64,000 bases of DNA, taken from positions 288,001-352,000 of the forward strand of contig OY970229.1 of the NCBI GenBank assembly GCA_963714085.1, read 5' to 3'. The translations under genes were made by a program, and so were the position numbers. Numbering within the stretch: position 1 is the first letter of the stretch; each line of letters begins with the position of its first letter. The notes beneath the pieces are model-generated. The model worked only from the letters and a program-made list of their open reading frames with translations, did not search any database and was not told the origin of the DNA. This document shows positions 1 through 64,000 of this stretch, one piece after another. This stretch comes from an uncultured Candidatus Micrarchaeota archaeon (GTDB lineage: Archaea; Micrarchaeota; Micrarchaeia; Anstonellales; Bilamarchaeaceae).

Positions 1-237
1 TAGAAAATCTGATATTCTAATCTCAAAGGTTCAAATCTCTGGCAGCACATACTTTGCTGCCTGTTGCGCCCTAACCACTACCCTAATTAACTTTGACGCT
101 CTCTTTTGCATGGGATTGCCTTTTGGGGGGAGTCTGAACCCTAGTAAGCTCAGACGATGATACCCATTGGCATAACTAGCAATTAAGCATTTCTACAGAG
201 CCATAAAACTTATAATCCTTAGACAAGTAAGGAAATC

Positions 238-744
238 ATGAAGAATACGCTATGCCTCATCCTATGTTTGACGTTGTTGGGTAGTGGTTGCGTATCCAAA
301 GAGGGCCCCATAACCCAGCCCACAACAGGTTCGAATGAAGTGAATTGTAATAATATCCTCACCCCCGAACTGATAATTGTTATGCTTAACGGCTCCGCCT
401 CTTGGGTGTATGGCCCGCAAATGCAACCTGGTTTTAAGTTCTCTTCAGAGTTCATGAATAACCCGCCAGTTTGTCACTATGGAAATGCCATGGGGCAGAA
501 TGTGAATCACCTCTACTGCCAACCCTACGAGCATGGAACGCATATAGTATATGCGAGTGCAGAAAGAACGAATGTGAGCAGTAATGGAACAATCAGCAGC
601 CATGAATGTTATATTATAAATGTAAATGAGCTTGCACCAGGAGACGAAACGCCTCCCGAATTTCAAGCTGAGCTTAAGATGTACCCGAATGCAATTGCGT
701 ATCAGGCGTGGGATATAGTCAATGTAACGTGTGAACCGTGCTAA
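238..744 (+). CDS. Secreted/lipoprotein-like hypothetical protein (168 aa)
   Basis: N-terminal K + hydrophobic stretch ending LLGSGC (lipobox-like); several Cys; TTATAA box ~25 nt upstream of the ATG. Confidence 0.75.
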   Translation: MKNTLCLILCLTLLGSGCVSKEGPITQPTTGSNEVNCNNILTPELIIVMLNGSASWVYGPQMQPGFKFSSEFMNNPPVCHYGNAMGQNVNHLYCQPYEHGTHIVYASAERTNVSSNGTISSHECYIINVNELAPGDETPPEFQAELKMYPNAIAYQAWDIVNVTCEPC

Positions 745-853
745 ACGAAATAATGCGACCAAAGCGGGCCGCAAATCTGGTTTTGAATGCCGACTGTCAG
801 ATTAGATTAGTACTAAGAATCAGCGTAAGCTCTGCGCAATTCAAGCTCTGAAA

Positions 854-1750
854 TTAAATCTTGAGGTGTGCTCTCAGGGCGGGAACAATTCGGTAATAAC
901 AGATGAAACAGACACCACCATAGATATAACCGAAGTAGTGAGTGAGTATATCAACAAAACTTCCATTAACGGCTGGATTTGGCGGGAATATTAATAGCGG
1001 CGATGCAAAGAAAAGAAGGACTAGGATTGTCAAAAAAAGATAATTGGCGGGGTTGTCTGTTTTTTCGGATTGTATCTGTTTCAAAATTTCGTGTATTTCA
1101 TTTTTATCGAAGTATATACACCCGATCATAAAAGCAAAAATGATGCATGGATACAGTATATTTTGGTAGTAAGGGAGATAAATGACTGCTAGAAGAAACG
1201 CAGGGTACAAGATAAAAATAAGAAGCACCCCGTCTTTCAATAAATCTTTCCCAATTTTTTTACTTGCAAACAGAACAAGAATGAATAGAGTAAAAGCAAA
1301 AATTCCAGCCTCGATACCGGATAATCCTTGAGAAGTTTGCTCCTTTTGGAAATACCCCGGGGAAACGATTGGTGAGAGGTAAGTGACTAAGAAAAAGGTT
1401 AATGCGAGAATAATTATGAGATATAAGTAATTCCGTTTTTCGTTTATCTTAGTCAGTACCAATAACTGGGGGATGACAAATAAGAAATATGCAATCAGGT
1501 TATTTGAGTAATGGGTAAAATTAGTATGGACAAAGTTTGACGTGAAATATTGCCACCAACTGGGGTTTTTCATTTGAAGGACTAGCAGATCATGGATGTT
1601 CGATGGAACAAACATCAAAAGCGTGGCTATGCATGGCAACGCCAGAATAATTGCTAAATCAATCGGGCTGATAAGACTGAGTGTACCTCGAAGTTCGGTA
1701 AATATGTTTGCGATTTTTTGTATGTTGATTGATAATTTGGGTATTCTCAT
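854..1750 (-). CDS. Rhomboid-family intramembrane serine protease
   Basis: Multi-TM protein with WWQYFTSNFVHTNFTHYSNN (rhomboid loop/TM2 H-x4-H-x3-N), GLSG (GxSG catalytic Ser) and THYFG (catalytic His, HxxG). Confidence 0.75.
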   Translation of the reverse strand: MRIPKLSINIQKIANIFTELRGTLSLISPIDLAIILALPCIATLLMFVPSNIHDLLVLQMKNPSWWQYFTSNFVHTNFTHYSNNLIAYFLFVIPQLLVLTKINEKRNYLYLIIILALTFFLVTYLSPIVSPGYFQKEQTSQGLSGIEAGIFAFTLFILVLFASKKIGKDLLKDGVLLIFILYPAFLLAVIYLPYYQNILYPCIIFAFMIGCIYFDKNEIHEILKQIQSEKTDNPANYLFLTILVLLFFASPLLIFPPNPAVNGSFVDILTHYFGYIYGGVCFICYYRIVPALRAHLKI

Positions 1751-1818
1751 AGCGGTACCCTGTTATAAGGCATGATTGGTGATGTAAAACTTTAAATTAA
1801 TGCCTGCGATTTGAGAAT

Positions 1819-1953
1819 TCATTCAGAGTTGTACCTATCCTTCAAAAACAGATACGCTAACCCTAATATAACGCCTGCCCCGGCAACAGCAAACAAACTT
1901 ACCCCCATAACCAACGCGATTGAAAGCGCGCTGGATAAAATATCCATATTCAT
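1819..1953 (-). CDS. Small single-pass membrane protein (44 aa, MNMDILSSALSIALVMGVSLFAVAGAGVILGLAYLFLKDRYNSE), not in the ORF track
   Basis: Hand-translated; GAGGT just before the ATG, TTTAAATA-type box ~35 nt upstream, long hydrophobic helix followed by KDR. Confidence 0.6.
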   Translation of the reverse strand: MNMDILSSALSIALVMGVSLFAVAGAGVILGLAYLFLKDRYNSE

Positions 1954-2036
1954 GACCTCGTTTATTTACTACTTGTTTTTTCAGTCTATTTAAATGTGTG
2001 TTAACACGTAGACATCCAAGACTGAAGAGACGGCCG

Positions 2037-2069
2037 AGACTGCGAATCTCTCGTAGAGATTCGTAGTCT
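2037..2069. repeat. 13-7-13 inverted repeat AGACTGCGAATCT-CTCGTAG-AGATTCGTAGTCT
   Basis: Arms are reverse complements with one mismatch; a related copy lies at 2927-2959. Confidence 0.85.
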
Positions 2070-2165
2070 GAGCTTTGACTACATGCCCCATATTCAGATT
2101 ATTATTCCATTCAGAATATCTTTAACAGTAATATTAATATAATCGGAATATCATACGGGTATATT

Positions 2166-2897
2166 ATGGTCATGGAACGCAAGGGCTCCCGACGGCACCA
2201 AAAAACCGGATTCCTCGGATTGTTCAGGAAGAAGCTGAAGAACAAAAAACAATGGAAAGCGGATTGCGACTGGAAGGTCAGCGGAGAGAAGGACGGCATT
2301 GTTTATTACGCGGTGATAGACTTCCGTTTAAAAGAAAAAAGCGGATTGCTTTTCGATGAGAACGGGGTGGCTTACCATAAGGCCAGGTTCGAGGCGGACA
2401 CGGGCTTTGACGCGATCGATGGCGAGGATCACAGGACTTTCGATAGGGAACTTGTAGGGAATACCTGCTTGGCGAGCGGAATGATGAACCGATGCAGCCA
2501 ACTGCTGGAAGACACCTATACGGTCATGCCAAAGAAAGGCGCGAAAACCTGGAGGGAGTTTCTCGTATATTTCAACAGAAATAAGAGAAGGATTTGCGAT
2601 GAGGTGAACGAGATAGTGTCCGAGGCCGAGTACGCCGGTGATGTTTACGGTAAGAAAAAGCAGAGCAAAGACAAGATAATCAATGAGATTGCAAGGAAAA
2701 CCTTTGAACCGATAGAACCCTCAACGCTGGACCGATTTGATGTCTTCAAGGCGTGGTATACCGAAAAACTGAGGGGTCTGGATTATGCGAATATGGCCAA
2801 CAGAGTGGAATGGAAAGAAGAAGGGAAGATACGGGCGCTGGTAGTACGGGAATTAGAGGAACATGGATTTGTGAGAACAAAAGAAGAAAAACGATGA
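2166..2897 (+). CDS. Hypothetical cytoplasmic protein (243 aa)
   Basis: Long ORF with plausible charged composition; AT-rich promoter-like region upstream; no motif recognised. Confidence 0.7.
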   Translation: MVMERKGSRRHQKTGFLGLFRKKLKNKKQWKADCDWKVSGEKDGIVYYAVIDFRLKEKSGLLFDENGVAYHKARFEADTGFDAIDGEDHRTFDRELVGNTCLASGMMNRCSQLLEDTYTVMPKKGAKTWREFLVYFNRNKRRICDEVNEIVSEAEYAGDVYGKKKQSKDKIINEIARKTFEPIEPSTLDRFDVFKAWYTEKLRGLDYANMANRVEWKEEGKIRALVVRELEEHGFVRTKEEKR

Positions 2898-2913
2898 ATC
2901 GGGATTTCTTGCC

Positions 2914-2959
2914 GAGATTCGCAATCTGATTGCGAAACTTTATCAGAGATTCACAGTCT
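2914..2959. repeat. Second copy of the 13-7-13 site (TGATTGCGAAACT-TTATCAG-AGATTCACAGTCT, 2927-2959) plus an extra arm GAGATTCGCAATCT
   Basis: Same geometry and orientation as 2037-2069; arms differ by 3 and 2 nt. Confidence 0.75.
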
Positions 2960-2976
2960 GATTATGGATCCCTAGA

Positions 2977-3801
2977 TTAATTTTCAAAGACTTCGAACTC
3001 TTGCATATACCACCAATGAGTTCCATCTGTTTGATCTGCGGTAATTCGCAGGTATCTGGCATCAACTGAAGTGAAATTGTATTGAATTGGAACTTGTGGG
3101 GGACTCGAAGTTTCAGTTACTAACCTAGTCCAGTTATTACCGTCAAATGAATAATCAATATGCCACTTGACCGGGAAGTCAGACCATGAAGCGCCAGGAT
3201 TTGCGTATATCACAATTCTTCCAACGTTTGTTTGCGAACCGAGATCAACCTCCCACCAATTACCTGCATAATTAGCAGTGTTGGTTGCAAAACGATGCGC
3301 ATCCGTGTAAGTTGTAATATCGCCGTCTAGTGCCCCTTCCGCAGTTTGACTGTTTATGCTAGCTGTTGCGGTCTTACCTAACGCAAGATTAGTTCCTTGT
3401 GTTGTTATATCTGTACTTCGATTATACGAAATGCCTTGCTCTGTTTGAGACGTGGATATATTTGTTTCGTTATTCTGTTCTGAATTAATATTCGAAGAGC
3501 TACTAGCTTGTGTTTGGGCTGTTGGACAATCTCCACATTTGCTACATCTATATGATTGAATCCTCTTTTGTAAGGCTGGACTACCCCCACCGTATTCAAG
3601 TAAATCACAAACTTCTTGGCAATGGTCCTGATTTAGACCCGAGTCAGTCCGATTAACCATGCATAGAGCAACACAATAACTATTATCACTGTCGAGTATC
3701 CCTCTTCCAGGGCAATTTAAGCCAGTTTTCGAAGAGCTACCAGTGCATCCAAAAACTAAAAACAAACTTACCAAAATAAAAATAATGCAGATTTTATTCA
3801 T
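2977..3801 (-). CDS. Lipoprotein-like protein with C-terminal discoidin (F5/8 type C) carbohydrate-binding domain
   Basis: Signal ending VFGC; Cys-rich region; S/T/N linker; NLALGKTATAS...ALDGD...WWEVDLG...YSFDGNNW...ARYLRI...EFEVF is the F5/8C pattern. Confidence 0.85.
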   Translation of the reverse strand: MNKICIIFILVSLFLVFGCTGSSSKTGLNCPGRGILDSDNSYCVALCMVNRTDSGLNQDHCQEVCDLLEYGGGSPALQKRIQSYRCSKCGDCPTAQTQASSSSNINSEQNNETNISTSQTEQGISYNRSTDITTQGTNLALGKTATASINSQTAEGALDGDITTYTDAHRFATNTANYAGNWWEVDLGSQTNVGRIVIYANPGASWSDFPVKWHIDYSFDGNNWTRLVTETSSPPQVPIQYNFTSVDARYLRITADQTDGTHWWYMQEFEVFEN

Positions 3802-4012
3802 ACGTTCTCCCTCAATAAATGATAATGCTCGGTTGTTTAAATATTTGCGTAGTCGACCTGTAGTAAGAGCTAACTCTGATTTTACGAATTTGACGCTTAA
3901 TTCCCTTGTATTTCCCTATAATTTCCCTAATCCCACGTCTGAGAGCTTTTTAACATGGAAATATCCACTGTCTCATTCAAGAATTTTATAACACCTAAAA
4001 TCCAACTATATC

Positions 4013-4216
4013 ATGGCTGACCCGTCTGTGATCGTGGATAAACTGCTCAATTACCTTTCAAAAGAACCGGCCTCAACCCACCAGATCGTATGCGCTACGA
4101 AGCTGCACAACCAAACCGTTAAGAAATACCTCCGGATAATCGAGGATGTCCAGAATTCGCCGAAGTTGAAGAAAGAAGTGCGCGGAATACGGGTATTTTT
4201 CAGAAAAGACGTTTAA
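4013..4216 (+). CDS. Small winged-helix DNA-binding protein (67 aa)
   Basis: LLNYLSKEPASTHQIVCATKLHNQTVKKYL helix-turn-helix followed by a beta-wing (GIRVFFRK). Confidence 0.65.
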   Translation: MADPSVIVDKLLNYLSKEPASTHQIVCATKLHNQTVKKYLRIIEDVQNSPKLKKEVRGIRVFFRKDV

Positions 4217-4385
4217 GTCATTTTTGGTGAAAAATAACATATTTTCAGGTAAAATATGTGAAAACACACATAGATTTTGCTCCCATTATATCGCTATAGC
4301 ACTTCAAAACGTAGTTTTCAAGAAACATTTATAAACATTTTCATACACAATAGATATTAGGGTAAAATGATCGAAAGGTCATGGG

Positions 4386-5468
4386 ATGGGTTTCCAACCA
4401 ATCGCAACGGAGGTTTCCAGCAAAAACCGGATACTCCTAGATGAATTGGCCCTTACGTCCAGGTTCTCTAATAAAAACAGCCTTGGTTGCCGCCAGTTGG
4501 CCGGAGAACGCGTCCTGGAAGCGATAAAACGGCTTCCTGAGGGTCATCCGTCCGAGAACCTATTCATCTGCGGTCCTTCGGGTTCGGGCAAAACCGCCCT
4601 GGTCAGGTGGGCTGTGGACAAAATGGAACAAACTCAAAGGATATTATGTATATACTCCAACTGCCACAGATACAACACCTCGATGTCCATATTTACCAGG
4701 ATTGCGGATGCTTTGGGCGAACCGGTTTCAAGAAGGGGGCGGGCAGTCGATGAGATATTCGACCATATTGTAAAGCTCATGCGCTACTCAAAGAAGCCCG
4801 TCCTTCTCGTTCTTGATGATATTGAAGCGCTTGTCCAGTACGATGGCGCCCGGATACTCCAGAATATCGCGCATTTGGAGGAAGAAAACGTCCATTTCGC
4901 CATTATCGGGATATCCGATAACGAAACCGCGCTTTCGAAGCTTCCGCAAGAAACCCGCGAAGTACTAAGGTTCACAAAAGTAGAGATTCCCCAGTTCACT
5001 CGCGAGGAGCTGCTGGCCCTTCTTAAGGAACGTGCATCCATGGGTTTGCGGCCTGGTTCTTACGACAGTTCGCTGATAGAAGCAATAGCGGGCATAAGCG
5101 AGGCGGTCAATGGAGGAGGTCGTTTCGCTCTTGAAATCTTATGGAGGGCTGCGAGAAGTTCGGAGGAACGGGGACTTGACTCGATACCCCAGCAGGAACT
5201 GGAACGCATAAAGGACAGCTTAGGGCTCCAAGAACGGGAGTTATCCCAGGGCGAGCTTGAAATAGTCAGATTGCTCAAGGACGGCCCTAAAACATCCTCG
5301 ATGCTTTACGCATTGTTCTGGAGGAAAATATCGAAATCCCAGCGGCAGATACGCAACTACATTCATTCCATGGAAGAAAAGGGCATTGTCGAGACCCGAT
5401 TTGTGCGAGGCAAGTACAACTACGGCTCAACGATCATACAACTTAGCGGAGGCTGGGAGCATGACTAA
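4386..5468 (+). CDS. cdc6: Cdc6/Orc1-like replication initiator AAA+ ATPase (island-encoded)
   Basis: NLFICGPSGSGKT Walker A, IYSNC, LVLDDIE Walker B, IIGISD sensor 1, ELLALLKER and R-x-ALEIL-x-RAA helices, C-terminal wHTH. Confidence 0.85.
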   Translation: MGFQPIATEVSSKNRILLDELALTSRFSNKNSLGCRQLAGERVLEAIKRLPEGHPSENLFICGPSGSGKTALVRWAVDKMEQTQRILCIYSNCHRYNTSMSIFTRIADALGEPVSRRGRAVDEIFDHIVKLMRYSKKPVLLVLDDIEALVQYDGARILQNIAHLEEENVHFAIIGISDNETALSKLPQETREVLRFTKVEIPQFTREELLALLKERASMGLRPGSYDSSLIEAIAGISEAVNGGGRFALEILWRAARSSEERGLDSIPQQELERIKDSLGLQERELSQGELEIVRLLKDGPKTSSMLYALFWRKISKSQRQIRNYIHSMEEKGIVETRFVRGKYNYGSTIIQLSGGWEHD

Positions 5469-5640
5469 CGGGTTAATGATATCGAAAACGAGAGTTAAGA
5501 TGTTTCTCAAGAAGCAGGATATGCGAGTTTCGGAGAATTTTTACCGGGCTTTGGATGATGAGATTCAAGCTATCCTTTTGAAAGTGACAAAGCGAGCCAA
5601 GAGCGATAAACGCACAACCGTTCTTGCGCGTGATGTTTAG
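5461..5640 (+). CDS. Minimal histone-fold protein (59 aa, alpha3-truncated type)
   Basis: MTNGLMISKTRVKMFLKKQDMRVSENFYRALDDEIQAILLKVTKRAKSDKRTTVLARDV: RVS loop 1, long alpha2, terminal RxTxxxxD; ATG overlaps the cdc6 3' end. Confidence 0.8.
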   Translation: MTNGLMISKTRVKMFLKKQDMRVSENFYRALDDEIQAILLKVTKRAKSDKRTTVLARDV

Positions 5641-5779
5641 CACAAATAACCGACGATATTTATAGCAATTGCGAATTCAATTGTTCTAAGCCTTAAAACG
5701 CTTGAATCCAGCCGCTGGTGGGCCTGTTTTTTCGCCTTTCCGACAATTGCAAATCGCAATTGTTCATACGATTTGGGCG

Positions 5780-8035
5780 TCAATTCGCTTGAATTCGCTC
5801 AGAAACTCGTGCGGAATTATTGAATAATCTATCGAGGGTTTCTTTAATTTCAGTTCGAAGTATGACGTTGCCGTAAGGATCATAAGTTGATTTAAGCTCA
5901 CGGTTCGTCACCAAAATATAGTAAGTTTTGAACTCGGCTTTAACCTTATCGAATTTCTGTTTCAATGTTTTTTCCTCATCGTGTGAACCTGTTTCAACTT
6001 CAAACGCTATGTTCTCCTTGTCAAAAACAACCACGTCCGGCTTGACGGTATCATAGAGTAACGCGTTCTTTCCGTACTTCTCAATCTCCATCTGCAGTAT
6101 CCTGCAAAAATAGTAATGCTCCGGCCCCTGATTGGTTGGGGGCTTGACGAGCGTTTTTTGTCCTTTGCCCGGGCCAAACGGATTCGTGTCCAATTCAACA
6201 TAGCCGTGTTCCCTGCACATCCTGGCCTGCTCCTCGGTCAGATCCTTGACGAAGAAAAAACCCTCCCTGAGATTGAACCGCTTGGGTGGCCGTTGCACCG
6301 GCCTGTCTACGGTCTCGATTTTCCCGCTCGTTTGCTTCGGATCGGTGGTGAACAGGTTGTGCATGATCTCCGGTACCGTTATCTGGAACTTGAAATTCCC
6401 CTCCTCGCTTAACAGCAGGCCACTCCCCTTGTTGCATTTTATCAGGTAATCCCTTTCCTCTGCGTTCAGCTTCAGCGAGGCGCTAATAGCCTCTATGTTG
6501 CTGGTGCTCTGCTTCATCAGGATTTTCGTGGCCGACAGGTTGAGTATAGATTTTCCCGCGTCCGCCTTGTCGAAGTCCTCTATCTCCTGGGTTATGAATC
6601 CGAGCCCGACCCCGTATTTTCTCGCCGCCTTGATGTATTCAAGGACGTAATCCTCGGCGTTCTTGCTGCGCAGCAGCCCCCAGCCCTCGTCTATGAAGAT
6701 GAATTTCGGGGCCTTGTCCGCCTTCATCCTGCGCGAAACGAAGCCGAGGATGATGAACATGGCCAGGGGTTTAAGCGGCATCGGGATTTTACTCAAATCG
6801 AAGTTCACGATCCTGGCCTTCAGTTCCACGTTGGTGCGCCGGTCAAGGAAAGCGAAGAACCCGTTTTTGGAGTACATCGAAAGCCTGTTGACCAGAACCT
6901 CCAGCGTCCGGATATCTCTCGACCCCTTTTTCCTCTCCTTGTACATCTTCACGCTTTCGTCGTAAACGTCCGAGAACGTGGGCGGCTCGTTCTTCCAGGT
7001 CTTCTCTTCGAGCGGCAATATTCCGGATTCCTCGTAAGCCCTCGGAAGCAGCCGGTTGAGCGCTCCCTTCTGCGATTCCGTGAGGCCGCCGACTATTATG
7101 TCAAAGGCGGCTATCAGTTCCAGCATTTTTGCCTGGAAGCTCTGGTCGCCCAAATCGAACAGGTTGATGCTGTCCTCGGAATCCTGCGCTATCTGGACGT
7201 TCTGCCCTCCCAGCGACGCCACTGTTCCCGCATATTCGGCGTTCGGGTCTATGATGAATATGTCCGCTCCGGCATTGAAGAGGATCTGGACTATGAGGGA
7301 TTTGGCTGTGTAGCTCTTGCCCGAGCCGCTGGTTCCAAGGATGAAGAAGTGCTTGTTGCTGTACTTGTCAAAGTCCAGGTGTATCCTGTTGAGGGTTTCC
7401 AGCTCGTTCCCAAGGAAAACCCCCACCTTATCGGGTTTTGCCGGAGATATGAACGGGAATGTGGCCGCCAGGGAGTTGGTGGGGAATTCCTGCTGCACTC
7501 CCAGCTTGTCAGTGCCCAATGGGAGGCAGGAGCGCAGCGCCGGGGCCATCCGGAAATTGGCTGTTTTCGGTATGATCATTATGGCGTTCATGTTGGCCTT
7601 GCATTTTTCGGTCAACAGGTCGAGCTTGTCCAGGGAACTCTCCTTGTTGTTCACGTACAGCGACACGCGGAACAGCTTCTCCTCGCCCTTGTACAAGAGC
7701 TCGTGCAGATGCCGGGTGTCCGACAGCTTGATCTCCAGCGCCGGATTGGGCGTGCCTTTCTCCGTGCTCATGAACAGGTCTGCGGTCTGCTTGTTGATCT
7801 GGTCGTAGAGGAATATTATCGTCTGGTCTATGCTTGAGGGCTCGATGTGCAGGGAAATGTCGTAATTCTCGTTCTTGGACAGGAACGACCTGAGCCAGCC
7901 ATCATCTATTTTACGCGGGTACCCCACCGCTTCGATGACGCGGTAATAATATTCGTTCACCTTCGCATAATCCTTGCGGACCTCCATGTACGAGGGCATT
8001 ATGAGGCAAGTGAGAAGCTCGTCGTCGTTTATCAT
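5780..8035 (-). CDS. virB4: VirB4-like type IV secretion ATPase with C-terminal extension
   Basis: NKHFFILGTSGSGKS Walker A, IIDPNAEY, IFIDEGW Walker B, ARKYGVGLGFITQ, ILMKQ; N-terminal half resembles VirB4/TraC. Confidence 0.85.
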   Translation of the reverse strand: MINDDELLTCLIMPSYMEVRKDYAKVNEYYYRVIEAVGYPRKIDDGWLRSFLSKNENYDISLHIEPSSIDQTIIFLYDQINKQTADLFMSTEKGTPNPALEIKLSDTRHLHELLYKGEEKLFRVSLYVNNKESSLDKLDLLTEKCKANMNAIMIIPKTANFRMAPALRSCLPLGTDKLGVQQEFPTNSLAATFPFISPAKPDKVGVFLGNELETLNRIHLDFDKYSNKHFFILGTSGSGKSYTAKSLIVQILFNAGADIFIIDPNAEYAGTVASLGGQNVQIAQDSEDSINLFDLGDQSFQAKMLELIAAFDIIVGGLTESQKGALNRLLPRAYEESGILPLEEKTWKNEPPTFSDVYDESVKMYKERKKGSRDIRTLEVLVNRLSMYSKNGFFAFLDRRTNVELKARIVNFDLSKIPMPLKPLAMFIILGFVSRRMKADKAPKFIFIDEGWGLLRSKNAEDYVLEYIKAARKYGVGLGFITQEIEDFDKADAGKSILNLSATKILMKQSTSNIEAISASLKLNAEERDYLIKCNKGSGLLLSEEGNFKFQITVPEIMHNLFTTDPKQTSGKIETVDRPVQRPPKRFNLREGFFFVKDLTEEQARMCREHGYVELDTNPFGPGKGQKTLVKPPTNQGPEHYYFCRILQMEIEKYGKNALLYDTVKPDVVVFDKENIAFEVETGSHDEEKTLKQKFDKVKAEFKTYYILVTNRELKSTYDPYGNVILRTEIKETLDRLFNNSARVSERIQAN

Positions 8036-8902
8036 TCAGCGCACCTCCTTATCCGTGTTGAACGAATCATAGATCGTTATCCTGGAAAGATAGTCGTCGC
8101 CTATCTCGACATAGCCCTCGAAATACGACATGAGCAGCGATATGAGCTGGTTGTTCGTCAATCGTATGGCAACGAGCCCGCAGTAGCCCAGCCGTTCCTG
8201 TATCAACTCGGCCCGAAGATTCAGCTCCTTTACCTGGTCGTCCTCCTTGATTCGCCTGGTCATTGTGCGCTTATTTTCCAATGGGACTACGACGTAGTAG
8301 ATGCGCTCCTTTATGGCATGGCTTTCTATGAATTCGGTTTCGTATTTCCGGAATTCCTCGTATAGTTTCTTGAGGTTTTTAGCCCCGGACTTTTCTATGC
8401 GGGAATACTGGGCTGAATAATCCGGCTTCACGGAATTGACTGTGCGGACGATTATCTGTATCGGGAACGTGAGCTGGTTGAGGAATTCCCTGTAATTGAG
8501 GATCAGGGAGCGCTTTCTGGAATCGTCCATCAGCTCGAAGTTCACCGGCTTCACCAATACCACGGCGCGGAGCTCGCCGTTTTTCAGGAACATGGCGTTT
8601 CTTTCGATTTTTTTGACTTCTATGAACCCCTTCACCTTGGCGTCTAGGTACCCGCCAAGCCGTATGTCGGTCATGAACCCCAGCCAGGTCAGCAACTTGG
8701 TTTCTAAGTCGAAAATGGCGAAGCATACGCCAATCAACACGAATATCGATACCAGTGCGATTCTGGCTTCCTCAGGCAACGGCAAGCGATACGCCAAAGC
8801 AGCGATGACGAGGAACAATACGATGTACCCGAATTGCTTCAAGTCGAGATTGAGGAATATTTTCTCCTTGTATCTGATTGTGTCAGGTATGTCGTAACCC
8901 AT
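8036..8902 (-). CDS. PrgI/VirB3-like membrane protein fused to a TraC/VirB4-N-like domain
   Basis: YDIPDTIRYKEKIFLNLDLKQF then two TM helices (PrgI-like); VKPVNFELMD...FLNQLTFPIQI; probable ATG at 8902 with GTGAT RBS; abuts virB4. Confidence 0.65.
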   Translation of the reverse strand: MGYDIPDTIRYKEKIFLNLDLKQFGYIVLFLVIAALAYRLPLPEEARIALVSIFVLIGVCFAIFDLETKLLTWLGFMTDIRLGGYLDAKVKGFIEVKKIERNAMFLKNGELRAVVLVKPVNFELMDDSRKRSLILNYREFLNQLTFPIQIIVRTVNSVKPDYSAQYSRIEKSGAKNLKKLYEEFRKYETEFIESHAIKERIYYVVVPLENKRTMTRRIKEDDQVKELNLRAELIQERLGYCGLVAIRLTNNQLISLLMSYFEGYVEIGDDYLSRITIYDSFNTDKEVR

Positions 8903-8906
8903 AGTA

Positions 8907-9860
8907 TCACAGGAATGCAAGCAGCATGGCAACCTTCCAGCCTATTGATACAGCCGCGTTCAGGACGCGTAAAACGACCGGTACGAGCGAAAACACCGCC
9001 AATAGGTAGATCAACACGTTCACGAGCCCGATAAGCCCAAAACCAAGCATCAGGGCTATTCCCTGCACGAATCCACCGGCCAATACCGGATCCCCTGAAT
9101 TGAACAGGTATGTTAATGCGAGGATAAGCACTGCGTCAATGCTCGTCATGAAGATGATTATTACGATGAATTTCAGCATGAACAGGCCCCATTCCCTTGT
9201 GAACGGGATGAAATAGAGGAAAATCGCTATGGGAAACAGCAAAAGCAAGAAGGGAATCATCAAATAACGAATTATCAGGGTGAAGAACGTCAGGGCCGCA
9301 GCTGACAGGAAATTGAATGAAAGCACCATGGCGAACACAAGCGAGGAGAAAACGACCTGTATGCTCAGGAGATTGGCGAATGACGAATCGTATATTGACG
9401 TAGTTATGTACTGATTCAACTCGACAATCATCTTGAAGATGCTGAAGGAAAACGCGAGGGCGATAATGAGATATAGGACATTCTGGATCCAGAGTTTCGC
9501 CTTCGCACGTTTTTCAACATCCGCTGCCGTAGCGATATAATACGCACCAACCCCCATGAGCGCAAGGGTGTAAAGGCTCTCAAGAATGCTCATGATCTTC
9601 GCGTATGGAGTGCAGAAAAGGTCCAGATTAGGCCCGGTCACAATGAAAATCAACGAGTTATCGAGAAATTCCTTTGCCGAATATACGAATCCACTAACCA
9701 GGGAAGAGAAAAACTTCTCAACTATGCAGGTCGGCAGGTTGAAGATGACCTGAAGAAAGTTGGCATTATCCGGGCAGGATTGGTTAGTTATACTCACGTC
9801 AATGGAAGCGGAGTAAACGATTGAACTAATTACCAGCAATAAAACCAGGTACTTAAGCAA
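8907..9860 (-). CDS. VirB6/TrbL-like polytopic membrane protein
   Basis: Signal peptide, about 6 TM helices, LIIRYLMIPFLLLLFPIAIFLYFIPFTREW pattern; operon context. Confidence 0.7.
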   Translation of the reverse strand: MLKYLVLLLVISSIVYSASIDVSITNQSCPDNANFLQVIFNLPTCIVEKFFSSLVSGFVYSAKEFLDNSLIFIVTGPNLDLFCTPYAKIMSILESLYTLALMGVGAYYIATAADVEKRAKAKLWIQNVLYLIIALAFSFSIFKMIVELNQYITTSIYDSSFANLLSIQVVFSSLVFAMVLSFNFLSAAALTFFTLIIRYLMIPFLLLLFPIAIFLYFIPFTREWGLFMLKFIVIIIFMTSIDAVLILALTYLFNSGDPVLAGGFVQGIALMLGFGLIGLVNVLIYLLAVFSLVPVVLRVLNAAVSIGWKVAMLLAFL

Positions 9861-11010
9861 CAGGCATCACCCTCTTGACGGTTAGATAGATGACGTATAC
9901 GACTATGGCGAACAAAGCGGCATCGAACAAAGAATCGAAGAAACCAGGCTGGATTGGTTCGACTTTCGGGATTTTCGGGCTATTGGAGAGGTTCGAGTTA
10001 TTGCAGCCGAAGATGGTTTTCGATGAGAAATGGTCGGCTATCGTAAAGGAGCAATTCGCGGAATATGGGGCCAATATCGTAAAATTGGATCCATTCTGCT
10101 CCAAAACACTAAGCCCGTAAGCCGAAGTCTTGTTTGCCGGAACGATTTCTTTGACAAGAATGTTGTACGGCCCCTCATCCCTTATCGTGTAGAGGTACTT
10201 CGTTTCGTAGAAGCTGGAATTCCCTATGCGAAAAAACACGTTGGAATCGTTCGCTTTGATCCTGATTTCCGTTAGGTTGTTGTAGTATGCCAGAATCGCA
10301 TAATTCGAGGTCGGATTGAAGGGCACATATTTGATGTTTTTGGAATCCGAAACAGTCAGAGAATCCTTGAAACTGGCTGTGATGTAGTAATCGCAGCTAA
10401 CCGAACAGCTGTGACGGGAGCAATGTCTTATCAAGGTATAGCGATCCACCAGATATTCGCTTCGGACCGTGAGGTAAGCGGTCATTGCCGAGCTCGTATT
10501 TTGGACTGAGATTGAATAGTCGTACCCGCAAATCCTGAATTTATCATTACAATCTCCTGGTAGCATTCTAGTATCGACAACGAAACTGAAACTCTGCCTT
10601 ATCAACGGCTGGCTGGAGGCATTTACAAGATAAGTTCCATTATCGTAGACTGAGGGATCCAAGTAAGCAATGCTAATCCAGGCATCCTTGATATTAGCCG
10701 AACTTTTGGAGGCATTTGGAGGGTATTTTCCGAATCGGATAGCGTTATTCCATTGCCATATTTGATCAAAAGAGTCGTTAGTTATGGATTCGGCTATGAA
10801 AAGCTTCTTGTCCTCGGTGGTATTGAACGCATTTGATAATAGGCAGATTTCGCCGAAATTCCAGTCGCAGTAGTGGAGAATCGTATCAGCGGGTTTTGAT
10901 GGCGCGGAATAGGCGGTCGCAACAGTATAATCGTGATAGGGGTAACTAGGACAGCTCGGGACCGCTACGGATAGGCCAATCAAGAACAGGAAAAATACGG
11001 CCTTATCCAC
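9853..11010 (-). CDS. Secreted Cys-containing protein with C-terminal TM anchor (T4SS operon)
   Basis: Signal peptide, many N-x-S/T sequons, C-terminal hydrophobic helix + KR; overlaps both neighbours. Confidence 0.75.
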   Translation of the reverse strand: MDKAVFFLFLIGLSVAVPSCPSYPYHDYTVATAYSAPSKPADTILHYCDWNFGEICLLSNAFNTTEDKKLFIAESITNDSFDQIWQWNNAIRFGKYPPNASKSSANIKDAWISIAYLDPSVYDNGTYLVNASSQPLIRQSFSFVVDTRMLPGDCNDKFRICGYDYSISVQNTSSAMTAYLTVRSEYLVDRYTLIRHCSRHSCSVSCDYYITASFKDSLTVSDSKNIKYVPFNPTSNYAILAYYNNLTEIRIKANDSNVFFRIGNSSFYETKYLYTIRDEGPYNILVKEIVPANKTSAYGLSVLEQNGSNFTILAPYSANCSFTIADHFSSKTIFGCNNSNLSNSPKIPKVEPIQPGFFDSLFDAALFAIVVYVIYLTVKRVMPVA

Positions 11011-11221
11011 AATAATGACCTCCGGAGAACATGGAGCCGATTAAAGGGGCAAGATAGACGATGCAGAGGCCGATGATCACGCCCAGGATTACGTCTTTCC
11101 ACTGCTTTCGGAATATCGGATCCTGGCTGATGGTCAGCATAAGGCCGGAATACGCAATCATCACGATCCCGGCGACTGTGGCTAATAGCTTGATGCTGTC
11201 CGCTATGGCCTCAAGGGTCAA
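11003..11221 (-). CDS. VirB2/TrbC-like pilin (72 aa)
   Basis: Two TM helices joined by a charged loop (AYSG...QDPIFRKQWKDVILGVIIGL...LAP). Confidence 0.7.
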   Translation of the reverse strand: MTLEAIADSIKLLATVAGIVMIAYSGLMLTISQDPIFRKQWKDVILGVIIGLCIVYLAPLIGSMFSGGHYCG

Positions 11222-11222
11222 G

Positions 11223-11531
11223 CTACCACCCGCAGATACCCGAGGAATTGACCAGGTTCTTGACCAGCACCGGGGCCAGCCAGATGATGACCAGGCCGAT
11301 TATAACCCCGCTTAATAGCGCCTTGGCCGCGTTTCGCTCTGTCATCTCGTGCGAGCTCGCAAGGGTGAACCCCGCGTATGCGGCTACAAGAACGCCAGCT
11401 ACCGTGCCAAAAACCTGAATCATGTTGTAAAGCCGGCAGACGGGCTGATCGCTCGGAATGACCAGATCCGCGAAGCTCAAACCTAACAAAAGCAGGCCTA
11501 TGGCTAGATATTTCCTATTCAACCGTATCAC
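11223..11531 (-). CDS. VirB2/TrbC-like pilin with leader peptide (about 100 aa)
   Basis: Leader + two TM helices, AYAG...ERNAAKALLSGVIIGLVIIWLAP; clear paralog of the adjacent pilin. Confidence 0.75.
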   Translation of the reverse strand: MIRLNRKYLAIGLLLLGLSFADLVIPSDQPVCRLYNMIQVFGTVAGVLVAAYAGFTLASSHEMTERNAAKALLSGVIIGLVIIWLAPVLVKNLVNSSGICGW

Positions 11532-12339
11532 CTCGTATGATTATCCTGAATTCGGGATTTTTCTTCTGAAATCCGATTTTCGACTTGATGAAATCCAGAT
11601 AAGCCGGATTGATCTCGTACCCTATGGATTTCCTGCCCAGGTTTCGAGCTGCACGGATGGATGTGCCGCTGCCGAGAAATGGATCCAGGCAGGTTTCGCC
11701 TTCATAGGTGTACAATCTGATCAAGGCTTCTGGAAGCGCGATGGGAAACATGGCCGGATGGTCGTCCTTGTTATGCTTATTCTTGGTTTCCGGGACCATT
11801 TCCCAGATATCATTGCCCCAATGGGATCTGGCATACTCCAAATCGATCTTTGAGGCGGCTTTTTCCTCTTTTGAGATTCTTTTGAAGTCGAATTTGCCCT
11901 TTCTGAAAACAAGGATATGCTCGTAGATGTTGTTCGGATAGTAGTACATCGGATAGGGATGTTGGATGAACGTCCCGAACCGCTTGGAGCTTCCCAGGCC
12001 CGAAGGCTTCTTCCAGAGGATATCTTCCCGGTATTCAAAGCCGCTTTTCTGGAGAATGCCTACGAAATGGCATGGGATGGGGTACTTCTTCTCCCCGCTG
12101 ATGATGTCCGAGATGTTCACGCAGATGTAACGGCCGTTGTCAAGGACGCGGTAGCATTCTTTGAATATCTGGTACATGGCCCGGAGGTAGGCCTCGTATT
12201 CGTTGATGGAGCCGATGTTCTCGGTTCCATAGTCCTTGACATTGAAATAAGGCGGGCTGGTTACAATGAGCTGTATCGAGCCGTCCTTTATCTCAGCCAT
12301 GTTCCGCGAATCGCCGATAACCACGGTGCTTTGGGCCAT
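11515..12339 (-). CDS. N4-cytosine/N6-adenine DNA methyltransferase (beta class)
   Basis: GDS, LIVTSPPY catalytic motif IV before HPAMFP and DPFLGSGT SAM-binding motif I, IGYEIN. Confidence 0.92.
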   Translation of the reverse strand: MAQSTVVIGDSRNMAEIKDGSIQLIVTSPPYFNVKDYGTENIGSINEYEAYLRAMYQIFKECYRVLDNGRYICVNISDIISGEKKYPIPCHFVGILQKSGFEYREDILWKKPSGLGSSKRFGTFIQHPYPMYYYPNNIYEHILVFRKGKFDFKRISKEEKAASKIDLEYARSHWGNDIWEMVPETKNKHNKDDHPAMFPIALPEALIRLYTYEGETCLDPFLGSGTSIRAARNLGRKSIGYEINPAYLDFIKSKIGFQKKNPEFRIIIRGDTVE

Positions 12340-12550
12340 GGCTACATAGATATCTCATTGGGCTATTTTATGATTGATGCGAAATTTGATGGCGGGATGA
12401 GAAAAGAAGATTTGTTGTAACGAGCTGGACCGAACTACTCTCCAGTTCAGCTATGTTTCGGGGCATGTCACTCAGTCAGTGATCATTAGCTGATGTTATA
12501 CGACGATTAGCACGGAGTGTAGAGAAGAAATGACAACTATCTGATTAGCA

Positions 12551-13576
12551 TCAGTCACTTACATCCTCCGCTTCTAGAGACAATTCGAGTATGTAATCAT
12601 AAAATCTCTTTTTGAGATGCCCCCGTTCTATCCTATGATAATCTTTGGATAGGCTCGTAAGCAACAGGATAAGATCTGATCTTACTTTCGGAATTGCCTC
12701 TTCAAATGGAACTGCTAAAGATACCTCGCTCCACCTGACAAGGAAGTAGTATATCCTATAAAACTCGCCTAAAAACTGGGAAAATGTATATTCATTTCCT
12801 CCGATTACAACGAATTTTCTTTCGCCTGAGTCATAGAAGATATTGGAATGAGAAATCTTATCTCTAAAAATTTTTGAGGTCTGCCCTTTACCGAATATAG
12901 ACCTATTTTCAAGTGGTATCGCTAGCACTTCTTCTAAAACATGATTTATGAGCCCCACAGTGGCATGTTCACCATTACCTCTATTGATTTGCCCCATAAA
13001 TTGTTTAGTTTTATCTTTGAATTTTAACTTACCGTTCTGTTCAGTTAAATACCAAAATAATTTCCTATCCACACTGAATGCAATTAACTCGTATAAATTA
13101 ACAAATGTCCAAAGTAATACTGGTGCCAGCAGAATTTCAGGGATTGCGGATTTTCTATTCTCTATTTCACTTACTACTTCTGAAAGGAAAAATAGTTGAC
13201 CGGATAGTTCTAAAAAATCTTCAAGTTTTGTTGATTGAGTAGAAACTAAAAAAGCTATGACTTTTTCATCATCGCCACTTGTAATATACCGATTTTCCTT
13301 ATTTATCTTTTCAGATGTACTTCTTGTAATATCAATGAAGGTCGATAATTGTTCTGTATTAAGTACTATGTCGATATTATTTGCACAGTTCGAAAAATAA
13401 TTTGAGACAACTATTGGCGATCTAGATAAAAGTACTTTTTCTAAACGGAAAAGGAATTCATTATGGGTTAGTCGTGATGGAAATGCAATATAATCTTTTT
13501 GTGCAAGATATTTGATAAATTGTCCTTCTTCCATAATGATGTTATATTGGTATCTGAATTTAACACTACCCGGCAT
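12551..13576 (-). CDS. Hypothetical helical protein with RxxxxH motif (HEPN-like); true start may be the ATG at 13534
   Basis: 341-aa AT-rich ORF; FRDKISHS motif in the C-terminal third; next to an RM locus. Confidence 0.6.
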   Translation of the reverse strand: MPGSVKFRYQYNIIMEEGQFIKYLAQKDYIAFPSRLTHNEFLFRLEKVLLSRSPIVVSNYFSNCANNIDIVLNTEQLSTFIDITRSTSEKINKENRYITSGDDEKVIAFLVSTQSTKLEDFLELSGQLFFLSEVVSEIENRKSAIPEILLAPVLLWTFVNLYELIAFSVDRKLFWYLTEQNGKLKFKDKTKQFMGQINRGNGEHATVGLINHVLEEVLAIPLENRSIFGKGQTSKIFRDKISHSNIFYDSGERKFVVIGGNEYTFSQFLGEFYRIYYFLVRWSEVSLAVPFEEAIPKVRSDLILLLTSLSKDYHRIERGHLKKRFYDYILELSLEAEDVSD

Positions 13577-13664
13577 CGGCTCGTATCTTCTTCTTTTCTA
13601 GGGAAGGTGTTGTTCCTAAAGAGTACTGATTTATTCCTTCGCTGCACATATTTTGCAGAATACT

Positions 13665-14072
13665 ATGGCCGATGTCCTAACAAAGAAGCAAAGAAGCTAC
13701 AATATGTCCAGAATCAGGGCTGTGGATACTAAACCGGAACTCACCTTACGGCATTTTCTTTATGCTGCGGGCATGCGGGGTTATCGTCTCCACTATCCTC
13801 TCTTAGGCAAACCAGATGTCGTTTTTGTGAAAAAGAAGGTTGGAATATTCATAGATGGCTGTTTTTGGCATAACTGCCCGAATGATTTTGTTGTCCCAAA
13901 AACACGACGCGCATTCTGGCTTAAAAAAATTAATGGCAATGTTAAACGCGATAAAGAAGTTAATGTCAAACTGACAATGATGGGGTGGAAAGTCATCCGA
14001 ATCTGGGAGCATGAGATAATGCATTCGCCTAAAGCAGTTCTATTAAGAATCCGAAACCTCATCGGAGAATAA
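13665..14072 (+). CDS. vsr: Very short patch repair endonuclease
   Basis: MADV...RSYNMSRIRAVDTKPE, GKPD, IFIDGCFWHNCP, FW..KI..NVKRD, GWKVIRIWEHE. Confidence 0.95.
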   Translation: MADVLTKKQRSYNMSRIRAVDTKPELTLRHFLYAAGMRGYRLHYPLLGKPDVVFVKKKVGIFIDGCFWHNCPNDFVVPKTRRAFWLKKINGNVKRDKEVNVKLTMMGWKVIRIWEHEIMHSPKAVLLRIRNLIGE

Positions 14073-15065
14073 GGTATTCTGAAGAGCATATGGAGTTGCT
14101 CTTTTGGGTTTATTTCTAAGCGTATCGACAACGGACTTTGCCAAAATTTCGATTACTGGCACTGCAACAGAATTTCCGAATTGTTTGTATGCTCTAGTAT
14201 CAGAAACCGGGATTTTGAATGAATCTGGATAGCCTTGCAGTCTTGCACATTCTCTAGGCGTAAGTCGTCTTGGATTTTTGCCTTTCTGTGGAATAAGTAT
14301 TTCACTTCCATCCTTATAGTATCTAGCCGATAGAGTGCGTGTGTAACTATTCAGATCTACAAGACCAAATCCAAATCCATTACCCTTTTCACGGTGCTTT
14401 TTAGCATAGTTTTGAAGGTACTCCCATAAATGGTCAGTTAGAGTGTACTTATCAGGAACGTTAGTTTCTAGGATATCTTTCACCTTTGGATTTTTGTCAG
14501 GTATCTCAGGAAATTTATAATCAATAGTTCTGTCTCTGAACCCAACCATGAACACTCTCTCTCGATTCTGCGGGACTAGGCTTTTTGCATTTATTACCTT
14601 ATAATGAAAGGAATACCCGAGTTCTTCGAGTGTTTTCCTTATGACCTTAAAGGTTCTTCCTGCGTCATGTCTCTCTAAATTCTTAACATTTTCAAGGAAA
14701 AAGGCCTCAGGTTTTCGTTCATTGATTATTCTTGCAATCTCATAAAAGAGATTTCCCTGAGTTTCGTCGTCAAATCCATGTGGTTTGCCAAGACTATTTT
14801 TTTTTGATACACCTGCAATAGAAAAAGGCTGGCACGGAAAACCGCCACATAAAATATTAAATTCTGGTATTTCAGAAGATGATACTTCCTTTATATCTCC
14901 GATAAATAAACCATGCGAACCAAAATTTTCAGAATAGGTTATTCCTGCATATTTGTCAAAATCATTTGTCCAAGCACATTCTGCTCCTGCGCTCTCGAAA
15001 CCTAAACGTATGCCTCCAATACCAGCAAATAAATCAATGAAGGTTATCCTCTTTGCCTTCGTCAT
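14043..15065 (-). CDS. dcm: DNA cytosine-C5 methyltransferase, Dcm/EcoRII-like
   Basis: FIDLFAGIGG, GGFPCQPFS, ENVKNL, PQNRERVF, RTLSARYYKDGSEILI (Dcm-type TRD), RRLTPRECARLQG, QFGNSV. Confidence 0.93.
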   Translation of the reverse strand: MTKAKRITFIDLFAGIGGIRLGFESAGAECAWTNDFDKYAGITYSENFGSHGLFIGDIKEVSSSEIPEFNILCGGFPCQPFSIAGVSKKNSLGKPHGFDDETQGNLFYEIARIINERKPEAFFLENVKNLERHDAGRTFKVIRKTLEELGYSFHYKVINAKSLVPQNRERVFMVGFRDRTIDYKFPEIPDKNPKVKDILETNVPDKYTLTDHLWEYLQNYAKKHREKGNGFGFGLVDLNSYTRTLSARYYKDGSEILIPQKGKNPRRLTPRECARLQGYPDSFKIPVSDTRAYKQFGNSVAVPVIEILAKSVVDTLRNKPKRATPYALQNTLFSDEVSDS

Positions 15066-15075
15066 AATCGCGCCT

Positions 15076-16155
15076 CTATAGATACTTTACTACAAGCTCA
15101 GTACCGTATTTGCCCGCAATGTTCTTTATCTCTTTTGGAAGATTTCCAAGTTCCTTTAATTTATCTTCCGTAATCGTAGTACGATCGAAAGTTTTGAAAA
15201 GAGAATACGGCAATCTAATGGTTTGAGTAGTCTGTCCTCCCATCCCGGGTCCGCCTGCCATGAGATTCCAGCTAGAGGATAATAGAATATCGCTTAAGGT
15301 AATGTACTTCCATCCAACAAATTCTCCCGTCGCGGTCATTTCCCGTATTAAATAGATTGCATTGGCATCATTCGGCAAACACACACGCAGTAACATAAGT
15401 ATTCGTCCGACATCTATCCCGAAAAAACGACCATTGCCATCAGCGGCAGGGAATTTTTCCTTTATCTCAATCGGCAGTATATGTTTTTGGGACAAGCTAA
15501 GCATAAACCAATCAACGTCGTATGGGTCATTGAGAGGTTTCTTTAAAATTCCTTTAAGAAGACCTGAATAAAATAACTCGTTAAGAAGAAGGGTTAGAAG
15601 CACCTCTTCATTACCTAAAAGAAGCTTCTCTTTTATGTGTGGGTCCCAACCACCCATATTAGTACCAACTCTTCCGCCACGTCCTCCCCACTTACTAAAG
15701 AACGCCATTGGTTCTTGTGACTCGAACCTACCATTCTTAAAGGCATAGAATTTCCATTGAACGACATTATGATTTCCTGATTTAATGTCATTTAACGGCA
15801 GAGTGCCATCAGCTGTAGTAGCTATAGCATAAACTACCCCTGCTCCAGCATTATTCAAGAACTCAGATATAGCATGAAATGGACGGTATCTGCTGCCTAA
15901 AAGAGTTTGAGGTTCGGTACTGATATCTGAAGTTCGTAGAATCTTGGGGTGAATAAAAAATGAGAACCGATATTTAAAAAAATCATCTTCCTTAGGAGAC
16001 AATAGCCAGCATCCTGAGAAAAACTTTTCATTGGCATCAGATCCGAACTTTCCTAGAGATATCTCATCGAAAAATATGCTTTGTGCCAATAACCCCTTGG
16101 CCTTGTTTTTCGGCCATAAGCCCTCTAAAATGCCTACAATATCTGAAGCAGCCAT
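15076..16155 (-). CDS. Putative type II restriction endonuclease
   Basis: Co-oriented immediately upstream of the C5 MTase; PYDVD-x13-EIKEK fits PD-(D/E)xK. Confidence 0.55.
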   Translation of the reverse strand: MAASDIVGILEGLWPKNKAKGLLAQSIFFDEISLGKFGSDANEKFFSGCWLLSPKEDDFFKYRFSFFIHPKILRTSDISTEPQTLLGSRYRPFHAISEFLNNAGAGVVYAIATTADGTLPLNDIKSGNHNVVQWKFYAFKNGRFESQEPMAFFSKWGGRGGRVGTNMGGWDPHIKEKLLLGNEEVLLTLLLNELFYSGLLKGILKKPLNDPYDVDWFMLSLSQKHILPIEIKEKFPAADGNGRFFGIDVGRILMLLRVCLPNDANAIYLIREMTATGEFVGWKYITLSDILLSSSWNLMAGGPGMGGQTTQTIRLPYSLFKTFDRTTITEDKLKELGNLPKEIKNIAGKYGTELVVKYL

Positions 16156-16351
16156 ACAGGTACTTACATTTTAGTTCTTATAAAGATTAGTTTTCGGGCA
16201 ACCTTGCTCCTGAATAAGCCAAATGACCACTTAAACGGGCAAAACAAAGCGGACTACCGAGTATTTAGGTTTTTAAGCCAGTCAGATTATCAATTCATCA
16301 ATATTTGAGAAATCATCAAATAAGCAAAAAAAGATCCTAACTCCGAGGTTA

Positions 16352-16373
16352 TGACCCCGGGGAGATTTGAACC
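16352..16373 (-). other. Isolated tRNA 3'-end fragment GGTTCAAATCTCCCCGGGGTCA (att-like relic)
   Basis: T-loop + 5-nt T stem + 7-nt acceptor strand + discriminator; no 5' half upstream; followed by a hairpin and T-run. Confidence 0.6.
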
Positions 16374-16581
16374 GTACAGTTGGGTCCGAAATGGTTTGAT
16401 TTGAGTCCTAGACGCGACACTTGCTTCCAAGCCTCTCTTTTTAACCTCTGCTCTTCAGATGAGGATTCGGCAAGAACGGACCCCTCTGGCTCAAACTGAG
16501 ACCAGATCTGAACGCGCTAGGGCAGGATTTGAGACCAGCTCTGAGGACACCACCAGGGTAAGACCTCAGAGCAGATCAGAA

Positions 16582-16665
16582 TGCAGGGGACGAGATTCGA
16601 ACTCGCGTAGGTACTAAACCACTAGCCCCTCAAGCTAGCACGTTTGGCCGCTCCGTCACCCCTGC
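16582..16665 (-). tRNA. tRNA-Leu(GAG)
   Basis: Acceptor GCAGGGG/CCCCTGC+A, anticodon arm CTAGC-TTGAGGG-GCTAG, long variable arm, GTTCGAATC; no encoded CCA. Confidence 0.95.
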
Positions 16666-16754
16666 GTGAAAACGTCAGACGGACATTAGCAGGGGGCGCT
16701 GTGCTCGGAACGCCGAGCAGACGCGCCCCTGCGCGCTTAATGAAAATAAAAAAA

Positions 16755-17375
16755 TCATTCCTTCTTCTTCGCGCTCTTCTTCTTGGCCGGCTTCGCCTTC
16801 TTGGCGGGCTTCTCGCCCATGGCCTCGAGCAGCGTGTCGATGTCGCCCTGGAGCTCGTCGCAGGCCCGCAATACAACTTCCTGCGCAGGCGCGTGGTAGA
16901 AGCTCTCCACGATCATCTTGAGCTTTCCATCCGCGACCCCGTAGCTCACGAGCCCGGACTGGTATTTGGCGTGCTGCATGCCGCGGCCCAGGCGCGCCTT
17001 GGCTTCCAGCCTTATGTGCTGCCCGGGGCCAAGCGTGACGACGACGATATCGTCCTGCGCTATCTTCGCTTCCTTGTCCGAGCTCTTCATGTCCTTGGCG
17101 TACACGACCTTGGGTCCGCTCTCGTCGAGAGTGAACACGACCTCCCCGCTCTCGGGGAAGTCCTCGGGGGTGGATATCGGCATCAGGCCCAGCCTGTGCG
17201 CGATGTACTCGTCCCACATGGACGTCGTGTTGTCGTAGAAGGTCACCTGGTCCATGGCCAGGACCGGCACGCGGTTCATGGTATAGCGCCGCAGCGTGTT
17301 TGCGAACGCTGTGGACACGCCGTCAATGACGAATTCGATCCGGTTCTCGTGCTTCTTATCGAGTTTGAGTTCCAT
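16755..17375 (-). CDS. rpoD: DNA-directed RNA polymerase subunit D (Rpo3), short form
   Basis: FANTLRR, VPVLAMD, NTTSMWDEYIAHRLGLMP, GRGMQHAKY; follows S11. Confidence 0.95.
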   Translation of the reverse strand: MELKLDKKHENRIEFVIDGVSTAFANTLRRYTMNRVPVLAMDQVTFYDNTTSMWDEYIAHRLGLMPISTPEDFPESGEVVFTLDESGPKVVYAKDMKSSDKEAKIAQDDIVVVTLGPGQHIRLEAKARLGRGMQHAKYQSGLVSYGVADGKLKMIVESFYHAPAQEVVLRACDELQGDIDTLLEAMGEKPAKKAKPAKKKSAKKKE

Positions 17376-17379
17376 AAGC

Positions 17380-17829
17380 TCAGACCCTTCTTCCCCTTCT
17401 TCCGCCCTTCCTCTTCATGGAATCGGTCGGCAGTGGAGTTACATCCTCTATCTTCCCGATGCGTACGCCGCTGCGCGCGACGGTACGTATGACGGCCTGC
17501 GCTCCGGCGCCGGGGGATTTCGACCCGACCCCTCCTGGGGCGCGTATCCGCACATGCACGTAGAATATGCCCTTGTTCTTGAGGTTCGTCACCACGCTGG
17601 TGGCAGCCTGCATCGCCGCGTACGGCCGCCCCTCCTCCCTGTCGGACTTGACCATCATGCCGCCCGAGGCCCATGCGAGGGTCTCGGCGCCGCTGATGTC
17701 GGTCGCGGTTATGATGGTGTCGTTCTTGGATGAGAACACGTGGAGCACTGCGGTCCTGCGGGGACCCATCTTCACCGGGGCAGCCGGTATTTCCTTCCTC
17801 TCTTCTACCTTCTTCTCTTCTTCAACCAT
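17380..17829 (-). CDS. rps11: 30S ribosomal protein S11 (uS11)
   Basis: [41 protein letters not shown]. Confidence 0.97.
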
Positions 17830-17838
17830 TCAAACACC

Positions 17839-18420
17839 TTATAATGACGGCTCGGGGGACGTTGGCGGCTCCGGGGGCGCGACTGGCCCGGCCGATGCCG
17901 GCTTGGCTTCCGGGGCCTTGGGCTCGGCCGATTTCACCGAGATGTCTATGGGCTTGGCATAGCCGAGCGACGGTTCTTCGGCGACCGTCACGACGTATCC
18001 CGGGGTCTGCACCCGCCTGCCTGAGAGCGTTATGAATCCGTGCGTTATCAATTGCCTGCTCTGCTGCATGGTCCGCGCGAGGCCCTTGCGGACGACGAGC
18101 GTCTGGAGCCTCCTCTCGAGCAGGTCCTTGACCTTGAGCCCGAGCACGTCGTCGATCGCGGCGCTGTCTTTGAGCAGCCCTATGCGCACGAGCTTGGACA
18201 GGACCTTCTGGCCGTCGGCCTTCCTTTCCGATTCGGAAAGGGAAAGCAGTCGCCTCGCCTCGCGCCTGGAGCGCCTGAGCGCGCTGTCCATCATCCAGAG
18301 CTCCCTCATGCACTTGAGGCCGTATTCGGTCTTCATGGTGCTGTCGTGCAGCAACCGCTCGGCTTCCCAGAGCATCTTGGGCCTCTCATACTTGTTCCTG
18401 AGTTTTGGTGGGTCTCCCAT
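17839..18420 (-). CDS. rps4: 30S ribosomal protein S4 (uS4)
   Basis: MGDP, YGLK..RELW, LERRLQT, SRQLITHG. Confidence 0.97.
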   Translation of the reverse strand: MGDPPKLRNKYERPKMLWEAERLLHDSTMKTEYGLKCMRELWMMDSALRRSRREARRLLSLSESERKADGQKVLSKLVRIGLLKDSAAIDDVLGLKVKDLLERRLQTLVVRKGLARTMQQSRQLITHGFITLSGRRVQTPGYVVTVAEEPSLGYAKPIDISVKSAEPKAPEAKPASAGPVAPPEPPTSPEPSL

Positions 18421-18432
18421 GTGAACACCTCA

Positions 18433-19149
18433 TCATTTCTTCTCCGCTGGCTTTGCTGCCGGGGCCGGCTTGGCCGGTGCCGGCGCAGACTTGGCTCCGG
18501 GCGCGGCTTTCGACTCCGCCGGCTTGGCCGCCGCTCCGGGCGCCGCAGCCGCGGCGGGCTTCCCCGCTCCCGCAGCCTCTCCGGCCTTCGTGGCCTGCTG
18601 CTGGGCGATGATGGCCTTCCTGAGCACACCGACCGCCATTCCGGTCCTTCCGGTGTTGCGGGTCTTCTGGCCGCGCACCTTCTGGCCGTAGGAATGCCTG
18701 TATCCCTTCCATGTGTAGAGCTTCTTCTCGCTCTCCACGTCCTCGCGGACCGCGAAGAGCAGGTCGTTCATTATCGCGTGCTTGTCCGTGCCATCCAACC
18801 TGTCGGCCTTGCGGTTGAGCATGAATTTGGGCACCGCGGGATAGTTGTGCAGGTTAAAGAGTATCATGTCTATCTTCTCTATCTTGGCGTCGTCGAGCTC
18901 CCCGACCCGGGTGTCCGGGGATATCCCCAGCTCGGAAGAGAGCACGTTGGCTACCGGGACCGCGAGGCACTGCCCGATGCCGCGCACGTGCGTGAGCGCC
19001 CTTCTCAGGTGGACCTGGCCCTTGATGTCCTTGCCCGCTATGCGGACGATTCCCCTGAAGCCCTCCTTCTCCGGCTCCTCCGGCTTGACAGGTTTCTTCT
19101 CCTGCTTCACGGCGACCTCTTTGTTCTTCTTCGGTGGAGTTTTAGCCAT
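18433..19149 (-). CDS. rps13: 30S ribosomal protein S13 (uS13) with N- and C-terminal extensions
   Basis: FRGIVRIAGKDI, VRGIG, MLNR, GYRHSYGQKVRGQKTRNTGR. Confidence 0.97.
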   Translation of the reverse strand: MAKTPPKKNKEVAVKQEKKPVKPEEPEKEGFRGIVRIAGKDIKGQVHLRRALTHVRGIGQCLAVPVANVLSSELGISPDTRVGELDDAKIEKIDMILFNLHNYPAVPKFMLNRKADRLDGTDKHAIMNDLLFAVREDVESEKKLYTWKGYRHSYGQKVRGQKTRNTGRTGMAVGVLRKAIIAQQQATKAGEAAGAGKPAAAAAPGAAAKPAESKAAPGAKSAPAPAKPAPAAKPAEKK

Positions 19150-19154
19150 AATAT

Positions 19155-19412
19155 CTACACTCTTGTTATGTTCTCGACCTCTATCTGGCTTACGCCCTCT
19201 ATCTTAGCTATGTTCTCTTCGAGCACGTCCATGCCGCCCTTCTCGTCGTTGAGCAGCAAGGTCGCGCGCATTATCTTTATCCCGAAAGGGCCGTCCTCTA
19301 TGCTGGAGGACCGTATCTTCGCGAGCTTCTCTATGCCCTCGCGCACGGCCTTCTCCTTGGAGGCGTCGTCGAGGAATATCTTTATGTCCGCGGCCACGTT
19401 GTACTCTTCCAT
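19155..19412 (-). CDS. ef1b: Translation elongation factor 1-beta
   Basis: About 85 aa, PFGIK..., LEENIAKIEGVSQIEV; downstream of the Zn-finger gene as is usual in archaea; start taken at MEEYNV. Confidence 0.85.
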   Translation of the reverse strand: MEEYNVAADIKIFLDDASKEKAVREGIEKLAKIRSSSIEDGPFGIKIMRATLLLNDEKGGMDVLEENIAKIEGVSQIEVENITRV

Positions 19413-19416
19413 AATA

Positions 19417-19563
19417 TCATGGCCCCTCGAATCCGCACTTGCACTTGTAGGCATTGAGGTTCTCCCTGCAGAAGTGGCAGCGCACCAGCTTGTCGCCGCA
19501 CGACGGGCAGGGGAACTCAGCGAACCGCTTCGTGTTCCTTCCGCATGAATTGCATCTCTTCAA
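19417..19563 (-). CDS. Small Zn-ribbon protein (DUF1610/HVO_2753 family, 48 aa), not in the ORF track
   Basis: Hand-translated from TTG with GGTGG RBS: MKRCNSCG...FPCPSCG...RCHFCR...YKCKCGFEGP. Confidence 0.9.
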   Translation of the reverse strand: MKRCNSCGRNTKRFAEFPCPSCGDKLVRCHFCRENLNAYKCKCGFEGP

Positions 19564-19702
19564 ATAACCACCTATATAGCACAAACACTGGATAATACGG
19601 GGTAAAATCGCAGGAATTATTTAAGATGCTTAGATATTTAAACGTGCCGTTGCTCCTGCAAAACCCCGATCCGGCCGGAAAACCCGGGTAAAACCCGGAT
19701 AT

Positions 19703-20884
19703 TCATACCAACCCGCGGGTGAGCTGACCGATCACCATATCCGTGGAGCGCCTGATTCCGGTTGGGAACGGGCTCAGCACCGTCCTTCCAGCGAGCATGT
19801 CGTACATCTTGGCGCAAAGCTGCACCTCGCTATGTAAGGGCGAGCGGTTCTCGGTCAGGATGGCTGCTGAGAGCTCGTACAGGTCGAACTCATTGAAACC
19901 GTATGGCGGCTTCAATCCGGGCGCGTAATTGATCACCGGCTTCCCGGCCAGGAGCGCGGTGATGAGCATGTCGCTGGTTCCGACCACGAGGTCTGCGCTG
20001 TACATGAGCTGTTTCAGCGTATAATCGTTTTGCGGGTCCGGGCCGTTCTCGGGATTGTGCAGCACCCCGGAGAACCTGGCCGAATCGTGCCTTTTGAATA
20101 CCGCCATGGCGTCCTCCCATATGGAGGGATGCGGCCTCACCACCACGTTTATATCCATCGGGTAGTCCGTCAGCGTGTCCGCGGCCTTGAGGAAGGAATC
20201 GAGCGCGCTCTGCGCTGTGAATCCGATACCGGCGTCCACCGGGTTGCTGATGAAGACCACCAGCTTCGCGCCTTTGGTGAATCCCGAGAACACGGGCTTC
20301 GCGAGGAGCGCCTCCCTCGTAGCGGGGCCGTATCCCTCGAACTCCGCCTTGGTGTGCTCGAAATAGGGGTTGCCGGTGATCTCGATGTTCGCGCCGTCGT
20401 AGTTGACGCGGGAGAACACCCCCGCGAGCGCCTGCCCGTCTATCACCCCGATCGTCGTCGGTATGTGCGCGAAGAGGTTTGTGATGCGCCTCTCGGCTCC
20501 GGGCTCGCATGCGAGGTCGCTGAACGGCTCGGCGTAGTTGCCCCACGTGTCCAGGACCGCGACGCGGTTCATGCGCGCCATGGAGCCTAGCCTCCACGCG
20601 AGCTGCTCGAGCGTCAGCTCCCCGTTTTTGGATTGGAGCGAGGTGCCGGTCAGTATCACGCCCGGCTGCCTGAAAAGCGAGACGTGCGATGCGGCGGAGT
20701 CCGGGTCCGATGCGACCTTGTCGGGCTCGATTTTCATTGCTCTGAATGCCCTGGCCGCATCAGGGCCCGAGATGACGTGCACCTTGTCGCCAGATTCCCT
20801 CAGGCGGAGTATCACCGGGGATATCGCCTCCGCCCCTCCACTCGTCGATGCCACCGCGATTACCTTTTTCCCTGGAAGTTCCAT
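19703..20884 (-). CDS. GT-B fold glycosyltransferase-like protein
   Basis: GGAEAI, VLDTWGNY, ITGNPYFE, VVRPHPS, SADLVVG...ALLAGKPVI motifs. Confidence 0.65.
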   Translation of the reverse strand: MELPGKKVIAVASTSGGAEAISPVILRLRESGDKVHVISGPDAARAFRAMKIEPDKVASDPDSAASHVSLFRQPGVILTGTSLQSKNGELTLEQLAWRLGSMARMNRVAVLDTWGNYAEPFSDLACEPGAERRITNLFAHIPTTIGVIDGQALAGVFSRVNYDGANIEITGNPYFEHTKAEFEGYGPATREALLAKPVFSGFTKGAKLVVFISNPVDAGIGFTAQSALDSFLKAADTLTDYPMDINVVVRPHPSIWEDAMAVFKRHDSARFSGVLHNPENGPDPQNDYTLKQLMYSADLVVGTSDMLITALLAGKPVINYAPGLKPPYGFNEFDLYELSAAILTENRSPLHSEVQLCAKMYDMLAGRTVLSPFPTGIRRSTDMVIGQLTRGLV

Positions 20885-21035
20885 AGTCTTGCCTCTTGAT
20901 GTTGCTTGCGGTCACGCAGGATGACCGTGGCTGATAAGTGCCACAAAGTAATTATAAATGTAGTTGAATCCGCCGAACCCCGCCACTGATGGCGCGCGCG
21001 GGGATATCCTTGGGATACGGGAAGAATAAAGCCAG

Positions 21036-21098
21036 GCCCTCGTAGCCTGACCTGGACAGAACAGGAGGCTCGCGGAGATCGGTGTTCCGGCGAGGGCG
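21036..21098 (+). pseudogene. Decayed tRNA-Arg copy
   Basis: Shares GCCCTCGTAG..CCTGGACAGAAC..GCGGAG..GTGTTC..CGGCGAGGGCG with the tRNA-Arg at 49293; T loop (AAATCA) deleted and anticodon stem disrupted. Confidence 0.85.
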
Positions 21099-21101
21099 AT
21101 T
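21053..21101 (+). repeat. 49-bp exact direct repeat, copy 1
   Basis: TGGACAGAACAGGAGGCTCGCGGAGATCGGTGTTCCGGCGAGGGCGATT identical to 22583-22631. Confidence 0.95.
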
Positions 21102-21239
21102 ATTCAGTCCTGCGCCTCGACTGGTAAAAATCCGCTTTTGCCCGGTTTCTGGGGGCTCGGCCCGACATGCGGGGGTGGCACCGTGGCAACGAGAGAGCTT
21201 GGCTTTCGTGGGAGCGCCGGTGCAAAACCTGCGAGAGCA

Positions 21240-22466
21240 TCACTTCATGAAAAACCGCACGCCATCGGCGATTGTTTTCTTCTTCTTGTCTATTGATTTG
21301 AATGCATGCGCCTGTTTTTCACTCATCTGCGGGCCGTACTTAGCTTCGATTACCGCATCCTCGGTTATGAAGTCCAGTTCGGTCCCATTCTCGTTATAGT
21401 ATTCGGGTTTCTCATTTTTAATCTCGAGAAAAACGAGGTTCTCGTACGAAGCCCCGGAATCCTTATCCCCGCTGATAAGATTCTTTATTGCAACGTCGCC
21501 CGCGTAGATCTTCTTCGGAGAGACCATTTTTTCATTGTATGATTTTGTGCATCGCTCTATGGAGTAGAACAGGTACGCTTTCTCGAAATATCCGATATAC
21601 TGCTTCACACTATCCACTGAGATGTTAAGGAGCTTGTGGATTTTGGTGTAGCTCGTCGGTTTGCCCACGCGCATGCAGAGAAGGGCGAACATCTCAAGGA
21701 TGACCTTTTCATTCTTGATTTTGTGGTAGGCGATTATATCCTTGTATATTATGCTTTCGACAAGTTCGTTGAGGTATTCCTTGTCCTCGGTCAGGACATA
21801 ATGCGGAATGCCTCCGAGGCGCAGGTAATCACGGAAAAGCCCGTCTAATTTCGCACGGTCCGACTTCTTGGCCTGTGCGTTTCTGAAAACAAGAAATTCC
21901 TGGAATGACAGTGGCATGATTTCGATGGTTTTCGTTCTTCCTGTAAGCGCGGCACGTTTGTCTCTCATCATCGTGGCCATGGACGAAGAGCAGACGACCC
22001 TGGCGTTTTCCAGGTCGTAGATGCTTTTAAGCTCGTTCTCGAATCCCTCTTTCGTTGCCACTTCGTCGATAAAGAAATAGAACCTGGCATCTGTGGACTT
22101 TTTGTGCAGCTCCCGGTATTTCTCCATCAGGTCATGGATAGAAAAGGTCCTGAGGGCGAAGGAATCGAGATTCACGAAGAAAATGCTGGTTGCCGGTGTA
22201 CCTCCGGACAATAGCTTCGAGATGGCTTGCCGCATTATGGTTGTTTTGCCGATCCTCCTAAGACCGGTGAGGAATATGATTTCACGGTCATCGATGTTTT
22301 CGAGTATTTTATCGACATAGCGATGCCTTGGGATGCTGTTCTCCGTAAAAGGCTGTTCCCACCAGGGATTTTGTTTGAATAGTTCGGATTCGACATTTTC
22401 TTTTATCACGTACGACCATGATTGCATTTCATTGCTCCGCTTCGATACGTCCGTCTTGGGCCCCAT
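21240..22466 (-). CDS. AAA+ ATPase (AAA_14 / DUF4143 type)
   Basis: QNPWW, GLRRIGKTT Walker A, FFIDEV Walker B, LTGR, PLSFQEF, GGIP, KKIY..D, ENLV, ELDF...IEAK. Confidence 0.9.
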   Translation of the reverse strand: MGPKTDVSKRSNEMQSWSYVIKENVESELFKQNPWWEQPFTENSIPRHRYVDKILENIDDREIIFLTGLRRIGKTTIMRQAISKLLSGGTPATSIFFVNLDSFALRTFSIHDLMEKYRELHKKSTDARFYFFIDEVATKEGFENELKSIYDLENARVVCSSSMATMMRDKRAALTGRTKTIEIMPLSFQEFLVFRNAQAKKSDRAKLDGLFRDYLRLGGIPHYVLTEDKEYLNELVESIIYKDIIAYHKIKNEKVILEMFALLCMRVGKPTSYTKIHKLLNISVDSVKQYIGYFEKAYLFYSIERCTKSYNEKMVSPKKIYAGDVAIKNLISGDKDSGASYENLVFLEIKNEKPEYYNENGTELDFITEDAVIEAKYGPQMSEKQAHAFKSIDKKKKTIADGVRFFMK

Positions 22467-22487
22467 GAGTTAGGAATGCACTGCAAG

Positions 22488-22515
22488 ATTTAAAAGACTT
22501 ACGGTGGCACCGTAA
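22488..22515 (-). promoter_or_regulatory. TATA box (TTTTAAAT) with adjacent palindrome TTACGGTG-G-CACCGTAA upstream of the ATPase
   Basis: TATA ~22 nt before the ATG (leaderless spacing); perfect 8-bp arms at 22499-22515. Confidence 0.55.
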
Positions 22516-22582
22516 ACTTTTGCCGTTAAGTATGCGTTTTGACCGCACACCATCCGGTTGATCCGTTTAGCATTTTCACGCG

Positions 22583-22631
22583 TGGACAGAACAGGAGGCT
22601 CGCGGAGATCGGTGTTCCGGCGAGGGCGATT
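22583..22631 (+). repeat. 49-bp exact direct repeat, copy 2 (5'-truncated tRNA-Arg relic)
   Basis: Identical to 21053-21101 and continues into sequence matching that downstream of the intact tRNA-Arg. Confidence 0.95.
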
Positions 22632-22665
22632 TCAATCAGCGACTTATTTTGAAGGAAAGCCAGGC

Positions 22666-25600
22666 TCAGGCCGGCGGCGGATTCTGCGGCGGGGCTGCCG
22701 GAGGCGACTGCCTCGTGTGCCAGGGCTTGCGCGGCGGCCTGCCGGCGGTGAGGAACTCGTATGCCAGGAAAGCCAGGACCATGGCCGCGGATATCAGCAC
22801 CGGCATCCACCAGTAGCTCTCCAGTCCCGGGGACTGAGGCTGGGCCTGGGCAGTGCTTTGCGCGGATTGGCTTGATGGGGGCTGGGCTGACATGTTGAGG
22901 AGTAGCGTAGCGGAGGTGCCTCCGTGGGCCACGTCCACCATGTAATAGCCCTGCAGCTGGAACGACAGCATGGCTTCGCCGTTCGCGTCCGTGGTGACCT
23001 GGGAACTCGTCCCGTTGGGGCCGTATATCTGGAGCGTGGCGTTCGCCAGCGGGAAGCCGCCCACCGTGAGCAGGATCACTCCCTGGCTGCTCGGGCCCTC
23101 GTTGCCTCCGGTTATGTTCGGGACGTCGCACGAGTTGGCCACGCAGAACTGGCCCTGTTTGCAGTCCGTGTCCGCGCAGCATTGGTATTGGTGCCAGACG
23201 TGGTTCTCGGCGTAGCCGCATGAGCTCATCGCCGGCTCGCAGGTCGCGACCGTGGTGTTGCAGTAGTACGTGGACGGGCATTGCGCGTCAGAGGTGCAGT
23301 TGACCTGCGGCGGCGGGGGAATCGGGGTCACCGGCGTTGTGACGTTCGCCGGGGCCGCCGCGGCGCATGTCGTGTACGTGAAGTTGTTGACTCCGGACCT
23401 GTAGCCCTGCTTGGAGGCGTCGATCTCGTAGCTCCCGTTCGCGGCTAGGTGGAACACCGTGGTGTCGTCGCTTCCAGTCGTCTGCGAGTAAAGCGTCCCC
23501 TCGTACGGTTTCGTGAGCACGAGCTTGACGTCGACGCCCGATGTGGACGAGGTCACGGTCACCTCGTCGGACGGGCATGGCGCCATGGAATAGGAGAGCA
23601 GCAGCGATGGCTGGGTGTATTGCACCGACGCGAATCCTCCGCCGCCTCCTCCGCCCCCTCCGTACGAAGGCGGCGGCGACGGTGACGGCGCCGGGGCGGA
23701 TATCGTGAAGCCGTAGTTGGGCGACGAGTTCGTATTGCCGTAGATGTCGGTGCAGGTCACGCGCCAGACGTGCGCTCCGACTGCGGCCGACAGCACCGAC
23801 TGGTCGGGCGTGCCGCTCAGGACCGACCCGTTGTTGTATTCGGGCGCCGCGTCCAGATAGAGCGAGCAGTTCAGCTCAGGAGATGGCGGATCAACAGCCG
23901 TGAAGTTGAAGGTCACGTCGATGGGCGCGCTTGACGAGTAGATGGCTCCGTTCGGGGGGCTCAGCTGCCCTATGTTCGGCAGGAGCGTGCTGGAGTTGAA
24001 GTACCAGGTATCGCTGGCCCCGGTGTTGCCCGCGTTGTCCGTGCACGCGACGTACCAGGTGTGGCTGCCGTCGGCTATGTCGCTGGCCGTGATGGTGGTC
24101 CCGGTGTCGTTCAGCACCGAGGGGTCGGACGTGTTCTGTGCGCCGTCTATGAAGACCGAGCAGTTCATCGTGGTGGCGAGGTTGTCCGTCGCCGTGAAGT
24201 TGAATGCGACTGTCGACGAGTCGAGCAATGACAGGTTTGCCGGCGAGCTCAGGGTCACGGACGGGGGTGTCAGGTCCACGGTGAAGGTCTTCGTGAGGCT
24301 CGAGCCCACGTAGGGTGCGCCATCCACGCATGAGACGTTCCAGTAATGGAGCCCCTCGCCCAGGCCGGAGTAGCCCAGCGTGGTGAGGGTGTCGTTCGAT
24401 GCCGTGGTCGAGTTGACCACCGACCCGTCGATGCTGAGGTTGCAAGAGGCGCTAGCGAAGAACTGGTCCGTCTCGTTGAAGGTGAAGCCCAGTGCCGCGG
24501 AGGAGGTGTTGATGCCCATGGGCGGGGAAACCAGGATCACGGTCGGGCCCACCGTGGCGACCGCGAAGCCCCATGGCGGGCTTGTGCCGGTATTATTGGC
24601 GGCGTCCGTGCAGGAGACGCTCCAGGTGTGGGGGCCGCCGACCAGGCCGGAGTCGCCCATGTCAGCCGGTACGCTGTTCGTAGCGGTGGTCGAGTTGACC
24701 TGGTAGCCGTCCATGGTGAGGTTGCATGAGGCCGTCGGGTAGACCGGGTCCGTCTCGTTGAAGCTGAAGTCCAATGACGTCGCGGTGGTGATGTTGTTGT
24801 TGGCCGGGGAGTTGAGGACGACCGTGGGCGCTGTGGTGACGATCGTGAAGTTCCAGGCCGCGCTCGGGCCGGTGTTGCCCGCGTTGTCCGTGCACGCGAC
24901 GTACCAGGTGTGGTTGCCGTCGGTGATGTTGCTGATCGTGAAGAGCGTCGGGGTGCTGTTCAGCACCGAGGGGTTGGTGCTGTTCTGGACGTTGTCGAGG
25001 TATATGGAGCAGTTCGTCGCATTGGCCAGGTTGTCCGTCGCGGTGAAGTTGAAGCTGACCGTGGCTGAGTTGAGCAATGAGAGGTTGTACGGGGAATTGA
25101 GGGCGACGCCCGGTGCCGTGGTGTCCACCGTGAAGCTCCTGGCCGCGCTCGTGTTCGTATTATTGGCCGGATCCATGCAGGTGACGTTCCAGTAGTGGAT
25201 CCCCTGGCCGAGAGGCGAGTCGCCCATCGAGGTCAGGCTGCTGTTCGCCGCCGTGGTGGAGTTGGCCACCGAGCCGTCCACCGTGAGGTTGCATGAGGCG
25301 TTCGTGTAGAAGTGGTCGGTCACGTTGAACGTGAAGCTCAATGCCGTCGAGGACGTGTTGAGGCCGCTTATCGGCGAGACGAGGACCACCGACGGGAGCG
25401 TGGATACGAGCGTGAAGTTCCATACCTGGCTCGTTCCAATGTTGCCCGCGCTGTCCGTGCACACCACGTACCAGGCGTGGCTCGCGTCGGTTATGTTGCT
25501 GATCGTGAAGAGCGTCGGAGTGCTGTTCAGCACCGAGGCGTTGGTCCTGTTCAGGTGGTTGTCTAGGTATATGGAGCAGTTCGTCGTGGAAGCCAGGTTG

Positions 25601-28600
25601 TCCGTCGCCGTGAAGTTGAATGCGACCGTGGTCGAGGTGGATATGGACTGGTTGGCCGGGGAGCTGAGGGTGACGTTCGGCGGCTCTGTGTCCACCGTGA
25701 AGCTCCTGGTCGCGCTCGTGCCCGTATGATTGGCCGCGTCTATGCAGGAGACGTTCCAGCTGTAGGCCCCCTCGCCCAGGCCGGAGTAGCCCAATGTGGT
25801 GAGGGTGTTGTTCAATGCCGTGGTCGAGTTGACCGGTATGCCGTTTATTGTGAGGTTGCATACTGCGCTTGCGAAGACGTCGGTCTCGTTGAAGGCGAAG
25901 TTCAGCGCCGTCGCCGAGGTGTTGAGGCCCATGACGGGCGAGCTCGGGACCACCAGCGGCGGGGTGGTCGCCACGGTGAAGCTGTTCGTCGCGCTCGTGT
26001 TCGTGTTATTGGCCGCGTTCGTGCAGGTGACGTTCCAGTAATGGACCGCCTGGCCCAGGCCGGAGTAGCCCAGCGTGATGAGGCTGCCGTTGGTCGCGGT
26101 CGTGGAGTTGCGGACCGTGCCGTCTATAGTGAGGTTGCATGACGCGTTCGGGTAGACCGGGTCGGTCTCGTTGAATGTGAAGTTGAGCGCCGTCACGGAC
26201 GTGATGTTGTTGTTGGCCGGGGAGACCAGGGTGACCGTGGGCGCGGCGGTGTCGACCGTGAGGTTCCTTGCCACGCTCGTGCCGTTGTTGCCCGCGTTGT
26301 CCGTGCACACCACGTACCAGGTGTGGCTGCCGTCGTCTATGCTGCCTATCGTGAAGAGCGTCGGGGTATTGTTGGCGGTCAGGAAGTTGGTCTGGCCGAG
26401 GCTCCCGTCTATGTAGATGGAGCAGCTCATCCTTAAGGCCATGTTGTCCACAGCGGTGAAGTTGAAGACCACGGTGGCTGAATTGAAGACCGAGAGGTTG
26501 GCCGGGGAGTTGGGGGTGACGTTCGGCGGTGTCAGGTCCACGGTGAAGGTCCTGGTGAGGCTCTTGCCTACGAAGCTGACCGGGTTCACGCAGGAGACGT
26601 TCCAGCTGTGGGCCCCCTGGCTCAGGGGCGAATAGCCCATCGTGGTCAGGCTGCCGTTGGTCGCGGTCGTGGAGTTGCGGACCGTGCCGTCTATGCTGAG
26701 GTTGCACGTCTCGGTCGGGAAGACGTCGGTCTCGATGAAGACGAAGGGCAGCGACGTCGAGGACGTGTTGAGGCCCGTGGGCGGGGAGGAGAGGATCACC
26801 GTCGCGGCGGTGGTCCCGACTATGAAGCTCCTGGGACCGCTCGTTCCGGTGTTGTTCGCGCCGTTGGTGCAGGACACGCTCCAGGTGTGGGGGCCGCTCA
26901 GGAGGCCGGAATAGCTCATCGTGGTCAGGGTGTTGTTCGAAGCCGTGGTGGAGTTCCTGGACGTGCCGTCTATGCGGAGATTGCACGACGCGTTCGGGAA
27001 CACGTCGGTCTCGATGAAGCTGAAGCTTATCGCGGTCGCCGAGGTGTTGAGCCCGTCGGCCGGGGACTGGGGCGCCACGCTCGGGCCGCTGGTGACCACC
27101 GTGAACGTCCTGGTCTCGCTCGTGCCGTTGTTGCCCGCGTTGTCCGTGCACGCGACGTACCAGGTGTGGCTGCCGTCGCCTATGCCGTTTGCCGAGAGTA
27201 TGGTCTGCGTGTTATTGGCCGTGGGCGCGTACTGGCTGAAGGCGTTGTCGATGTAGAGCGAGCAGTTCATGGCGCTGGCCAGGTTGTCGGTCGCATTGAA
27301 GTAGAAGGATACCGCGGAGGAGTTGAACAGCGACTGGTTGGCCGGGGAGGTCAGGTTCACCGTCGGGGGGGCCGTGTCCACCGTGAAGCTCCTGGTCGCG
27401 CTCGTGTTAGCGTTGTTCGCGCCGTTCACGCAGGTGACGTTCCAGTAGTGGATCCCCTGGCCGAGAGGCGAGTCGCCCATCGAGGTCAGGCTGCTGTTCG
27501 TGGCAGTGGTGGAGTTGGCCACCGAGCCGTCCACGGTGAGGTTGCATGAGGCGTTCGTGTAGAAGTGGTCGGTCATGTTGAACGTGAAGCTCAATGCCGT
27601 CGAGGATGTGTTTAGGCCGCTTATCGGCGAGACGAGGACCACTGCTGGGAACGTGGATACGAGCGTGAAGTTCCAGGTCGCGCTGGTGGCGGTGTTGTTG
27701 GCCGCGTTCCTGCAGGTGACGCTCCAGTTGTGGTTCCCGTCGCCTATGCCGGAGTAGCCCATGGTGGTGGGCGTGTTGTTCGTCGCGGTGGTGGAGTTGC
27801 GGACCGTGCCGTCTATGCTGAGGTTGCAGGACGCGTTCGCGAAGACCGGGTCGGTCTCGTTGAACGTGAAGTTCAATGAAGTCGAGGACGTGGTGAAGCC
27901 GCTGATCGGGGAGCTCAGGTTGACGGTCGGGGCGGTGGTGACGACGCTGAATGTCCGGTTCTCGCTCGTGTTCGTATTGTTCGCGTTGTCCGTGCACGCG
28001 ACGTACCAGGTATAGGTCCCGTCGGCTATGCTGATTATCGTGAAGGAGGCCGGCGTGTTGTTGATCGCGGAGCTGGTCCTGTTCAGGACGTTGTCGATGT
28101 ATATGGAGCAGCTCATCACAGGGGCGAGGTTGTCCTGGGCCGTGAAGTTGAAGGCTAGCGTGGTCATGTTATACAGCGACTGGTTGGCCGGGGTGGCCAG
28201 GTTCACCGTCGGGGCGGTCGTGTCCACCGTGAAGCTCCTGGTGGCGCTCGTGTTCGCGTTGTTGATGCCGTCCGCGCAGGATACGCTCCAGGTGTGGAGC
28301 CCCTGCGCCAGGGGCGAGTCGCCCAGCGTGGCCGGGGTGCTGTTCGTCGCGGTGGTGGAGTTGACCACCGAGCCGTCGACGCTCAGGTTGCATGCTGCGC
28401 CCGGGTAGATCGGGTCGGTCTCGGTGAAGTTGAAGTTCAACGCGGTCGATGAGGTGTTGAGGCCCGGGATCGGCGAGTTCAGGACCACCGTGGGCGCGGT
28501 GGTTATCACGGTGAAGTTCCAGGTCGCGCTCGCGTTCGCGTTGTTGGCCGCATCCCTGCAGGTGACGTTCCAGTGGTGGGTCCCGTCGGAGAGGCCGGAG

Positions 28601-31600
28601 TAGCCCAGCGTGGTCGGGGTGTTGTTCGTCGCGGTCGTGGAGTTGCGGATCGTGCCGTCTATGCTGAGGTTGCATGACGCGTTCGGGTAGACCGGGTCGG
28701 TCTCGTTGAAGGTGAAACCCAGCGAATTCGAGGAGGTGTTGATGCCGCTCGTCGGGGAGTCGAGGACGACCGTGGGCGCGGTCGTGACCACGCTGAAGTT
28801 CCCGGTCGCGCTCACATTGCTGTTGTTGGCGTTGTCCGTGCAGTTGACGTACCAGGTGTGGCTCCCGTCGGTTATGCCGCTGACGTTGAAGACGGTGGCT
28901 GTGTTGTTGCTCACCGAGGAGTTGGTCCGGTTCGGGGCGCTGTCCAGGAAGAGCGAGCAGCTCATCTTCTGGGCCAGGTTGTCCTGAGCCGTGAAGTTGA
29001 ATGCGACCGTGGACGAGTTGACCGGGGCCAGGTTCGCCGGCGAGTTGAGGCTCACGGACGGCGGGGTCGTGTCGAGCGTGAAGCTCCTGGTCGCGCTCGT
29101 GTTCGCGTTGTTGCTGGAGTCCACGCAGGATATGTTCCAGTAGTGGAGCCCGTCGGGCAGGCCGGAGTAGCTCACGGTCGCCAGGGTGTCGTTCAATGCG
29201 GCCGTGGAGGCGCGGAATGAGCCATCCACCGTGAGGTTGCACGAGGCGGTCGGGTAGACGGTGTCGGTCTCGATGAAACTGAAGTTCAATGTCGCAGCGG
29301 AGATATTGATGCCGTTGGCCGGGGAGACGAGGGATATCATCGGGGCTATGGTGGTGACTGTGAAGAGCCAGGTCACGCTCGCGTTGGTGTTATTGGCGCC
29401 ATCCGTGCAGGAGACGCTCCAGTTGTGGGCCCCGTCGGCCAGGCCGGAGTAGCCCAGGCCCGTGAGGGTGTTGTTAGCCGCGATCGTGGAGTTGCGTACG
29501 GCGCCGTCGACGCTGAGGCTGCACGATGCGTTCGTGAAGACCGGGTCGGTCTCGTTGAAGGTGAAGTTGATGGACTTGGCCGTGGTGATGTTGCCGCTGG
29601 CCGGCGAGCTGAGCGTCACGGTCGGCGCGGTCGTGACCACGGTGAAGCTCCTGTTGCCGCTCGTGCCGTTGTTGCCCGCGTTGTCCGTGCACGAGACGTA
29701 CCAGGTGTGGCTGCCGTCGGTTATGTTGCTGACCGTGAAGAGCGTCGCCGTGTGGTTGGACACCGATGCGTTGGTCGCGTTCGAATCGCCGTCCAGGTAG
29801 AGCGAGCAGCCCATCTTGGAGGCGAGGTTGTCCGTCGCGGTGAAGTTGAATGTGATCGTGGATTTGTTATACAGCGACTGGTCTGCCGGCGAGCTCGGGC
29901 TCACGGTCGGCTCTGTCACGTCCACCGTGAAGCTCCTGGGCGCGCTCGTGCCGGTGTGGTTGGCCGCGTTGGTGCAGGAGACGTTCCAGCTGTGGGCCCC
30001 TTCGGCTGCGGTGTAGCCCAGGGTCGTCGCGGTGCTGTTGTTGGCGGTGGTGGAGTTGACCGCCGAGCCGTCGATACTCAGGTTGCATGCAGCGGTCGCG
30101 AAGAGGCTGTCCGTCTCGTTGAAGGTGAAGTTCAATGACGTCGATGAGGTGTTGAGGCCGTTTATCGGGGAGACGAGGGACACCGACGGGACCGAGGTGG
30201 CCGCGGTGAAGATCCTGGTCTCGCTCGTATTCGCGTTGCCCGCGTTGTCCGTGCACGAGACGTACCAGGTGTGGTTGCCGTCGCTCATGTTGCTGACCGT
30301 GAAGAGCGTCGCTGTGTTGTTCAGCACCGAGACGTTGGTCCTGTTCAGGACGTTGTCGAGGTACAAGGAGCAGTTCATCGTGGAAGCCAGGTTATCTATC
30401 GCGGTGAAGTTGAATGCGACCGTGGACGAGGTGTATATGGACTGGTTGGCCGGGGAGTTGAGGGTCACGTTCGGCGGCTCTGTGTCCACCATGAAGCCCC
30501 TGGGCGCGCTTATGGCGGTATCATTGGCCGCGTTCGTGCAGGTGACGCTCCAGTTGTGGGCCCCTTCGGCTGCGGTGTAGCCCAGGGTCGTCGCGGTGCT
30601 GTTGTTGGCGGTGGTGGAGTTGACCGCCGAGCCGTCTACGCTCAGGTTGCATGCAGCGGTCGCGAAGACCGGGTCGGTCTCGTTGAAGACGAAGTTCAAC
30701 GCTGTCGAGGAGGTGTTGAGGCCCGAAACAGGCGAAATGAGGTACACGGTCGGGGCGGCCGGGGCAGACGTGAAGCTCCAGGTCGCGCTCGTGGCGGTGT
30801 TGTTCGCCGCGTTCGTGCAGGTGACGTTCCAGTTGTGGGTCCCCTGGGATATGCCGGAGACGCCCAGCGTGGCCGGGGTGTCGTTGGTCGCGGTCGTGGA
30901 GTTGCGGATCGTGCCGTCTATGGTGAGGTTGCATGGCACGGTCGCGTAGACCGGGTCGGTCTCGTTGAACGTGAAGCTCAATGACGTCGCGTTGGTTATG
31001 AAGCCGCTGATCGGCGAGGCGAGGTACACGGTCGGGGACGTGGAGACGACGCTGAAGCTCCTGGTCTCGCTCGTGCCGGTGTTGTTCGCGTTGTCGGTGC
31101 ACGCTACGTACCACGTGTGGTCCCCGTCGTCTATGCTGCCGGTCGTCAGGACGGTCGCGGTGTTGTTGTTCGTCGCTGGATGGACCAGGGCCAGGGCGTC
31201 GTCGATGAAGATGGAGCAGCTCATTTTCGAGGCCAGGTTGTCCTGAGCCGTGAAGTTGAAGGAGACCGTGGACGAACCGAGCTGGGACTGGTTGGACGGG
31301 GAGTTGAGGGCGATTGTCGGCGGGGTGGTGTCGACCGTGAAGTTCCTTGTCGTGCTGTTGCCCGGGTGGTTGGCCGCATTTGTGCATGAGACGTTCCACC
31401 TGTGGGCACCCTGGCTCGTGACGTTATAGCCCAGGGTCGTCAGGCTGCTGTTCGTGGCAGTGGTGGAGTTGACCACCGAGCCGTCCACCGTGAGGTTGCA
31501 TGACGCGTTCGTGAAGGCCGGGTCGGTCTCGTTGAAGGTGAAGTTCAGCGCGGTCGCCGAGGTGTTGAGGCCGTTTATCGGGGAGACCAGGGACACTGTC

Positions 31601-34600
31601 GGGCCCGTGGTGCTGACGATGAAGCTCCACGTCTCGCTTATGCCCGTATTGTTGACCGCATTGGTGCAGGAGACGTTCCAATAGTGGATTCCAGCGCCCA
31701 GGCCGGAGTAGCCCAGCGTGGTGAGGCTGCCGTTGGTCGCGGTCGTGGAGTTGCGGACCGTGCCGTCGATGGTAAGGTCGCATGAGACGCTCGGGTAGAC
31801 CGGGTCGGTCTCGTTGAAGATGAAGTTCAGCGAGGTAGCCGAGGTGATGTTGCCGCTGGCCGGGGATATCAGGGTCACTGTCGGTGATGTGATGATGACG
31901 CTCAAATCCCTGGTTTCGCTCGTGTCCGTGTTGTTCGCGTTGTCGGTGCATTGGACGTACCAGGTGTGGTCCCCGTCGGCTATGCCGCTGATTGTGAAGG
32001 TCGTTTCCGTGCCGTTTGCCGAGGCCTTGCTCTGGTTCAGGACATCGTCGAGGAAGATCGAGCAGCTCATTGTCTGGGCCAGGTTGTCGGTCGGAGTGAA
32101 GTTGAAGGCGACGCTGGATGAGCTGGATATGGACTGGTTGTCCGGGGAGTCGAGGCTCACGGACGGGGCGGTCGTGTCCACGGTGAAGCTCCTGGTGAGG
32201 CTCGTGCCGCTGTTGTCTGCGTCATCGACGCAGGAGACGTTCCAGGTGTGGGTCCCCTCGTCCAGTGGCGAGTAGCCCATGTCTGCCAGGGTGCTGTTCG
32301 CCGCGGTCGTGGAGTTGACCACCGAGCCGTCCACGGTGAGGTTGCATGGCACGGTCGCGTAGACCGGGTCGGTCTCGTTGAAGATGAAGTCCAATGCTGT
32401 CGACGACGTGTTGAGGCCGCTGGCCGGGGAGACTAGGATGATCGCCGGGCCGATGGTGGTGACCGTGAAGTTCCAGGTCTCGCTTACGGCCGTGTTATTG
32501 GCTGCGTTGGTGCAGGACACGCTCCAGCTGTGCGGGCCGCCGACCAGGCCGGAATGGCCGAGGATCGTCTCGGTGTCGTTGGTCGCAGTCGTGGAGTTGA
32601 CCGCAGTTCCGTCCATGATGAGGCTGCAGGACGCGTTCGCGTATACCGGGTCGGTCTCGTTGAAGCTGAAGTCCAATGCCGTTGACGAGGTGATGAAATC
32701 GTTGGCAGGGGAGTTGAGGACGACGCTGGGGAAGGTGGTGACGACGCTGAAGCTCCTGGTCTCGCTAGTGCCGGTGTTGTTCGCGTTGTCGGTGCACTGG
32801 ACATACCATGTGTGGTCGCCGTCGTCTATGCCGTTGCCCGTCAATACGGTCGCGGTGTCGTTGTTCGTCGCTGGATGGACAAGGGCCAGGGCGTCGTCGA
32901 TGAAGAGGGAGCAGCTCATCTTCCGGGCCAGGTTGTCCTGAGCCGTGAAGTTGAAGGAGACCGTGGACGAACCGGACGGGGACTGGTTGGCCGGGGAGTT
33001 GAGGATGATCGTCGGCACGGTGGTGTCGACCGTGAGGTTCCTGGTCGCGCTCGTGCCCGTATTGTCCGCCGCATTCGTGCATGAGACGTTCCACCTGTGG
33101 ACTCCCTGGCCCAGGGGCGAGTAGCCCATTGAGGTCAGGCTGGCGTTGGTCGCGGTGGTGGAGTTGACCACCGAGCCGTCGATGGTGAGGTCGCATGAGA
33201 CGCTCGTGTAGACCGGGTCGGTCTCGTTGAAGGTGAAGACCAATGACGTCGCGGAGGTGTTGAGATTGGCGATCGGGGAGATCGGGGACACTGTCGGGCC
33301 CGTGGTGCTTACGCTGAAGCTCCTTGTTTCCGAGGTTCCGGTGTTGCTCACCCCGTCCATGCAGCTTACGGACCAGTTGTGCTGGCCCGCGGGGATGTCC
33401 AAGGCCTGGAAGGCCGTCGCGGTGTCGTTCGCGGTGGTTTCGTTGGTCTGGTTCAGGGAACCGTCCAAGTACAGCGAGCAGTTCATGGTACTGGTCGCGC
33501 CCGTCGCATTGAACGTGAAGTTGACCGAGGCCGTGTTCGAGGCGTATCCTCCGGCAGGGGACATGAGGTCGACTGCCAGAGTGGTCTGGTGCTGCAGTAT
33601 GCCGTATGTGCCTGCCGGGTTCAGGTTCGCGAGGCTGAGCGTGCCTGCCACGGTGTCGAGCGCCGCGCCCGTGTCGCTCCAGCTCCCGTTGTAATTCCAG
33701 AGCTCGAACCTGGTTTGGTCGTATCCGTTAAGCTCTGAGCCGTTCCAGCTCCAGACTGTTGAGTCTATGGACACGTTGCCCGAGACGACCGAGATGTCCA
33801 CGAACTTCTGCGCGAACGAGTTATAGCTCGGTGGAAGGGCGGCCGGGATGCCGGACCAGTTTATAACGTATACCTCGCCGTCATCCATCGTGTCGTTGAT
33901 GGAGAGGTTGGTGAAGTTCTCCATGTTGCCCATCGGGTTGTCGAATATGATGCCGGAGAGGTTGAGCGTGATTGGGGAGCCGGAACCACCCACGACCAGG
34001 TCGTTGGTGTTGTTGGATAGGTATTGTCCCTGGACCACGGTCTGGTCGGAATATTGTATTGTGAGGCCGTTGGCGCAGTTGGATACGCTGTTGTTGCGCA
34101 GGAAGGTGTCGTTGGACGACTCAACTGAGAGGCCGAGCCAGCTGCTGGTATTGAAGTAAGCAACGCGGCAGTCGATGATGTTGTCTGTGGCGTCGGACGA
34201 GAACGACCCACTCAGTTCAAGGTTACTGTAAAATATATTGCTCAGGTTGTTCCCGGAAATCACGGTTTGGTTGCCGTCATATACATAGATGCCTTCGCTG
34301 TTGGAGTGGGCAATGGTATTATTGATGAAACTGGAGTTGGAAAGCTCATTCGCGTATATGCCATCGCTGCCGACGTTAATGACCGAATTGTTGATGAGGC
34401 TTATCGCGCTTGATGTGATTATAATGAATCCGGCATACGAATCGTTGTCAGCGACATCGTTGGTGTAAGTGACATTGTTGACGTAGTCTGTCACGAAGCC
34501 CCTGGCGTTGAAAGACGATGATACGTTGGCGACCAGGCTGTCGTTCGTCAGGTACATGAGGAAAGCGTTGTTGTAGAGCGTGTCGGAGCCGTTCACGATG

Positions 34601-37600
34601 CTGTTCGTGACCGTGGAGCCGCTCGCGCCGCAAAGCTCGATCTCAGCCGCATCCAGGCCGTCCCATGGTACCGGCTCATCCGAGTAGTACACCGGGCGGT
34701 ATCCGGAGCCGATCAGGTCGGTGATGTTGTTCTGGCAATAGGAAACATCCCAATTGTAAGGTGGATTCGGGTTGGACGGGGTTACATCAAGGTCCAAATT
34801 GCTATTTTCCATAGCCGTGTTATTGTATACCGTGTTCAGGCTGGAGCCGTAGATGCTGATGCCAGTATTGCAGTTGTTTGCGGTGTTGTTGTATATGGTA
34901 TTGTTGTCAGACGACTGGAGGGAGATGCCGTTACTGCTGATGTTATAGGCGATGTTGTCATGCAGGACATTGTTGTCGGACGAGTAGAGGACGATTCCGT
35001 TACCGTAGCTCTGGAACACGTTGCCGGATACCAGGTCATCAGTGCTTGCGTTAATTAAGATGTCGTTGTAGTCGTTGCTGAGATTGTTGTCCGTGAGATT
35101 GTTGTTCGAGCCGTGGTTCAGCATGATGCCTGCGATAGTGCCGGACCATTCGTAGCTGTTCGTCACAGTGACGTTCGTTATTACGGAATAGGTGGCCGAT
35201 TCCATGTCTATTCCGTGTCCGTAGCCGGAGATGTTCGGGCAGTTCTGGATAGTCACGTTCGTGAGCGAGGGGAACACCGCGATGCCGTAGGTGGTCGGGC
35301 CCGCAGGCGCATCCATCGTGATGTTGTAGCCGTTGCAGTCGAAGACCACGTCGGAAGAGTTTATCTCCACGCATGCCGTGCCGCCCTCGGCCATCTCCGA
35401 GGCGTCGTTCGGGGCCCCGAAGAGATTGTTCATCGGGCTGAATGTGCCGCTCGTGCTTATCACCGGGCACTCCTGGAAGCTCTCGAATATGCCGTAGGCG
35501 CCGGCCTGGCCCAGGTTCGTGAGGCCGAGCGTGTTCGCGCTGGTGTCCGGGGTGTCGTTCAGCAGGGTCCAGCCCGAGTCGTTGAGGCCCCAGAGCCCGA
35601 ACCTGCCCGGTGTGTACCCGCCCTCGGCCACTTGGTCGTCGGTCCAGCTCCAGACTATCGAATCGATGGACATCGTGCTCGAGAGATTGGTGATGTTCAC
35701 GAATGTCCGGGCGAAGGAGTCCTCCCCGGGCAGGAGGGCGGACGAGTTGCTGGTCCAGTTTATGGAATACTCTTCGCCCGGGTCCACGCTGTCGTTGATG
35801 GAGAGGTTGGTGTAGTTCTCCAGGCCGCCCAGCGGGTTGTCGAAGACGAGGCCGGAGAGGTTGATTGTCATCGGGGAGCCGGAATCGTCCTGCACCTGCA
35901 TGTCCTGGCTGTTGTTGGAGAAGTACATGCCTTGTACGGATGTCTGATCAGAGCGTTCTATCAGCAAGCCGGCATTGGAGTTGTTGGAGGCGCTGTTGTT
36001 GATGAAGGTGTTGTTGGCGGCATTCACGATGTAGAAGCCGTACCTGCCGTTGCCGCACGCGAGGTTGTTGGTGAAAGTGCTGTTTGGACTCCATGACTGC
36101 AAGCCATCGAAAGAATTGTTGCACATGACATTTCCTGAGAACAGGTTTGGCGAGGCGTTGTCTCCGGCATAGGTGTCGGCGACGTAGATGCCTGCCCAAC
36201 TGGAGTTGTCCGCGGTATTGCTGACGAAGCTGGAGCCGGAGGCCGGGTCTATGTCGATGTAGAAACCGTCAGCGATATCTCCGGCTGCCGTATTGTTGGT
36301 GAGATTGAGCGCGGTTGAATTGGTTATATGGAACCCGGCGCCGCTGTTGTTGTTCGCAATGCCGTTGAGGTACGTAATCGCGTTTGAGTCCTGCACGTTG
36401 AAACCGTCAAAGCCGGAGTTGTCCGCAGTGTCGTCGAGGAATGTGCAGTTGGAGTCGTCTGACATCAAAAAGCCGTATGAGTTCCCATAGGAGGTCGTGT
36501 TGGCTATGGTCGTGTCGTTGGTGAACTCCATGAAGAGGCCGTCGTTGTTGAGCGTGTCGGAGCCGCTGACCACGCTGTCCGTGATGTTCGAGCCGTCCGC
36601 GCCGCACAGGATGATCTCGGCGGCGTCAAGGCCGTCCCACGAGACCGGCTCGCTGGAATAGTATATCGGGCGGCCTGCGGAGCCGGTGTTGTTGAGCACC
36701 GTGGTGTTCTGGCAGTCCTCCACGGAACCGGGGTACACGCCGAAATCGGAATAGCCGTTTTCCGCTGCAGTGTTGTTGTACAGGGCGTTCTGCGCGTAGT
36801 CGAGGATGCCGAAATTCTCGTTGTTGTCGGCGGTGTTGTTGACCAGGATGTTCTGCGACCCACCGTTATAGATGCCGATTTGGTTGTTGTCCGCGTGGTC
36901 GTTGGACAGGTTGGTCTGGTTCGATGATGAGAGCAGGATGCCGAACACGCTGTTGTTGTCGAAAATGCTGTTGGATATGGTGTTCTGGTTCGACGAATCA
37001 AGGGAGATGCCCCAGGTGCCGGAGTAAAAGCCTGCGCTGACTTCGGTGATGTTTGTGAAGACGCTGTCGTTGGACTGGTAGACGTAGACGTTGTAGGTGT
37101 AATTGGATATCAAAGGGCAGTTCTGCACAGTGACGTTGGTGAGCGAGCCGTTGAGCAGGATGCCGTAGCGGTCGGTGAACATGTAGTCGTTCGTGATGGT
37201 GTGGCCGTTGCAGTCGTAGACCACGTTCGAGGCGGCGATCTTCACGCATGCCGCGCCAGGACTCGGCATCTCCGATGCGTCGTTCGGGGCTCCCGTGTAA
37301 TCGGAAGGCTGGAGATAGGTCCCCGGCGAGGTGATGACCGGGCAGCTGGTCGCGTTATAGGTCACGTTCCTCTCTTCGGTGCAGCTCTCGGCTCCGTTGA
37401 TGTCCTGCGCGCAGCCGTAATAGGCGAGGTTGTCCTCCCCGAACGGCAACGAGCCGAAGGACTGATTTGTGGAGAACTGCCATTTGCCGGCATCGTACTT
37501 GTTGAGGTTGGACTCGTAGAGCTGCTGGATCTCGGACGCGGAGAGGGTGCGGTTGTATACGCGGATCTCGTCTATCGTGCCCTGGAAGTTCTGGGAGAAG

Positions 37601-40600
37601 CCGGTGAAACCCATGCCGCCGACAAGGTATTGGCCGCCGGCGGAATTGAATACGGGATTATACGACGACGCGCTTCCTGATGCCGCACCATCGATGTAGA
37701 AAGTCGCGGTGGAGCCGTCGTATGTAACGGTGAGCTGGTGCCAGTCGCTGTCCGCGACCGTGCCTGTCGATCCGCCGAGGACGACGTTGCAGGCCCAATC
37801 GAAGAACACTGTGTTATCAGCGGCTATGCCGAGGCCCCAGCCGTTGCAATCGTGGGTATATATGATGGCCTCGCCTCCAGAGACGCTGGTGCGGTCCCTC
37901 TTTATCCAGGTCGAGACGGTCATCGGAGTGTGATCCAGGTTGCCCATGGTGAAGTTGTCGTCCACCCCGTCGAAGTGGTACGCGCCGCCGTATACGCCGT
38001 CCGAGGTCCATGCCGGGCAGGACGAGCCGCTGCACGTGGCGTTGTTGCCGTACATGCTCACGTCCGTGACGTGGCTGTCATTCTCCCCCAGGGCGGAGAC
38101 GTTGTCGAAGTCGTACATCAGCACGAGGCTGCCATCATAGGGGGTGTAGTTCGTGCCGTTCCAGTCGTAGGTGAGCTGGCCCAGCGGATAGCGAGTCTCG
38201 TTCACGCTGATGTTGACCAGGATGCTTGAATTGGACGTGAACGCGGCCTCTGGCGGAGTGGGCGGGCTGAACGCGATGGCCGGCCCGAAGACGCGGCTTG
38301 TTATATGCCTCGTTTCCGTGCATTTTCCGTGTCCGTTGATGTCCTGCGCGCAGCCGGAATAGGTGAAAATGTGGTCCCCGCCCGAGAGCACGTCGAACGA
38401 CTGGTTGATGGAGAACTGCCATTTGTTCGTGTCGTATTTGTCGAGGTTGGATTCGTAGAGCTGCATGACTTCCTGTGCCGAAAGCGAACGGTTGTAGACG
38501 CGGAGTTCGTCCATGCTCCCTTGGAAATAGCTTCCCACTCCGGCTCCTATGAGGTATTGCCCGCCGCTGGAATTGAACGTATCGTTGTAAGACTGGCTTC
38601 CGGCCGGATTGCCGTCGATATAGAAGGTCGCGGTGGAGCCGTTGTACGACATGACGACCTGGTGCCAATCCGTGTCCGTGATAGTGCCCGTTGAGGCGAT
38701 GGTGTTGACGCAGGTATGCGAGAACACCAGGGTGTTGTCAGGCCATATGAAAAAGCTCCAGCCGTTGCAGTTCCCGCTGGCGATGAGGCCCTGATAACCC
38801 GGGCGGCTGGTGCTGTTAAGCTTTATCCAGGTGGAAACCGTGAGCTGGTTATCATCCAGATTGTTCGCATTGAACTGGTCGTCCACTCCGTCAAATACGT
38901 ACGCGCCGCCGTATACGCCGTCCGGGGTCCATGCCGGGCAGGACGAGCCGCTGCACGTGGCGTTGTTGCCGTACATGCTCACGTCCGTGACGTGGCTGTC
39001 GTCCTCCCCCAGGGCCGAGACGTTGTCGAAGTTGTACATCAGCACGAGGTTGCCATCATAGGGGGTGTAGTTCGTGTTGTTCCAATCGTAGGTGAGCTGG
39101 CCCAGCGGGTTGAGCGTCTCGTTGATGCTGATGTTGATGGGGACGCCCGGGGCGCTCGTTACGTTGCCGTCGGCCGGGGTCGGCGGGCTGAACGCGATGT
39201 CCGGCCCGATGTTGTGCAATGTGATGTTCCTCGTCTCGGTGCAGGCCGTATCGGCAGCGCTATCCTGCACGCAGGCGGAATATGTGAAGTTATAGTAGCC
39301 GGCTGGCAGAGAGCCGAACGGCTGGTTGACTGAGAACTGCCATGTGCCTGCATCGTATTCGTCGAGGTTGGAGAGGTAGAGCTGCCCGACCTCGGACGGC
39401 AAGAGGCTGCGGTTGTAGACGCGCAGCTCGTCTATCTTTCCCGGGAAATATTGATCGGATGCAACAACGAGACCCCCTATCGTGTACGGCCCGCCGCCGG
39501 AATTGAAGGTATACCCGAAATATTGGTTCCCGGCCGAAGCGCCGTCTATGTAGAATCTCACGGTGTAGCCGTCGTCGGTCACGACGATATTGTGCCATTG
39601 CGTGTCATTGATTGTGCCTGCCGATTTGACGTGGTCGATGCATCTGTCTGCGAGCCACAGGGTATTGTCCGGTCCTACGTACAGTTCCCAACCGCCGCAG
39701 TTCTGGGCGTCGATAATCTCCTTGCCGCTGGCGAAGCTGGTGGTGTCCAGCTTTATCCAGGCCGAGACGCTGAATATGTTCATGTCCAGGTTGCCCGTGG
39801 TGAAGTAGTCGTCCACGCCGTCGAAGTGGAATGCGCCGTTGTATTTGCCGGACGGGGTCCATGTGGGGCAGGTCGAGCCGCTGCATACGGCGTCATGGCC
39901 GTTCATGCTCGCGTCGGCGACGTGGCTGCCGTCCTCTCCCAATGCGGAGAGGTTGTCGAAATGATAGAGGAGCACGAGGTCGTCGGTTGGATCGAGCGTG
40001 CGGTTCGTGCCGTTCCAGTCCAGGATGAACCGGGTGAGCGGATTCGAGGTCTCGTTTATGCTGATGTTTATCGGGACCGTGGAACCGCTCGTGTTCGTGC
40101 CCTCGTCCGGGGTCGGCGGTGCGAATGCTATCTGCGGCGGGATGACGTGGTGCGTTATGTTCCTCGTCTCCGTGCAGTTCTCGTTGGCAGCGGTGTCCTG
40201 CGCGCAGGCGGAATAGGTGAAATTGTAGTCGCCGGCCGGCAGAGAGCCGAACGGCTGGCTGGTGGAGAACTGCCATGCGCCGGAACCGTATTTGTTGGGG
40301 CTGGATTCGTAGAGCTGCTGCATCTCATCTGCGGTGAGGGAGCGATTGTAGATGCGGACATCGTCCATCGTGCCGTTGAAGCAGCTGTTTTCCCCATCAT
40401 AGGCGCATCCGAGCACGTATGGCGCGGCGCCGTTGAAGGTGGGCGAATACGGGTTCGCAATCCCTACCTGGACGCCGTCTATGTAGAATGTCGCTGTGTA
40501 GCCATCGTAGGTTAACGCGACCTGGTGCCATGTGTTGTCCGTGATCGTGCCTGCTGAGCCAATGGTGAAATGGCCGTGCCATTGGAGATAGAGATGGTCG

Positions 40601-42843
40601 CCCGAATCCACCCCGAAGCCCCAACCGTCGTATTGCGCGGGATGGAAGATGGTCATCCAGCCGGAGGAGTATGAACTCTTGTTTATCCATGCGGAGACAG
40701 TCATCTGGTTCATATTGAAGTTGCCCCTGACGAGGGCGTATTGCGAGCCGTTGAAATGCATCGCGCCGCCGTATACGCCGGCCGGGGTCCAGGTCGGGCA
40801 GGTCGAGCCGGCGCATTCCGCGTCATGGCCGCCCATGCTCGAGTCGATGATGTGGCTGCCGTCCTCTCCGAAAGCGGAGAAGTTGTCGAAACGGTAGAGG
40901 AGCACGAGGTCGTCGCTGACGTCGAGCGTGCGGTTCGTGCCGTTCCAGTCCAGGATGAACCGGCTGAGCTGGTCGGAGGTCTCGTTCATGGTGGCGCTGA
41001 TGGGTATTGTTGAATTGGACGTCACCGTGGCTTCGTCCGGGGTCGGCTGGGAGAAGGCTATCTGCGGCGGGATGGGCTGGAACGTAACGTTCCTCGTCTC
41101 TGTGCAGTTCCCGTTGTCGATGTCGTCCTGCGCGCAGGCGAAATAGGTGAAATCGTGGTCGCCGGCCGGCAAGGAAGCGAAGGGCTGGTTGGCGAAGAAC
41201 TGCCATGCGCTCGCGTTGTCTTTGTTGAGGTTGGATTCGTAGAGCTGCTCTATCTCCATGTCGGAAAGCGCGCGGTCGTAGACGCGGACCTCGTCTATCT
41301 TTCCGTTGAAGTAATCGCCCCAATTAGGGTCCTTTCCCAGGGTGAACTTGTTCACGGTGTTCTGCCCGCTTGTCGGATACGTTCTGTATCTCACCCCGTT
41401 CTTATAGAACGTCACGCTGGACGCTGTGTATATCACCGCGACCTGCTGCCACTGGTTGAAATCAACCGGTGCGGTCTGCTGCCGATTAGGTCCTGTGTCC
41501 CCGGTGTATACCTCCCAATCGGACGTTCCGCCCTCTATAGTAAGGGTGCGGTCCCAGTTGTAATCATCGTCGCTGAACACGTCCTGCCGGCTTCCGCTCG
41601 TAGTTGTCGGATAGACCCACGCCACGAACGTCATGTACGGCATCGCGGAGGGCTGTATGTCGAGATTGGTGCCCAGAGCGTCGGATCCGTCGTATGAGAA
41701 TGCGCCGCCGTATTTGCCGTCAGGCGTCCATGTCGGGCAGTTGCCGTTGCACGTGGCGTTGTTACCGTACATGCTCAGGTCCGTGACATGGCCGTCGCCC
41801 TCCCCCAACGAGGAGAGGTTGTCGAAGTTGTACATCAGGACCAGGTCCGGGCTGTACACGCTATCGTTATTCAGCTGGGGGCCGCATGTCAGGTTCATGG
41901 CGCTCGGCTTATAGCAGCGGAAGTCGCAGTCCCCGTAGGTGGGCCCGTAAGGCCAGCAACCGCCCCCGTATGTGACCGTGCACGAGCTGCTCCCTATCGC
42001 GCAGTTTCCGCAGTCGACGCCTGCGCCTCCGCCGCATGTACCGCATCCGACGCCCCATTTCGATGTGTAGCCGGATATCACGGTCCCTGCCGGGCAGGAC
42101 AGGGTTATCGTAGACTCTTCGCCCGAGGCTTCATGGACGTTTACGACGCTGCTGTTGGCCGGGACGGAACTGCCGTTCCAGTCGAAGACGAACTTTCCGA
42201 GAGGCAGCGTCCCCTCGTTGATGCTGATGTTGATAGGTATGGTCGAATTGGATGTGTTCGCGGCCTCATCTGGGGTCGGAGGGGTGAAGGCTATGCCTGG
42301 CGGCGTTACGGGGCAGAGCGGGGCGAAGATGCTTCCGAGATCGGTTATGTTGGCGAACACGAATTTGTTGACGGTGTCCACTCCGTATGAGGACGAGAAG
42401 TTTGCGGTGTCGGTTATCCATCCAGCGCCGTTTTGGGTGGTGTATTTTCCCATGAAGAGCAAGCTCTCGTTCAGCCGCGCGAGGTCCGCAGGGCTGTAGC
42501 TGAAGTTGAGGAAGAGGAACGAGTCCGGCGAGTTGGAGGTGGCTTCCACGAACCTGTTGATGTCTGCCGTGAGCACCGGCCTCCGGGCATTGATGCTGTT
42601 GGAGGAGCTGGTGCCGTTCTCGAAGAGCTTTATCTGCAGGGTGTTGTTCCCGGAATCGCCATAGCCGTATTCCGCGGCATGGTCGTAGAAGATAATATAT
42701 ACGCGGTTGGGCGCCGTGCCCGCGACCCCGTAGGTGATGTTGCTGTCCACCCCGTTGGTGACTAGGTCCGACCACACGCCGGCGACCAGGTAATCCGAAC
42801 CCTGGTTATGCCCTGCGAACTCATGTAGTCCTCGTCGCAGCAC
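22666..42843 (-). CDS. Giant surface glycoprotein 1, C-terminal part: second half of NIDO-like domain, SUEL-like domain, 5 LamG, 2 beta-helix regions, 35 Ig-like repeats, Cys-rich domain, TM anchor
   Basis: 6725-codon open frame without its own signal peptide; LVLxYxFD...IDEVRVY LamG motifs; NNTA..N beta-helix repeats; 35 counted W-x-V/I-x-C repeats; C-terminal hydrophobic helix + RPPRK. Confidence 0.9.
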   Translation of the reverse strand: MLRRGLHEFAGHNQGSDYLVAGVWSDLVTNGVDSNITYGVAGTAPNRVYIIFYDHAAEYGYGDSGNNTLQIKLFENGTSSSNSINARRPVLTADINRFVEATSNSPDSFLFLNFSYSPADLARLNESLLFMGKYTTQNGAGWITDTANFSSSYGVDTVNKFVFANITDLGSIFAPLCPVTPPGIAFTPPTPDEAANTSNSTIPINISINEGTLPLGKFVFDWNGSSVPANSSVVNVHEASGEESTITLSCPAGTVISGYTSKWGVGCGTCGGGAGVDCGNCAIGSSSCTVTYGGGCWPYGPTYGDCDFRCYKPSAMNLTCGPQLNNDSVYSPDLVLMYNFDNLSSLGEGDGHVTDLSMYGNNATCNGNCPTWTPDGKYGGAFSYDGSDALGTNLDIQPSAMPYMTFVAWVYPTTTSGSRQDVFSDDDYNWDRTLTIEGGTSDWEVYTGDTGPNRQQTAPVDFNQWQQVAVIYTASSVTFYKNGVRYRTYPTSGQNTVNKFTLGKDPNWGDYFNGKIDEVRVYDRALSDMEIEQLYESNLNKDNASAWQFFANQPFASLPAGDHDFTYFACAQDDIDNGNCTETRNVTFQPIPPQIAFSQPTPDEATVTSNSTIPISATMNETSDQLSRFILDWNGTNRTLDVSDDLVLLYRFDNFSAFGEDGSHIIDSSMGGHDAECAGSTCPTWTPAGVYGGAMHFNGSQYALVRGNFNMNQMTVSAWINKSSYSSGWMTIFHPAQYDGWGFGVDSGDHLYLQWHGHFTIGSAGTITDNTWHQVALTYDGYTATFYIDGVQVGIANPYSPTFNGAAPYVLGCAYDGENSCFNGTMDDVRIYNRSLTADEMQQLYESSPNKYGSGAWQFSTSQPFGSLPAGDYNFTYSACAQDTAANENCTETRNITHHVIPPQIAFAPPTPDEGTNTSGSTVPINISINETSNPLTRFILDWNGTNRTLDPTDDLVLLYHFDNLSALGEDGSHVADASMNGHDAVCSGSTCPTWTPSGKYNGAFHFDGVDDYFTTGNLDMNIFSVSAWIKLDTTSFASGKEIIDAQNCGGWELYVGPDNTLWLADRCIDHVKSAGTINDTQWHNIVVTDDGYTVRFYIDGASAGNQYFGYTFNSGGGPYTIGGLVVASDQYFPGKIDELRVYNRSLLPSEVGQLYLSNLDEYDAGTWQFSVNQPFGSLPAGYYNFTYSACVQDSAADTACTETRNITLHNIGPDIAFSPPTPADGNVTSAPGVPINISINETLNPLGQLTYDWNNTNYTPYDGNLVLMYNFDNVSALGEDDSHVTDVSMYGNNATCSGSSCPAWTPDGVYGGAYVFDGVDDQFNANNLDDNQLTVSTWIKLNSTSRPGYQGLIASGNCNGWSFFIWPDNTLVFSHTCVNTIASTGTITDTDWHQVVMSYNGSTATFYIDGNPAGSQSYNDTFNSSGGQYLIGAGVGSYFQGSMDELRVYNRSLSAQEVMQLYESNLDKYDTNKWQFSINQSFDVLSGGDHIFTYSGCAQDINGHGKCTETRHITSRVFGPAIAFSPPTPPEAAFTSNSSILVNISVNETRYPLGQLTYDWNGTNYTPYDGSLVLMYDFDNVSALGENDSHVTDVSMYGNNATCSGSSCPAWTSDGVYGGAYHFDGVDDNFTMGNLDHTPMTVSTWIKRDRTSVSGGEAIIYTHDCNGWGLGIAADNTVFFDWACNVVLGGSTGTVADSDWHQLTVTYDGSTATFYIDGAASGSASSYNPVFNSAGGQYLVGGMGFTGFSQNFQGTIDEIRVYNRTLSASEIQQLYESNLNKYDAGKWQFSTNQSFGSLPFGEDNLAYYGCAQDINGAESCTEERNVTYNATSCPVITSPGTYLQPSDYTGAPNDASEMPSPGAACVKIAASNVVYDCNGHTITNDYMFTDRYGILLNGSLTNVTVQNCPLISNYTYNVYVYQSNDSVFTNITEVSAGFYSGTWGISLDSSNQNTISNSIFDNNSVFGILLSSSNQTNLSNDHADNNQIGIYNGGSQNILVNNTADNNENFGILDYAQNALYNNTAAENGYSDFGVYPGSVEDCQNTTVLNNTGSAGRPIYYSSEPVSWDGLDAAEIILCGADGSNITDSVVSGSDTLNNDGLFMEFTNDTTIANTTSYGNSYGFLMSDDSNCTFLDDTADNSGFDGFNVQDSNAITYLNGIANNNSGAGFHITNSTALNLTNNTAAGDIADGFYIDIDPASGSSFVSNTADNSSWAGIYVADTYAGDNASPNLFSGNVMCNNSFDGLQSWSPNSTFTNNLACGNGRYGFYIVNAANNTFINNSASNNSNAGLLIERSDQTSVQGMYFSNNSQDMQVQDDSGSPMTINLSGLVFDNPLGGLENYTNLSINDSVDPGEEYSINWTSNSSALLPGEDSFARTFVNITNLSSTMSIDSIVWSWTDDQVAEGGYTPGRFGLWGLNDSGWTLLNDTPDTSANTLGLTNLGQAGAYGIFESFQECPVISTSGTFSPMNNLFGAPNDASEMAEGGTACVEINSSDVVFDCNGYNITMDAPAGPTTYGIAVFPSLTNVTIQNCPNISGYGHGIDMESATYSVITNVTVTNSYEWSGTIAGIMLNHGSNNNLTDNNLSNDYNDILINASTDDLVSGNVFQSYGNGIVLYSSDNNVLHDNIAYNISSNGISLQSSDNNTIYNNTANNCNTGISIYGSSLNTVYNNTAMENSNLDLDVTPSNPNPPYNWDVSYCQNNITDLIGSGYRPVYYSDEPVPWDGLDAAEIELCGASGSTVTNSIVNGSDTLYNNAFLMYLTNDSLVANVSSSFNARGFVTDYVNNVTYTNDVADNDSYAGFIIITSSAISLINNSVINVGSDGIYANELSNSSFINNTIAHSNSEGIYVYDGNQTVISGNNLSNIFYSNLELSGSFSSDATDNIIDCRVAYFNTSSWLGLSVESSNDTFLRNNSVSNCANGLTIQYSDQTVVQGQYLSNNTNDLVVGGSGSPITLNLSGIIFDNPMGNMENFTNLSINDTMDDGEVYVINWSGIPAALPPSYNSFAQKFVDISVVSGNVSIDSTVWSWNGSELNGYDQTRFELWNYNGSWSDTGAALDTVAGTLSLANLNPAGTYGILQHQTTLAVDLMSPAGGYASNTASVNFTFNATGATSTMNCSLYLDGSLNQTNETTANDTATAFQALDIPAGQHNWSVSCMDGVSNTGTSETRSFSVSTTGPTVSPISPIANLNTSATSLVFTFNETDPVYTSVSCDLTIDGSVVNSTTATNASLTSMGYSPLGQGVHRWNVSCTNAADNTGTSATRNLTVDTTVPTIILNSPANQSPSGSSTVSFNFTAQDNLARKMSCSLFIDDALALVHPATNNDTATVLTGNGIDDGDHTWYVQCTDNANNTGTSETRSFSVVTTFPSVVLNSPANDFITSSTALDFSFNETDPVYANASCSLIMDGTAVNSTTATNDTETILGHSGLVGGPHSWSVSCTNAANNTAVSETWNFTVTTIGPAIILVSPASGLNTSSTALDFIFNETDPVYATVPCNLTVDGSVVNSTTAANSTLADMGYSPLDEGTHTWNVSCVDDADNSGTSLTRSFTVDTTAPSVSLDSPDNQSISSSSSVAFNFTPTDNLAQTMSCSIFLDDVLNQSKASANGTETTFTISGIADGDHTWYVQCTDNANNTDTSETRDLSVIITSPTVTLISPASGNITSATSLNFIFNETDPVYPSVSCDLTIDGTVRNSTTATNGSLTTLGYSGLGAGIHYWNVSCTNAVNNTGISETWSFIVSTTGPTVSLVSPINGLNTSATALNFTFNETDPAFTNASCNLTVDGSVVNSTTATNSSLTTLGYNVTSQGAHRWNVSCTNAANHPGNSTTRNFTVDTTPPTIALNSPSNQSQLGSSTVSFNFTAQDNLASKMSCSIFIDDALALVHPATNNNTATVLTTGSIDDGDHTWYVACTDNANNTGTSETRSFSVVSTSPTVYLASPISGFITNATSLSFTFNETDPVYATVPCNLTIDGTIRNSTTATNDTPATLGVSGISQGTHNWNVTCTNAANNTATSATWSFTSAPAAPTVYLISPVSGLNTSSTALNFVFNETDPVFATAACNLSVDGSAVNSTTANNSTATTLGYTAAEGAHNWSVTCTNAANDTAISAPRGFMVDTEPPNVTLNSPANQSIYTSSTVAFNFTAIDNLASTMNCSLYLDNVLNRTNVSVLNNTATLFTVSNMSDGNHTWYVSCTDNAGNANTSETRIFTAATSVPSVSLVSPINGLNTSSTSLNFTFNETDSLFATAACNLSIDGSAVNSTTANNSTATTLGYTAAEGAHSWNVSCTNAANHTGTSAPRSFTVDVTEPTVSPSSPADQSLYNKSTITFNFTATDNLASKMGCSLYLDGDSNATNASVSNHTATLFTVSNITDGSHTWYVSCTDNAGNNGTSGNRSFTVVTTAPTVTLSSPASGNITTAKSINFTFNETDPVFTNASCSLSVDGAVRNSTIAANNTLTGLGYSGLADGAHNWSVSCTDGANNTNASVTWLFTVTTIAPMISLVSPANGINISAATLNFSFIETDTVYPTASCNLTVDGSFRASTAALNDTLATVSYSGLPDGLHYWNISCVDSSNNANTSATRSFTLDTTPPSVSLNSPANLAPVNSSTVAFNFTAQDNLAQKMSCSLFLDSAPNRTNSSVSNNTATVFNVSGITDGSHTWYVNCTDNANNSNVSATGNFSVVTTAPTVVLDSPTSGINTSSNSLGFTFNETDPVYPNASCNLSIDGTIRNSTTATNNTPTTLGYSGLSDGTHHWNVTCRDAANNANASATWNFTVITTAPTVVLNSPIPGLNTSSTALNFNFTETDPIYPGAACNLSVDGSVVNSTTATNSTPATLGDSPLAQGLHTWSVSCADGINNANTSATRSFTVDTTAPTVNLATPANQSLYNMTTLAFNFTAQDNLAPVMSCSIYIDNVLNRTSSAINNTPASFTIISIADGTYTWYVACTDNANNTNTSENRTFSVVTTAPTVNLSSPISGFTTSSTSLNFTFNETDPVFANASCNLSIDGTVRNSTTATNNTPTTMGYSGIGDGNHNWSVTCRNAANNTATSATWNFTLVSTFPAVVLVSPISGLNTSSTALSFTFNMTDHFYTNASCNLTVDGSVANSTTATNSSLTSMGDSPLGQGIHYWNVTCVNGANNANTSATRSFTVDTAPPTVNLTSPANQSLFNSSAVSFYFNATDNLASAMNCSLYIDNAFSQYAPTANNTQTILSANGIGDGSHTWYVACTDNAGNNGTSETRTFTVVTSGPSVAPQSPADGLNTSATAISFSFIETDVFPNASCNLRIDGTSRNSTTASNNTLTTMSYSGLLSGPHTWSVSCTNGANNTGTSGPRSFIVGTTAATVILSSPPTGLNTSSTSLPFVFIETDVFPTETCNLSIDGTVRNSTTATNGSLTTMGYSPLSQGAHSWNVSCVNPVSFVGKSLTRTFTVDLTPPNVTPNSPANLSVFNSATVVFNFTAVDNMALRMSCSIYIDGSLGQTNFLTANNTPTLFTIGSIDDGSHTWYVVCTDNAGNNGTSVARNLTVDTAAPTVTLVSPANNNITSVTALNFTFNETDPVYPNASCNLTIDGTVRNSTTATNGSLITLGYSGLGQAVHYWNVTCTNAANNTNTSATNSFTVATTPPLVVPSSPVMGLNTSATALNFAFNETDVFASAVCNLTINGIPVNSTTALNNTLTTLGYSGLGEGAYSWNVSCIDAANHTGTSATRSFTVDTEPPNVTLSSPANQSISTSTTVAFNFTATDNLASTTNCSIYLDNHLNRTNASVLNSTPTLFTISNITDASHAWYVVCTDSAGNIGTSQVWNFTLVSTLPSVVLVSPISGLNTSSTALSFTFNVTDHFYTNASCNLTVDGSVANSTTAANSSLTSMGDSPLGQGIHYWNVTCMDPANNTNTSAARSFTVDTTAPGVALNSPYNLSLLNSATVSFNFTATDNLANATNCSIYLDNVQNSTNPSVLNSTPTLFTISNITDGNHTWYVACTDNAGNTGPSAAWNFTIVTTAPTVVLNSPANNNITTATSLDFSFNETDPVYPTASCNLTMDGYQVNSTTATNSVPADMGDSGLVGGPHTWSVSCTDAANNTGTSPPWGFAVATVGPTVILVSPPMGINTSSAALGFTFNETDQFFASASCNLSIDGSVVNSTTASNDTLTTLGYSGLGEGLHYWNVSCVDGAPYVGSSLTKTFTVDLTPPSVTLSSPANLSLLDSSTVAFNFTATDNLATTMNCSVFIDGAQNTSDPSVLNDTGTTITASDIADGSHTWYVACTDNAGNTGASDTWYFNSSTLLPNIGQLSPPNGAIYSSSAPIDVTFNFTAVDPPSPELNCSLYLDAAPEYNNGSVLSGTPDQSVLSAAVGAHVWRVTCTDIYGNTNSSPNYGFTISAPAPSPSPPPSYGGGGGGGGGFASVQYTQPSLLLSYSMAPCPSDEVTVTSSTSGVDVKLVLTKPYEGTLYSQTTGSDDTTVFHLAANGSYEIDASKQGYRSGVNNFTYTTCAAAAPANVTTPVTPIPPPPQVNCTSDAQCPSTYYCNTTVATCEPAMSSCGYAENHVWHQYQCCADTDCKQGQFCVANSCDVPNITGGNEGPSSQGVILLTVGGFPLANATLQIYGPNGTSSQVTTDANGEAMLSFQLQGYYMVDVAHGGTSATLLLNMSAQPPSSQSAQSTAQAQPQSPGLESYWWMPVLISAAMVLAFLAYEFLTAGRPPRKPWHTRQSPPAAPPQNPPPA

Positions 42844-45800
42844 GAGCTGTCGTCCGAGACTACGGTTTCGTTGTTCATGTAGATGAAGCCGTTCGTGCTT
42901 ATCCTTATGTGGTCGTTCTGCCTTCCGAAAAGCGTGACGTTGAAGGGGAGCGTTATGTCGTCGCTGACGCCCTCGTCCCCGTACATCGACCCCAGGACGG
43001 TCATGCCAGATACGGGCGTGAGGTCCGTGGCGGTGTTGGATGAAAGGACGCTTCCGTTCGTCCCCGCGTAGTAGGCCACGGAGCCGTTATAATCGACAAT
43101 GGTCGGGCCGAAGGACGTGATGCTGCTGGGACTGCCCGCCCCGCCCGAGAGGCCCGTGACTTTGGTGCCGTCTCCCTGGGTCGAGAGTATGTCTATCTCG
43201 ATGTTCGGCGAGCCGCTGTTTGTCCTAGGGCGCCCGGAATCCTGGATGTTCACGTCCTTGGGCTCGAAGGACAGCGTGTTGTTGCCCAGGCTGAGGTTTT
43301 GGACCACGATGCCCGTGGAATCGTCGCTCGAGGAGAAGGCCCAGAGCGAGTTGCCTGATGCGTTGCAGCTGGTGAAATTGCTGTCCTGCGTCGAGTTGAG
43401 TGCGAAGCCGATGCTGTTGTTGTGCGCCGTGACTGAGGCGAAGGTGTCGTTGTCGGACTGGTAGGCGTAGAGGCCGTAGGTGTAATTGGATATCAGAGGG
43501 CAGTTCTGGACCGTCACGTTGGTGAGCGACGGGACGATCGCGATTCCGTAGGAGATGCCGGTTGTGCCGTTGCCGGTTATGGTGTCGCCGTTGCAGTCGA
43601 AGACGACGTTGGAGGCTGCTATCTTCACGCATGCCATGCCTCCATCGGGCATCTCCGAGGCGTCGTTCGGAGCCCCCAGGTAAGAGTTCGCCATGGTGAA
43701 CGTCCCGGGCGAATCCACCACCTGGCAGGTCTGGATGGTCTCGAGTATGCCGTAGGTGCTCGCAGGATTCAGGTTCGTGAGGGCGAGTGTGTCCGCGCCG
43801 GTATCGAGCGCCGCGCCCGTATTGCTCCATGTTCCGTTGTATTTCCAGAGCTGGAAGCTCGATTCGTTGTGCCCTGAGCTCTCGGGATCGGTCCAGCTCC
43901 AGCGGATGGAGTCTATGGATACGGTCCCGGAGACTTTCGATATGTTCACGAACTTCTGCGCGAATGATACGCGGTTTTGCGGGAGGGTGGGCGGGCTATT
44001 CGCCCATTTTATCGTGTACGTCTCGCTTTTCAGCTGGTCGTTTATCGAAAGGTTCGTGTAGCCGGCCATGCTGCCCGTTGGATTGTCGAACACCACTCCT
44101 GTGAGGTTCACCGTCCTGTTGGTGCCGTCCGTCGTTATATAGAAACTTGCCACCGAATTGTTGAAGTAGCGGTCGTAGGAGATCTGCGTATTGTTGCTTT
44201 TTTGGATGTATACGCCGTATTGGCTGTTGTCGTGCGCGGTGTTGTTGGTCAGGTTGTCGTTGTTGCTGCTTTGGAGGTAGAAGCCATAGCCGGAGCCGGA
44301 CACCGTGTCGTTGGTGAACAGGTCTCCGTTGCTGCTTTGCGGGGAGAAGCCGTAACTGCAGCCGTATACCGTGTCGTTGGCGAACAGGTCTCCGTTGGAC
44401 TGGTATGCGACGGCGCCGTACGTATAGGCCGATATCCCCGGGCAGTTCTGCACCGTCACGTTGCTGGCAGAGCTGCTGACCATTATGCCGTAGGTCGTTC
44501 CCGCGATGCCGTGGTTGGTTATCGCATGGCCGGCGCAGTCGAAGACCACGTTTGATGCGGTTATTTTCACGCACGCATTGCCTGCGAGCGGCGATACGCT
44601 GTTCGGGGCGCCGGAGTAGTCCCTGTCCATGGTGTAGAGGCCTGGAGCGGATATCACCGGGCAGTTGATGTTGTGGTATGTCACGTTCCTGGTCTCGGTG
44701 CAGTTCTCATTTGCGCCGCTATCCTGCACGCAGGCGGAATACGTGAAATTATAGTAGCCGGAGAGGGGAATGAAGCCGAAGGGCTGGTTGAGGAGGAACT
44801 GCGTGCTGCCGGGGTTGTAGCTGAGGGGATTGCCTAGATAGAGCTGCTGGATCTCCGATGCCGAGAGCGAGCGGTTGTAGATGCGGACCTCGTCCATCGT
44901 GCCGTTGAAGAACTCGCTGGAGGGGCTCGTGCCGTGCGAGCCGAGCATGAGCGGATATGGCGAGCTCGGGATGGCCCCGGATTGGGCGCGCCAGTTGTCA
45001 AGGACGCCGTTGATGTAGAGCTTCTCCTGGCTGCCGTCGTAGGTGGCTGTGAGCATGTACCACTGTCCAGAGCTCAGGACGGTGTTGGAGTCCAAGGCAT
45101 AGCCGGGGTTCGCTGTCCAGAACTCGGCATGGACTCCGTTGGTGCGCAGCGCGTATGTCGCGTATGGGGAACCCCAATACGGCGTGATGGGGTTGGCCAG
45201 CTTGGTGATGAGGTCCTCGTAATAGGGGAAGTTGTCCGAGACATTGACCCACACCGAGAGGGTCAGCCCGTTGGTCGGGTCCAGCGATGGGCTGTCGGGC
45301 ACTGTGAGGTAGTCGGTCCCGTCGAAGTGATAGGCTCCGTTGAACCTGCCGGCAGAAGTCCATTTCGGGCATGACGTGCCGCTGCACGTGATGCGGTTGC
45401 CGTACACGCTAGAGTCGGCGATGTGGCTGCTGTCCTCGCCCAATGCGGAGAGGTTGTCGAAATGATAAAGGAGCACGAGGTCGTTGGTGGGCTCGTACGT
45501 GAGGTTCGTGCCGTTCCAGTCCAGGACGAGCCGGGTGAGCGGGTTGGAGGTCTCGTTCACGGTCACGTTTATGGGTATCGACGAATCGTTTGTTGCCGCC
45601 GCTTCGTCCGGGGTCGGCGGGGCGAATGCTATCTCCGGCGCGATGACGTCGTGCGTTATGTTCCTTGTTTCCGTGCAGTTCTCCGAGCCGAACGCGTCCT
45701 GGACGCAGGCGGAATACGTGAAATTGTATTCGCCGGCGGGCAAAGAGCCGAACGGCTGGTTCGTGAAGAACTGCCAGTTGGTGGAATCGTAGAGCTGTGC

Positions 45801-48800
45801 TATCTCGGATGGCGGGAGGACGCGGTCGTAGACGCGCAGGTCGTCTATCAGGCCCTGGAAGTAGAAGCCACCGTCCATGTTCTGCTCCCCTACCCCGTAG
45901 TGCCCTGCGCCGGAATTGAAAGTGTCGCTGTACCCCTGGCTGCCTGCCGGGACGCCATCTATGTAGAAGTTGACGTTGGAGCCGTCGTATGTGACGCTGA
46001 CGAAATGCCAGGCCGTGTCAGTGATTGTGGAGGAGGATGCGCGGTCGCTATTGCACGTGTGGGTGAGCCGCAGTGTGTTGTCGGAATCGATGCGCACGCC
46101 CCATCCTCCGCAGTTCATGGAGGCGAATATTCCGTCGTTGGAACCGACCCGGTCCCTCTTTATCCAGGCGGTGAACGTCAATGGGACGTTGTGGTCCAGG
46201 TTCACGCCGCTGTTGAAATAGGTCTGCGTGCCGTCGAACTGGTATGCGCCGCCGAATTTTCCGTCGGGCGTCCATGCCGGGCAGGACGAGCCGCTGCACG
46301 TGGCGTTGTTGCCGTACGTGCTCAGGTCCGTGACATGGTGGCCGTCCTCCCCCAAATAAGAGAGATTGTCGAACTCGTAGGCCAGCACGAGGCTGCTGTC
46401 GTATATTCCGTTGCCTGGCAACGTGCGGTTCGTGCCGTTCCAGTTGAAGACGAACGTGCTGAGGAGATTGGACGTCTCGTTCACGCTGATGTTGATGGGC
46501 ATTGTGTAATTGGTTGTGCTGGCGCCTTCATCCGGGGTCGGCGCTGAGAATGCGATGGCCGGGGGGATGATGCGGAATGTCACATCCCTCGACGTGCAGT
46601 TCTCGGACCCGAACATGTCCGCTATGCAGGCGGAATACGTGAAATTATGGTCGCCGGAGGGGAACAGGCCGAAGGACTGGGTCGTTGAGAACTGCCAGTT
46701 GGTGGAGTTGTAGAGCTGCGCTATCTCGGATGCCGGCAGGGCGCGGTCGTAGACGCGCAGGTCGTCCATCGTGCCGTTGAAATAGGAGTCTCCGCCACCG
46801 GAGGTCCCGATCACGTAGTCCCCGCCTCCGCCATAGCTTACCGAGAAGCCCGGGTTTTCTTCCGGGATGCCATCTATGTAGAATATCGCGCTGGTACCGT
46901 TGTAGGTCACCGCGACATGCTGCCATGCTCCGTCGGTGACCGTGTCTGTTGAGATGGTCGTGAAATGGCCGCGCCATTCGAGATAAAGGTGATTGTCATT
47001 CGTTATGCCGAAGCCGAAGCCGCCGTCGTTTCTGGAATGGAGGATATACATCCACTGGGGGGAGTCCGACTCCTTGTCTATCCATGCGGAAACCGTCAGC
47101 TGGCTGTAGTCGAGGTTTCCTGTATCGAAGTAGTCCTGCACGCCGTCGAAATGGTATGCGCCGCCGTACTTGCCGTTCAGGGTCCACATGGGGCAGTCCG
47201 GGTCGGTGCACGTGGCGTTGTCGCCGTACGTGCTCAGGTCCGTGACGTGGTGGCCGTCCTCTCCCAGGTAAGGGAGGTTGTCGAACTCGTAGGCCAGCAC
47301 GAGGCTGCTGTCGTATACGCCGTTGCCGGGCAGCGTGCGGTTGGTGCCGTTCCAGCCAAGGGTGAACACGCCGAGCGGGTTGGAGGTCGAGTTCATGCTT
47401 ATGTTTATCAGGATGGATGAAGCGCTCGTTGTGCTGCCATTATCCGGGGTCGGCGGGCTGAAGGCGATGGCCGGCGGGGCGGGCTGGTACGTCACATCCC
47501 TTGACGTGCAGTTCTCGAAAGCGAGTGTATCCTGCGCGCAGCCGGAATACGTGAAGTTATAGTCGCCGGGCTGGAACGGACCGAAGGGCTGGTTGATGGA
47601 GAACTGCCATTGGCCGGGAGCGTATTTGTTGAGGTTGGACTCGTAGAGCTGTTGGATCTCCGATGCCGAGAGCGTGCGGTTGTAGAAGCGCATCTCGTCC
47701 ATGCTGCCATTTAAAAAGCCCCCTATGTAGCTTCCTATGTAATAAATGCCATTGTGATTTATCGGGTTCGAGAAAGGGCTGGTTCCGGCCGGAGCGCCGT
47801 CTATATAGTAGTCCACGCTGGAGCCGTCGTAGGTCACGGCGACTTGATGCCAATCCGTGTCCATGATCCTGCCTGTCGAGGGGGCGGCGTCGGCGATATA
47901 CGCCTGCCCGAACCTCAGGGTATTGTCCGACCCGAGGTACAGGACCCAGCCCTGGCCGTTGTCAGTGGCGAGGCCCTGCAACCAGCCGATGTGGGTGCTG
48001 TCCAGCTTTATCCAGGTGGAGAATGTGAGCGGGACGGTGCTCAGATCGTTCGTAGTGAACTGCTCGTCCACTCCGTCGAAATGGTATGCGCCCCCGTACC
48101 TGCCGTCCAGCGTCCATGTCGGGCAGTACGGGTCTGTGCACGTGGCGGTGTTGTTGCCGTACATGCTCAGGTCCGTGACCTGGCTCCCGTTCTCCCCCAG
48201 CGAGGAGACGTTGTCGAAGTTGTACATCAGCAGAAGGCTGGGGTCGTAGGGCGTGTAGTTCGCGCCGTAGCTGATGGGATTGGAAAGGTAGAGCTGCTGG
48301 ATTTCCGATGCTGAAAGTGAACGGTTGAGTGCCATGACCTCGTCCACCGAACCGTTGAAGAAAAAGAACGGGGGGCCATAATCATGGAACAGGCAGCCGA
48401 TGCTGAAGCCATCGAGCGTCGAATCCGGAGATGCGGACGACGTTCCGGGAGTCACCACACCGTCAACATACAGGTATGTCGTTCCGTCCCTCCTTGTCAT
48501 CGTTACATAGTACCACTGGTTTGCAGAAGGGAAGGCATAACCGCTATCTATAATTACGACACCGCCGAAAAGCCCTTCGAGATGGTCTCCTATGACTCCA
48601 AAGCCGTAGCCGCCGTAATCACGCCCGTTGTAGACGGCTATGGTCGTCGCCTGCGGCAGGACCGCCGGATTTATCCATGCGGCCAGCGTCCAATTGTCCG
48701 TGGCGTTCGTGGCTGCGTTCGGGAAGCCGATGTAGCCATCGACTCCGTCGAATGTGTAAGCGCCCCCGTATTTTCCTGAGGGTGTGAACGACGCTCCCCC

Positions 48801-49142
48801 GTAGACCGTTCCGACCCTTCCGAAGGAGCTCACATCGGCGACGCTCGTGGAAGTCTCTCCGAGCGCGGAGACGTTGTCCAGGTGGCACATGAGCACGAGG
48901 CTGCTGTCACTGGACGTGTAGTCCGTGCCGTTCCAGTCGTAGGTGAACGAACCCAGCGGGTGGGCGGTCTCGTTTACGCTTATGTTGACCAGCATGGTCC
49001 GGTTGGATACGGTCGCGGCTTCGTCCTGGGTCGGCGGGCTGAATGCGATGGCCGGTTGGGCGTGGCTGAGTGGCACGCAGGCCAGGCTGAAAAGCAGGGC
49101 CAGTAATAATGCTACGAATGTCACATTTCCCCTACGATGCAT
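42762..49142 (-). CDS. Giant surface glycoprotein 1, N-terminal part: signal peptide, 5 LamG, 2 beta-helix regions, first half of NIDO-like domain (frameshifted relative to 22666..42843)
   Basis: Signal peptide, TTTTAAAT ~21 nt upstream; ends just after LPFNVTLFG...ISTNGFI; overlaps the next ORF in another frame. Confidence 0.9.
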   Translation of the reverse strand: MHRRGNVTFVALLLALLFSLACVPLSHAQPAIAFSPPTQDEAATVSNRTMLVNISVNETAHPLGSFTYDWNGTDYTSSDSSLVLMCHLDNVSALGETSTSVADVSSFGRVGTVYGGASFTPSGKYGGAYTFDGVDGYIGFPNAATNATDNWTLAAWINPAVLPQATTIAVYNGRDYGGYGFGVIGDHLEGLFGGVVIIDSGYAFPSANQWYYVTMTRRDGTTYLYVDGVVTPGTSSASPDSTLDGFSIGCLFHDYGPPFFFFNGSVDEVMALNRSLSASEIQQLYLSNPISYGANYTPYDPSLLLMYNFDNVSSLGENGSQVTDLSMYGNNTATCTDPYCPTWTLDGRYGGAYHFDGVDEQFTTNDLSTVPLTFSTWIKLDSTHIGWLQGLATDNGQGWVLYLGSDNTLRFGQAYIADAAPSTGRIMDTDWHQVAVTYDGSSVDYYIDGAPAGTSPFSNPINHNGIYYIGSYIGGFLNGSMDEMRFYNRTLSASEIQQLYESNLNKYAPGQWQFSINQPFGPFQPGDYNFTYSGCAQDTLAFENCTSRDVTYQPAPPAIAFSPPTPDNGSTTSASSILINISMNSTSNPLGVFTLGWNGTNRTLPGNGVYDSSLVLAYEFDNLPYLGEDGHHVTDLSTYGDNATCTDPDCPMWTLNGKYGGAYHFDGVQDYFDTGNLDYSQLTVSAWIDKESDSPQWMYILHSRNDGGFGFGITNDNHLYLEWRGHFTTISTDTVTDGAWQHVAVTYNGTSAIFYIDGIPEENPGFSVSYGGGGDYVIGTSGGGDSYFNGTMDDLRVYDRALPASEIAQLYNSTNWQFSTTQSFGLFPSGDHNFTYSACIADMFGSENCTSRDVTFRIIPPAIAFSAPTPDEGASTTNYTMPINISVNETSNLLSTFVFNWNGTNRTLPGNGIYDSSLVLAYEFDNLSYLGEDGHHVTDLSTYGNNATCSGSSCPAWTPDGKFGGAYQFDGTQTYFNSGVNLDHNVPLTFTAWIKRDRVGSNDGIFASMNCGGWGVRIDSDNTLRLTHTCNSDRASSSTITDTAWHFVSVTYDGSNVNFYIDGVPAGSQGYSDTFNSGAGHYGVGEQNMDGGFYFQGLIDDLRVYDRVLPPSEIAQLYDSTNWQFFTNQPFGSLPAGEYNFTYSACVQDAFGSENCTETRNITHDVIAPEIAFAPPTPDEAAATNDSSIPINVTVNETSNPLTRLVLDWNGTNLTYEPTNDLVLLYHFDNLSALGEDSSHIADSSVYGNRITCSGTSCPKWTSAGRFNGAYHFDGTDYLTVPDSPSLDPTNGLTLSVWVNVSDNFPYYEDLITKLANPITPYWGSPYATYALRTNGVHAEFWTANPGYALDSNTVLSSGQWYMLTATYDGSQEKLYINGVLDNWRAQSGAIPSSPYPLMLGSHGTSPSSEFFNGTMDEVRIYNRSLSASEIQQLYLGNPLSYNPGSTQFLLNQPFGFIPLSGYYNFTYSACVQDSGANENCTETRNVTYHNINCPVISAPGLYTMDRDYSGAPNSVSPLAGNACVKITASNVVFDCAGHAITNHGIAGTTYGIMVSSSASNVTVQNCPGISAYTYGAVAYQSNGDLFANDTVYGCSYGFSPQSSNGDLFTNDTVSGSGYGFYLQSSNNDNLTNNTAHDNSQYGVYIQKSNNTQISYDRYFNNSVASFYITTDGTNRTVNLTGVVFDNPTGSMAGYTNLSINDQLKSETYTIKWANSPPTLPQNRVSFAQKFVNISKVSGTVSIDSIRWSWTDPESSGHNESSFQLWKYNGTWSNTGAALDTGADTLALTNLNPASTYGILETIQTCQVVDSPGTFTMANSYLGAPNDASEMPDGGMACVKIAASNVVFDCNGDTITGNGTTGISYGIAIVPSLTNVTVQNCPLISNYTYGLYAYQSDNDTFASVTAHNNSIGFALNSTQDSNFTSCNASGNSLWAFSSSDDSTGIVVQNLSLGNNTLSFEPKDVNIQDSGRPRTNSGSPNIEIDILSTQGDGTKVTGLSGGAGSPSSITSFGPTIVDYNGSVAYYAGTNGSVLSSNTATDLTPVSGMTVLGSMYGDEGVSDDITLPFNVTLFGRQNDHIRISTNGFIYMNNETVVSDDSSCCDEDYMSSQGITRVRITWSPACGRT

Positions 49143-49292
49143 GCAGGTGTTACTTATACAGCATTTAAAAAGATTCTTGCTCGCTGAGCATGGTTTTCTT
49201 GATCAACGGGCATACGTAAACCGCATGCTGCAAGAGCGTTGAGAGGCTATGGAAAAGGATTATAATAGGAGCATTACAAGAATCAACACTCC

Positions 49293-49366
49293 GCCCTCGT
49301 AGTCTAACCTGGACAGAACGTCAGCTTGCGGAGCTGATTATCCGTGTTCAAATCACGGCGAGGGCG
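49293..49366 (+). tRNA. tRNA-Arg(GCG)
   Basis: Acceptor GCCCTCG/CGAGGGC+G, anticodon arm TCAGC-TTGCGGA-GCTGA, T arm CCGTG-TTCAAAT-CACGG; TTATAA ~28 nt upstream. Confidence 0.95.
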
Positions 49367-49403
49367 ATTTCAATCACCGGCTTATTTTGAAGGAAAGCCC
49401 GGC

Positions 49404-52400
49404 TCAGGCCGGCGGCGGATTCTGCGGCGGGGTTGCCGGAGGCGACTGCCTCGTGTGCCAGGGTTTGCGCGGCGGCCTGCCGGCGGTGAGGAACTCGTAT
49501 GCCAGGAAAGCCAGGACCATGGCCGCGGATATCAGCACCGGCATCCACCAGTAGCTCTCCAGTCCCGGGGACGGAGGCTGGACCGCGCCCTGCGCCGATG
49601 AGTTCGACGGGGGCTGGACCGCCATGTTGAGGCTTAGCGTCGTGGAGACGCCTCCGTGGGCCACGTTCACCGTGTAATAGCCGTGCAGCTGGAACGGGAG
49701 CATGGATTCGCCGTTCGCGTCCGTGGTGACCTGGGAGCTCGTCGCGTTGGGCCCGTATATCTGGAGTATGGCGTTCGCCAGCGGAAGCCCGCCCACCGTG
49801 AGCAGGATCACTCCCTCTCCGCTCGGGCCCTCGTTGGAGCCGGTGATGTTCGGGACGTCGCACGAGTTGGCCACGCAGAACTGGCCCTGGCGGCAGTCGG
49901 TGTCCGCGCAGCATTCGTATTGGTGCCAGGCATGGTTCTCGACGTAACCGCAGGAGCTCGTCACGGACTGGCAGACCCCCAGGGTCGTGTTGCAGAAGGC
50001 CGTGGACGGGCATTGCGCGTCCGCTGTGCAGTTGACCTGGGGCGAGACCGGCGGGACCACAGGCGGGGTGACGTTCGCCGGGGCCCCCGCGGCGCATGTC
50101 GTGTACGTGAAGTTGTTGATTCCGGACCTGTAGCCCTGCTTGGAGCCGTCGATCTCGTAGCTCCCGTTCGCGGCCAGGTGGAACACCGCGGTGGCGTCGC
50201 TTCCGGTCGTGGCCGAGTAAAGCGTCCCCTCGTACGGTTTCGTGAGCAGGAGCTTCACGCTCACGCCCGATGTGGACGAGGTCACGGTCACCTCGTCGGA
50301 CGGGCATGGCGCTATCACGTAGGAGAGCAGCAGCGACGGCTCGGTGTACGGCCCTGACGCGTATCCTCCGCCACCGCCTCCTCCGCCTCCCCCTCCGGAT
50401 GGCGGGGGCGGGGGCGGCGCTGGAGCGGATATCGTGAAGACGTAGCCCGCCGACGAGTTCGTATTGCCGTAGATGTCGGTGCAGGTCACTATCCAGGTGT
50501 GGCGTCCCAGCGCGACGAGCGGGCTCGTCTGGTCGGAGGAGCCGCTCACGAAGGCGTCGTCGGTGTAGTTGGGCGACCCGTCCAGGTAAAGCGAGCAGTT
50601 CATCGTGGGGGACGCGGCATCCGTCGCAGTGAAGTTGAGGTCCACGACCATGGGTGCGCTCGATGTCAGGCCGGCTCCGTTCGCAGGGCTGTTGAGCGCT
50701 ATGTTCGGCAGGACCGAGCTGGAGTTGAAGCTCCTGGTCTCGCTCGTGTTCGCGTTGCCCGCGTTGTCCGTGCACGTCACGTACCAGGTGTGGTTCCCGT
50801 CGCTTATGCCGCTGACGCTGAAGACGGCCAGGGTGTTGTTCGCCGCGGGCTCGGTCTGCTTCGGGACGCCGTCGATGAAGAGCGAGCAGCTCATCGCCGA
50901 GGCGAGGTTGTCCGTCGCGGTGAAGTTGAATGCGACCGCCGCTGTGGTGAGCGACTGGTTGTACGGGGATAGGAGGCTCACGGCCGGGGCGGTCGTGTCC
51001 ACGGTGAAGCTCCTGGGGATGCTCGTGCCGTTGTTGCCGGCCCCGTCGATGCAGGTGACGTTCCAGGTGTAGGCCCCCTCGCCCGTGACGTTGTAGCCCA
51101 GGGCCGTCAGGGTGTCGTTGGATGCGGTCGTGGAGTTGACTACCGCGCCGTTGATGGTGAGGTTGCATGAGGCGTTCGGGAAGAACGGGTCCGTCTCGTT
51201 GAATATGAAGTTCAATTGCGTCGACGAGCTGTTGAAGCCGTCGGCCGGGGAGACGAGGATTACGGTCGGCCCTGTGGTGGCGACCGTGAAGCCCCAAGTC
51301 GCGCTGGTGTTCGTATTGTTGGCGAAATCCTTGCAGGAGACGCTCCATGTGTGCGGGCCGCCGACCAGGTTCGCGTCGCCCATGTCAGCCGGTACATTGT
51401 TCGTAGCGGTGGTCGAGTTCACCGCGTGGCCGTCCACGGTGAGGTTGCATGATGCGGTCGGGTATACCGGGTCCGTCTCGTTGAAGCTGAAGTCTATCGA
51501 GGTCGCCGGGGTGGCGCTGTTGTTGTACGGGGAGTTGAGGCTCACGGTCGGGGCCGTGGTGACGACCGTGAAGTTCTCCGTTCCGCTCACATTGCTGTTG
51601 TTGGCGTTGTCCGTGCAGTTGACGTACCAGGTGTGGTTCCCGTCGGCTATGCCGCTGACGTTGAAGACGGTGGCGGTGTTGTTGCTCACCGAGGAGTTGG
51701 TCCGGTTCGGGGCGTCGTCGAGGACGAGCAAGCAGCTCATCTTCTGGGCCAGGTTGTCCTGAGCCGTGAAGTTGAAGTAGACCGACGATGAATTGAGCGT
51801 CGACAGGTTGTATGGGGAGTTGAGGCTTATGCTCGGCGGGGTGGTGTCCACCGTGAAGTTCCTCGGGAGGCTTGAGCTCGTGTTGCCGCCGTCATCCGTG
51901 CAGGAGACGTTCCAGGTGTAGGCCCCGTCGGCCGGGACGGTGTAGCCCATGGTCGTCACGGTGCTGTTGTTGGCGGTGGTGGAGTTCACCGATGCGCCGT
52001 TGACCATGAGGCTGCACGACGCGTTCGTATAGAACAGATCCGTCATGTTGAAGGTGAAGTTCAGCGCGGTAGCCGAGGTGTTGAGGCCGCTGATTGGCGA
52101 GAGGGAGACCACGATCGGACCTCCTATGACGACCGTCAAGCTCCAGGTCGCGCTGGTGTTCGTATTGTTCGCGAAGTCGGTGCAGGACACGCTCCATGTG
52201 TGCGGGCCGGCGCTGATGCCCGAGTCTCCCAAGGTCGCCGGGGTGTTGTTCGTCGCGGTCGTGGAGTTGACCGAATGGCCGTCCACGGTGAGGTTGCATG
52301 ATGCGGTCGGGTATACCGGGTCCGTCTCGTTGAAGCTGAAGCTCAGCGACGCCGCCGCGGTGACGCTGTTGTTGTACGGGGAGTTGAGGACGACGCTCGG

Positions 52401-55400
52401 GGCGGTGGTGATTACCGTGAAGTTCCTTATCGCGCTCACATTGCTGTTGTTGGCGTTGTCCGTGCACTGGACATACCAAGTGTAGTTCCCGTCGGCTATG
52501 TTGCTTATCGGGAAGGCGGTCAGGGTGTTGTTGGCGGTCTGGAAATTGGTCTGGGTGAGGGAGCCGTCGATGAAAAGGGAACATGGCATCTTCTTGGCCA
52601 GGTTGTCAGTCGCGGTGAAGCTGAAGGAGACTGATGACGAGTTTAGCGTCGACAGATTGGCGGGCGAGCCGAGGCTGATGCTCGGGGGTGTCGTGTCATC
52701 CGTGAAGTTCCAGGTCTGGCTGTTGGTCGAGAAGAGGCTGTTCTGGCAGGCGACGTGCCAGGTGTCGAATCCCTGGCTCACTGCGGAGCCCATGGTCGTT
52801 TGGACGCCCGTCGTCGCGTAGGTGGCATTGACCTGAGAGATGCCCAAATAGAGCCGACAGTACACCGTTGGGACGAAGTCGGTCGCGGTGAAAGTGAAGT
52901 TCAACGCCGTCGCCGAGGTGTTGGTGCCGTTGAACGGGGAGTTGAGGGTAACACCCGGGCCGGTGATGAAGATATTGAAGTTCCAGGTCGGGCTGGCGCC
53001 GCTGTTCTTGGCGGCATCGGTGCAGAGGATGCTCCAGTTGTACGCCCCGTAAGTCGGCAAGGTGTAGCTTATGCTCGCCGGGGTGTTGTTCGCGGCTGTC
53101 ACGTTATTGCCATAATGCGGGTAGCCGTTGATGTAAAGGAAGCATGACGCGTTCGTGAAGACCGGGTCGGTCTCGTTGAAGCTGAAGGTAATCGGATATC
53201 CCGAGGTGTTGTATCCGTTTATCGGCGAGTTGAGGACCACGGTCGGGTGCGTCGTCACGACCCTGAAATTCCAGGCCGCGCTCACGTTGCTGTTGTTGGC
53301 CGGGTCGGTGCAGTTGACGTACCAGGAGTGGGTCCCGTCGCCTATGCCGCTCAGCGAGAAGAAGGTCGGCGTGTTGTTGTCCGTGAAGGGGGCGACCTGG
53401 CCCGTCGGCAGGTTGTCCAGGAAGAGGGCGCAGCTCATCGTCGGGGACAGGCTGTCCAGCGCGGTGAAGTTGAATGAGACCGTGGATATGTTGAACAGCG
53501 TGTTGTTGGCCGGCGTCCCGGGGATCACGGTCGGGGCGGCCGTCTCCACCGTGAAGGTCCTCGGTGCGCTCGAGCCGGTGTTGCCTGCGCCGTTCGTGCA
53601 GGAGACGTTCCAGGTGTAGGCCCCCTGGGCCGGGACGGCGTACCCCAGGGTCGTCACGGTGCTGTTGTTGGCGGTGGTGGAGTTCACAGATGCGCCGTTG
53701 ATGGTGAGGTTGCACGAGGCGTTCGTGTAGAAGTGGTCCGTCTCGTTGAACGTGAAATTCAATTGCGTCGACGAGGTGACGAAGCCGTCGGACGGGGAGA
53801 TGGAGGCTACGGTCGGAGCCGCTGAGATGAGGGTGAAGTTCCAGGTCGCGCTCGTGTTGGCGTTGTTGGCCGCATCCCTGCATGAGACGCTCCAGTTGTG
53901 GGCCCCGTCGGCCAGGCCGGAGTAGCCAAGGGTCGTCGGGGTGTTGTTGTTGGCCGTGGTGGAGTTGACCGGTGCGCCGTCCACTATCAGGCTGCACGGC
54001 GCCGCCGGGTAGACCGGGTCGGTCTCGGTGAAGGTGAAATTCATCGCCGTCGCCGTGCTGACGTTGCCGTTGGCCGGCGAGTTGAGCAGGACCGTGGGGG
54101 CGGTTGTGACTATTGTGAAGCTCCTGGCCGCGCTCGCGTTGCTGTTGTTGGCCGGGTCGGTGCAGTTGACGTACCAGGAGTGGGCCCCGTCGGCTATGCC
54201 GCTGACCAGGAGGACGGTCGGGGTGTTGTTTATCGAGGAGCTGGTCCGGTTCAGGTGGCTGTCCAGGAAGAGCGAGCAGTTCGTCGCCGGGGCCAGGTTG
54301 TCCGTCGCGGTGAAGTTGAAGGAGACCGCGGACGAGTTGATCGTGGCCAAATCATATGGGGAATTGAGGCCCACGGACGGGGCGGTCGTGTCCACCGTGA
54401 GGCTCCTGGTGAGGCTCGTGTTTGTATTGTTGAGGGCATCCGTGCAGGTGACGTTCCAGCTGTAGGCGCCCTGGGCCGGGACGGCGTACCCCAGGGTCGT
54501 CACGGTGCTGTTGTTGGCGGTGGTGGAGTTCACCGATGCGCCGTTGATCGTGAGGTTGCACGAGGCGTTCGTGAAGAAGCGCTCCGTCTCGTTGAACGTG
54601 AAGTTCAATTGCGTCGCCGAGGTGTTGAGGCCGCTGATCGGTGAGACGAGGAGCACGGCCGGGGGAATGGTGACGAGGGTGAAGTTCCATGTCGCGCTAG
54701 TATTGGCGTTGTTCGCGGCATCGGTGCAGGTGACGCTCCAGTTGTGGGCCCCGTCGGAGAGGCCCGAGTCGCTGATCGTCGCCGGGACGTTGTTCGTAGC
54801 GGTGGTCGAGTTGACGGAGTGGCCGTCGATGCTGAGGTTGCATGACGCGTTTGCGTATACCGGGTCGGTCTCGTTGAAGCTGAAGTTGAGCGTCTTCGCG
54901 GAGATGACGCTGCCGTTTGGCGGGGAGTTGAGGACCACTGTGGGGGCCGTGGATACGACGCTGAAGTTCCAGGTCGCGCTCAAGGCGGTGTTGTTGGCGT
55001 TGTCCGTGCAGTTGACGTACCAGGTGTGGGGCCCGTCTGCCATGCCGCTCACGTTGAAGATGGTGGCGGTGTTGTTGCTCACCGAGGAGTTGGTCCGGTT
55101 CAGGTGGCTGTCCAGGAAGAACGAGCAGCTCATCTTCTGGGCCAGGTTGTCGGTCGCGGTGAAGTTGAAGGCGACCGATGCTGAATTGACCGTAGACATG
55201 TTGTACGGGGAATTGAGGCTCACCACCGGCGGGGTCGTGTCCACGGTGAAGCTCCTGGTCACGCTCGTATTGGCATTGCCGGTGCCATCGCTGCAGCTGA
55301 CGTTCCAGTAGTGGATGCCGTCTAGCAGGTTGGAGTAGCTCACGTTCGTCACGGTGTCGTTCTGCGCCACCGTGGAGAGGCGGAAGGAGCCGTCAATCGT

Positions 55401-58400
55401 GAGGTTGCATGAGGCCGTCGTGAAGACCGGGTCGGTCTCGTTGAAGCTGAAGCTTATCGTGGTTGCCGAGGTGTTGAAGCCGTTGGGCGGGGAGACGAGG
55501 AACACGCTCGGTGACGTGACGATGGTGGTGAAGGTCCAGATCCCGCTTGCGCCGGTGTTGTTTGCCGCGTCGATGCAGGAGACGCTCCAGGTGTGGCTGC
55601 CGTTGATTATGCCCGAGTCGCTCATCGTCGCCGGGACGTTGTACGTCGCATTGGTCGAGTTGACGACCGAGCCGTCCACGCTGAGGTTGCATGAGACCGT
55701 CGTGTAGACCGGGTCCGTCTCGGTGAAGGTGAAGTTGATCGCCGTCGCCGAGGTGATGAAGCCGCTGAGCGGCGAGCCGAGGGTCACGCTCGGCCCGGTG
55801 GTGATGACCGTGAAGTTCCAGGCCGCGCTCGTTCCCGTGTTGTTCGCGGGGTCGGTGCACTCCACGTACCAGGAGTGGTTCCCGTCGCTTATGCCGCTGA
55901 TCGAGAGGATGGTCGGGATGCCGTTGGGTGCTGTGGCGTCGCTCACGTTCCGATGGTTGTCGAGGAAGACCGAGCAGTTCATCGCCGGAGCCAGGTTGTC
56001 CGTCGGCGTGAAGTTGAAGGAGACCGATGGCGAATTGACCGTAGACATGTTGTACGGGGAATTGAGGCTTATGCCCGGGGCGGTGGTGTCCACCGTGAAG
56101 CTCCTGGGCGAGCTTGTGCCGATGTTGCCGACGGCATCCGCGCAGGTGACGTTCCAGGCGTATACCCCCTGGGCCGTGACGTTGTAGCCCAATGTCGCCG
56201 GGGTGTTGTTGAACGCCGTGGTCGAGTTGACTACCGTGCCGTTGATGGTGAGGTTGCACGATGCGTTCGCGAAGACCGGGTCGGTCTCGCTGAAGGTGAA
56301 GTTCAATTGCGTCGCCGAGGTGTTGAGGCCGCTGATCGGTGAGGCGAGGGTCACCGTCGGGGCCTCCGTGGTGACCGTGAAGCTCCAGGCCGCGCTCGCG
56401 TTGGTATTATTGGCGGCGTCCTTGCACGAGACGCTCCAGTTATAGGTCCCGTCATTCGCCAGGGTGTCGCCCAGCGTCGCCGGGGTGTTGTTGTATGCAA
56501 TGACCGTGTTGACGGCCGTGCCGTTCACGATGAGGCTGCATGAGGCGTTCGGATAGACCGGGTCGGTCTCGTTGAAGCTGAAGTTCAACGACCTTGTGGA
56601 TGCGATGCTGTTGTTGGCTGGCGAGTTGAGGGCGACGCTCGGGACCGAGGTGACGACGCTGAAGTTCCAGGTCGCGCTAATGTTCGTATTATTGGCGTTG
56701 TCCGTGCAGTTGACGTACCAGGTGTGGGGCCCGTCGGCCATGCCGCTCACGTTGAGGATGGTGGCGGTGTTGTTGCTCACCGAGGAGTTGGTCCGGTTCA
56801 GGTGGCTGTCCAGGAAGAGCGAGCAGCTCATCTTCTGGGCCAGGTTGTCAGTCGCGGTGAAGTTGAAGGAGGCCGATGGCGAATTGACCGTAGACATGTT
56901 GTACGGTGAATTGAGGCTTATGCTCGGGGCGGTGGTGTCCACCGTGAAGTTCCTGGTGAGGCTCGTGTTCGTATTGCCGGCGCTGTCGGTGCAGGTGACG
57001 TTCCAGGCGTAGGCCCCCTGGGCCGGGACGGTGTAGCCCATGGTCGTCACGGTGCTGTTGTTGGCGGTGGTGGAGTTCACCGATGCGCCGTTGATCGTGA
57101 GGTTGCATACGGCGCTCGCGTAGACCGGGTCCGTCTCGTTGAAGCTGAAGCTCAACGCGGTCGAGGACGTGTTGAGGCCGTTGATCGGGGAGACCAGGGT
57201 CACCGTCGGAGCCGAGGTGATGATGGTGAAGTTCCATGTCGCGCTAGTATTCGTATTGTTGGCGGCATTGGTGCAGTAGACGCTCCAGTTGTGGTTTCCG
57301 TCGGCCAGGCCGGAGTGTCCTAAGGAAGTCAGGCTGCCGTTCGCCGCCGTGGTGGAGTTGCGGACTGAGCCGTCAACTATCAGGCTGCATGAGGCGTTCG
57401 TGAAGACCGGGTCGGTCTCGTTGAAGGTGAAGTTGACCGCGGTCGCGGTGATGTTCAGGCCGTTGGCCGGGGAGACGAGCGTCACGGTCGGCGCAGTGGA
57501 GACGACGCTGAAGTTCCGGAGCTCGCTTTCGCCCGTATTGTTGACGTTGTCGGTGCACTCTACGTCCCAGTCGTGGCTCCCGTCGTGTATGTTGGTTACC
57601 GTGAGGACGGTCGGGGTGTTGTTCAGCACCGAGGAGTTGAACTTGATCGGGGTATGGTCTATGGAGATTGTGCAGTTCGCAGTCGGGTCAAGGTTGTCCG
57701 TCTCAGTGAAGTTGAACGCTACCGTGGAGGAGTTGAACAGCGACAGGTTGGCCGGCGAGTTGAGGCTCACGAAGGGTTCTGTCGTGTCCACGGTGAACCT
57801 CCTGGTGGCGCTCGTGGCTGCATTGCCGATCGCATCGGCGCAGGAGATGTTCCAATAATGGACCCCCTCGCCGAGGCTGTAGCTCACGGTCGTCAGGCTG
57901 CTGTTCAATGCGACTGCGGAACTGCGGAAGGAACCGTCGATGGTGAGGTTGCACGAGGCCGTTGCGTAGAACGGATCGGTCTCGTTGAATATGAAGTCCA
58001 ATGCCGTCGAGGAGGTGTTCAGGCCGTTTATCGGGGAGACGAGGACGACGTTCGGTCCGGCGGTCACTATGGTGAAGCTCCTGGTGGCGCTCGAATTGGT
58101 ATTGTTGGCTGAATCGGTGCAGGAGACGTTCCAGTGGTAGGTGCCGTCGCTCAGGCCTGAGTAGCCGAGTGTGACGGGCGTGTTGTTCGACGCCGTCGTG
58201 GAGTTGCGGACCGTGCCGTTGATCATGAGGCTGCATGAGGCGTTCGTGAAGACCGGGTCGGTCTCCGTGAAGCTGAAGTTGATTGACGTCGCCGTGGTGA
58301 TGTTGGAGTCGGCCGGGGTGTCGAGGACGACCGTGGGCGCGGTGGTCACGATTGTGAAATTCCAGGCCGGGCTCGTTCCCGTGTGGTTGAAGACGTCCGT

Positions 58401-61400
58401 GCACGCCACGTACCAGGCGTGATTGCCGTCGCTTATGTTGTTTATCGTGAAGGAGGTCGCGGTGTTGTTCTTCGCAGTGGAGTTGTACTGGTTCGGGGCG
58501 TCGTCAAGGAAGATGGAGCAGTTCGTCGTGCTCTGGTCGTCGGTGAACGTGAAGTTGAACTTCACGGTGGACGAGTTCACGAGCGAGAGGTTGGCCGGGG
58601 AGCTCAGGGTCACGTCCGGGACGCTCGTGTCCAGCGTGAAGGTCCTTGTCGCGCTCGTTCCCGTGTTGTTGACCGGGTCGGTGCAGGATACGTTCCAACG
58701 GTAGACCCCATCGCCGAAGCCGGAGTAGCCTAATTCCGTCAGGGTGCTGTTAGTGGCGGTCGTGGAATTGACGGATACGCCGTTGACTGTGAGGTTGCAC
58801 GAGGCGGTCGTGAAAGTGGCGTCCGTCTCGTTGAAGACGAAGTTCACTGCCGACGTCGAGGCGTTGAGGCCGTCCACCGGGGAGACGAGGAGCACGGTCG
58901 GGGGCGTGGTGACCACGGTGAAGCTCCTGGTCGCGCTCGTGTTCGTATTGTTGGCTGGATTGGTGCAGGAGACGTTCCAATAATATGTCCCCTGGCTCAG
59001 GCCGGAGTAACCGATGGTCGTGGGCGTGTTGTTCAATGCTGTCGTCGAGTTGCGGACCGTGCCGTTGATGGTGAGGCTGCACGAGGCGTTCGTGAAGACG
59101 ACGTCTGTCGCGTTGAAGCTGAAGTTCAACGACGTCGCGGAGGTATTGAAACCATCTACCGGCGAGTTGAGGACCACGGACGGGGCGCTGGTGACGACCC
59201 GGAAGTTCCAGGCCGCGCTGATGTTCGTATTGTTGGCATTATCAGTGCAGTTGACGTACCAGGTGTGGGGGCCGTCGCTTATGCCGCTGATTATGAAGAT
59301 GAATAGGACGTTGTTCGCGACTGAGTAGTTGGTCTGGTTCAGGGCGTTGTCCAGGTATATCGAGCAGCTCATCGCCGGGGCGAGATTGTCCGTCGGAGTG
59401 AAGCTGAAGTCGACTGATGACGAGCTGGTTACAGATTGGTTGGCCGGCGAGAACAGGTTAACGGCCGGGGGCGTCGTGTCCACCGTGAAGGTCCTGGGGA
59501 TGCTTGTGCCGTTGTTGCTGGCTCCGTCGGTGCAGGAGACGCTCCAGCTGTGGACACCCTGGCTCAGGCCGGAGTAGCCCAGCGTGGTCAGGCTGCCGTT
59601 CGTCGCCGTGGTGGAGTTGACCGATGTACCGTTGATGTTGAGGCTGCATGAGACGTTCGTGAAGAACGGGTCGGTCTCGTTGAACGTGAAGCTCAATGAC
59701 GTCTGCGAGGTGCTCAGGCCGTCGACCGGGGAGACGAGCACCACGGTCGGACCGGTGCTGGTGATTGTGAAGTTCCTTGTGGCGCTCGTGCCGGTGTTGG
59801 GGGCGGCGTCGGTGCAGGAGACGCTCCAGCTATGCGGTCCGGCGACCAGTCCCGAATCGCCTAATATAGCGGGGGTGTTGTTCGTCGCCGTGGTGGAGTT
59901 GACCGATGTGCCGTCCACGATGAGGCTGCATGATGCGTTCGTGTAGACCGGGTCGGTCTCGGTGAAGTTGAAATTGATCGCAGTCGCGGAGGTGATGTTG
60001 TTGTTGGCCGGGTAGTTGAGGGCCACGGTCGGGCCGGTTGTCACGATCGTGAAGCTGTTCGTCGCGCTCGGGCCGGTGTTACCAGTGAAGTCGGTGCACG
60101 TCACGTACCAGGAGTGGCTCCCGTCGCCTATGCCGCTGATAAGGAATATGGTCGCGGTGTTGTTGGATGTCGAGGGGTTTATCAGGTCCAGGTCGCCATC
60201 GATGAAGAGGGAGCAGCTCATCTTCTGGGCAAGGTTGTCCGTCGCAGTGAAGTTGAAGGAGACCGACGATGAATTGACCGGCGAGCCGTTGGCTGGCGAG
60301 CGGAGGGTCACGTTCGGCGCTATCGTGTCCACCGTGAAGCTCCTGGTCCCGCTTGCGCCCGTGTTATTGGCCGGATCCATGCAGGAGACGTTCCAGCTGT
60401 GGGCCCCCTGGCTCAGGCCGGAGTAGCCTAAGGAAGTCAGGCTGCCGTTCGTCGCCGTGGTCGAGTTGACCACCGAGCCGTCCACGGTGAGGTTGCACAA
60501 TGCGGTCGCGAAGACGCCGGTCTCGTTGAAGGCGAAGTTGACCGCCGTGGCCGAGATATTGACGCCGCTGGCCGGGGAGACGAGCACGACTGTCGGGATC
60601 GCGACTGCGATGGTGAAGCTCCTGGTCGCGCTCGTGTTCGTATTGTTGGCCGCATCGGTGCAGGAGACGTTCCAGTAGTGGGTGCCGTCGCCCAGGTTGG
60701 AGTAGCCCAGGGTGGTCAGGCTGCTGTTCGTCGCCGTGGTGGAGTTGACCGGTGCGCCGTCGATGTTGAGGCTGCATGAGGCGTTAGTGAAGAGCGGGTC
60801 CGTCTCGTTGAATGTGAAGTTCAATGACGTCGACGAGGTGTTGAAACCGTTGACAGGCGATTTGAGGAGCACGGTCGGGGCAGTGGTGAAGACGCTGAAG
60901 TTCCATGTCTGGCTGGTGCCCGTGTTGTTGGCATTGTCAGTGCATTGGACGTACCAGGTGTGGTTGCCGTCGCTTATGCCGCTGATTGTGAAGATGGCCG
61001 GCGTGTTGTTCATCACCGAGGAGTTGGTCTGGTTCAGGACGTTGTCCAGGAAAATCGAGCAGTTGGTCGCCGGAGCCAGGTTGTCCGTCGGAGTGAAGTT
61101 GAAGGTGATTGTGGACGAGTTGAGTATCGATAGGTTGCCTGGCGAGTTGAGGGCCACGGTCGGCTGGGTCGTGTCCACCGTGAAGTTCCTGTTAAGGCTT
61201 GAGCCGCTGTTGCCGATGCCATCGGTGCAGGAGACGTTCCAATAATGGGTCCCCTGGCTGAGTCCGGAGTAGCCCGAGGAAGTCAGGCTGCTGTTCGTGG
61301 CTGTGGTGGAGTTGACCGGTGCGCCGTCCATATTGAGTGTGCATGTGGCGTTCGTGAAGAACGGATCCGTCTCGTTGAACGTGAAGTTCAATGCCGTTTG

Positions 61401-64000
61401 CGAGGTGTTCAGGCCCATTATCGGGGTCACGAGGATGACGGTCGGGCCCGTGCTGGTGACTGTGAAGTTCCTGGTCTCGCTCGTGGCGGTGTTGGCCGGA
61501 TCGCTGCATGAGACGCTCCAGCTGTGGGGTCCTGCGACCAGGTTGGAATCGCCTAGGATAGTCGGGGTGTTGTTCATCGTCGTGGTCGAATTCACAGGAG
61601 AGCCGTCCACGATCAGGCTGCATGAGGCGTTCGTGAAGACAGGGTCGGTCTCGTTGAAGCTGAAGTTCAATGACGTCTGCGAGGTGACGTTGTTGTTGGC
61701 CGGGTAGTTGAGGACGACGCTGGGGAACGTGGTGACGACGCTGAAGTTATTTGTCGCGCTGGTGCCGGTGTTGCCCGCCGAGTCAATGCACGCCACGTAC
61801 CAGGTGTGGTTCCCGTCGCTCATGCCGCCGATAAGGAATGTGGCCGGGGTGTTGTTGGATGTCAGGGGATTCGTGAGGTACAGCCCGTTGTCGATGAAGA
61901 TTGAGCAGCTCGTCTTCGGGGCCAGGTTGTCCTGGGCCGTGAAGTTGAAGGTCACCGTGGACGAGTTGAGTATGGACAGGTTGCCTGGTGAGTTTAGGGC
62001 CACGTTCGGAGGGATCGTGTCCACGGTGAAGCTCCTGGTGACGCTCGTGCCGTTGTTGTTGGCCCCATCAGCGCATGTGACGCTCCAGCTGTGGGCGCCC
62101 TGGCTCAGGCCGGAGTAACTTATCGTCGTCAGGGTGTTGTTAGTGGCAGTGGTGGAGTTGACAGTCGAGTCGTCAACGGTCAGGTTGCATGAGGCGCTAG
62201 TGAATACCGGATCTGTCTCTTCGAAGGTGAAGTTGATCGCGGTTGACGAGATGTTGGTGCCGCTGCCAGGATAGACGAGGACCACTGCAGGCCCGGTGGT
62301 GGCTATGGTGAAGCTCCTGGTCTCGCTTGTATTGGTATTGTTGGCCTCATCGGTGCAGGAGACGTTCCAGTAGTGGATTCCATTGGCCAGGTTGGAGTAG
62401 CCTAAGGAAGTGGGCGTGTTGTTCGTCGCCGTGGTGGAGTTTACCGCTGAGCCGTCTATGTTAAGGCTGCACGAGGCGTTCGTGAAGACAGGGTCGGTCT
62501 CGTTGAAGCTGAAGTCCATCTGCGTCGTAGAGGTGTTGAAGCCGTCGGTCGGGTAGTTGAGGACCACGGTCGGAGCCGTGGTGACTACCGTGAAGTTCCA
62601 GGTCGCGCTCGTTCCCATGTGGCTGAAGACGTCAGTGCACGCCACGTACCAGGTGTGGTTGCCGTCCTCTATGCCGCTGATCGTGAAGTTAGTCTGGGTA
62701 TTGTTTGCCACGGAAGAGTTGGTCTGGTTCAATACGTTGTCCAGGAAGATGGAGCAGTTCGTCGTGTTCTGGTCGTCGGTGAACGTGAAGTTGAACGTGA
62801 CTGTGGACGAGTTCACGAGCGAGAGGTTGGCCGGGTAGTCGAGGGTCACGTTCGGGACGCTCGTGTCCAGTGTGAAGGTCCTTGTCAAGCTCGTTCCCGT
62901 ATTGTTGACCGGGTCGGTGCAGGAGACGTTCCAACGGTAGACCCCATCGCCGAAGCCGGAGTAACCCAGGGTGGTCAGGGTATCGTTGGTGGCGGTCGTG
63001 GAATTGACGGATACGCCGTTGACTGTGAGGTTGCACGATGCCGTCGCGAAGCCGCTCGTCTCGTTGAATGTGAAGTTCAATGAGGAGGTCGAGGCGTTGA
63101 GGCCGTCCACCGGGGAGACAAGGAGCACGGTCGGTCCCGCGGTGACTACGGTGAAGTTCCTTGTCGCGCTTGTTGCTGTGTTGGCCGCGTCGCTGCATGA
63201 GACGCTCCAGCTGTGTGGGCCGCCCACCAGTCCCGAATCGCCTAATATAGTGGGAGTGTTGTTCGTAGCCGTTGTCGAATTCACAGGAGAGCCGTCCACG
63301 ATGAGGCTGCATGAGGCGTTCGTGAAGACAGGGTCGGTCTCGTTGAAGCTGAAGTTGATCGAAGTCGAAGACGTGATGTTGTTGTTGGCCGGGTAGTTGA
63401 GAACCACGGTCGGGAACGTGGTGACGACGCTGAAGTTATTTGTCGCGCTGGTGTTGGTGTTGCCCGCCGAGTCGGTGCACGCCACGTACCAGGTGTGGTT
63501 GCCGTCGCTCATGCCGCCGATAAGGAATGTGGCGGGCGTGTTGTTGGATGTCAGGGGATTCGTGAGGTACAGCCCGTTGTCGATGAATAGGGAGCAGCTC
63601 ATCTTAGCGGCCAGGTTGTCCGTGGCGGTGAAGTTGAAGGTGACCGTGGATGAGTTGAGTATGGACAGGTTGCCTGGGGAGTTGAGGGCCACGGTCGGTG
63701 GGATCGTGTCCACGGTGAAGCTCCTGGTGACGCTCGTGCCGTTGTTGTCTGCGGCGTCGGCGCATGTGACGCTCCAGCTGTGGGCGCCCTGGCTCAGGTC
63801 GGAGTAACCTATCGTCGTCAGGGTGTTGTTAGTGGCGGTCGTGGAGTTGACAGTCGAGTCGTCAACGGTCAGGTTGCATGAGGCGGTAGTGAATACCGGA
63901 TCTGTCTCTTCGAAGGTGAAGTTGATCGCGGTTGACGAGATGTTGGTGCCGCTGCCAGGATAGACGAGGACCACTGCAGGCCCGGTGGTGGCTATGGTGA
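49404..64000 (-). CDS. Giant surface glycoprotein 2 (5'-partial, more than 4856 aa): at least 48 Ig-like repeats, Pro/Gly linker, Cys-rich domain, TM anchor
   Basis: Frame open to the window edge; 48 counted W-x-V/I-x-C repeats of ~94 aa; C-terminus nearly identical to glycoprotein 1. Confidence 0.92.
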   Translation of the reverse strand, partial: TIATTGPAVVLVYPGSGTNISSTAINFTFEETDPVFTTASCNLTVDDSTVNSTTATNNTLTTIGYSDLSQGAHSWSVTCADAADNNGTSVTRSFTVDTIPPTVALNSPGNLSILNSSTVTFNFTATDNLAAKMSCSLFIDNGLYLTNPLTSNNTPATFLIGGMSDGNHTWYVACTDSAGNTNTSATNNFSVVTTFPTVVLNYPANNNITSSTSINFSFNETDPVFTNASCSLIVDGSPVNSTTATNNTPTILGDSGLVGGPHSWSVSCSDAANTATSATRNFTVVTAGPTVLLVSPVDGLNASTSSLNFTFNETSGFATASCNLTVNGVSVNSTTATNDTLTTLGYSGFGDGVYRWNVSCTDPVNNTGTSLTRTFTLDTSVPNVTLDYPANLSLVNSSTVTFNFTFTDDQNTTNCSIFLDNVLNQTNSSVANNTQTNFTISGIEDGNHTWYVACTDVFSHMGTSATWNFTVVTTAPTVVLNYPTDGFNTSTTQMDFSFNETDPVFTNASCSLNIDGSAVNSTTATNNTPTSLGYSNLANGIHYWNVSCTDEANNTNTSETRSFTIATTGPAVVLVYPGSGTNISSTAINFTFEETDPVFTSASCNLTVDDSTVNSTTATNNTLTTISYSGLSQGAHSWSVTCADGANNNGTSVTRSFTVDTIPPNVALNSPGNLSILNSSTVTFNFTAQDNLAPKTSCSIFIDNGLYLTNPLTSNNTPATFLIGGMSDGNHTWYVACIDSAGNTGTSATNNFSVVTTFPSVVLNYPANNNVTSQTSLNFSFNETDPVFTNASCSLIVDGSPVNSTTTMNNTPTILGDSNLVAGPHSWSVSCSDPANTATSETRNFTVTSTGPTVILVTPIMGLNTSQTALNFTFNETDPFFTNATCTLNMDGAPVNSTTATNSSLTSSGYSGLSQGTHYWNVSCTDGIGNSGSSLNRNFTVDTTQPTVALNSPGNLSILNSSTITFNFTPTDNLAPATNCSIFLDNVLNQTNSSVMNNTPAIFTISGISDGNHTWYVQCTDNANNTGTSQTWNFSVFTTAPTVLLKSPVNGFNTSSTSLNFTFNETDPLFTNASCSLNIDGAPVNSTTATNSSLTTLGYSNLGDGTHYWNVSCTDAANNTNTSATRSFTIAVAIPTVVLVSPASGVNISATAVNFAFNETGVFATALCNLTVDGSVVNSTTATNGSLTSLGYSGLSQGAHSWNVSCMDPANNTGASGTRSFTVDTIAPNVTLRSPANGSPVNSSSVSFNFTATDNLAQKMSCSLFIDGDLDLINPSTSNNTATIFLISGIGDGSHSWYVTCTDFTGNTGPSATNSFTIVTTGPTVALNYPANNNITSATAINFNFTETDPVYTNASCSLIVDGTSVNSTTATNNTPAILGDSGLVAGPHSWSVSCTDAAPNTGTSATRNFTITSTGPTVVLVSPVDGLSTSQTSLSFTFNETDPFFTNVSCSLNINGTSVNSTTATNGSLTTLGYSGLSQGVHSWSVSCTDGASNNGTSIPRTFTVDTTPPAVNLFSPANQSVTSSSSVDFSFTPTDNLAPAMSCSIYLDNALNQTNYSVANNVLFIFIISGISDGPHTWYVNCTDNANNTNISAAWNFRVVTSAPSVVLNSPVDGFNTSATSLNFSFNATDVVFTNASCSLTINGTVRNSTTALNNTPTTIGYSGLSQGTYYWNVSCTNPANNTNTSATRSFTVVTTPPTVLLVSPVDGLNASTSAVNFVFNETDATFTTASCNLTVNGVSVNSTTATNSTLTELGYSGFGDGVYRWNVSCTDPVNNTGTSATRTFTLDTSVPDVTLSSPANLSLVNSSTVKFNFTFTDDQSTTNCSIFLDDAPNQYNSTAKNNTATSFTINNISDGNHAWYVACTDVFNHTGTSPAWNFTIVTTAPTVVLDTPADSNITTATSINFSFTETDPVFTNASCSLMINGTVRNSTTASNNTPVTLGYSGLSDGTYHWNVSCTDSANNTNSSATRSFTIVTAGPNVVLVSPINGLNTSSTALDFIFNETDPFYATASCNLTIDGSFRSSAVALNSSLTTVSYSLGEGVHYWNISCADAIGNAATSATRRFTVDTTEPFVSLNSPANLSLFNSSTVAFNFTETDNLDPTANCTISIDHTPIKFNSSVLNNTPTVLTVTNIHDGSHDWDVECTDNVNNTGESELRNFSVVSTAPTVTLVSPANGLNITATAVNFTFNETDPVFTNASCSLIVDGSVRNSTTAANGSLTSLGHSGLADGNHNWSVYCTNAANNTNTSATWNFTIITSAPTVTLVSPINGLNTSSTALSFSFNETDPVYASAVCNLTINGASVNSTTANNSTVTTMGYTVPAQGAYAWNVTCTDSAGNTNTSLTRNFTVDTTAPSISLNSPYNMSTVNSPSASFNFTATDNLAQKMSCSLFLDSHLNRTNSSVSNNTATILNVSGMADGPHTWYVNCTDNANNTNISATWNFSVVTSVPSVALNSPANNSIASTRSLNFSFNETDPVYPNASCSLIVNGTAVNTVIAYNNTPATLGDTLANDGTYNWSVSCKDAANNTNASAAWSFTVTTEAPTVTLASPISGLNTSATQLNFTFSETDPVFANASCNLTINGTVVNSTTAFNNTPATLGYNVTAQGVYAWNVTCADAVGNIGTSSPRSFTVDTTAPGISLNSPYNMSTVNSPSVSFNFTPTDNLAPAMNCSVFLDNHRNVSDATAPNGIPTILSISGISDGNHSWYVECTDPANNTGTSAAWNFTVITTGPSVTLGSPLSGFITSATAINFTFTETDPVYTTVSCNLSVDGSVVNSTNATYNVPATMSDSGIINGSHTWSVSCIDAANNTGASGIWTFTTIVTSPSVFLVSPPNGFNTSATTISFSFNETDPVFTTASCNLTIDGSFRLSTVAQNDTVTNVSYSNLLDGIHYWNVSCSDGTGNANTSVTRSFTVDTTPPVVSLNSPYNMSTVNSASVAFNFTATDNLAQKMSCSFFLDSHLNRTNSSVSNNTATIFNVSGMADGPHTWYVNCTDNANNTALSATWNFSVVSTAPTVVLNSPPNGSVISAKTLNFSFNETDPVYANASCNLSIDGHSVNSTTATNNVPATISDSGLSDGAHNWSVTCTDAANNANTSATWNFTLVTIPPAVLLVSPISGLNTSATQLNFTFNETERFFTNASCNLTINGASVNSTTANNSTVTTLGYAVPAQGAYSWNVTCTDALNNTNTSLTRSLTVDTTAPSVGLNSPYDLATINSSAVSFNFTATDNLAPATNCSLFLDSHLNRTSSSINNTPTVLLVSGIADGAHSWYVNCTDPANNSNASAARSFTIVTTAPTVLLNSPANGNVSTATAMNFTFTETDPVYPAAPCSLIVDGAPVNSTTANNNTPTTLGYSGLADGAHNWSVSCRDAANNANTSATWNFTLISAAPTVASISPSDGFVTSSTQLNFTFNETDHFYTNASCNLTINGASVNSTTANNSTVTTLGYAVPAQGAYTWNVSCTNGAGNTGSSAPRTFTVETAAPTVIPGTPANNTLFNISTVSFNFTALDSLSPTMSCALFLDNLPTGQVAPFTDNNTPTFFSLSGIGDGTHSWYVNCTDPANNSNVSAAWNFRVVTTHPTVVLNSPINGYNTSGYPITFSFNETDPVFTNASCFLYINGYPHYGNNVTAANNTPASISYTLPTYGAYNWSILCTDAAKNSGASPTWNFNIFITGPGVTLNSPFNGTNTSATALNFTFTATDFVPTVYCRLYLGISQVNATYATTGVQTTMGSAVSQGFDTWHVACQNSLFSTNSQTWNFTDDTTPPSISLGSPANLSTLNSSSVSFSFTATDNLAKKMPCSLFIDGSLTQTNFQTANNTLTAFPISNIADGNYTWYVQCTDNANNSNVSAIRNFTVITTAPSVVLNSPYNNSVTAAASLSFSFNETDPVYPTASCNLTVDGHSVNSTTATNNTPATLGDSGISAGPHTWSVSCTDFANNTNTSATWSLTVVIGGPIVVSLSPISGLNTSATALNFTFNMTDLFYTNASCSLMVNGASVNSTTANNSTVTTMGYTVPADGAYTWNVSCTDDGGNTSSSLPRNFTVDTTPPSISLNSPYNLSTLNSSSVYFNFTAQDNLAQKMSCLLVLDDAPNRTNSSVSNNTATVFNVSGIADGNHTWYVNCTDNANNSNVSGTENFTVVTTAPTVSLNSPYNNSATPATSIDFSFNETDPVYPTASCNLTVDGHAVNSTTATNNVPADMGDANLVGGPHTWSVSCKDFANNTNTSATWGFTVATTGPTVILVSPADGFNSSSTQLNFIFNETDPFFPNASCNLTINGAVVNSTTASNDTLTALGYNVTGEGAYTWNVTCIDGAGNNGTSIPRSFTVDTTAPAVSLLSPYNQSLTTAAVAFNFTATDNLASAMSCSLFIDGVPKQTEPAANNTLAVFSVSGISDGNHTWYVTCTDNAGNANTSETRSFNSSSVLPNIALNSPANGAGLTSSAPMVVDLNFTATDAASPTMNCSLYLDGSPNYTDDAFVSGSSDQTSPLVALGRHTWIVTCTDIYGNTNSSAGYVFTISAPAPPPPPPSGGGGGGGGGGGYASGPYTEPSLLLSYVIAPCPSDEVTVTSSTSGVSVKLLLTKPYEGTLYSATTGSDATAVFHLAANGSYEIDGSKQGYRSGINNFTYTTCAAGAPANVTPPVVPPVSPQVNCTADAQCPSTAFCNTTLGVCQSVTSSCGYVENHAWHQYECCADTDCRQGQFCVANSCDVPNITGSNEGPSGEGVILLTVGGLPLANAILQIYGPNATSSQVTTDANGESMLPFQLHGYYTVNVAHGGVSTTLSLNMAVQPPSNSSAQGAVQPPSPGLESYWWMPVLISAAMVLAFLAYEFLTAGRPPRKPWHTRQSPPATPPQNPPPA

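What the first reader, a model, noticed from the sequence alone, without database searches (positions are those of the whole stretch)
2037..2959. Single unknown gene bracketed by two directly oriented 13-7-13 palindromic sites (recombinase-cassette geometry)
Seen: AGACTGCGAATCT-7nt-AGATTCGTAGTCT upstream and TGATTGCGAAACT-7nt-AGATTCACAGTCT downstream of ORF 2166..2897. Both spacers end in AG, and the downstream site has a third arm. The arm core GAGATTCG also occurs in the tRNA-Leu T arm (16592-16599). Established: tyrosine recombinase sites (dif, lox, att cores) are 11-13-bp inverted arms around a 6-8-bp spacer. Inference: a mobile one-gene cassette like pdif modules or integron cassettes, possibly handled by a tRNA-targeting integrase or XerA.
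Basis: partly seen in the sequence, partly recalled or inferred. Interest (0 to 1): 0.7.

Follow-up and report, generated by a model that had tools for sequence, protein, structure and literature searches.

The report
Palindromic site array around an orphan gene
An orphan gene inside a 20-kb mobile element of a small archaeal genome sits between copies of a 13-base palindromic protein-binding motif found nowhere else in that genome, and one copy recurs almost unchanged in a sister element among unrelated genes, so the motif is real and selected but is not shown to be a recombinase cassette.

Summary
The sites exist and are far from chance. The arm AGATTCGCAGTCT (at most 1 mismatch) occurs 4 times in the 1.57-Mb genome, all within 923 bases (about 1.5 expected).

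The anatomy is richer than "two 13-7-13 sites". There are at least five half-sites in alternating orientation: L-7-R upstream (2037-2069) and R.L-7-R.L downstream (2915-2971, 32-nt period). Orientation cannot be assigned, and the tRNA octamer match is chance.

The locus lies in the variable cargo region of a ~20-kb element inserted at tRNA-Leu. That element carries a tyrosine integrase, Orc1/Cdc6 and type-IV-secretion-like genes.

The gene with its own promoter (2102 to about 2927) recurs at 82% DNA identity on one metagenome contig, in another context and without the arms. A sister element (G114) holds one site whose R.L core is 25/26 identical, and its flanking genes are unrelated on both sides.

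Best reading (0.4): a lineage-specific protein-binding array, independent of the neighbouring genes, into which the orphan gene unit was inserted. A cargo-capture recombination site is the main rival (0.3).

Membership of pdif or XerA modules, integron cassettes and IS200/IS605 elements failed. No excision, empty site or binding protein was shown.

The parts
2037..2069 (.). Upstream dyad: L arm 2037-2049, spacer 2050-2056, R arm 2057-2069. Effectively 15-nt arms around a 3-nt centre.
   Evidence: (I6: 15 nt, 93%). RNA fold of the + strand is -27.4 kcal/mol, z -4.2.
1982..2024 (.). Two extra outer half-arm hexamers: CAGTCT at 1982-1987 and AGACTG at 2019-2024. They bracket the TATA-like box (about 1986-1996, minus strand) of the small-TM/rhomboid operon.
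   Evidence: AGACTG occurs 5 times in 3,033 bases against 0.94 expected, and 1 of 200 shuffles reaches 5. Sequence read. The promoter assignment is my inference.
2070..2101 (.). 32-nt filler between the upstream dyad and the orphan gene unit. It is neither an arm nor homologous to L001.
   Evidence: 8/32 identical to L001 in the fixed register, which is the null level.
2102..2165 (+). Conserved promoter/leader of the orphan gene. It contains GAATAT repeats 32 nt apart and an AT-rich TATA-like stretch.
   Evidence: 50/64 identical to L001. Repeats D4 and I13.
2166..2897 (+). Orphan gene, 243 aa, basic, with no family assignment.
   Evidence: No hit in Pfam, PHROGs, PADLOC or NCBIfam, and no PDB match below E 0.29. 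One homologue in 5.8 billion and 1.84 billion proteins. dN/dS 0.28. AlphaFold2 model unusable, pLDDT 36.6.
2895..2927 (.). Unit L0-7-R1: weak left arm 2895-2907 (overlaps the stop codon), spacer 2908-2914, R1 arm 2915-2927.
   Evidence: (D1). The stretch 2898-2927 is still 16/30 identical to L001 in the fixed register (null 7.5 +/- 2.4; 0.14% of offsets reach 16).
2915..2939 (.). R1.L2 dyad, 12-1-12, 11/12 complementary. Both arms carry the same CAATC variant.
   Evidence: (I25).
2927..2959 (.). Arms 9/13 complementary.
2946..2971 (.). R2.L3 core, GAGATTCACAGTCTGATTATGGATCC. This is the part conserved in the sister element.
   Evidence: 25/26 identical to G114:C1:27416-27441. Found in only 2 of 176 genomes of the order.
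1..16594 (.). The part of the ~20-kb low-GC integrated element that lies in the window. The whole element is genome 284569-304594, i.e. window -3431 to 16594.
   Evidence: 43-bp perfect direct repeat at both ends. GC profile. Gene content. Sister element at the same tRNA.
16552..16665 (-). Right-hand att repeat (16552-16594), overlapping the 3' end of tRNA-Leu(gag) at 16582-16665.

Best explanation
The 13-nt arms are half-sites for a sequence-specific, probably dimeric, DNA-binding protein of this mobile-element lineage. They form an alternating array (L-7-R, with R and L abutting). Like-oriented arms lie 32 nt apart, about three helical turns, so bound dimers would sit on one face of the DNA and could bind cooperatively.

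The array acts independently of the neighbouring genes and lies in the variable cargo region of a ~20-kb tRNA-Leu-integrated, conjugation-type element. The orphan gene with its own promoter (2102 to about 2927) was inserted into or beside this array, so parts of the array now lie on both sides of it.

The present two sites are not a matched pair for excision.

Shown: the arms, their uniqueness, the element, the independent history of the gene unit, and the conserved core in a sister element.

Inferred: protein binding, selection on the arms, and insertion into a pre-existing array. Which protein binds, and to what end (element maintenance, transfer or silencing), is not known.
For: (1) Sequence is conserved, not structure.
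- Five arms keep the same 13-mer. By my count they differ from the consensus by 0, 1, 1, 1 and 3 bases.
- The 7-nt spacers share only 3 of 7 bases.
- In the sister element the R.L core is 25/26 identical, while the L-7-R hairpin there keeps only 7/13 pairs (my count from the sequence).
- Backbone DNA of the two elements is only 65-80% identical. The synonymous divergence of the gene from its L001 copy is dS 0.53. The arms are therefore better kept than neutral DNA.

(2) The site is independent of its neighbours.
- It lies between divergent genes at 2037-2069, between convergent genes at 2915-2971, and between divergent, unrelated genes in G114.

(3) The period is regular: 32 nt (D1).

(4) It is not a general feature of the genome.
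- Arm counts outside the locus are at chance level.
- The 33-nt palindrome occurs in 1 of 176 genomes of the order. The 26-mer occurs in 2 of 176. G114 has only one true copy.

(5) The gene unit has its own history.
- 82.5% DNA identity to L001 over 2102-2879, with a sharp left border at 2102 and no arms in L001.

(6) More distant relatives (G084, G085) have integrase, a small gene and the wHTH gene contiguous, with no cargo and no arms there. Their conserved AT-rich region upstream of wHTH/orc1 is the likelier replication origin, so the array is not needed for the backbone functions of that wider family.
Against: - No binding protein is identified. The orphan protein has no recognisable fold or family.
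- An insertion landing exactly in a roughly 100-bp array is a coincidence that a recombination mechanism would explain more naturally.
- A site kept while the DNA on both of its sides was replaced is also what a recombination junction predicts.
- The only two elements with the array are also the only two of the four compared that carry cargo at this place. This fits a capture site as well.
- Only two elements carry the site, so all comparative statements rest on n = 2.
Confidence: 0.4

Rival explanations
1. Cargo-capture recombination sites. The arms would be core sites of a tyrosine recombinase, most simply the element's own 399-aa integrase. The orphan gene unit would have entered as a circle carrying its own site (R1.L2-7-R_up) by recombination with the resident site. 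Further cargo would have been exchanged at the same site in the sister element, in a two-step way like pdif modules.
For: - The 13-7-13 geometry fits.
- A tyrosine integrase is encoded 4.1 kb away: 73.4 bits to PF00589 and a distant XerA-like score of 102.8 bits.
- The gene unit is independently mobile.
- Residual similarity of the L001 copy to the stretch 2898-2927 (16/30) would fit a decayed 3' site travelling with the gene.
- The sister element has one site with unrelated DNA on both sides.
- Relatives without the site have no cargo at this place.
- pdif sites within one plasmid also carry different spacers (PMC13141974, Table 1 passage).
Against: - Only one gene is bracketed. At least five other cargo genes here and four in G114 have no arms at their junctions.
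- The L001 copy has no arm on its left (8/33 and 8/32 identical).
- Spacers of the two flanking sites share 3 of 7 bases.
- Five alternating arms with abutting R.L dyads are not the form of a recombinase core.
- The left flank of the G114 site is not significantly like the flank of the upstream site (p 0.27). G114 is therefore not a demonstrable empty site.
Confidence: 0.3
2. Transcription-level hairpins. The palindromes would act in RNA, or as cruciforms, as terminators or insulators that isolate the orphan gene from its neighbours. The downstream set would serve as a bidirectional terminator between the convergent genes.
For: - The upstream unit folds strongly on both strands: -27.4 and -22.1 kcal/mol, z -4.2 and -3.7. 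Its single mismatch is a G.U on the + strand.
- The downstream set lies between convergent genes.
Against: - The scan found no terminator-like site at either place.
- The downstream region folds no better than shuffles (z -1.7 and -0.9).
- The hairpin is not kept in G114, while the sequence of R.L is.
- Strong palindromes are not a general intergenic feature here: 4 with arms of 11 or more in the 20-kb element and 23 with arms of 12 or more in the genome.
- Rfam gave no match at E up to 1.
Confidence: 0.08
3. Relic without present function: decayed terminal repeats of a small transposon-like insertion, or a target duplication made when the gene was inserted.
For: - The flanking units are only 76-77% alike.
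- L0 and L3 are degenerate.
- There is no other copy in the genome.
Against: - The R.L core is 25/26 identical in a sister element whose backbone is only 65-80% identical.
- The arms are much better kept than the spacers.
- The genome has no Y1 transposase and no serine recombinase over the cut-off.
Confidence: 0.1

Closest known systems
pdif (dif) modules of Acinetobacter plasmids (XerC/XerD)
   Same: One or a few genes are bounded by short palindromic recombinase-type sites, and the spacers differ from site to site (PMC13141974, abstract and passages read).
   Different: - pdif is 11-6-11 with two distinct arms that give it an orientation. Modules are bounded by inversely oriented sites that mimic the chromosomal dif and use the host XerCD. 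A plasmid carries many modules.
- Here the sites are 13-7-13 with near-identical arms, so no orientation can be read.
- The chromosome holds no such site, and no XerA equivalog was found.
- Only one gene is bracketed.
Integron gene cassettes with attC, including the archaeal integrons of Ghaly et al. 2022 (PMC9668308)
   Same: A single gene lies between imperfect palindromes, and there is a possible decayed site at the 3' end of the travelling gene unit.
   Different: - Cassettes are usually promoterless (recalled) and stand in arrays beside an IntI that carries an IntI-specific domain (PMC9668308, passages read).
- Here the gene has its own promoter and there is no array.
- The integrase scores 44.7 bits against the 265-bit cut-off for integron integrases.
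- The arms lack the attC core motifs (motifs recalled from memory; sequence read).
Archaeal Xer/dif (XerA; Cortez et al. 2010, PMC2958812)
   Same: Imperfect inverted arms lie around a short spacer, and the enzyme would be a tyrosine recombinase.
   Different: - Archaeal dif is 11-6-11, present once per chromosome in the termination region, and conserved among relatives (passages read).
- This motif lies inside a mobile element.
- It is missing from 174 of the other 175 genomes of the order.
- The genome shows no XerA over the cut-off.
Cooperative operator or centromere-like arrays of plasmids, and Tn3-family res sites (recalled from general knowledge, not looked up)
   Same: Several half-sites in mixed orientation stand at helical phasing. 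Dyads of one arm type have different spacings (12-1-12 and 13-7-13), as in the subsites of res.
   Different: - The element has no partition ATPase that I could recognise.
- The genome has no serine recombinase over the cut-off.
- No binding protein has been identified.

Membership tests
pdif / dif module (Xer-dependent) | Sites mimic the host's chromosomal dif (11-6-11). | tested here: not met
   The sites are 13-7-13. No other arm with at most 1 mismatch and no paired site exists in the 1.57-Mb genome.
pdif / dif module (Xer-dependent) | A host Xer recombinase is present. | tested here: not met
   NF040815 (XerA): the best of 3 matches is 113.6 bits against a cut-off of 220. The three matched open frames are 408-449 aa long. 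Genome completeness by markers is 87.65%.
pdif / dif module (Xer-dependent) | Modules are bounded by inversely oriented, asymmetric sites, with several modules per replicon. | tested here: inconclusive
   Orientation cannot be read (76% direct against 77% inverted). Only one gene is bracketed.
Integron cassette / attC | An integron integrase with the IntI-specific domain lies nearby. | tested here: not met
   TIGR02249 scores 44.7 bits against 265, and NF011946 scores 35.9 against 435.
Integron cassette / attC | An attC-type folded site with conserved core motifs, in arrays of at least two sites. | tested here: not met
   The arms contain no GTT...AAC-type cores (motif recalled; sequence read). 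Rfam gave no match at E up to 1, but I do not know whether Rfam holds an attC model.
Tyrosine-recombinase core site (lox/FRT/att type) | Inverted arms of 11-13 bp around a 6-8-bp spacer. | tested here: met
   The upstream centre is itself partly palindromic (15-3-15).
Tyrosine-recombinase core site (lox/FRT/att type) | Partner sites share the same overlap sequence. | tested here: not met
   CTCGTAG against TTATCAG: 3 of 7 identical. Against CTTGCCG: 4 of 7. The G114 spacer is CGGGTGG.
Tyrosine-recombinase core site (lox/FRT/att type) | A cognate recombinase binds and cuts the site. | not testable with these tools
   It needs gel-shift and in vitro recombination assays.
IS200/IS605-type element or its passenger derivative | A Y1 HUH transposase that recognises subterminal hairpins. 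| tested here: not met
   PF01797: 0 matches in the genome. The orphan protein has no Pfam match over any cut-off.
Intrinsic terminator | A G+C-rich stem followed by a run of T. | tested here: not met
   One search lists no such site at 2037-2069 or 2895-2971.
Archaeal origin boxes (ORB / mini-ORB) | Repeats flank an AT-rich unwinding region beside the orc1/cdc6 gene and are conserved with the initiator. | tested here: inconclusive
   The arms lie 1.4-2.3 kb from orc1 with cargo genes between them. Relatives with the same initiator module lack the arms. A different conserved AT-rich region lies directly upstream of wHTH/orc1 in all four elements.

The most novel reading that the evidence does not exclude
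A mobile-element lineage of DPANN (Micrarchaeota) archaea carries its own short recombination site: 13-nt arms in L-7-R / R.L arrays. Single, promoter-bearing gene units would be captured and swapped at this site by the element's tyrosine integrase. That would be an archaeal system analogous to pdif modules or integron cassettes but unrelated to both in sequence.
Probability: 0.27. Interest if true: 0.75.

Novelty: new variant of a known kind. Interest (0 to 1): 0.45.

Why it matters
How the mobile elements of DPANN archaea pick up and exchange cargo genes is unknown. This locus pairs a short, selected DNA site with a junction of unrelated cargo in two sister elements, and in one of them the site brackets a gene that also travels elsewhere.

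If the site is a recombination site, it would be a new gene-capture system in archaea. If it is a binding array for maintenance or control of the element, it gives a defined DNA target with which to find the protein. Both outcomes can be tested with a 33-bp oligonucleotide and three or four element proteins.

Tried and rejected
READS.
- One run (X1, probably the source sample) holds the locus, as Logan contigs at a word depth of about 1.3-5.8 over the 6 kb laid. There was no joint, and one contig bridges 2513-3533. X2 and X3 do not hold it. This says nothing about excision.

PUBLIC SCANS.
- A degenerate palindrome pattern gave one hit each in genome contigs (a bacterial MAG) and viral contigs. 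Both are unrelated chance matches.
- A degenerate R.L pattern gave 0 hits in viral contigs.

HOMOLOGUES OF THE ORPHAN GENE.
- 0 loci in genome contigs and 0 in viral contigs.
- 0 of 40 relatives.
- The 2155-aa hit P0003 is an artefact of summed weak matches to an Ig-repeat protein.

STRUCTURE AND FEATURE SEARCHES.
- The AlphaFold2 model has pLDDT 36.6, so no fold search was made.
- The ESM Atlas best score is 0.86, below the level at which it is more than a lead.

EMPTY-SITE SEARCH THROUGH THE NEIGHBOURING GENES.
- Rhomboid: 1 distant match (28% identity) in 175 other genomes of the order.
- F5/8-type-C protein: 0 of 400 genomes of the phylum.

G114 AS AN EMPTY SITE.
- The left flank is not significantly similar (p 0.27; empirical 0.18).
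- With arm and spacer included, p is 0.035.

OTHER IDEAS TESTED.
- Similarity of the arms to the att regions: only 6-10-nt words, none convincing.
- A lone arm-like 13-mer at 497-509 lies inside a coding region with no partner, so I take it as chance.
- An L3-like 12-mer at 2096-2107 was not significant in the alignment test (p 0.13).

Full report
THE OBSERVATION

The sequence is as described:
- Upstream: AGACTGCGAATCT (2037-2049), CTCGTAG, AGATTCGTAGTCT (2057-2069).
- Downstream: TGATTGCGAAACT (2927-2939), TTATCAG, AGATTCACAGTCT (2947-2959).
- A further arm, AGATTCGCAATCT, lies at 2915-2927.
- ORF 2166..2897 (243 aa) lies between them.

The arm is not a common word.
- Against the consensus AGATTCGCAGTCT, the whole 1,571,539-base genome holds 4 matches with at most 1 mismatch, all within these 923 bases. 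About 1.5 are expected genome-wide.
- At 2 mismatches there are 31 against 28.3 expected. At 3 mismatches there are 307 against 335.
- No other L-spacer-R or R-L pair exists in the genome.
- The upstream site is the longest of only 23 palindromes with arms of 12 or more.

CORRECTIONS TO THE ANATOMY

The upstream 'spacer' pairs at its ends, so the site is a 15-3-15 dyad (I6). It folds at -27.4 kcal/mol, z -4.2. 'Spacers ending in AG' is thus part of the arm.

Read directly, the upstream and downstream units are 76% alike; read inverted, 77% (D1 and I1). A direct orientation cannot be claimed.

Downstream the arms alternate, and R and L overlap by one base:
- weak L0 (2895-2907), 7 nt, R1 (2915-2927);
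- L2 (2927-2939), 7 nt, R2 (2947-2959);
- weak L3 (2959-2971).

The period is 32 nt. R1 and L2 form a 12-1-12 dyad, 11/12 complementary, and both carry the same CAATC variant (I25).

Two more copies of the outer hexamer AGACTG/CAGTCT (1982, 2019) flank the TATA-like box of the minus-strand operon. That is 5 copies in 3,033 bases against 0.94 expected.

The GAGATTCG word in the tRNA-Leu T arm is at chance level: 4 in the window against 3.16 expected, and 3 of the 4 are the sites themselves.

CONTEXT

The window starts inside a low-GC island. GC there is 0.35-0.55 against 0.573 for the genome.

A 43-bp perfect direct repeat bounds it at genome 284569-284611 and 304552-304594. The second copy overlaps the 3' end of tRNA-Leu(gag). 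Imperfect similarity between the two ends reaches further out.

The 20,026-bp element encodes:
- a 399-aa tyrosine integrase with a zinc ribbon;
- a small wHTH protein;
- Orc1/Cdc6;
- a VirB4/TraG-like ATPase;
- PrgI- and TrbC/VirB2-like proteins;
- two DNA methylases and a Vsr nuclease.

I did not check the taxon.

Other recombinases in the genome:
- Two further tyrosine recombinases, at 1.288 and 1.309 Mb.
- No XerA over the NCBIfam cut-off; the best score is 113.6 against 220 bits.
- No serine recombinase over the cut-off.
- No Y1 transposase.

THE GENE

The 243-aa protein has no match in Pfam, PHROGs, PADLOC or NCBIfam and none below E 0.29 in the PDB.

It has one homologue among 5.8 billion proteins: P0002, 75% identical. 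A search of 1.84 billion representatives added only an artefact.

The gene is real: dN/dS is 0.28 and dS is 0.53. The structure model is unusable, with pLDDT 36.6.

The homologue lies on the 7,777-bp metagenome contig L001, among unrelated genes that include two Holliday-resolvase-like nucleases. DNA identity is 82.5% over window 2102-2879.

In the fixed register of that alignment, identity to L001 is:
- promoter 2102-2165: 50/64;
- filler 2070-2101: 8/32;
- upstream site 2037-2069: 8/33, so the left border is sharp;
- after the stop codon, 2898-2927: 16/30 (null 7.5 +/- 2.4; 0.14% of offsets reach 16);
- 2928-2960: 13/33;
- 2961-2990: 8/30.

The travelling unit is therefore promoter plus gene plus some 3' flank. 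L001 has no arm with fewer than 3 mismatches.

RELATIVES OF THE ELEMENT

The VirB4-like ATPase finds 43 other genomes among 400 of the phylum at E up to 1e-40. One of them, G114, has a copy that is 84% identical.

G114 carries a sister element at the same tRNA. The integrase DNA is 80% identical and the backbone 65-78%.

Between the integrase and the wHTH gene the two elements differ completely.
- Here: about 5.9 kb holding two unknown genes, a 168-aa gene, a small-TM/rhomboid operon, the orphan gene and an F5/8-type-C protein.
- G114: about 2.9 kb holding two HNH-type genes, a 217-aa gene and a zincin-like gene.
- There is no protein-level similarity between the two regions.

Inside this unrelated DNA one island stands out. 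Window 2946-2971 equals G114:C1:27416-27441 at 25 of 26 bases (E 2e-6 and 1.5e-5). This is R2 plus L3.
- In G114 the island lies between divergently oriented genes, and its left arm is degenerate.
- Only these 2 of 176 genomes of the order hold the 26-mer.
- Only 1 of 176 holds the upstream palindrome.
- G114 has no further true copy.

Two more distant relatives (G084 and G085, ATPase about 53% identical) have the integrase, a small gene and the wHTH gene contiguous, with no cargo and no arms. The AT-rich stretch directly upstream of the wHTH gene is conserved in all four elements. It is the better candidate for the replication origin.

WHAT IT MOST LIKELY IS

Three points suggest a protein-binding DNA site rather than a folded strand:
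- The arms are kept while the spacers are not (3 of 7 shared).
- The R.L core is kept across elements whose backbone is only 65-80% identical.
- The hairpin is not kept in G114: 7 of 13 pairs, counted.

The site also sits in three different gene contexts (divergent, convergent, divergent with unrelated genes). That argues against an operator of a particular gene and against a terminator. The terminator scan found nothing at these places, and the downstream region folds no better than shuffles.

My best reading (0.4) is a binding array that acts independently of the neighbouring genes, specific to this element lineage, into which the orphan gene unit was inserted.

The main rival (0.3) is that the array is a recombination site at which cargo is captured.
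- For it: this explains the bracketing and the unrelated DNA on both sides more naturally. It also fits the fact that the relatives without the site have no cargo there.
- Against it: only one gene is bracketed. The only homologue has no arm on its left. The spacers differ. Five alternating arms are not the form of a recombinase core. G114 cannot be shown to be an empty site (left flank p 0.27).

COMPARISON WITH KNOWN SYSTEMS

pdif modules. These are 11-6-11 with distinct XerC and XerD arms, and modules are bounded by inversely oriented sites. [quoted passage not shown]

Archaeal dif. This is 11-6-11 and present once per chromosome (PMC2958812, passages).

Integron cassettes. They need an IntI with its specific domain and attC arrays (PMC9668308, passages).

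The defining features that I could test are not met (see the membership test). The resemblance is one of geometry only.

A full-text search for DPANN, integrated, VirB4 and conjugative (listing and abstract starts only) returned nothing that describes such sites. That is one search and no proof that the sites are not in print.

VERDICT

The motif is real, rare and apparently selected, and a sister element supports it. The function is unresolved and the cassette reading is possible but unproven. Interest is moderate.

Noticed in passing
window 1-16594 (whole element: genome 284569-304594): A 20,026-bp low-GC element is integrated at tRNA-Leu(gag), bounded by a 43-bp perfect repeat. It carries a tyrosine integrase with a zinc ribbon, Orc1/Cdc6, a VirB4/TraG-like ATPase, PrgI- and VirB2-like genes, and methylase/Vsr cargo. 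Relatives of the ATPase occur in 43 of 400 other genomes of the phylum.
   Followed up: partly
L037/L038 (G114:C1:23633-45235): A sister element sits at the same tRNA-Leu with 65-80% identical backbone DNA. Both cargo regions are entirely different: between integrase and wHTH, and between the methylase region and the tRNA.
   Followed up: partly
L003 6652-6673 (window -3348 to -3327); L037 5688-5707: A palindrome (CTGATGTCAAA/TTTGGCATCAG here, TGATGTCAAA/TTTGACATCA in G114) lies just upstream of the integrase gene and is conserved in both sister elements. It may be an integrase operator or an arm-type site.
   Followed up: no
window 3880-4012; L037 10850-10920; L042 9640-9790; L041 5025-5195: The AT-rich region upstream of the wHTH/orc1 module is conserved in four elements. 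It holds a tandem ATTTCC(C/T)TA repeat, and in G084/G085 an 8-1-8 palindrome GAATTAAG-G-CTTAATTC. It is a candidate origin or operator of the replication module.
   Followed up: no
window 1819-1953 (minus strand): A 44-aa hydrophobic ORF with a GAGGT box ahead of its start lies directly upstream of the rhomboid-like gene (854-1750). The two probably form one operon.
   Followed up: no
window 2100-2152: The orphan gene's promoter holds a 21-nt direct repeat 32 nt apart (TATTATTCCATTCAGAATATC / TATTAATATAATCGGAATATC). Its GAATAT cores are kept in the L001 copy, so this may be the gene's own operator.
   Followed up: no
L003 7904-8062 (window -2096 to -1938); L037 7849-8007; L042 about 9450-9550: A short conserved stretch follows the integrase gene in the elements compared. 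It appears to encode a small minus-strand protein (tblastx 57% over 53 codons between G000 and G114).
   Followed up: no
genome 1288185-1288691 and 1308830-1309330: Two more tyrosine recombinase genes of the same score class lie 20 kb apart in a region with low-GC patches and two strong palindromes (1285481, 1314909). This may be one or two further integrated elements.
   Followed up: no
L001 3475-4463: The contig that holds the only homologue of the orphan gene carries two adjacent Holliday-resolvase-like nuclease genes (PF10107) just upstream of it. It may itself be a mobile element or a virus fragment.
   Followed up: no

Follow-up and report, generated by a model that had tools for sequence, protein, structure and literature searches.

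An FtF-type minimal histone gene overlapping an Orc1/Cdc6 gene on an integrative, conjugation-type element of Micrarchaeota

An Orc1/Cdc6-family initiator gene and a gene for a 59-aa histone that starts inside its end form a conserved backbone module in a family of Micrarchaeota elements, and a histone thus seems to belong to the regular replication equipment of such a mobile element. We analyzed this pair in a window of 64,000 nt, by which we mean the whole stretch of DNA examined (positions 288,001-352,000 of contig OY970229.1, assembly GCA_963714085.1), from an uncultured Candidatus Micrarchaeota archaeon (DPANN; Bilamarchaeaceae). On balance, we think that the region is probably, if by no means surely, the replication or maintenance module of a 19,983-bp integrative conjugation-type element, with the histone as the architectural partner of the initiator. 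The module is laid out as follows (window coordinates):

3984-3991, + strand: TTTTATAA, possible TATA-box-like candidate, 22 nt before the wHTH ATG
4013-4216, + strand: winged-helix/HTH (wHTH) protein, 67 aa, putative regulator (Pfam HTH_5)
4328-4335, + strand: TTTATAAA, possible TATA-box-like candidate, 51 nt before the cdc6 ATG
4386-5468, + strand: Orc1/Cdc6-family AAA+ initiator, 360 aa
5448-5452, + strand: GGAGG, Shine-Dalgarno-like, inside cdc6, 8 nt before the histone ATG
5461-5640 (stop included), + strand: histone, 59 aa, alpha3-truncated FtF type
5727-5732, + strand: T6 run, candidate terminator, 87 nt past the histone stop

The histone ATG lies within the end of cdc6 (ATGACTAA), as an earlier note on this DNA had observed, and overlaps the cdc6 stop by 8 nt (5461-5468). 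A mechanical list of ORFs gives an 84-aa frame from a TTG at 5386 instead of the 59-aa histone; the ATG at 5461 was preferred because homologues are 55-59 aa long and align from residue 1. G-rich motifs like GGAGG also precede the histone start in relatives. Together, the overlap and the ribosome-binding-like site in cdc6 suggest that the histone would be made from the same message as the initiator and in step with it. The T6 run sits in the 139-bp convergent gap between the histone gene and virB4. The wHTH protein scores below the cut-off of HTH_5 (E 7e-4, 19.8 bits, cut-off 22). The earlier note had grouped its gene with the other two; the cdc6-histone link is indeed tight, but the wHTH gene is more loosely attached, being present in 10 of 15 extended loci and at varying distance.

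In search of an origin, we scanned the module and the whole element for repeats (repeat search, Tandem Repeats Finder) and found short two-copy repeats only; no significant repeat or iteron lies near the module, and no origin was located. Two candidate motifs were rejected. GGTTTCCA, which occurs twice at the 5' end of cdc6, reached its window count in 16 of 100 shuffles, is absent from the same place in 15 relatives and reflects a conserved N-terminal peptide of Cdc6. The total in the window of TTTCCCTAWT, found three times around the wHTH gene, was reached by 22 of 100 shuffles.

The element that carries the module is integrated in the chromosome and has a GC content of 44.2%, compared with 57.3% for the genome. 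It is bounded by direct repeats of 93 bp (1 mismatch, 81 bp exact) that overlap the 3' end of tRNA-Leu(GAG); the final 13 nt of the right copy are the tRNA 3' end. The left copy and the integrase lie 3.4-2.1 kb before window base 1. An integrative conjugative element (ICE) is expected to have a site-specific integrase and to be flanked by repeated att sites at a tRNA gene. Both are seen here and, with the GC contrast, support the island that had been suspected. For a circular form we looked at assembled contigs (depth 1-6) from two DNA samples, X1 (share 0.78, probably the source) and X2 (small share); no joint was reported and no contig spans the stretch, a result that speaks neither for nor against a circle. 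The remaining features of the element are listed here in window coordinates unless marked as genome positions:

Genome 284519-284611: attL, left copy of the 93-bp repeat, outside the window
Genome 284707-285906: tyrosine integrase, just inside the left repeat
1-4012: left cargo part of the element
238-744, + strand: ORF of the left cargo
854-1750, - strand: rhomboid-like ORF of the left cargo
2166-2897, + strand: ORF of the left cargo
2977-3801, - strand: F5/8-type-C secreted protein of the left cargo
5780-8035, - strand: VirB4/TraG-like conjugation ATPase, 751 aa (Pfam P-loop_TraG 8.3e-23), convergent with the histone gene
8036-8932, - strand: PrgI/VirB3-like membrane protein, weak match (Pfam PrgI 1.6e-4, 22.6 bits, cut-off 27)
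8907-9860, - strand: polytopic protein, 317 aa, no Pfam or NCBIfam match, syntenic in relatives
9853-11010, - strand: exported protein, 385 aa, no Pfam or NCBIfam match, syntenic in relatives
11003-11221 and 11223-11531, - strand: two VirB2/TrbC-like T4SS pilins (Pfam T4SS_pilin 8.2e-09 and 1.3e-06)
11515-12339, - strand: N6/N4 DNA methyltransferase (Pfam N6_N4_Mtase 1.2e-50)
12551-13576, - strand: ORF, 341 aa, no family match
14043-15065, - strand: C5 cytosine methyltransferase (Pfam DNA_methylase 4.4e-93)
15076-16155, - strand: ORF, 359 aa, no family match
16502-16594 (genome 304502-304594): attR, right copy of the 93-bp repeat
16582-16665, - strand: tRNA-Leu(GAG), the integration target (ARAGORN)

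An ordinary chromosomal origin region would also place an initiator gene here, since archaeal origins adjoin orc1/cdc6, but nothing else speaks for such a reading. The att repeats, the integrase, the tRNA target and the GC contrast all argue against it, and we consider it, like the idea that the small ORF is a chance frame, highly improbable.

T4SS-like transfer genes are present in the element. The VirB4-like ATPase and the two pilins score above their Pfam cut-offs and the PrgI-like protein, whose gene is syntenic among related loci, below its own, which sustains the description of the element as conjugative-type; the VirB4-like protein also matches NCBIfam conju_CD1110 (2.5e-82, below cut-off). 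Neither a coupling protein nor a relaxase was found among the Pfam, NCBIfam and PHROGs matches of the scanned element ORFs, and the histone, the wHTH protein and the element ORFs without a family match received no assignment from PADLOC or PHROGs. The Cdc6-like ATPase and the histone might have their role not in vegetative replication but in conjugative transfer, in entry exclusion or in defence. They might, for example, package or otherwise handle DNA for the VirB4 machine encoded convergently, or the ATPase might be an Orc1/Cdc6-like defence protein. The pair does stand tail to tail with virB4, at 139 bp in the window and ~150-450 bp in many relatives, and there are weak side matches to PADLOC mad8 (2.6e-05) and NCBIfam DS8_antiphage (2.8e-04). 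However, no defence family matches above noise, and by far the best matches of the protein, which take in the AAA+, lid and C-terminal parts, are to true Orc1/Cdc6 proteins of archaea. PMC6563490 also reads the Cdc6/Orc1 of thaumarchaeal ICEs as a replication initiator. We thus hold a role in transfer or defence to be improbable.

The Cdc6 protein matches Pfam Cdc6_lid (42.6 bits, cut-off 27) and AAA families, and finds 1fnn (8.4e-20), 2qby_A (9e-20) and 2v1u (6.6e-18) in the PDB. It matches NCBIfam TIGR02928 (E 8e-38, 130.2 bits) under the cut-off of 181.3, and equivalog models far under theirs, indicating a divergent Orc1/Cdc6 member that is no equivalog of the chromosomal initiators. The AAA+ Walker A and B motifs are kept, with G63, G66, G68 and K69 invariant and T70 and D144 at least 90% conserved across 16 element Cdc6 proteins. 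Cdc6_C (PF09079) gave no match in the element Cdc6, while the alignments to 1fnn and 2v1u reach residues 349 and 344 of 360 and cover their C-terminal parts. The sole Cdc6_C match in this genome (960923-961234) falls in a separate Orc1 at genome 960095-961234, a further point against an ordinary chromosomal locus. Around this Orc1, Tandem Repeats Finder detected no iteron array in a 3.8-kb locus that took in 1.5 kb on each side. In the phylogeny, a check that the earlier note had suggested, the 16 histone-linked Cdc6 proteins all belong to a single clade (SH-aLRT 99), separate from other chromosomal Orc1 genes. A chromosomal Cdc6 paralogue from the host family falls together with the element Cdc6, which also argues against a defence ATPase.

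The trees of the two proteins are incongruent. The window Cdc6 is closest to that of genome G387 (66% identity), whose histone is merely 39% identical to ours, and the window histone is closest to that of contig 15 of genome G315 (57-59%), where the Cdc6 is 42% identical. As far as the noisy tree of a 59-residue protein can tell, this conflict argues against a co-adapted protein-protein pair.

The 59-aa protein is a real alpha3-truncated histone of the face-to-face (FtF) type. Searching 1.84 billion proteins, its profile matched 203 representative clusters at E ≤ 0.001, placing the ORF far beyond chance, and dN/dS in four histone pairs was 0.09-0.13, so that the histone is under purifying selection; with the confident model described below, these results speak against a chance frame. 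Pfam gave no histone-family match at E ≤ 0.1, including DUF1931 (PF09123) and CBFD_NFYB_HMF (PF00808), and NCBIfam names no family either. The kinship is visible only in profile-to-PDB and fold comparison. The profile finds HTkC (9f2c, 4.3e-11), HBb (8fvx/8cmp, 4e-05) and HLp (9qt0, 1.3e-04). An AlphaFold model built on a 60-sequence alignment (pLDDT 90.7; helices 9-18, 27-48 and 56-58) superimposes on HTkC with a TM of 0.88 and an rmsd of 1.2 A, and the absence of a histone fold, which would have undone the earlier reading, was thus not what we saw. An initial model from three sequences had been poor (pLDDT 70.9, alpha2 and alpha3 merged) and was replaced by this one. HTkC, HLp and HBb account for the first nine fold matches in the PDB, and eukaryotic H4, H3 and NF-Y come next.

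The FtF class has an alpha3 of 3-4 residues, a shortened alpha2 and an RxTxxxxD motif at logo positions 54, 56 and 61, and is defined by a predicted closed tetramer of two dimers (PMC11390915). In the element histone, alpha3 has 3 residues (56-58) with the chain end at 59, alpha2 has 22, and the motif is present as R51, T53 and D58. Across 60 members of the family, R51 and D58 do not vary, and conservation of T53 is 90% or more. The class assignment proposed earlier therefore holds by PDB profile matches, motif, model fold and dimer-dimer interface, but the protein does not stop right after RTTVLARD: it ends ...RTTVLARDV, with V59 following the D. The tetramer arginine R45 is present, aligns with HTkC R45 and is at least 90% conserved in the family, whereas the interface asparagine (logo 52), also at least 90% conserved in the 60-member alignment, is replaced by D49, as it is in the two closest relatives (83% and 71% identical). 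As to DNA binding, the composition of the protein is 14 K/R against 7 D/E.

A four-copy model of the histone scored 0.85, compared with 0.00 for the best control, although this pass may reflect likeness to a similar complex already solved (9F2C). Partner pLDDT was at least 87, and runs agreed in at least 96% of contacts. Of proteins with solved structures, 20 of 30 pairs and 1 of 23 single chains came up to the mark used, counts that are only a rough guide to a four-copy model with its own alignment. In the model, one copy makes a full handshake with a second over residues 3-59 and contacts a third through residues 44-45, 48-49, 55 and 57-58, the FtF dimer-dimer surface, so that structure prediction of the oligomer favors the proposed class. 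The histone is thus predicted to form a closed tetramer of two dimers.

The nearest relative with a solved structure is HTkC (TK1040 of Thermococcus kodakarensis; PDB 9F2C; PMC11390915; preprint 10.64898/2025.12.06.692711). Both proteins have 59 aa, share 43% identity in the structural alignment, have a truncated alpha3 and R45, and end one residue past the motif position; this shared chain end matters because, in HTkC, R45 forms a bond with the terminal carboxyl group of the dimer opposite. The dimer-dimer surface predicted for the element histone is the same. The R45A mutant of HTkC is a dimer rather than a tetramer, and HTkC wraps DNA around its tetramer (PMC11390915; 10.64898/2025.12.06.692711), so by analogy the element histone may wrap or sharply bend DNA. 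The two differ in that HTkC is a highly expressed chromosomal chromatin protein of a host with two nucleosomal histones, while the element histone is mobile and its gene overlaps an initiator gene. HTkC also has, by alignment, E at the interface position (D49 in the element histone, N in the family) and ends ...ARHV, where the element histone has the full RxTxxxxD. HBb (Bd0055; 8fvx, 8cmp, 9ezz) and HLp (9qt0) have the same truncated fold (TM 0.84-0.90) but are chromosomal bacterial proteins; in the dimer histones of bacteria, the logo residues R48 and N52, which produce the tetramer, are absent (PMC11390915), whereas the element histone has the tetramer R.

We surveyed gene neighbourhoods in relatives. 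A search of genome contigs with the Cdc6 alignment found loci, the single Cdc6 protein giving no match there; the Cdc6 alignment had no match in viral contigs, nor tblastn of the histone in phage records. Of the 29 best histone loci in the class outside this genome, 15 have Cdc6 directly upstream. From the other side, 70 Cdc6-seeded Micrarchaeota loci include 22 with the histone directly downstream, 18 of them with a VirB4, PrgI-like, wHTH, integrase or methylase gene within 3 kb, whereas 47 of the 48 loci without histone show none of these genes; the remaining one has a wHTH gene, and its contig ends inside cdc6. The pair therefore recurs beside element genes. Of 16 pairs, 15 have the cdc6 stop and the histone start at a distance of -50 to +11 nt; in the remaining pair it is 430 nt. 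The recurring order of the element is int, wHTH, cdc6 and histone, then convergent virB4, prgI, two unknowns, two pilins and methylase. Among the 15 extended related loci, VirB4 occurs in 13, the integrase in 12 and a wHTH homologue in 10. By manual cross-reading, 17 of 24 VirB4 matches at E ≤ 1e-160 in other genomes have a histone match on the same contig; the other 7 have none, and contig ends may explain some of these. The element histone was found in 11 of 80 genomes of the host family, a patchiness that, like the Cdc6_C-bearing Orc1 elsewhere, sets the pair apart from an ordinary chromosomal locus.

A different role for the same gene is conceivable. The histone might be the general chromatin or "stealth" protein of the element, coating the AT-rich DNA of the element, or that of the host, and so silencing, protecting or compacting it, and its position behind cdc6 would merely reflect an operon expressed when the element is active; we regard this as a possible but rather unlikely explanation. 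Plasmid-borne nucleoid proteins include H-NS-like "stealth" proteins. The low GC content of the element fits this explanation, as do the incongruent phylogenies, which suggest modular exchange, and the genome-wide compaction of DNA by HTkC. The host itself has no second histone-fold gene that we detected and one Alba gene. Nonetheless, PF00808 histones were present in 8 and absent in 9 of 17 other genomes with the pair (manual cross-reading). The element histone is thus not tied to histone-poor hosts, and we rejected the idea that supplying chromatin to histone-less hosts is the rule. Also speaking against a general chromatin protein, the overlap or adjacency with the initiator is near-invariable though element Cdc6 proteins are only 31-66% identical.

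Halobacteria carry extra FtF histones on plasmids (PMC11390915). These DUF1931-annotated proteins belong to the same family and likewise sit on extrachromosomal replicons; tblastn of our histone against PLSDB found 23 plasmid records (35-48% identity), all typed non-mobilizable. Their neighbours include TBP, TFB and HTH genes, but in the four loci inspected (H1, H3, H7 and H8) there was no Orc1/Cdc6 within 4 kb in PLSDB gene tables, which are incomplete, and hence no initiator operon, unlike in the Micrarchaeota element. This, too, would suit a chromatin protein.

To return to the reading that we favor, the histone as architectural partner of the initiator, events might run as follows. After excision, the initiator would bind the element's own putative origin and recruit host replication machinery. 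By homology with HTkC, the histone's handshake dimers would pair up as a closed, ring-shaped tetramer able to wrap DNA or bend it sharply; this tetramer would act on origin-proximal DNA beside the initiator and would perhaps compact the 20-kb circle. IHF and HU are architectural cofactors of initiators at oriC and at plasmid origins, and the histone's role would parallel theirs. This likeness, and that to H-NS-like proteins, is functional only, that of a small DNA-bending or -wrapping protein with or beside replicon maintenance genes; those proteins have unrelated folds, are bacterial and are neither histones nor Orc1/Cdc6. The data directly show the structure of the genes, the histone's fold and family, the borders of the island, the conserved synteny and the purifying selection. 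From these we infer co-translation of the pair, the tetramer, DNA wrapping, action at an origin and autonomous replication of the element, and with them the "replication plus chromatin module" of the earlier note.

A bolder form of this reading, of which we remain doubtful, is that the histone became an obligate partner of Orc1/Cdc6, with the FtF tetramer bending or wrapping the origin so that a single initiator could open it and load the host helicase. If true, this would be a portable two-protein "ORC plus histone" replication module for hosts with or without histones of their own, the first archaeal histone dedicated to replication initiation and the first histone known among the core genes of a conjugative element family.

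Integrated elements of Thaumarchaeota are the nearest parallel to the whole element. These ICEs are tRNA-integrated and carry a tyrosine integrase, VirB4, VirB6-like and VirB2-like proteins, some with their own Cdc6/Orc1 (PMC6563490; PMC5797428). They differ in host phylum and in the presumed expression link between initiator and histone in the Micrarchaeota family; the word "histone" is absent from PMC6563490 and appears in PMC5797428 solely for host biology and in a reference. Our literature searches found no description of an initiator-histone pair on a conjugative-type element, in keeping with the earlier impression that such an operon is unusual.

FtF histones were not recognized until 2024, and what is known of their biology comes from a single chromosomal case. 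In the present family of DPANN mobile elements, such a histone accompanies a replication initiator in a conserved way, probably with a translational link, which offers a testable idea for what a minimal histone may do outside bulk chromatin, be it origin architecture or the chromatin of a mobile replicon. The element represents an undescribed ICE family in Micrarchaeota, hosts with almost no mobile elements characterized. Mobile elements move histone genes among archaeal lineages, including into a family largely stripped of nucleosomal histones, with PF00808 found in 4 of 80 genomes as against 282 of 320 in the remaining class sample.

The wHTH, Orc1/Cdc6 and histone genes lie next to one another on an integrated element, whose main features are as follows.

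Features of the element and its tRNA site (window coordinates)
4013-4216, + strand: wHTH gene, 67 aa
4386-5468, + strand: Orc1/Cdc6 gene, 360 aa
5461-5640, + strand: histone gene, 59 aa
convergent with the histone gene: VirB4-like ATPase gene
in the element: gene for a PrgI-like protein (weak match)
in the element: two conserved membrane or exported proteins without family assignment
in the element: two VirB2/TrbC-like pilin genes
in the element: N6/N4 and C5 DNA methyltransferase genes
16502-16594: right repeat copy, its last 13 nt being the 3' end of tRNA-Leu(GAG)
16582-16665: tRNA-Leu(GAG)
2-3 kb before the window start, just inside the left repeat: tyrosine recombinase, 399 aa

The histone ATG lies within the final cdc6 codons (ATGACTAA), an overlap of 8 nt, with GGAGG 8 nt 5' of it, and the histone would be co-translated with Cdc6. 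The 360-aa protein is an AAA+ protein of the Orc1/Cdc6 family (Cdc6_lid, 42.6 bits against a cut-off of 27); it matches TIGR02928 with an E-value of 8e-38 but at 130 bits, under the cut-off of 181. The closest solved structures are the archaeal Cdc6/Orc1 proteins 1fnn, 2qby_A and 2v1u (E 8e-20 to 7e-18), with alignments that extend to residues 344-349 of 360. The 67-aa protein showed a weak ArsR-type HTH match, below the cut-off (E 7e-4). Repeat and motif searches found no origin repeats. The sequence TTTCCCTA(W)(T) occurs as two tandem copies 11 nt apart 5' of the wHTH gene (3911-3931) and as one inverted copy 5' of cdc6 (4356-4365); it could be a candidate operator, with a window-wide count at chance level (reached by 22 of 100 shuffles). 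Where cdc6 is annotated to start, or just 5' of there, four related elements (L045, L046, L048 and L049) share an CATTTCCGC(A/G)G(A/T)AA-like partial palindrome that the window's element lacks.

The assembly is a single contig of 1,571,539 bp with 57.3% GC. The element is bordered by a 93-bp direct repeat (one mismatch; 81 bp exact) at genome positions 284519-284611 and 304502-304594, with no third copy in the genome, and measures 19,983 bp when one repeat and the DNA between the repeats are counted. Its interior has 44.2% GC, versus 55.6% and 60.1% in the flanks. Together with the integrase, VirB4 and pilins, these borders at a tRNA gene bear out the proposal in the earlier note that a mobile element carries its own Orc1/Cdc6. 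No relaxase or coupling protein was recognised among the element genes, and the low-depth contigs examined showed no junction of a circular form.

Several further observations concern the element's surroundings and content. After the N6/N4 methyltransferase, ORFs of 341 aa (12551-13576, - strand) and 359 aa (15076-16155, - strand) flank the C5 methyltransferase; no library searched gave them a name, and their position beside the methyltransferases suggests that they are putative restriction enzymes. Just outside attL, the left repeat copy, is a low-GC stretch with an unassigned 389-aa ORF (genome 283000-284500; 7000-8500 of locus L006), possibly left over from an earlier insertion. At 282937-282948, 12 nt match the portion of att at the tRNA end, no better than chance (E 6.2). 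Two integrases of the same family are found elsewhere in the genome (1287834-1289030 and 1308419-1309606; 41% and 61% identical), adjoining tRNA-Asn and tRNA-Glu, within low-GC stretches or next to them, and with no Cdc6, histone or VirB4 matches nearby. Three or more integrated elements are probably present in this genome. The remainder of the window is filled by giant minus-strand ORFs at 22666-42843 (6725 aa), 42762-49142 (2126 aa) and 49404-63998 (>4864 aa), with 60% GC and strong skew. In a second freshwater-sediment sequencing run from another study (X2), short contigs are identical to parts of the virB4 region (9865-10304 and 12427-12591 of locus L141) and 90-95% alike elsewhere; a related element is therefore present in another sample.

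Pfam, NCBIfam, PHROGs and PADLOC gave the 59-aa protein no name, and a word-indexed search returned no more than two close relatives, at 83% and 71% identity. A profile built from these three sequences matched 203 clusters at E <= 0.001 among 1.84 billion representatives, nearly all of them 53-66 aa long. Against PDB sequences, the profile matched HTkC of Thermococcus kodakarensis (9f2c, E 4.3e-11), the Bdellovibrio histone HBb (8fvx and 8cmp, E 4e-05) and the Leptospira histone HLp (9qt0, E 1.3e-04). An AlphaFold model from a 60-sequence alignment (pLDDT 90.7) comprises helices of residues 9-18 and 27-48, then a third of just three residues (56-58). Its top Foldseek match is again HTkC (TM 0.88, rmsd 1.2 A, 43% identity), followed by HLp and HBb and then by eukaryotic H4, H3 and NF-Y. 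The earlier note's claim of a histone-fold ORF starting inside the end of cdc6 therefore holds, as does its assignment to the alpha3-truncated class, whose definition published in PMC11390915 the protein matches. R51 and D58 are invariant in the 60-member alignment and R45, N49 and T53 are conserved in at least 90%; these columns (R51, D58, R45, N49, T53) correspond to positions 54, 61, 48, 52 and 56 of the face-to-face (FtF) logo. Of these logo residues the window histone lacks only the one at its position 49, which is D both in this protein and in its two nearest relatives. It was also said to stop right after RTTVLARD: the RxTxxxxD-type ending is there, but the chain stops one residue after the motif, as it does in HTkC. 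The histone is a new member of an already known class.

In a four-copy prediction, an oligomer model of the kind that the earlier note had called for, the histone scored 0.85 versus 0.00 for the best of three controls, with partner pLDDT of at least 87 and runs sharing at least 96% of contacts. Of proteins solved as pairs, 20 of 30 reach the same mark, against 1 of 23 solved as single chains; because the alignment was our own and the copies numbered four, these counts are only a rough guide here. The model pairs one copy with a second in a full handshake and brings it into contact with a third through residues 44-45, 48-49, 55 and 57-58, the FtF dimer-dimer surface. Because HTkC (9F2C) is solved, this result may reflect likeness rather than independent evidence. 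R45 aligns with HTkC R45, which in the crystal bonds the opposing dimer's C-terminal carboxyl and whose R45A mutant is a dimer (preprint 10.64898/2025.12.06.692711). The histone may form a tetramer that wraps DNA.

We searched 401 genomes of the class with the histone profile; the histone, Cdc6 and PF00808 tallies include two unpublished genomes (G086 and G298), on which no individual claim depends. The profile matched 116 genomes at E <= 0.001, including 11 of 80 in the host family (window's genome excluded). Weak matches are cross-matches to nucleosomal-type histones, with PF00808 and the profile hitting the same places on, for example, three contigs (G100:C26, G092:C3 and G120:C9). Of the 29 best histone places outside the window's genome, 15 have a Cdc6 homologue directly 5' of the histone on its strand, and eight have VirB4 within 1.5 kb. 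Among the 14 places lacking Cdc6, the histone follows a class II aminoacyl-tRNA synthetase at five and adjoins an integrase at one; at eight its neighbours are of other kinds or unassigned. These 14 look like a separate, chromosomal set; in a 58-column histone tree, 12 of them group apart from the Cdc6-linked histones (SH-aLRT 88, modest). When the 15 linked loci were extended to at most 20 kb, the gene order was int - wHTH - cdc6 - histone, then convergent virB4 - prgI-like - two unknowns - two pilins - N6 methylase, with VirB4 in 13, integrase in 12, wHTH in 10 and pilins in 8.

A survey seeded with Cdc6, and so not biased toward the histone, found a histone directly 3' in 22 of 70 loci (in one, split in two pieces). 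At least one further element gene lies within 3 kb in 18 of these 22, and none in four (L100, L101, L104 and L105). One of the 48 histone-free loci has wHTH, on a contig that ends inside cdc6, and the other 47 have no element genes. The two surveys are not independent since many records are the same genomes. Counted by hand, 22 adjacent pairs are spread over 17 other genomes. Of 16 pairs, 15 have the histone start between -50 and +11 nt from the cdc6 stop and one has it at 430 nt; G-rich ribosome-binding-like motifs lie upstream of the histone starts in relatives. Seeding with VirB4 gave 24 matches in other genomes at E <= 1e-160. The contigs of 17 of these also carry a histone match, within 8 kb in 15 cases and ~17 kb off in two, and those of the other seven carry none. 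The histone is under purifying selection, with dN/dS of 0.09-0.13 in four pairs of related elements. One cdc6-histone pair with wHTH and N6 methylase is on a 20.5-kb contig filed under a Nitrospirota bacterium MAG (JBFLXP010000010.1), most simply a binning error.

We built a quick-method tree of 38 chosen Cdc6 sequences (16 histone-linked, 22 unlinked), rooted on the window genome's own Cdc6_C-bearing Orc1. A single clade of 30 sequences (SH-aLRT 99) contains all 16 linked ones. Its remaining 14 sequences make up a subclade (99) of host-family copies, unlinked and present once per genome; the window genome's second Cdc6 (1436866-1437744), which shares 37% identity with the island protein, is one of them. 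Outside the clade lie seven further chromosomal Orc1 genes. These positions set the element initiator apart from the main chromosomal Orc1, the comparison for which the earlier note had proposed a phylogeny, and ally it with a paralogue specific to the family. The nesting of that subclade within the element clade is a hint that element and chromosome exchanged genes long ago, whichever way the transfer went. The window Cdc6 is closest to that of genome G387 (66% identity), whose histone is merely 39% identical, and the window histone is closest to one on contig 15 of genome G315 (57-59%), which suggests that modules were exchanged between elements. Such shuffling favours the main rival explanation, in which the histone is a general chromatin or silencing protein on AT-rich element DNA.

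The island gene is the only match to the alpha3 profile in the window genome, which has one Alba copy, no HU match and no PF00808 match at E <= 0.1; with the assembly 87.65% complete, absence of other histones is unproven. Across the class sample PF00808 was found in 286 of 401 genomes, including every sampled genome in most other families (e.g., 30/30, 78/78 and 64/64), and in only 4 of 80 in the host family, with 0 of 31 in genus g5; a host-family sample had 6 of 81 above cut-off. Of the 17 other genomes with the pair, eight have a PF00808 histone and nine have none, and thus the element histone is not tied to histone-poor hosts.

Extra FtF histones are known from Halobacteria plasmids (PMC11390915), and tblastn found them in 23 haloarchaeal plasmid records; these copies also favour a general chromatin or silencing role. 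They differ from the Micrarchaeota pair in having no Orc1/Cdc6 within 4 kb at the four loci inspected (PLSDB gene tables are incomplete). On plasmids NZ_CP034146.1 and NZ_CP101155.1, an FtF/DUF1931 histone gene has a TFB-family gene nearby or a TBP gene immediately after it, a different, transcription-factor kind of neighbourhood. Some thaumarchaeal integrative conjugative elements (ICEs) carry Cdc6/Orc1 but, unlike the Micrarchaeota elements, no histone is described in the relevant passages of PMC6563490 and PMC5797428. Full-text literature searches yielded no description of a Cdc6-histone operon or of these elements (the PMC11390915 supplements may list the proteins), in keeping with the earlier impression that the operon is unusual. 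Conserved across an archaeal ICE family, the initiator-histone operon is a new form of kinds already known. The near-invariable physical coupling to cdc6 favours a cofactor over a general chromatin or silencing protein. Our combined findings confirm the original observation and support its first reading, a replication and chromatin module carried by the element; the histone would act with the initiator at an element origin.
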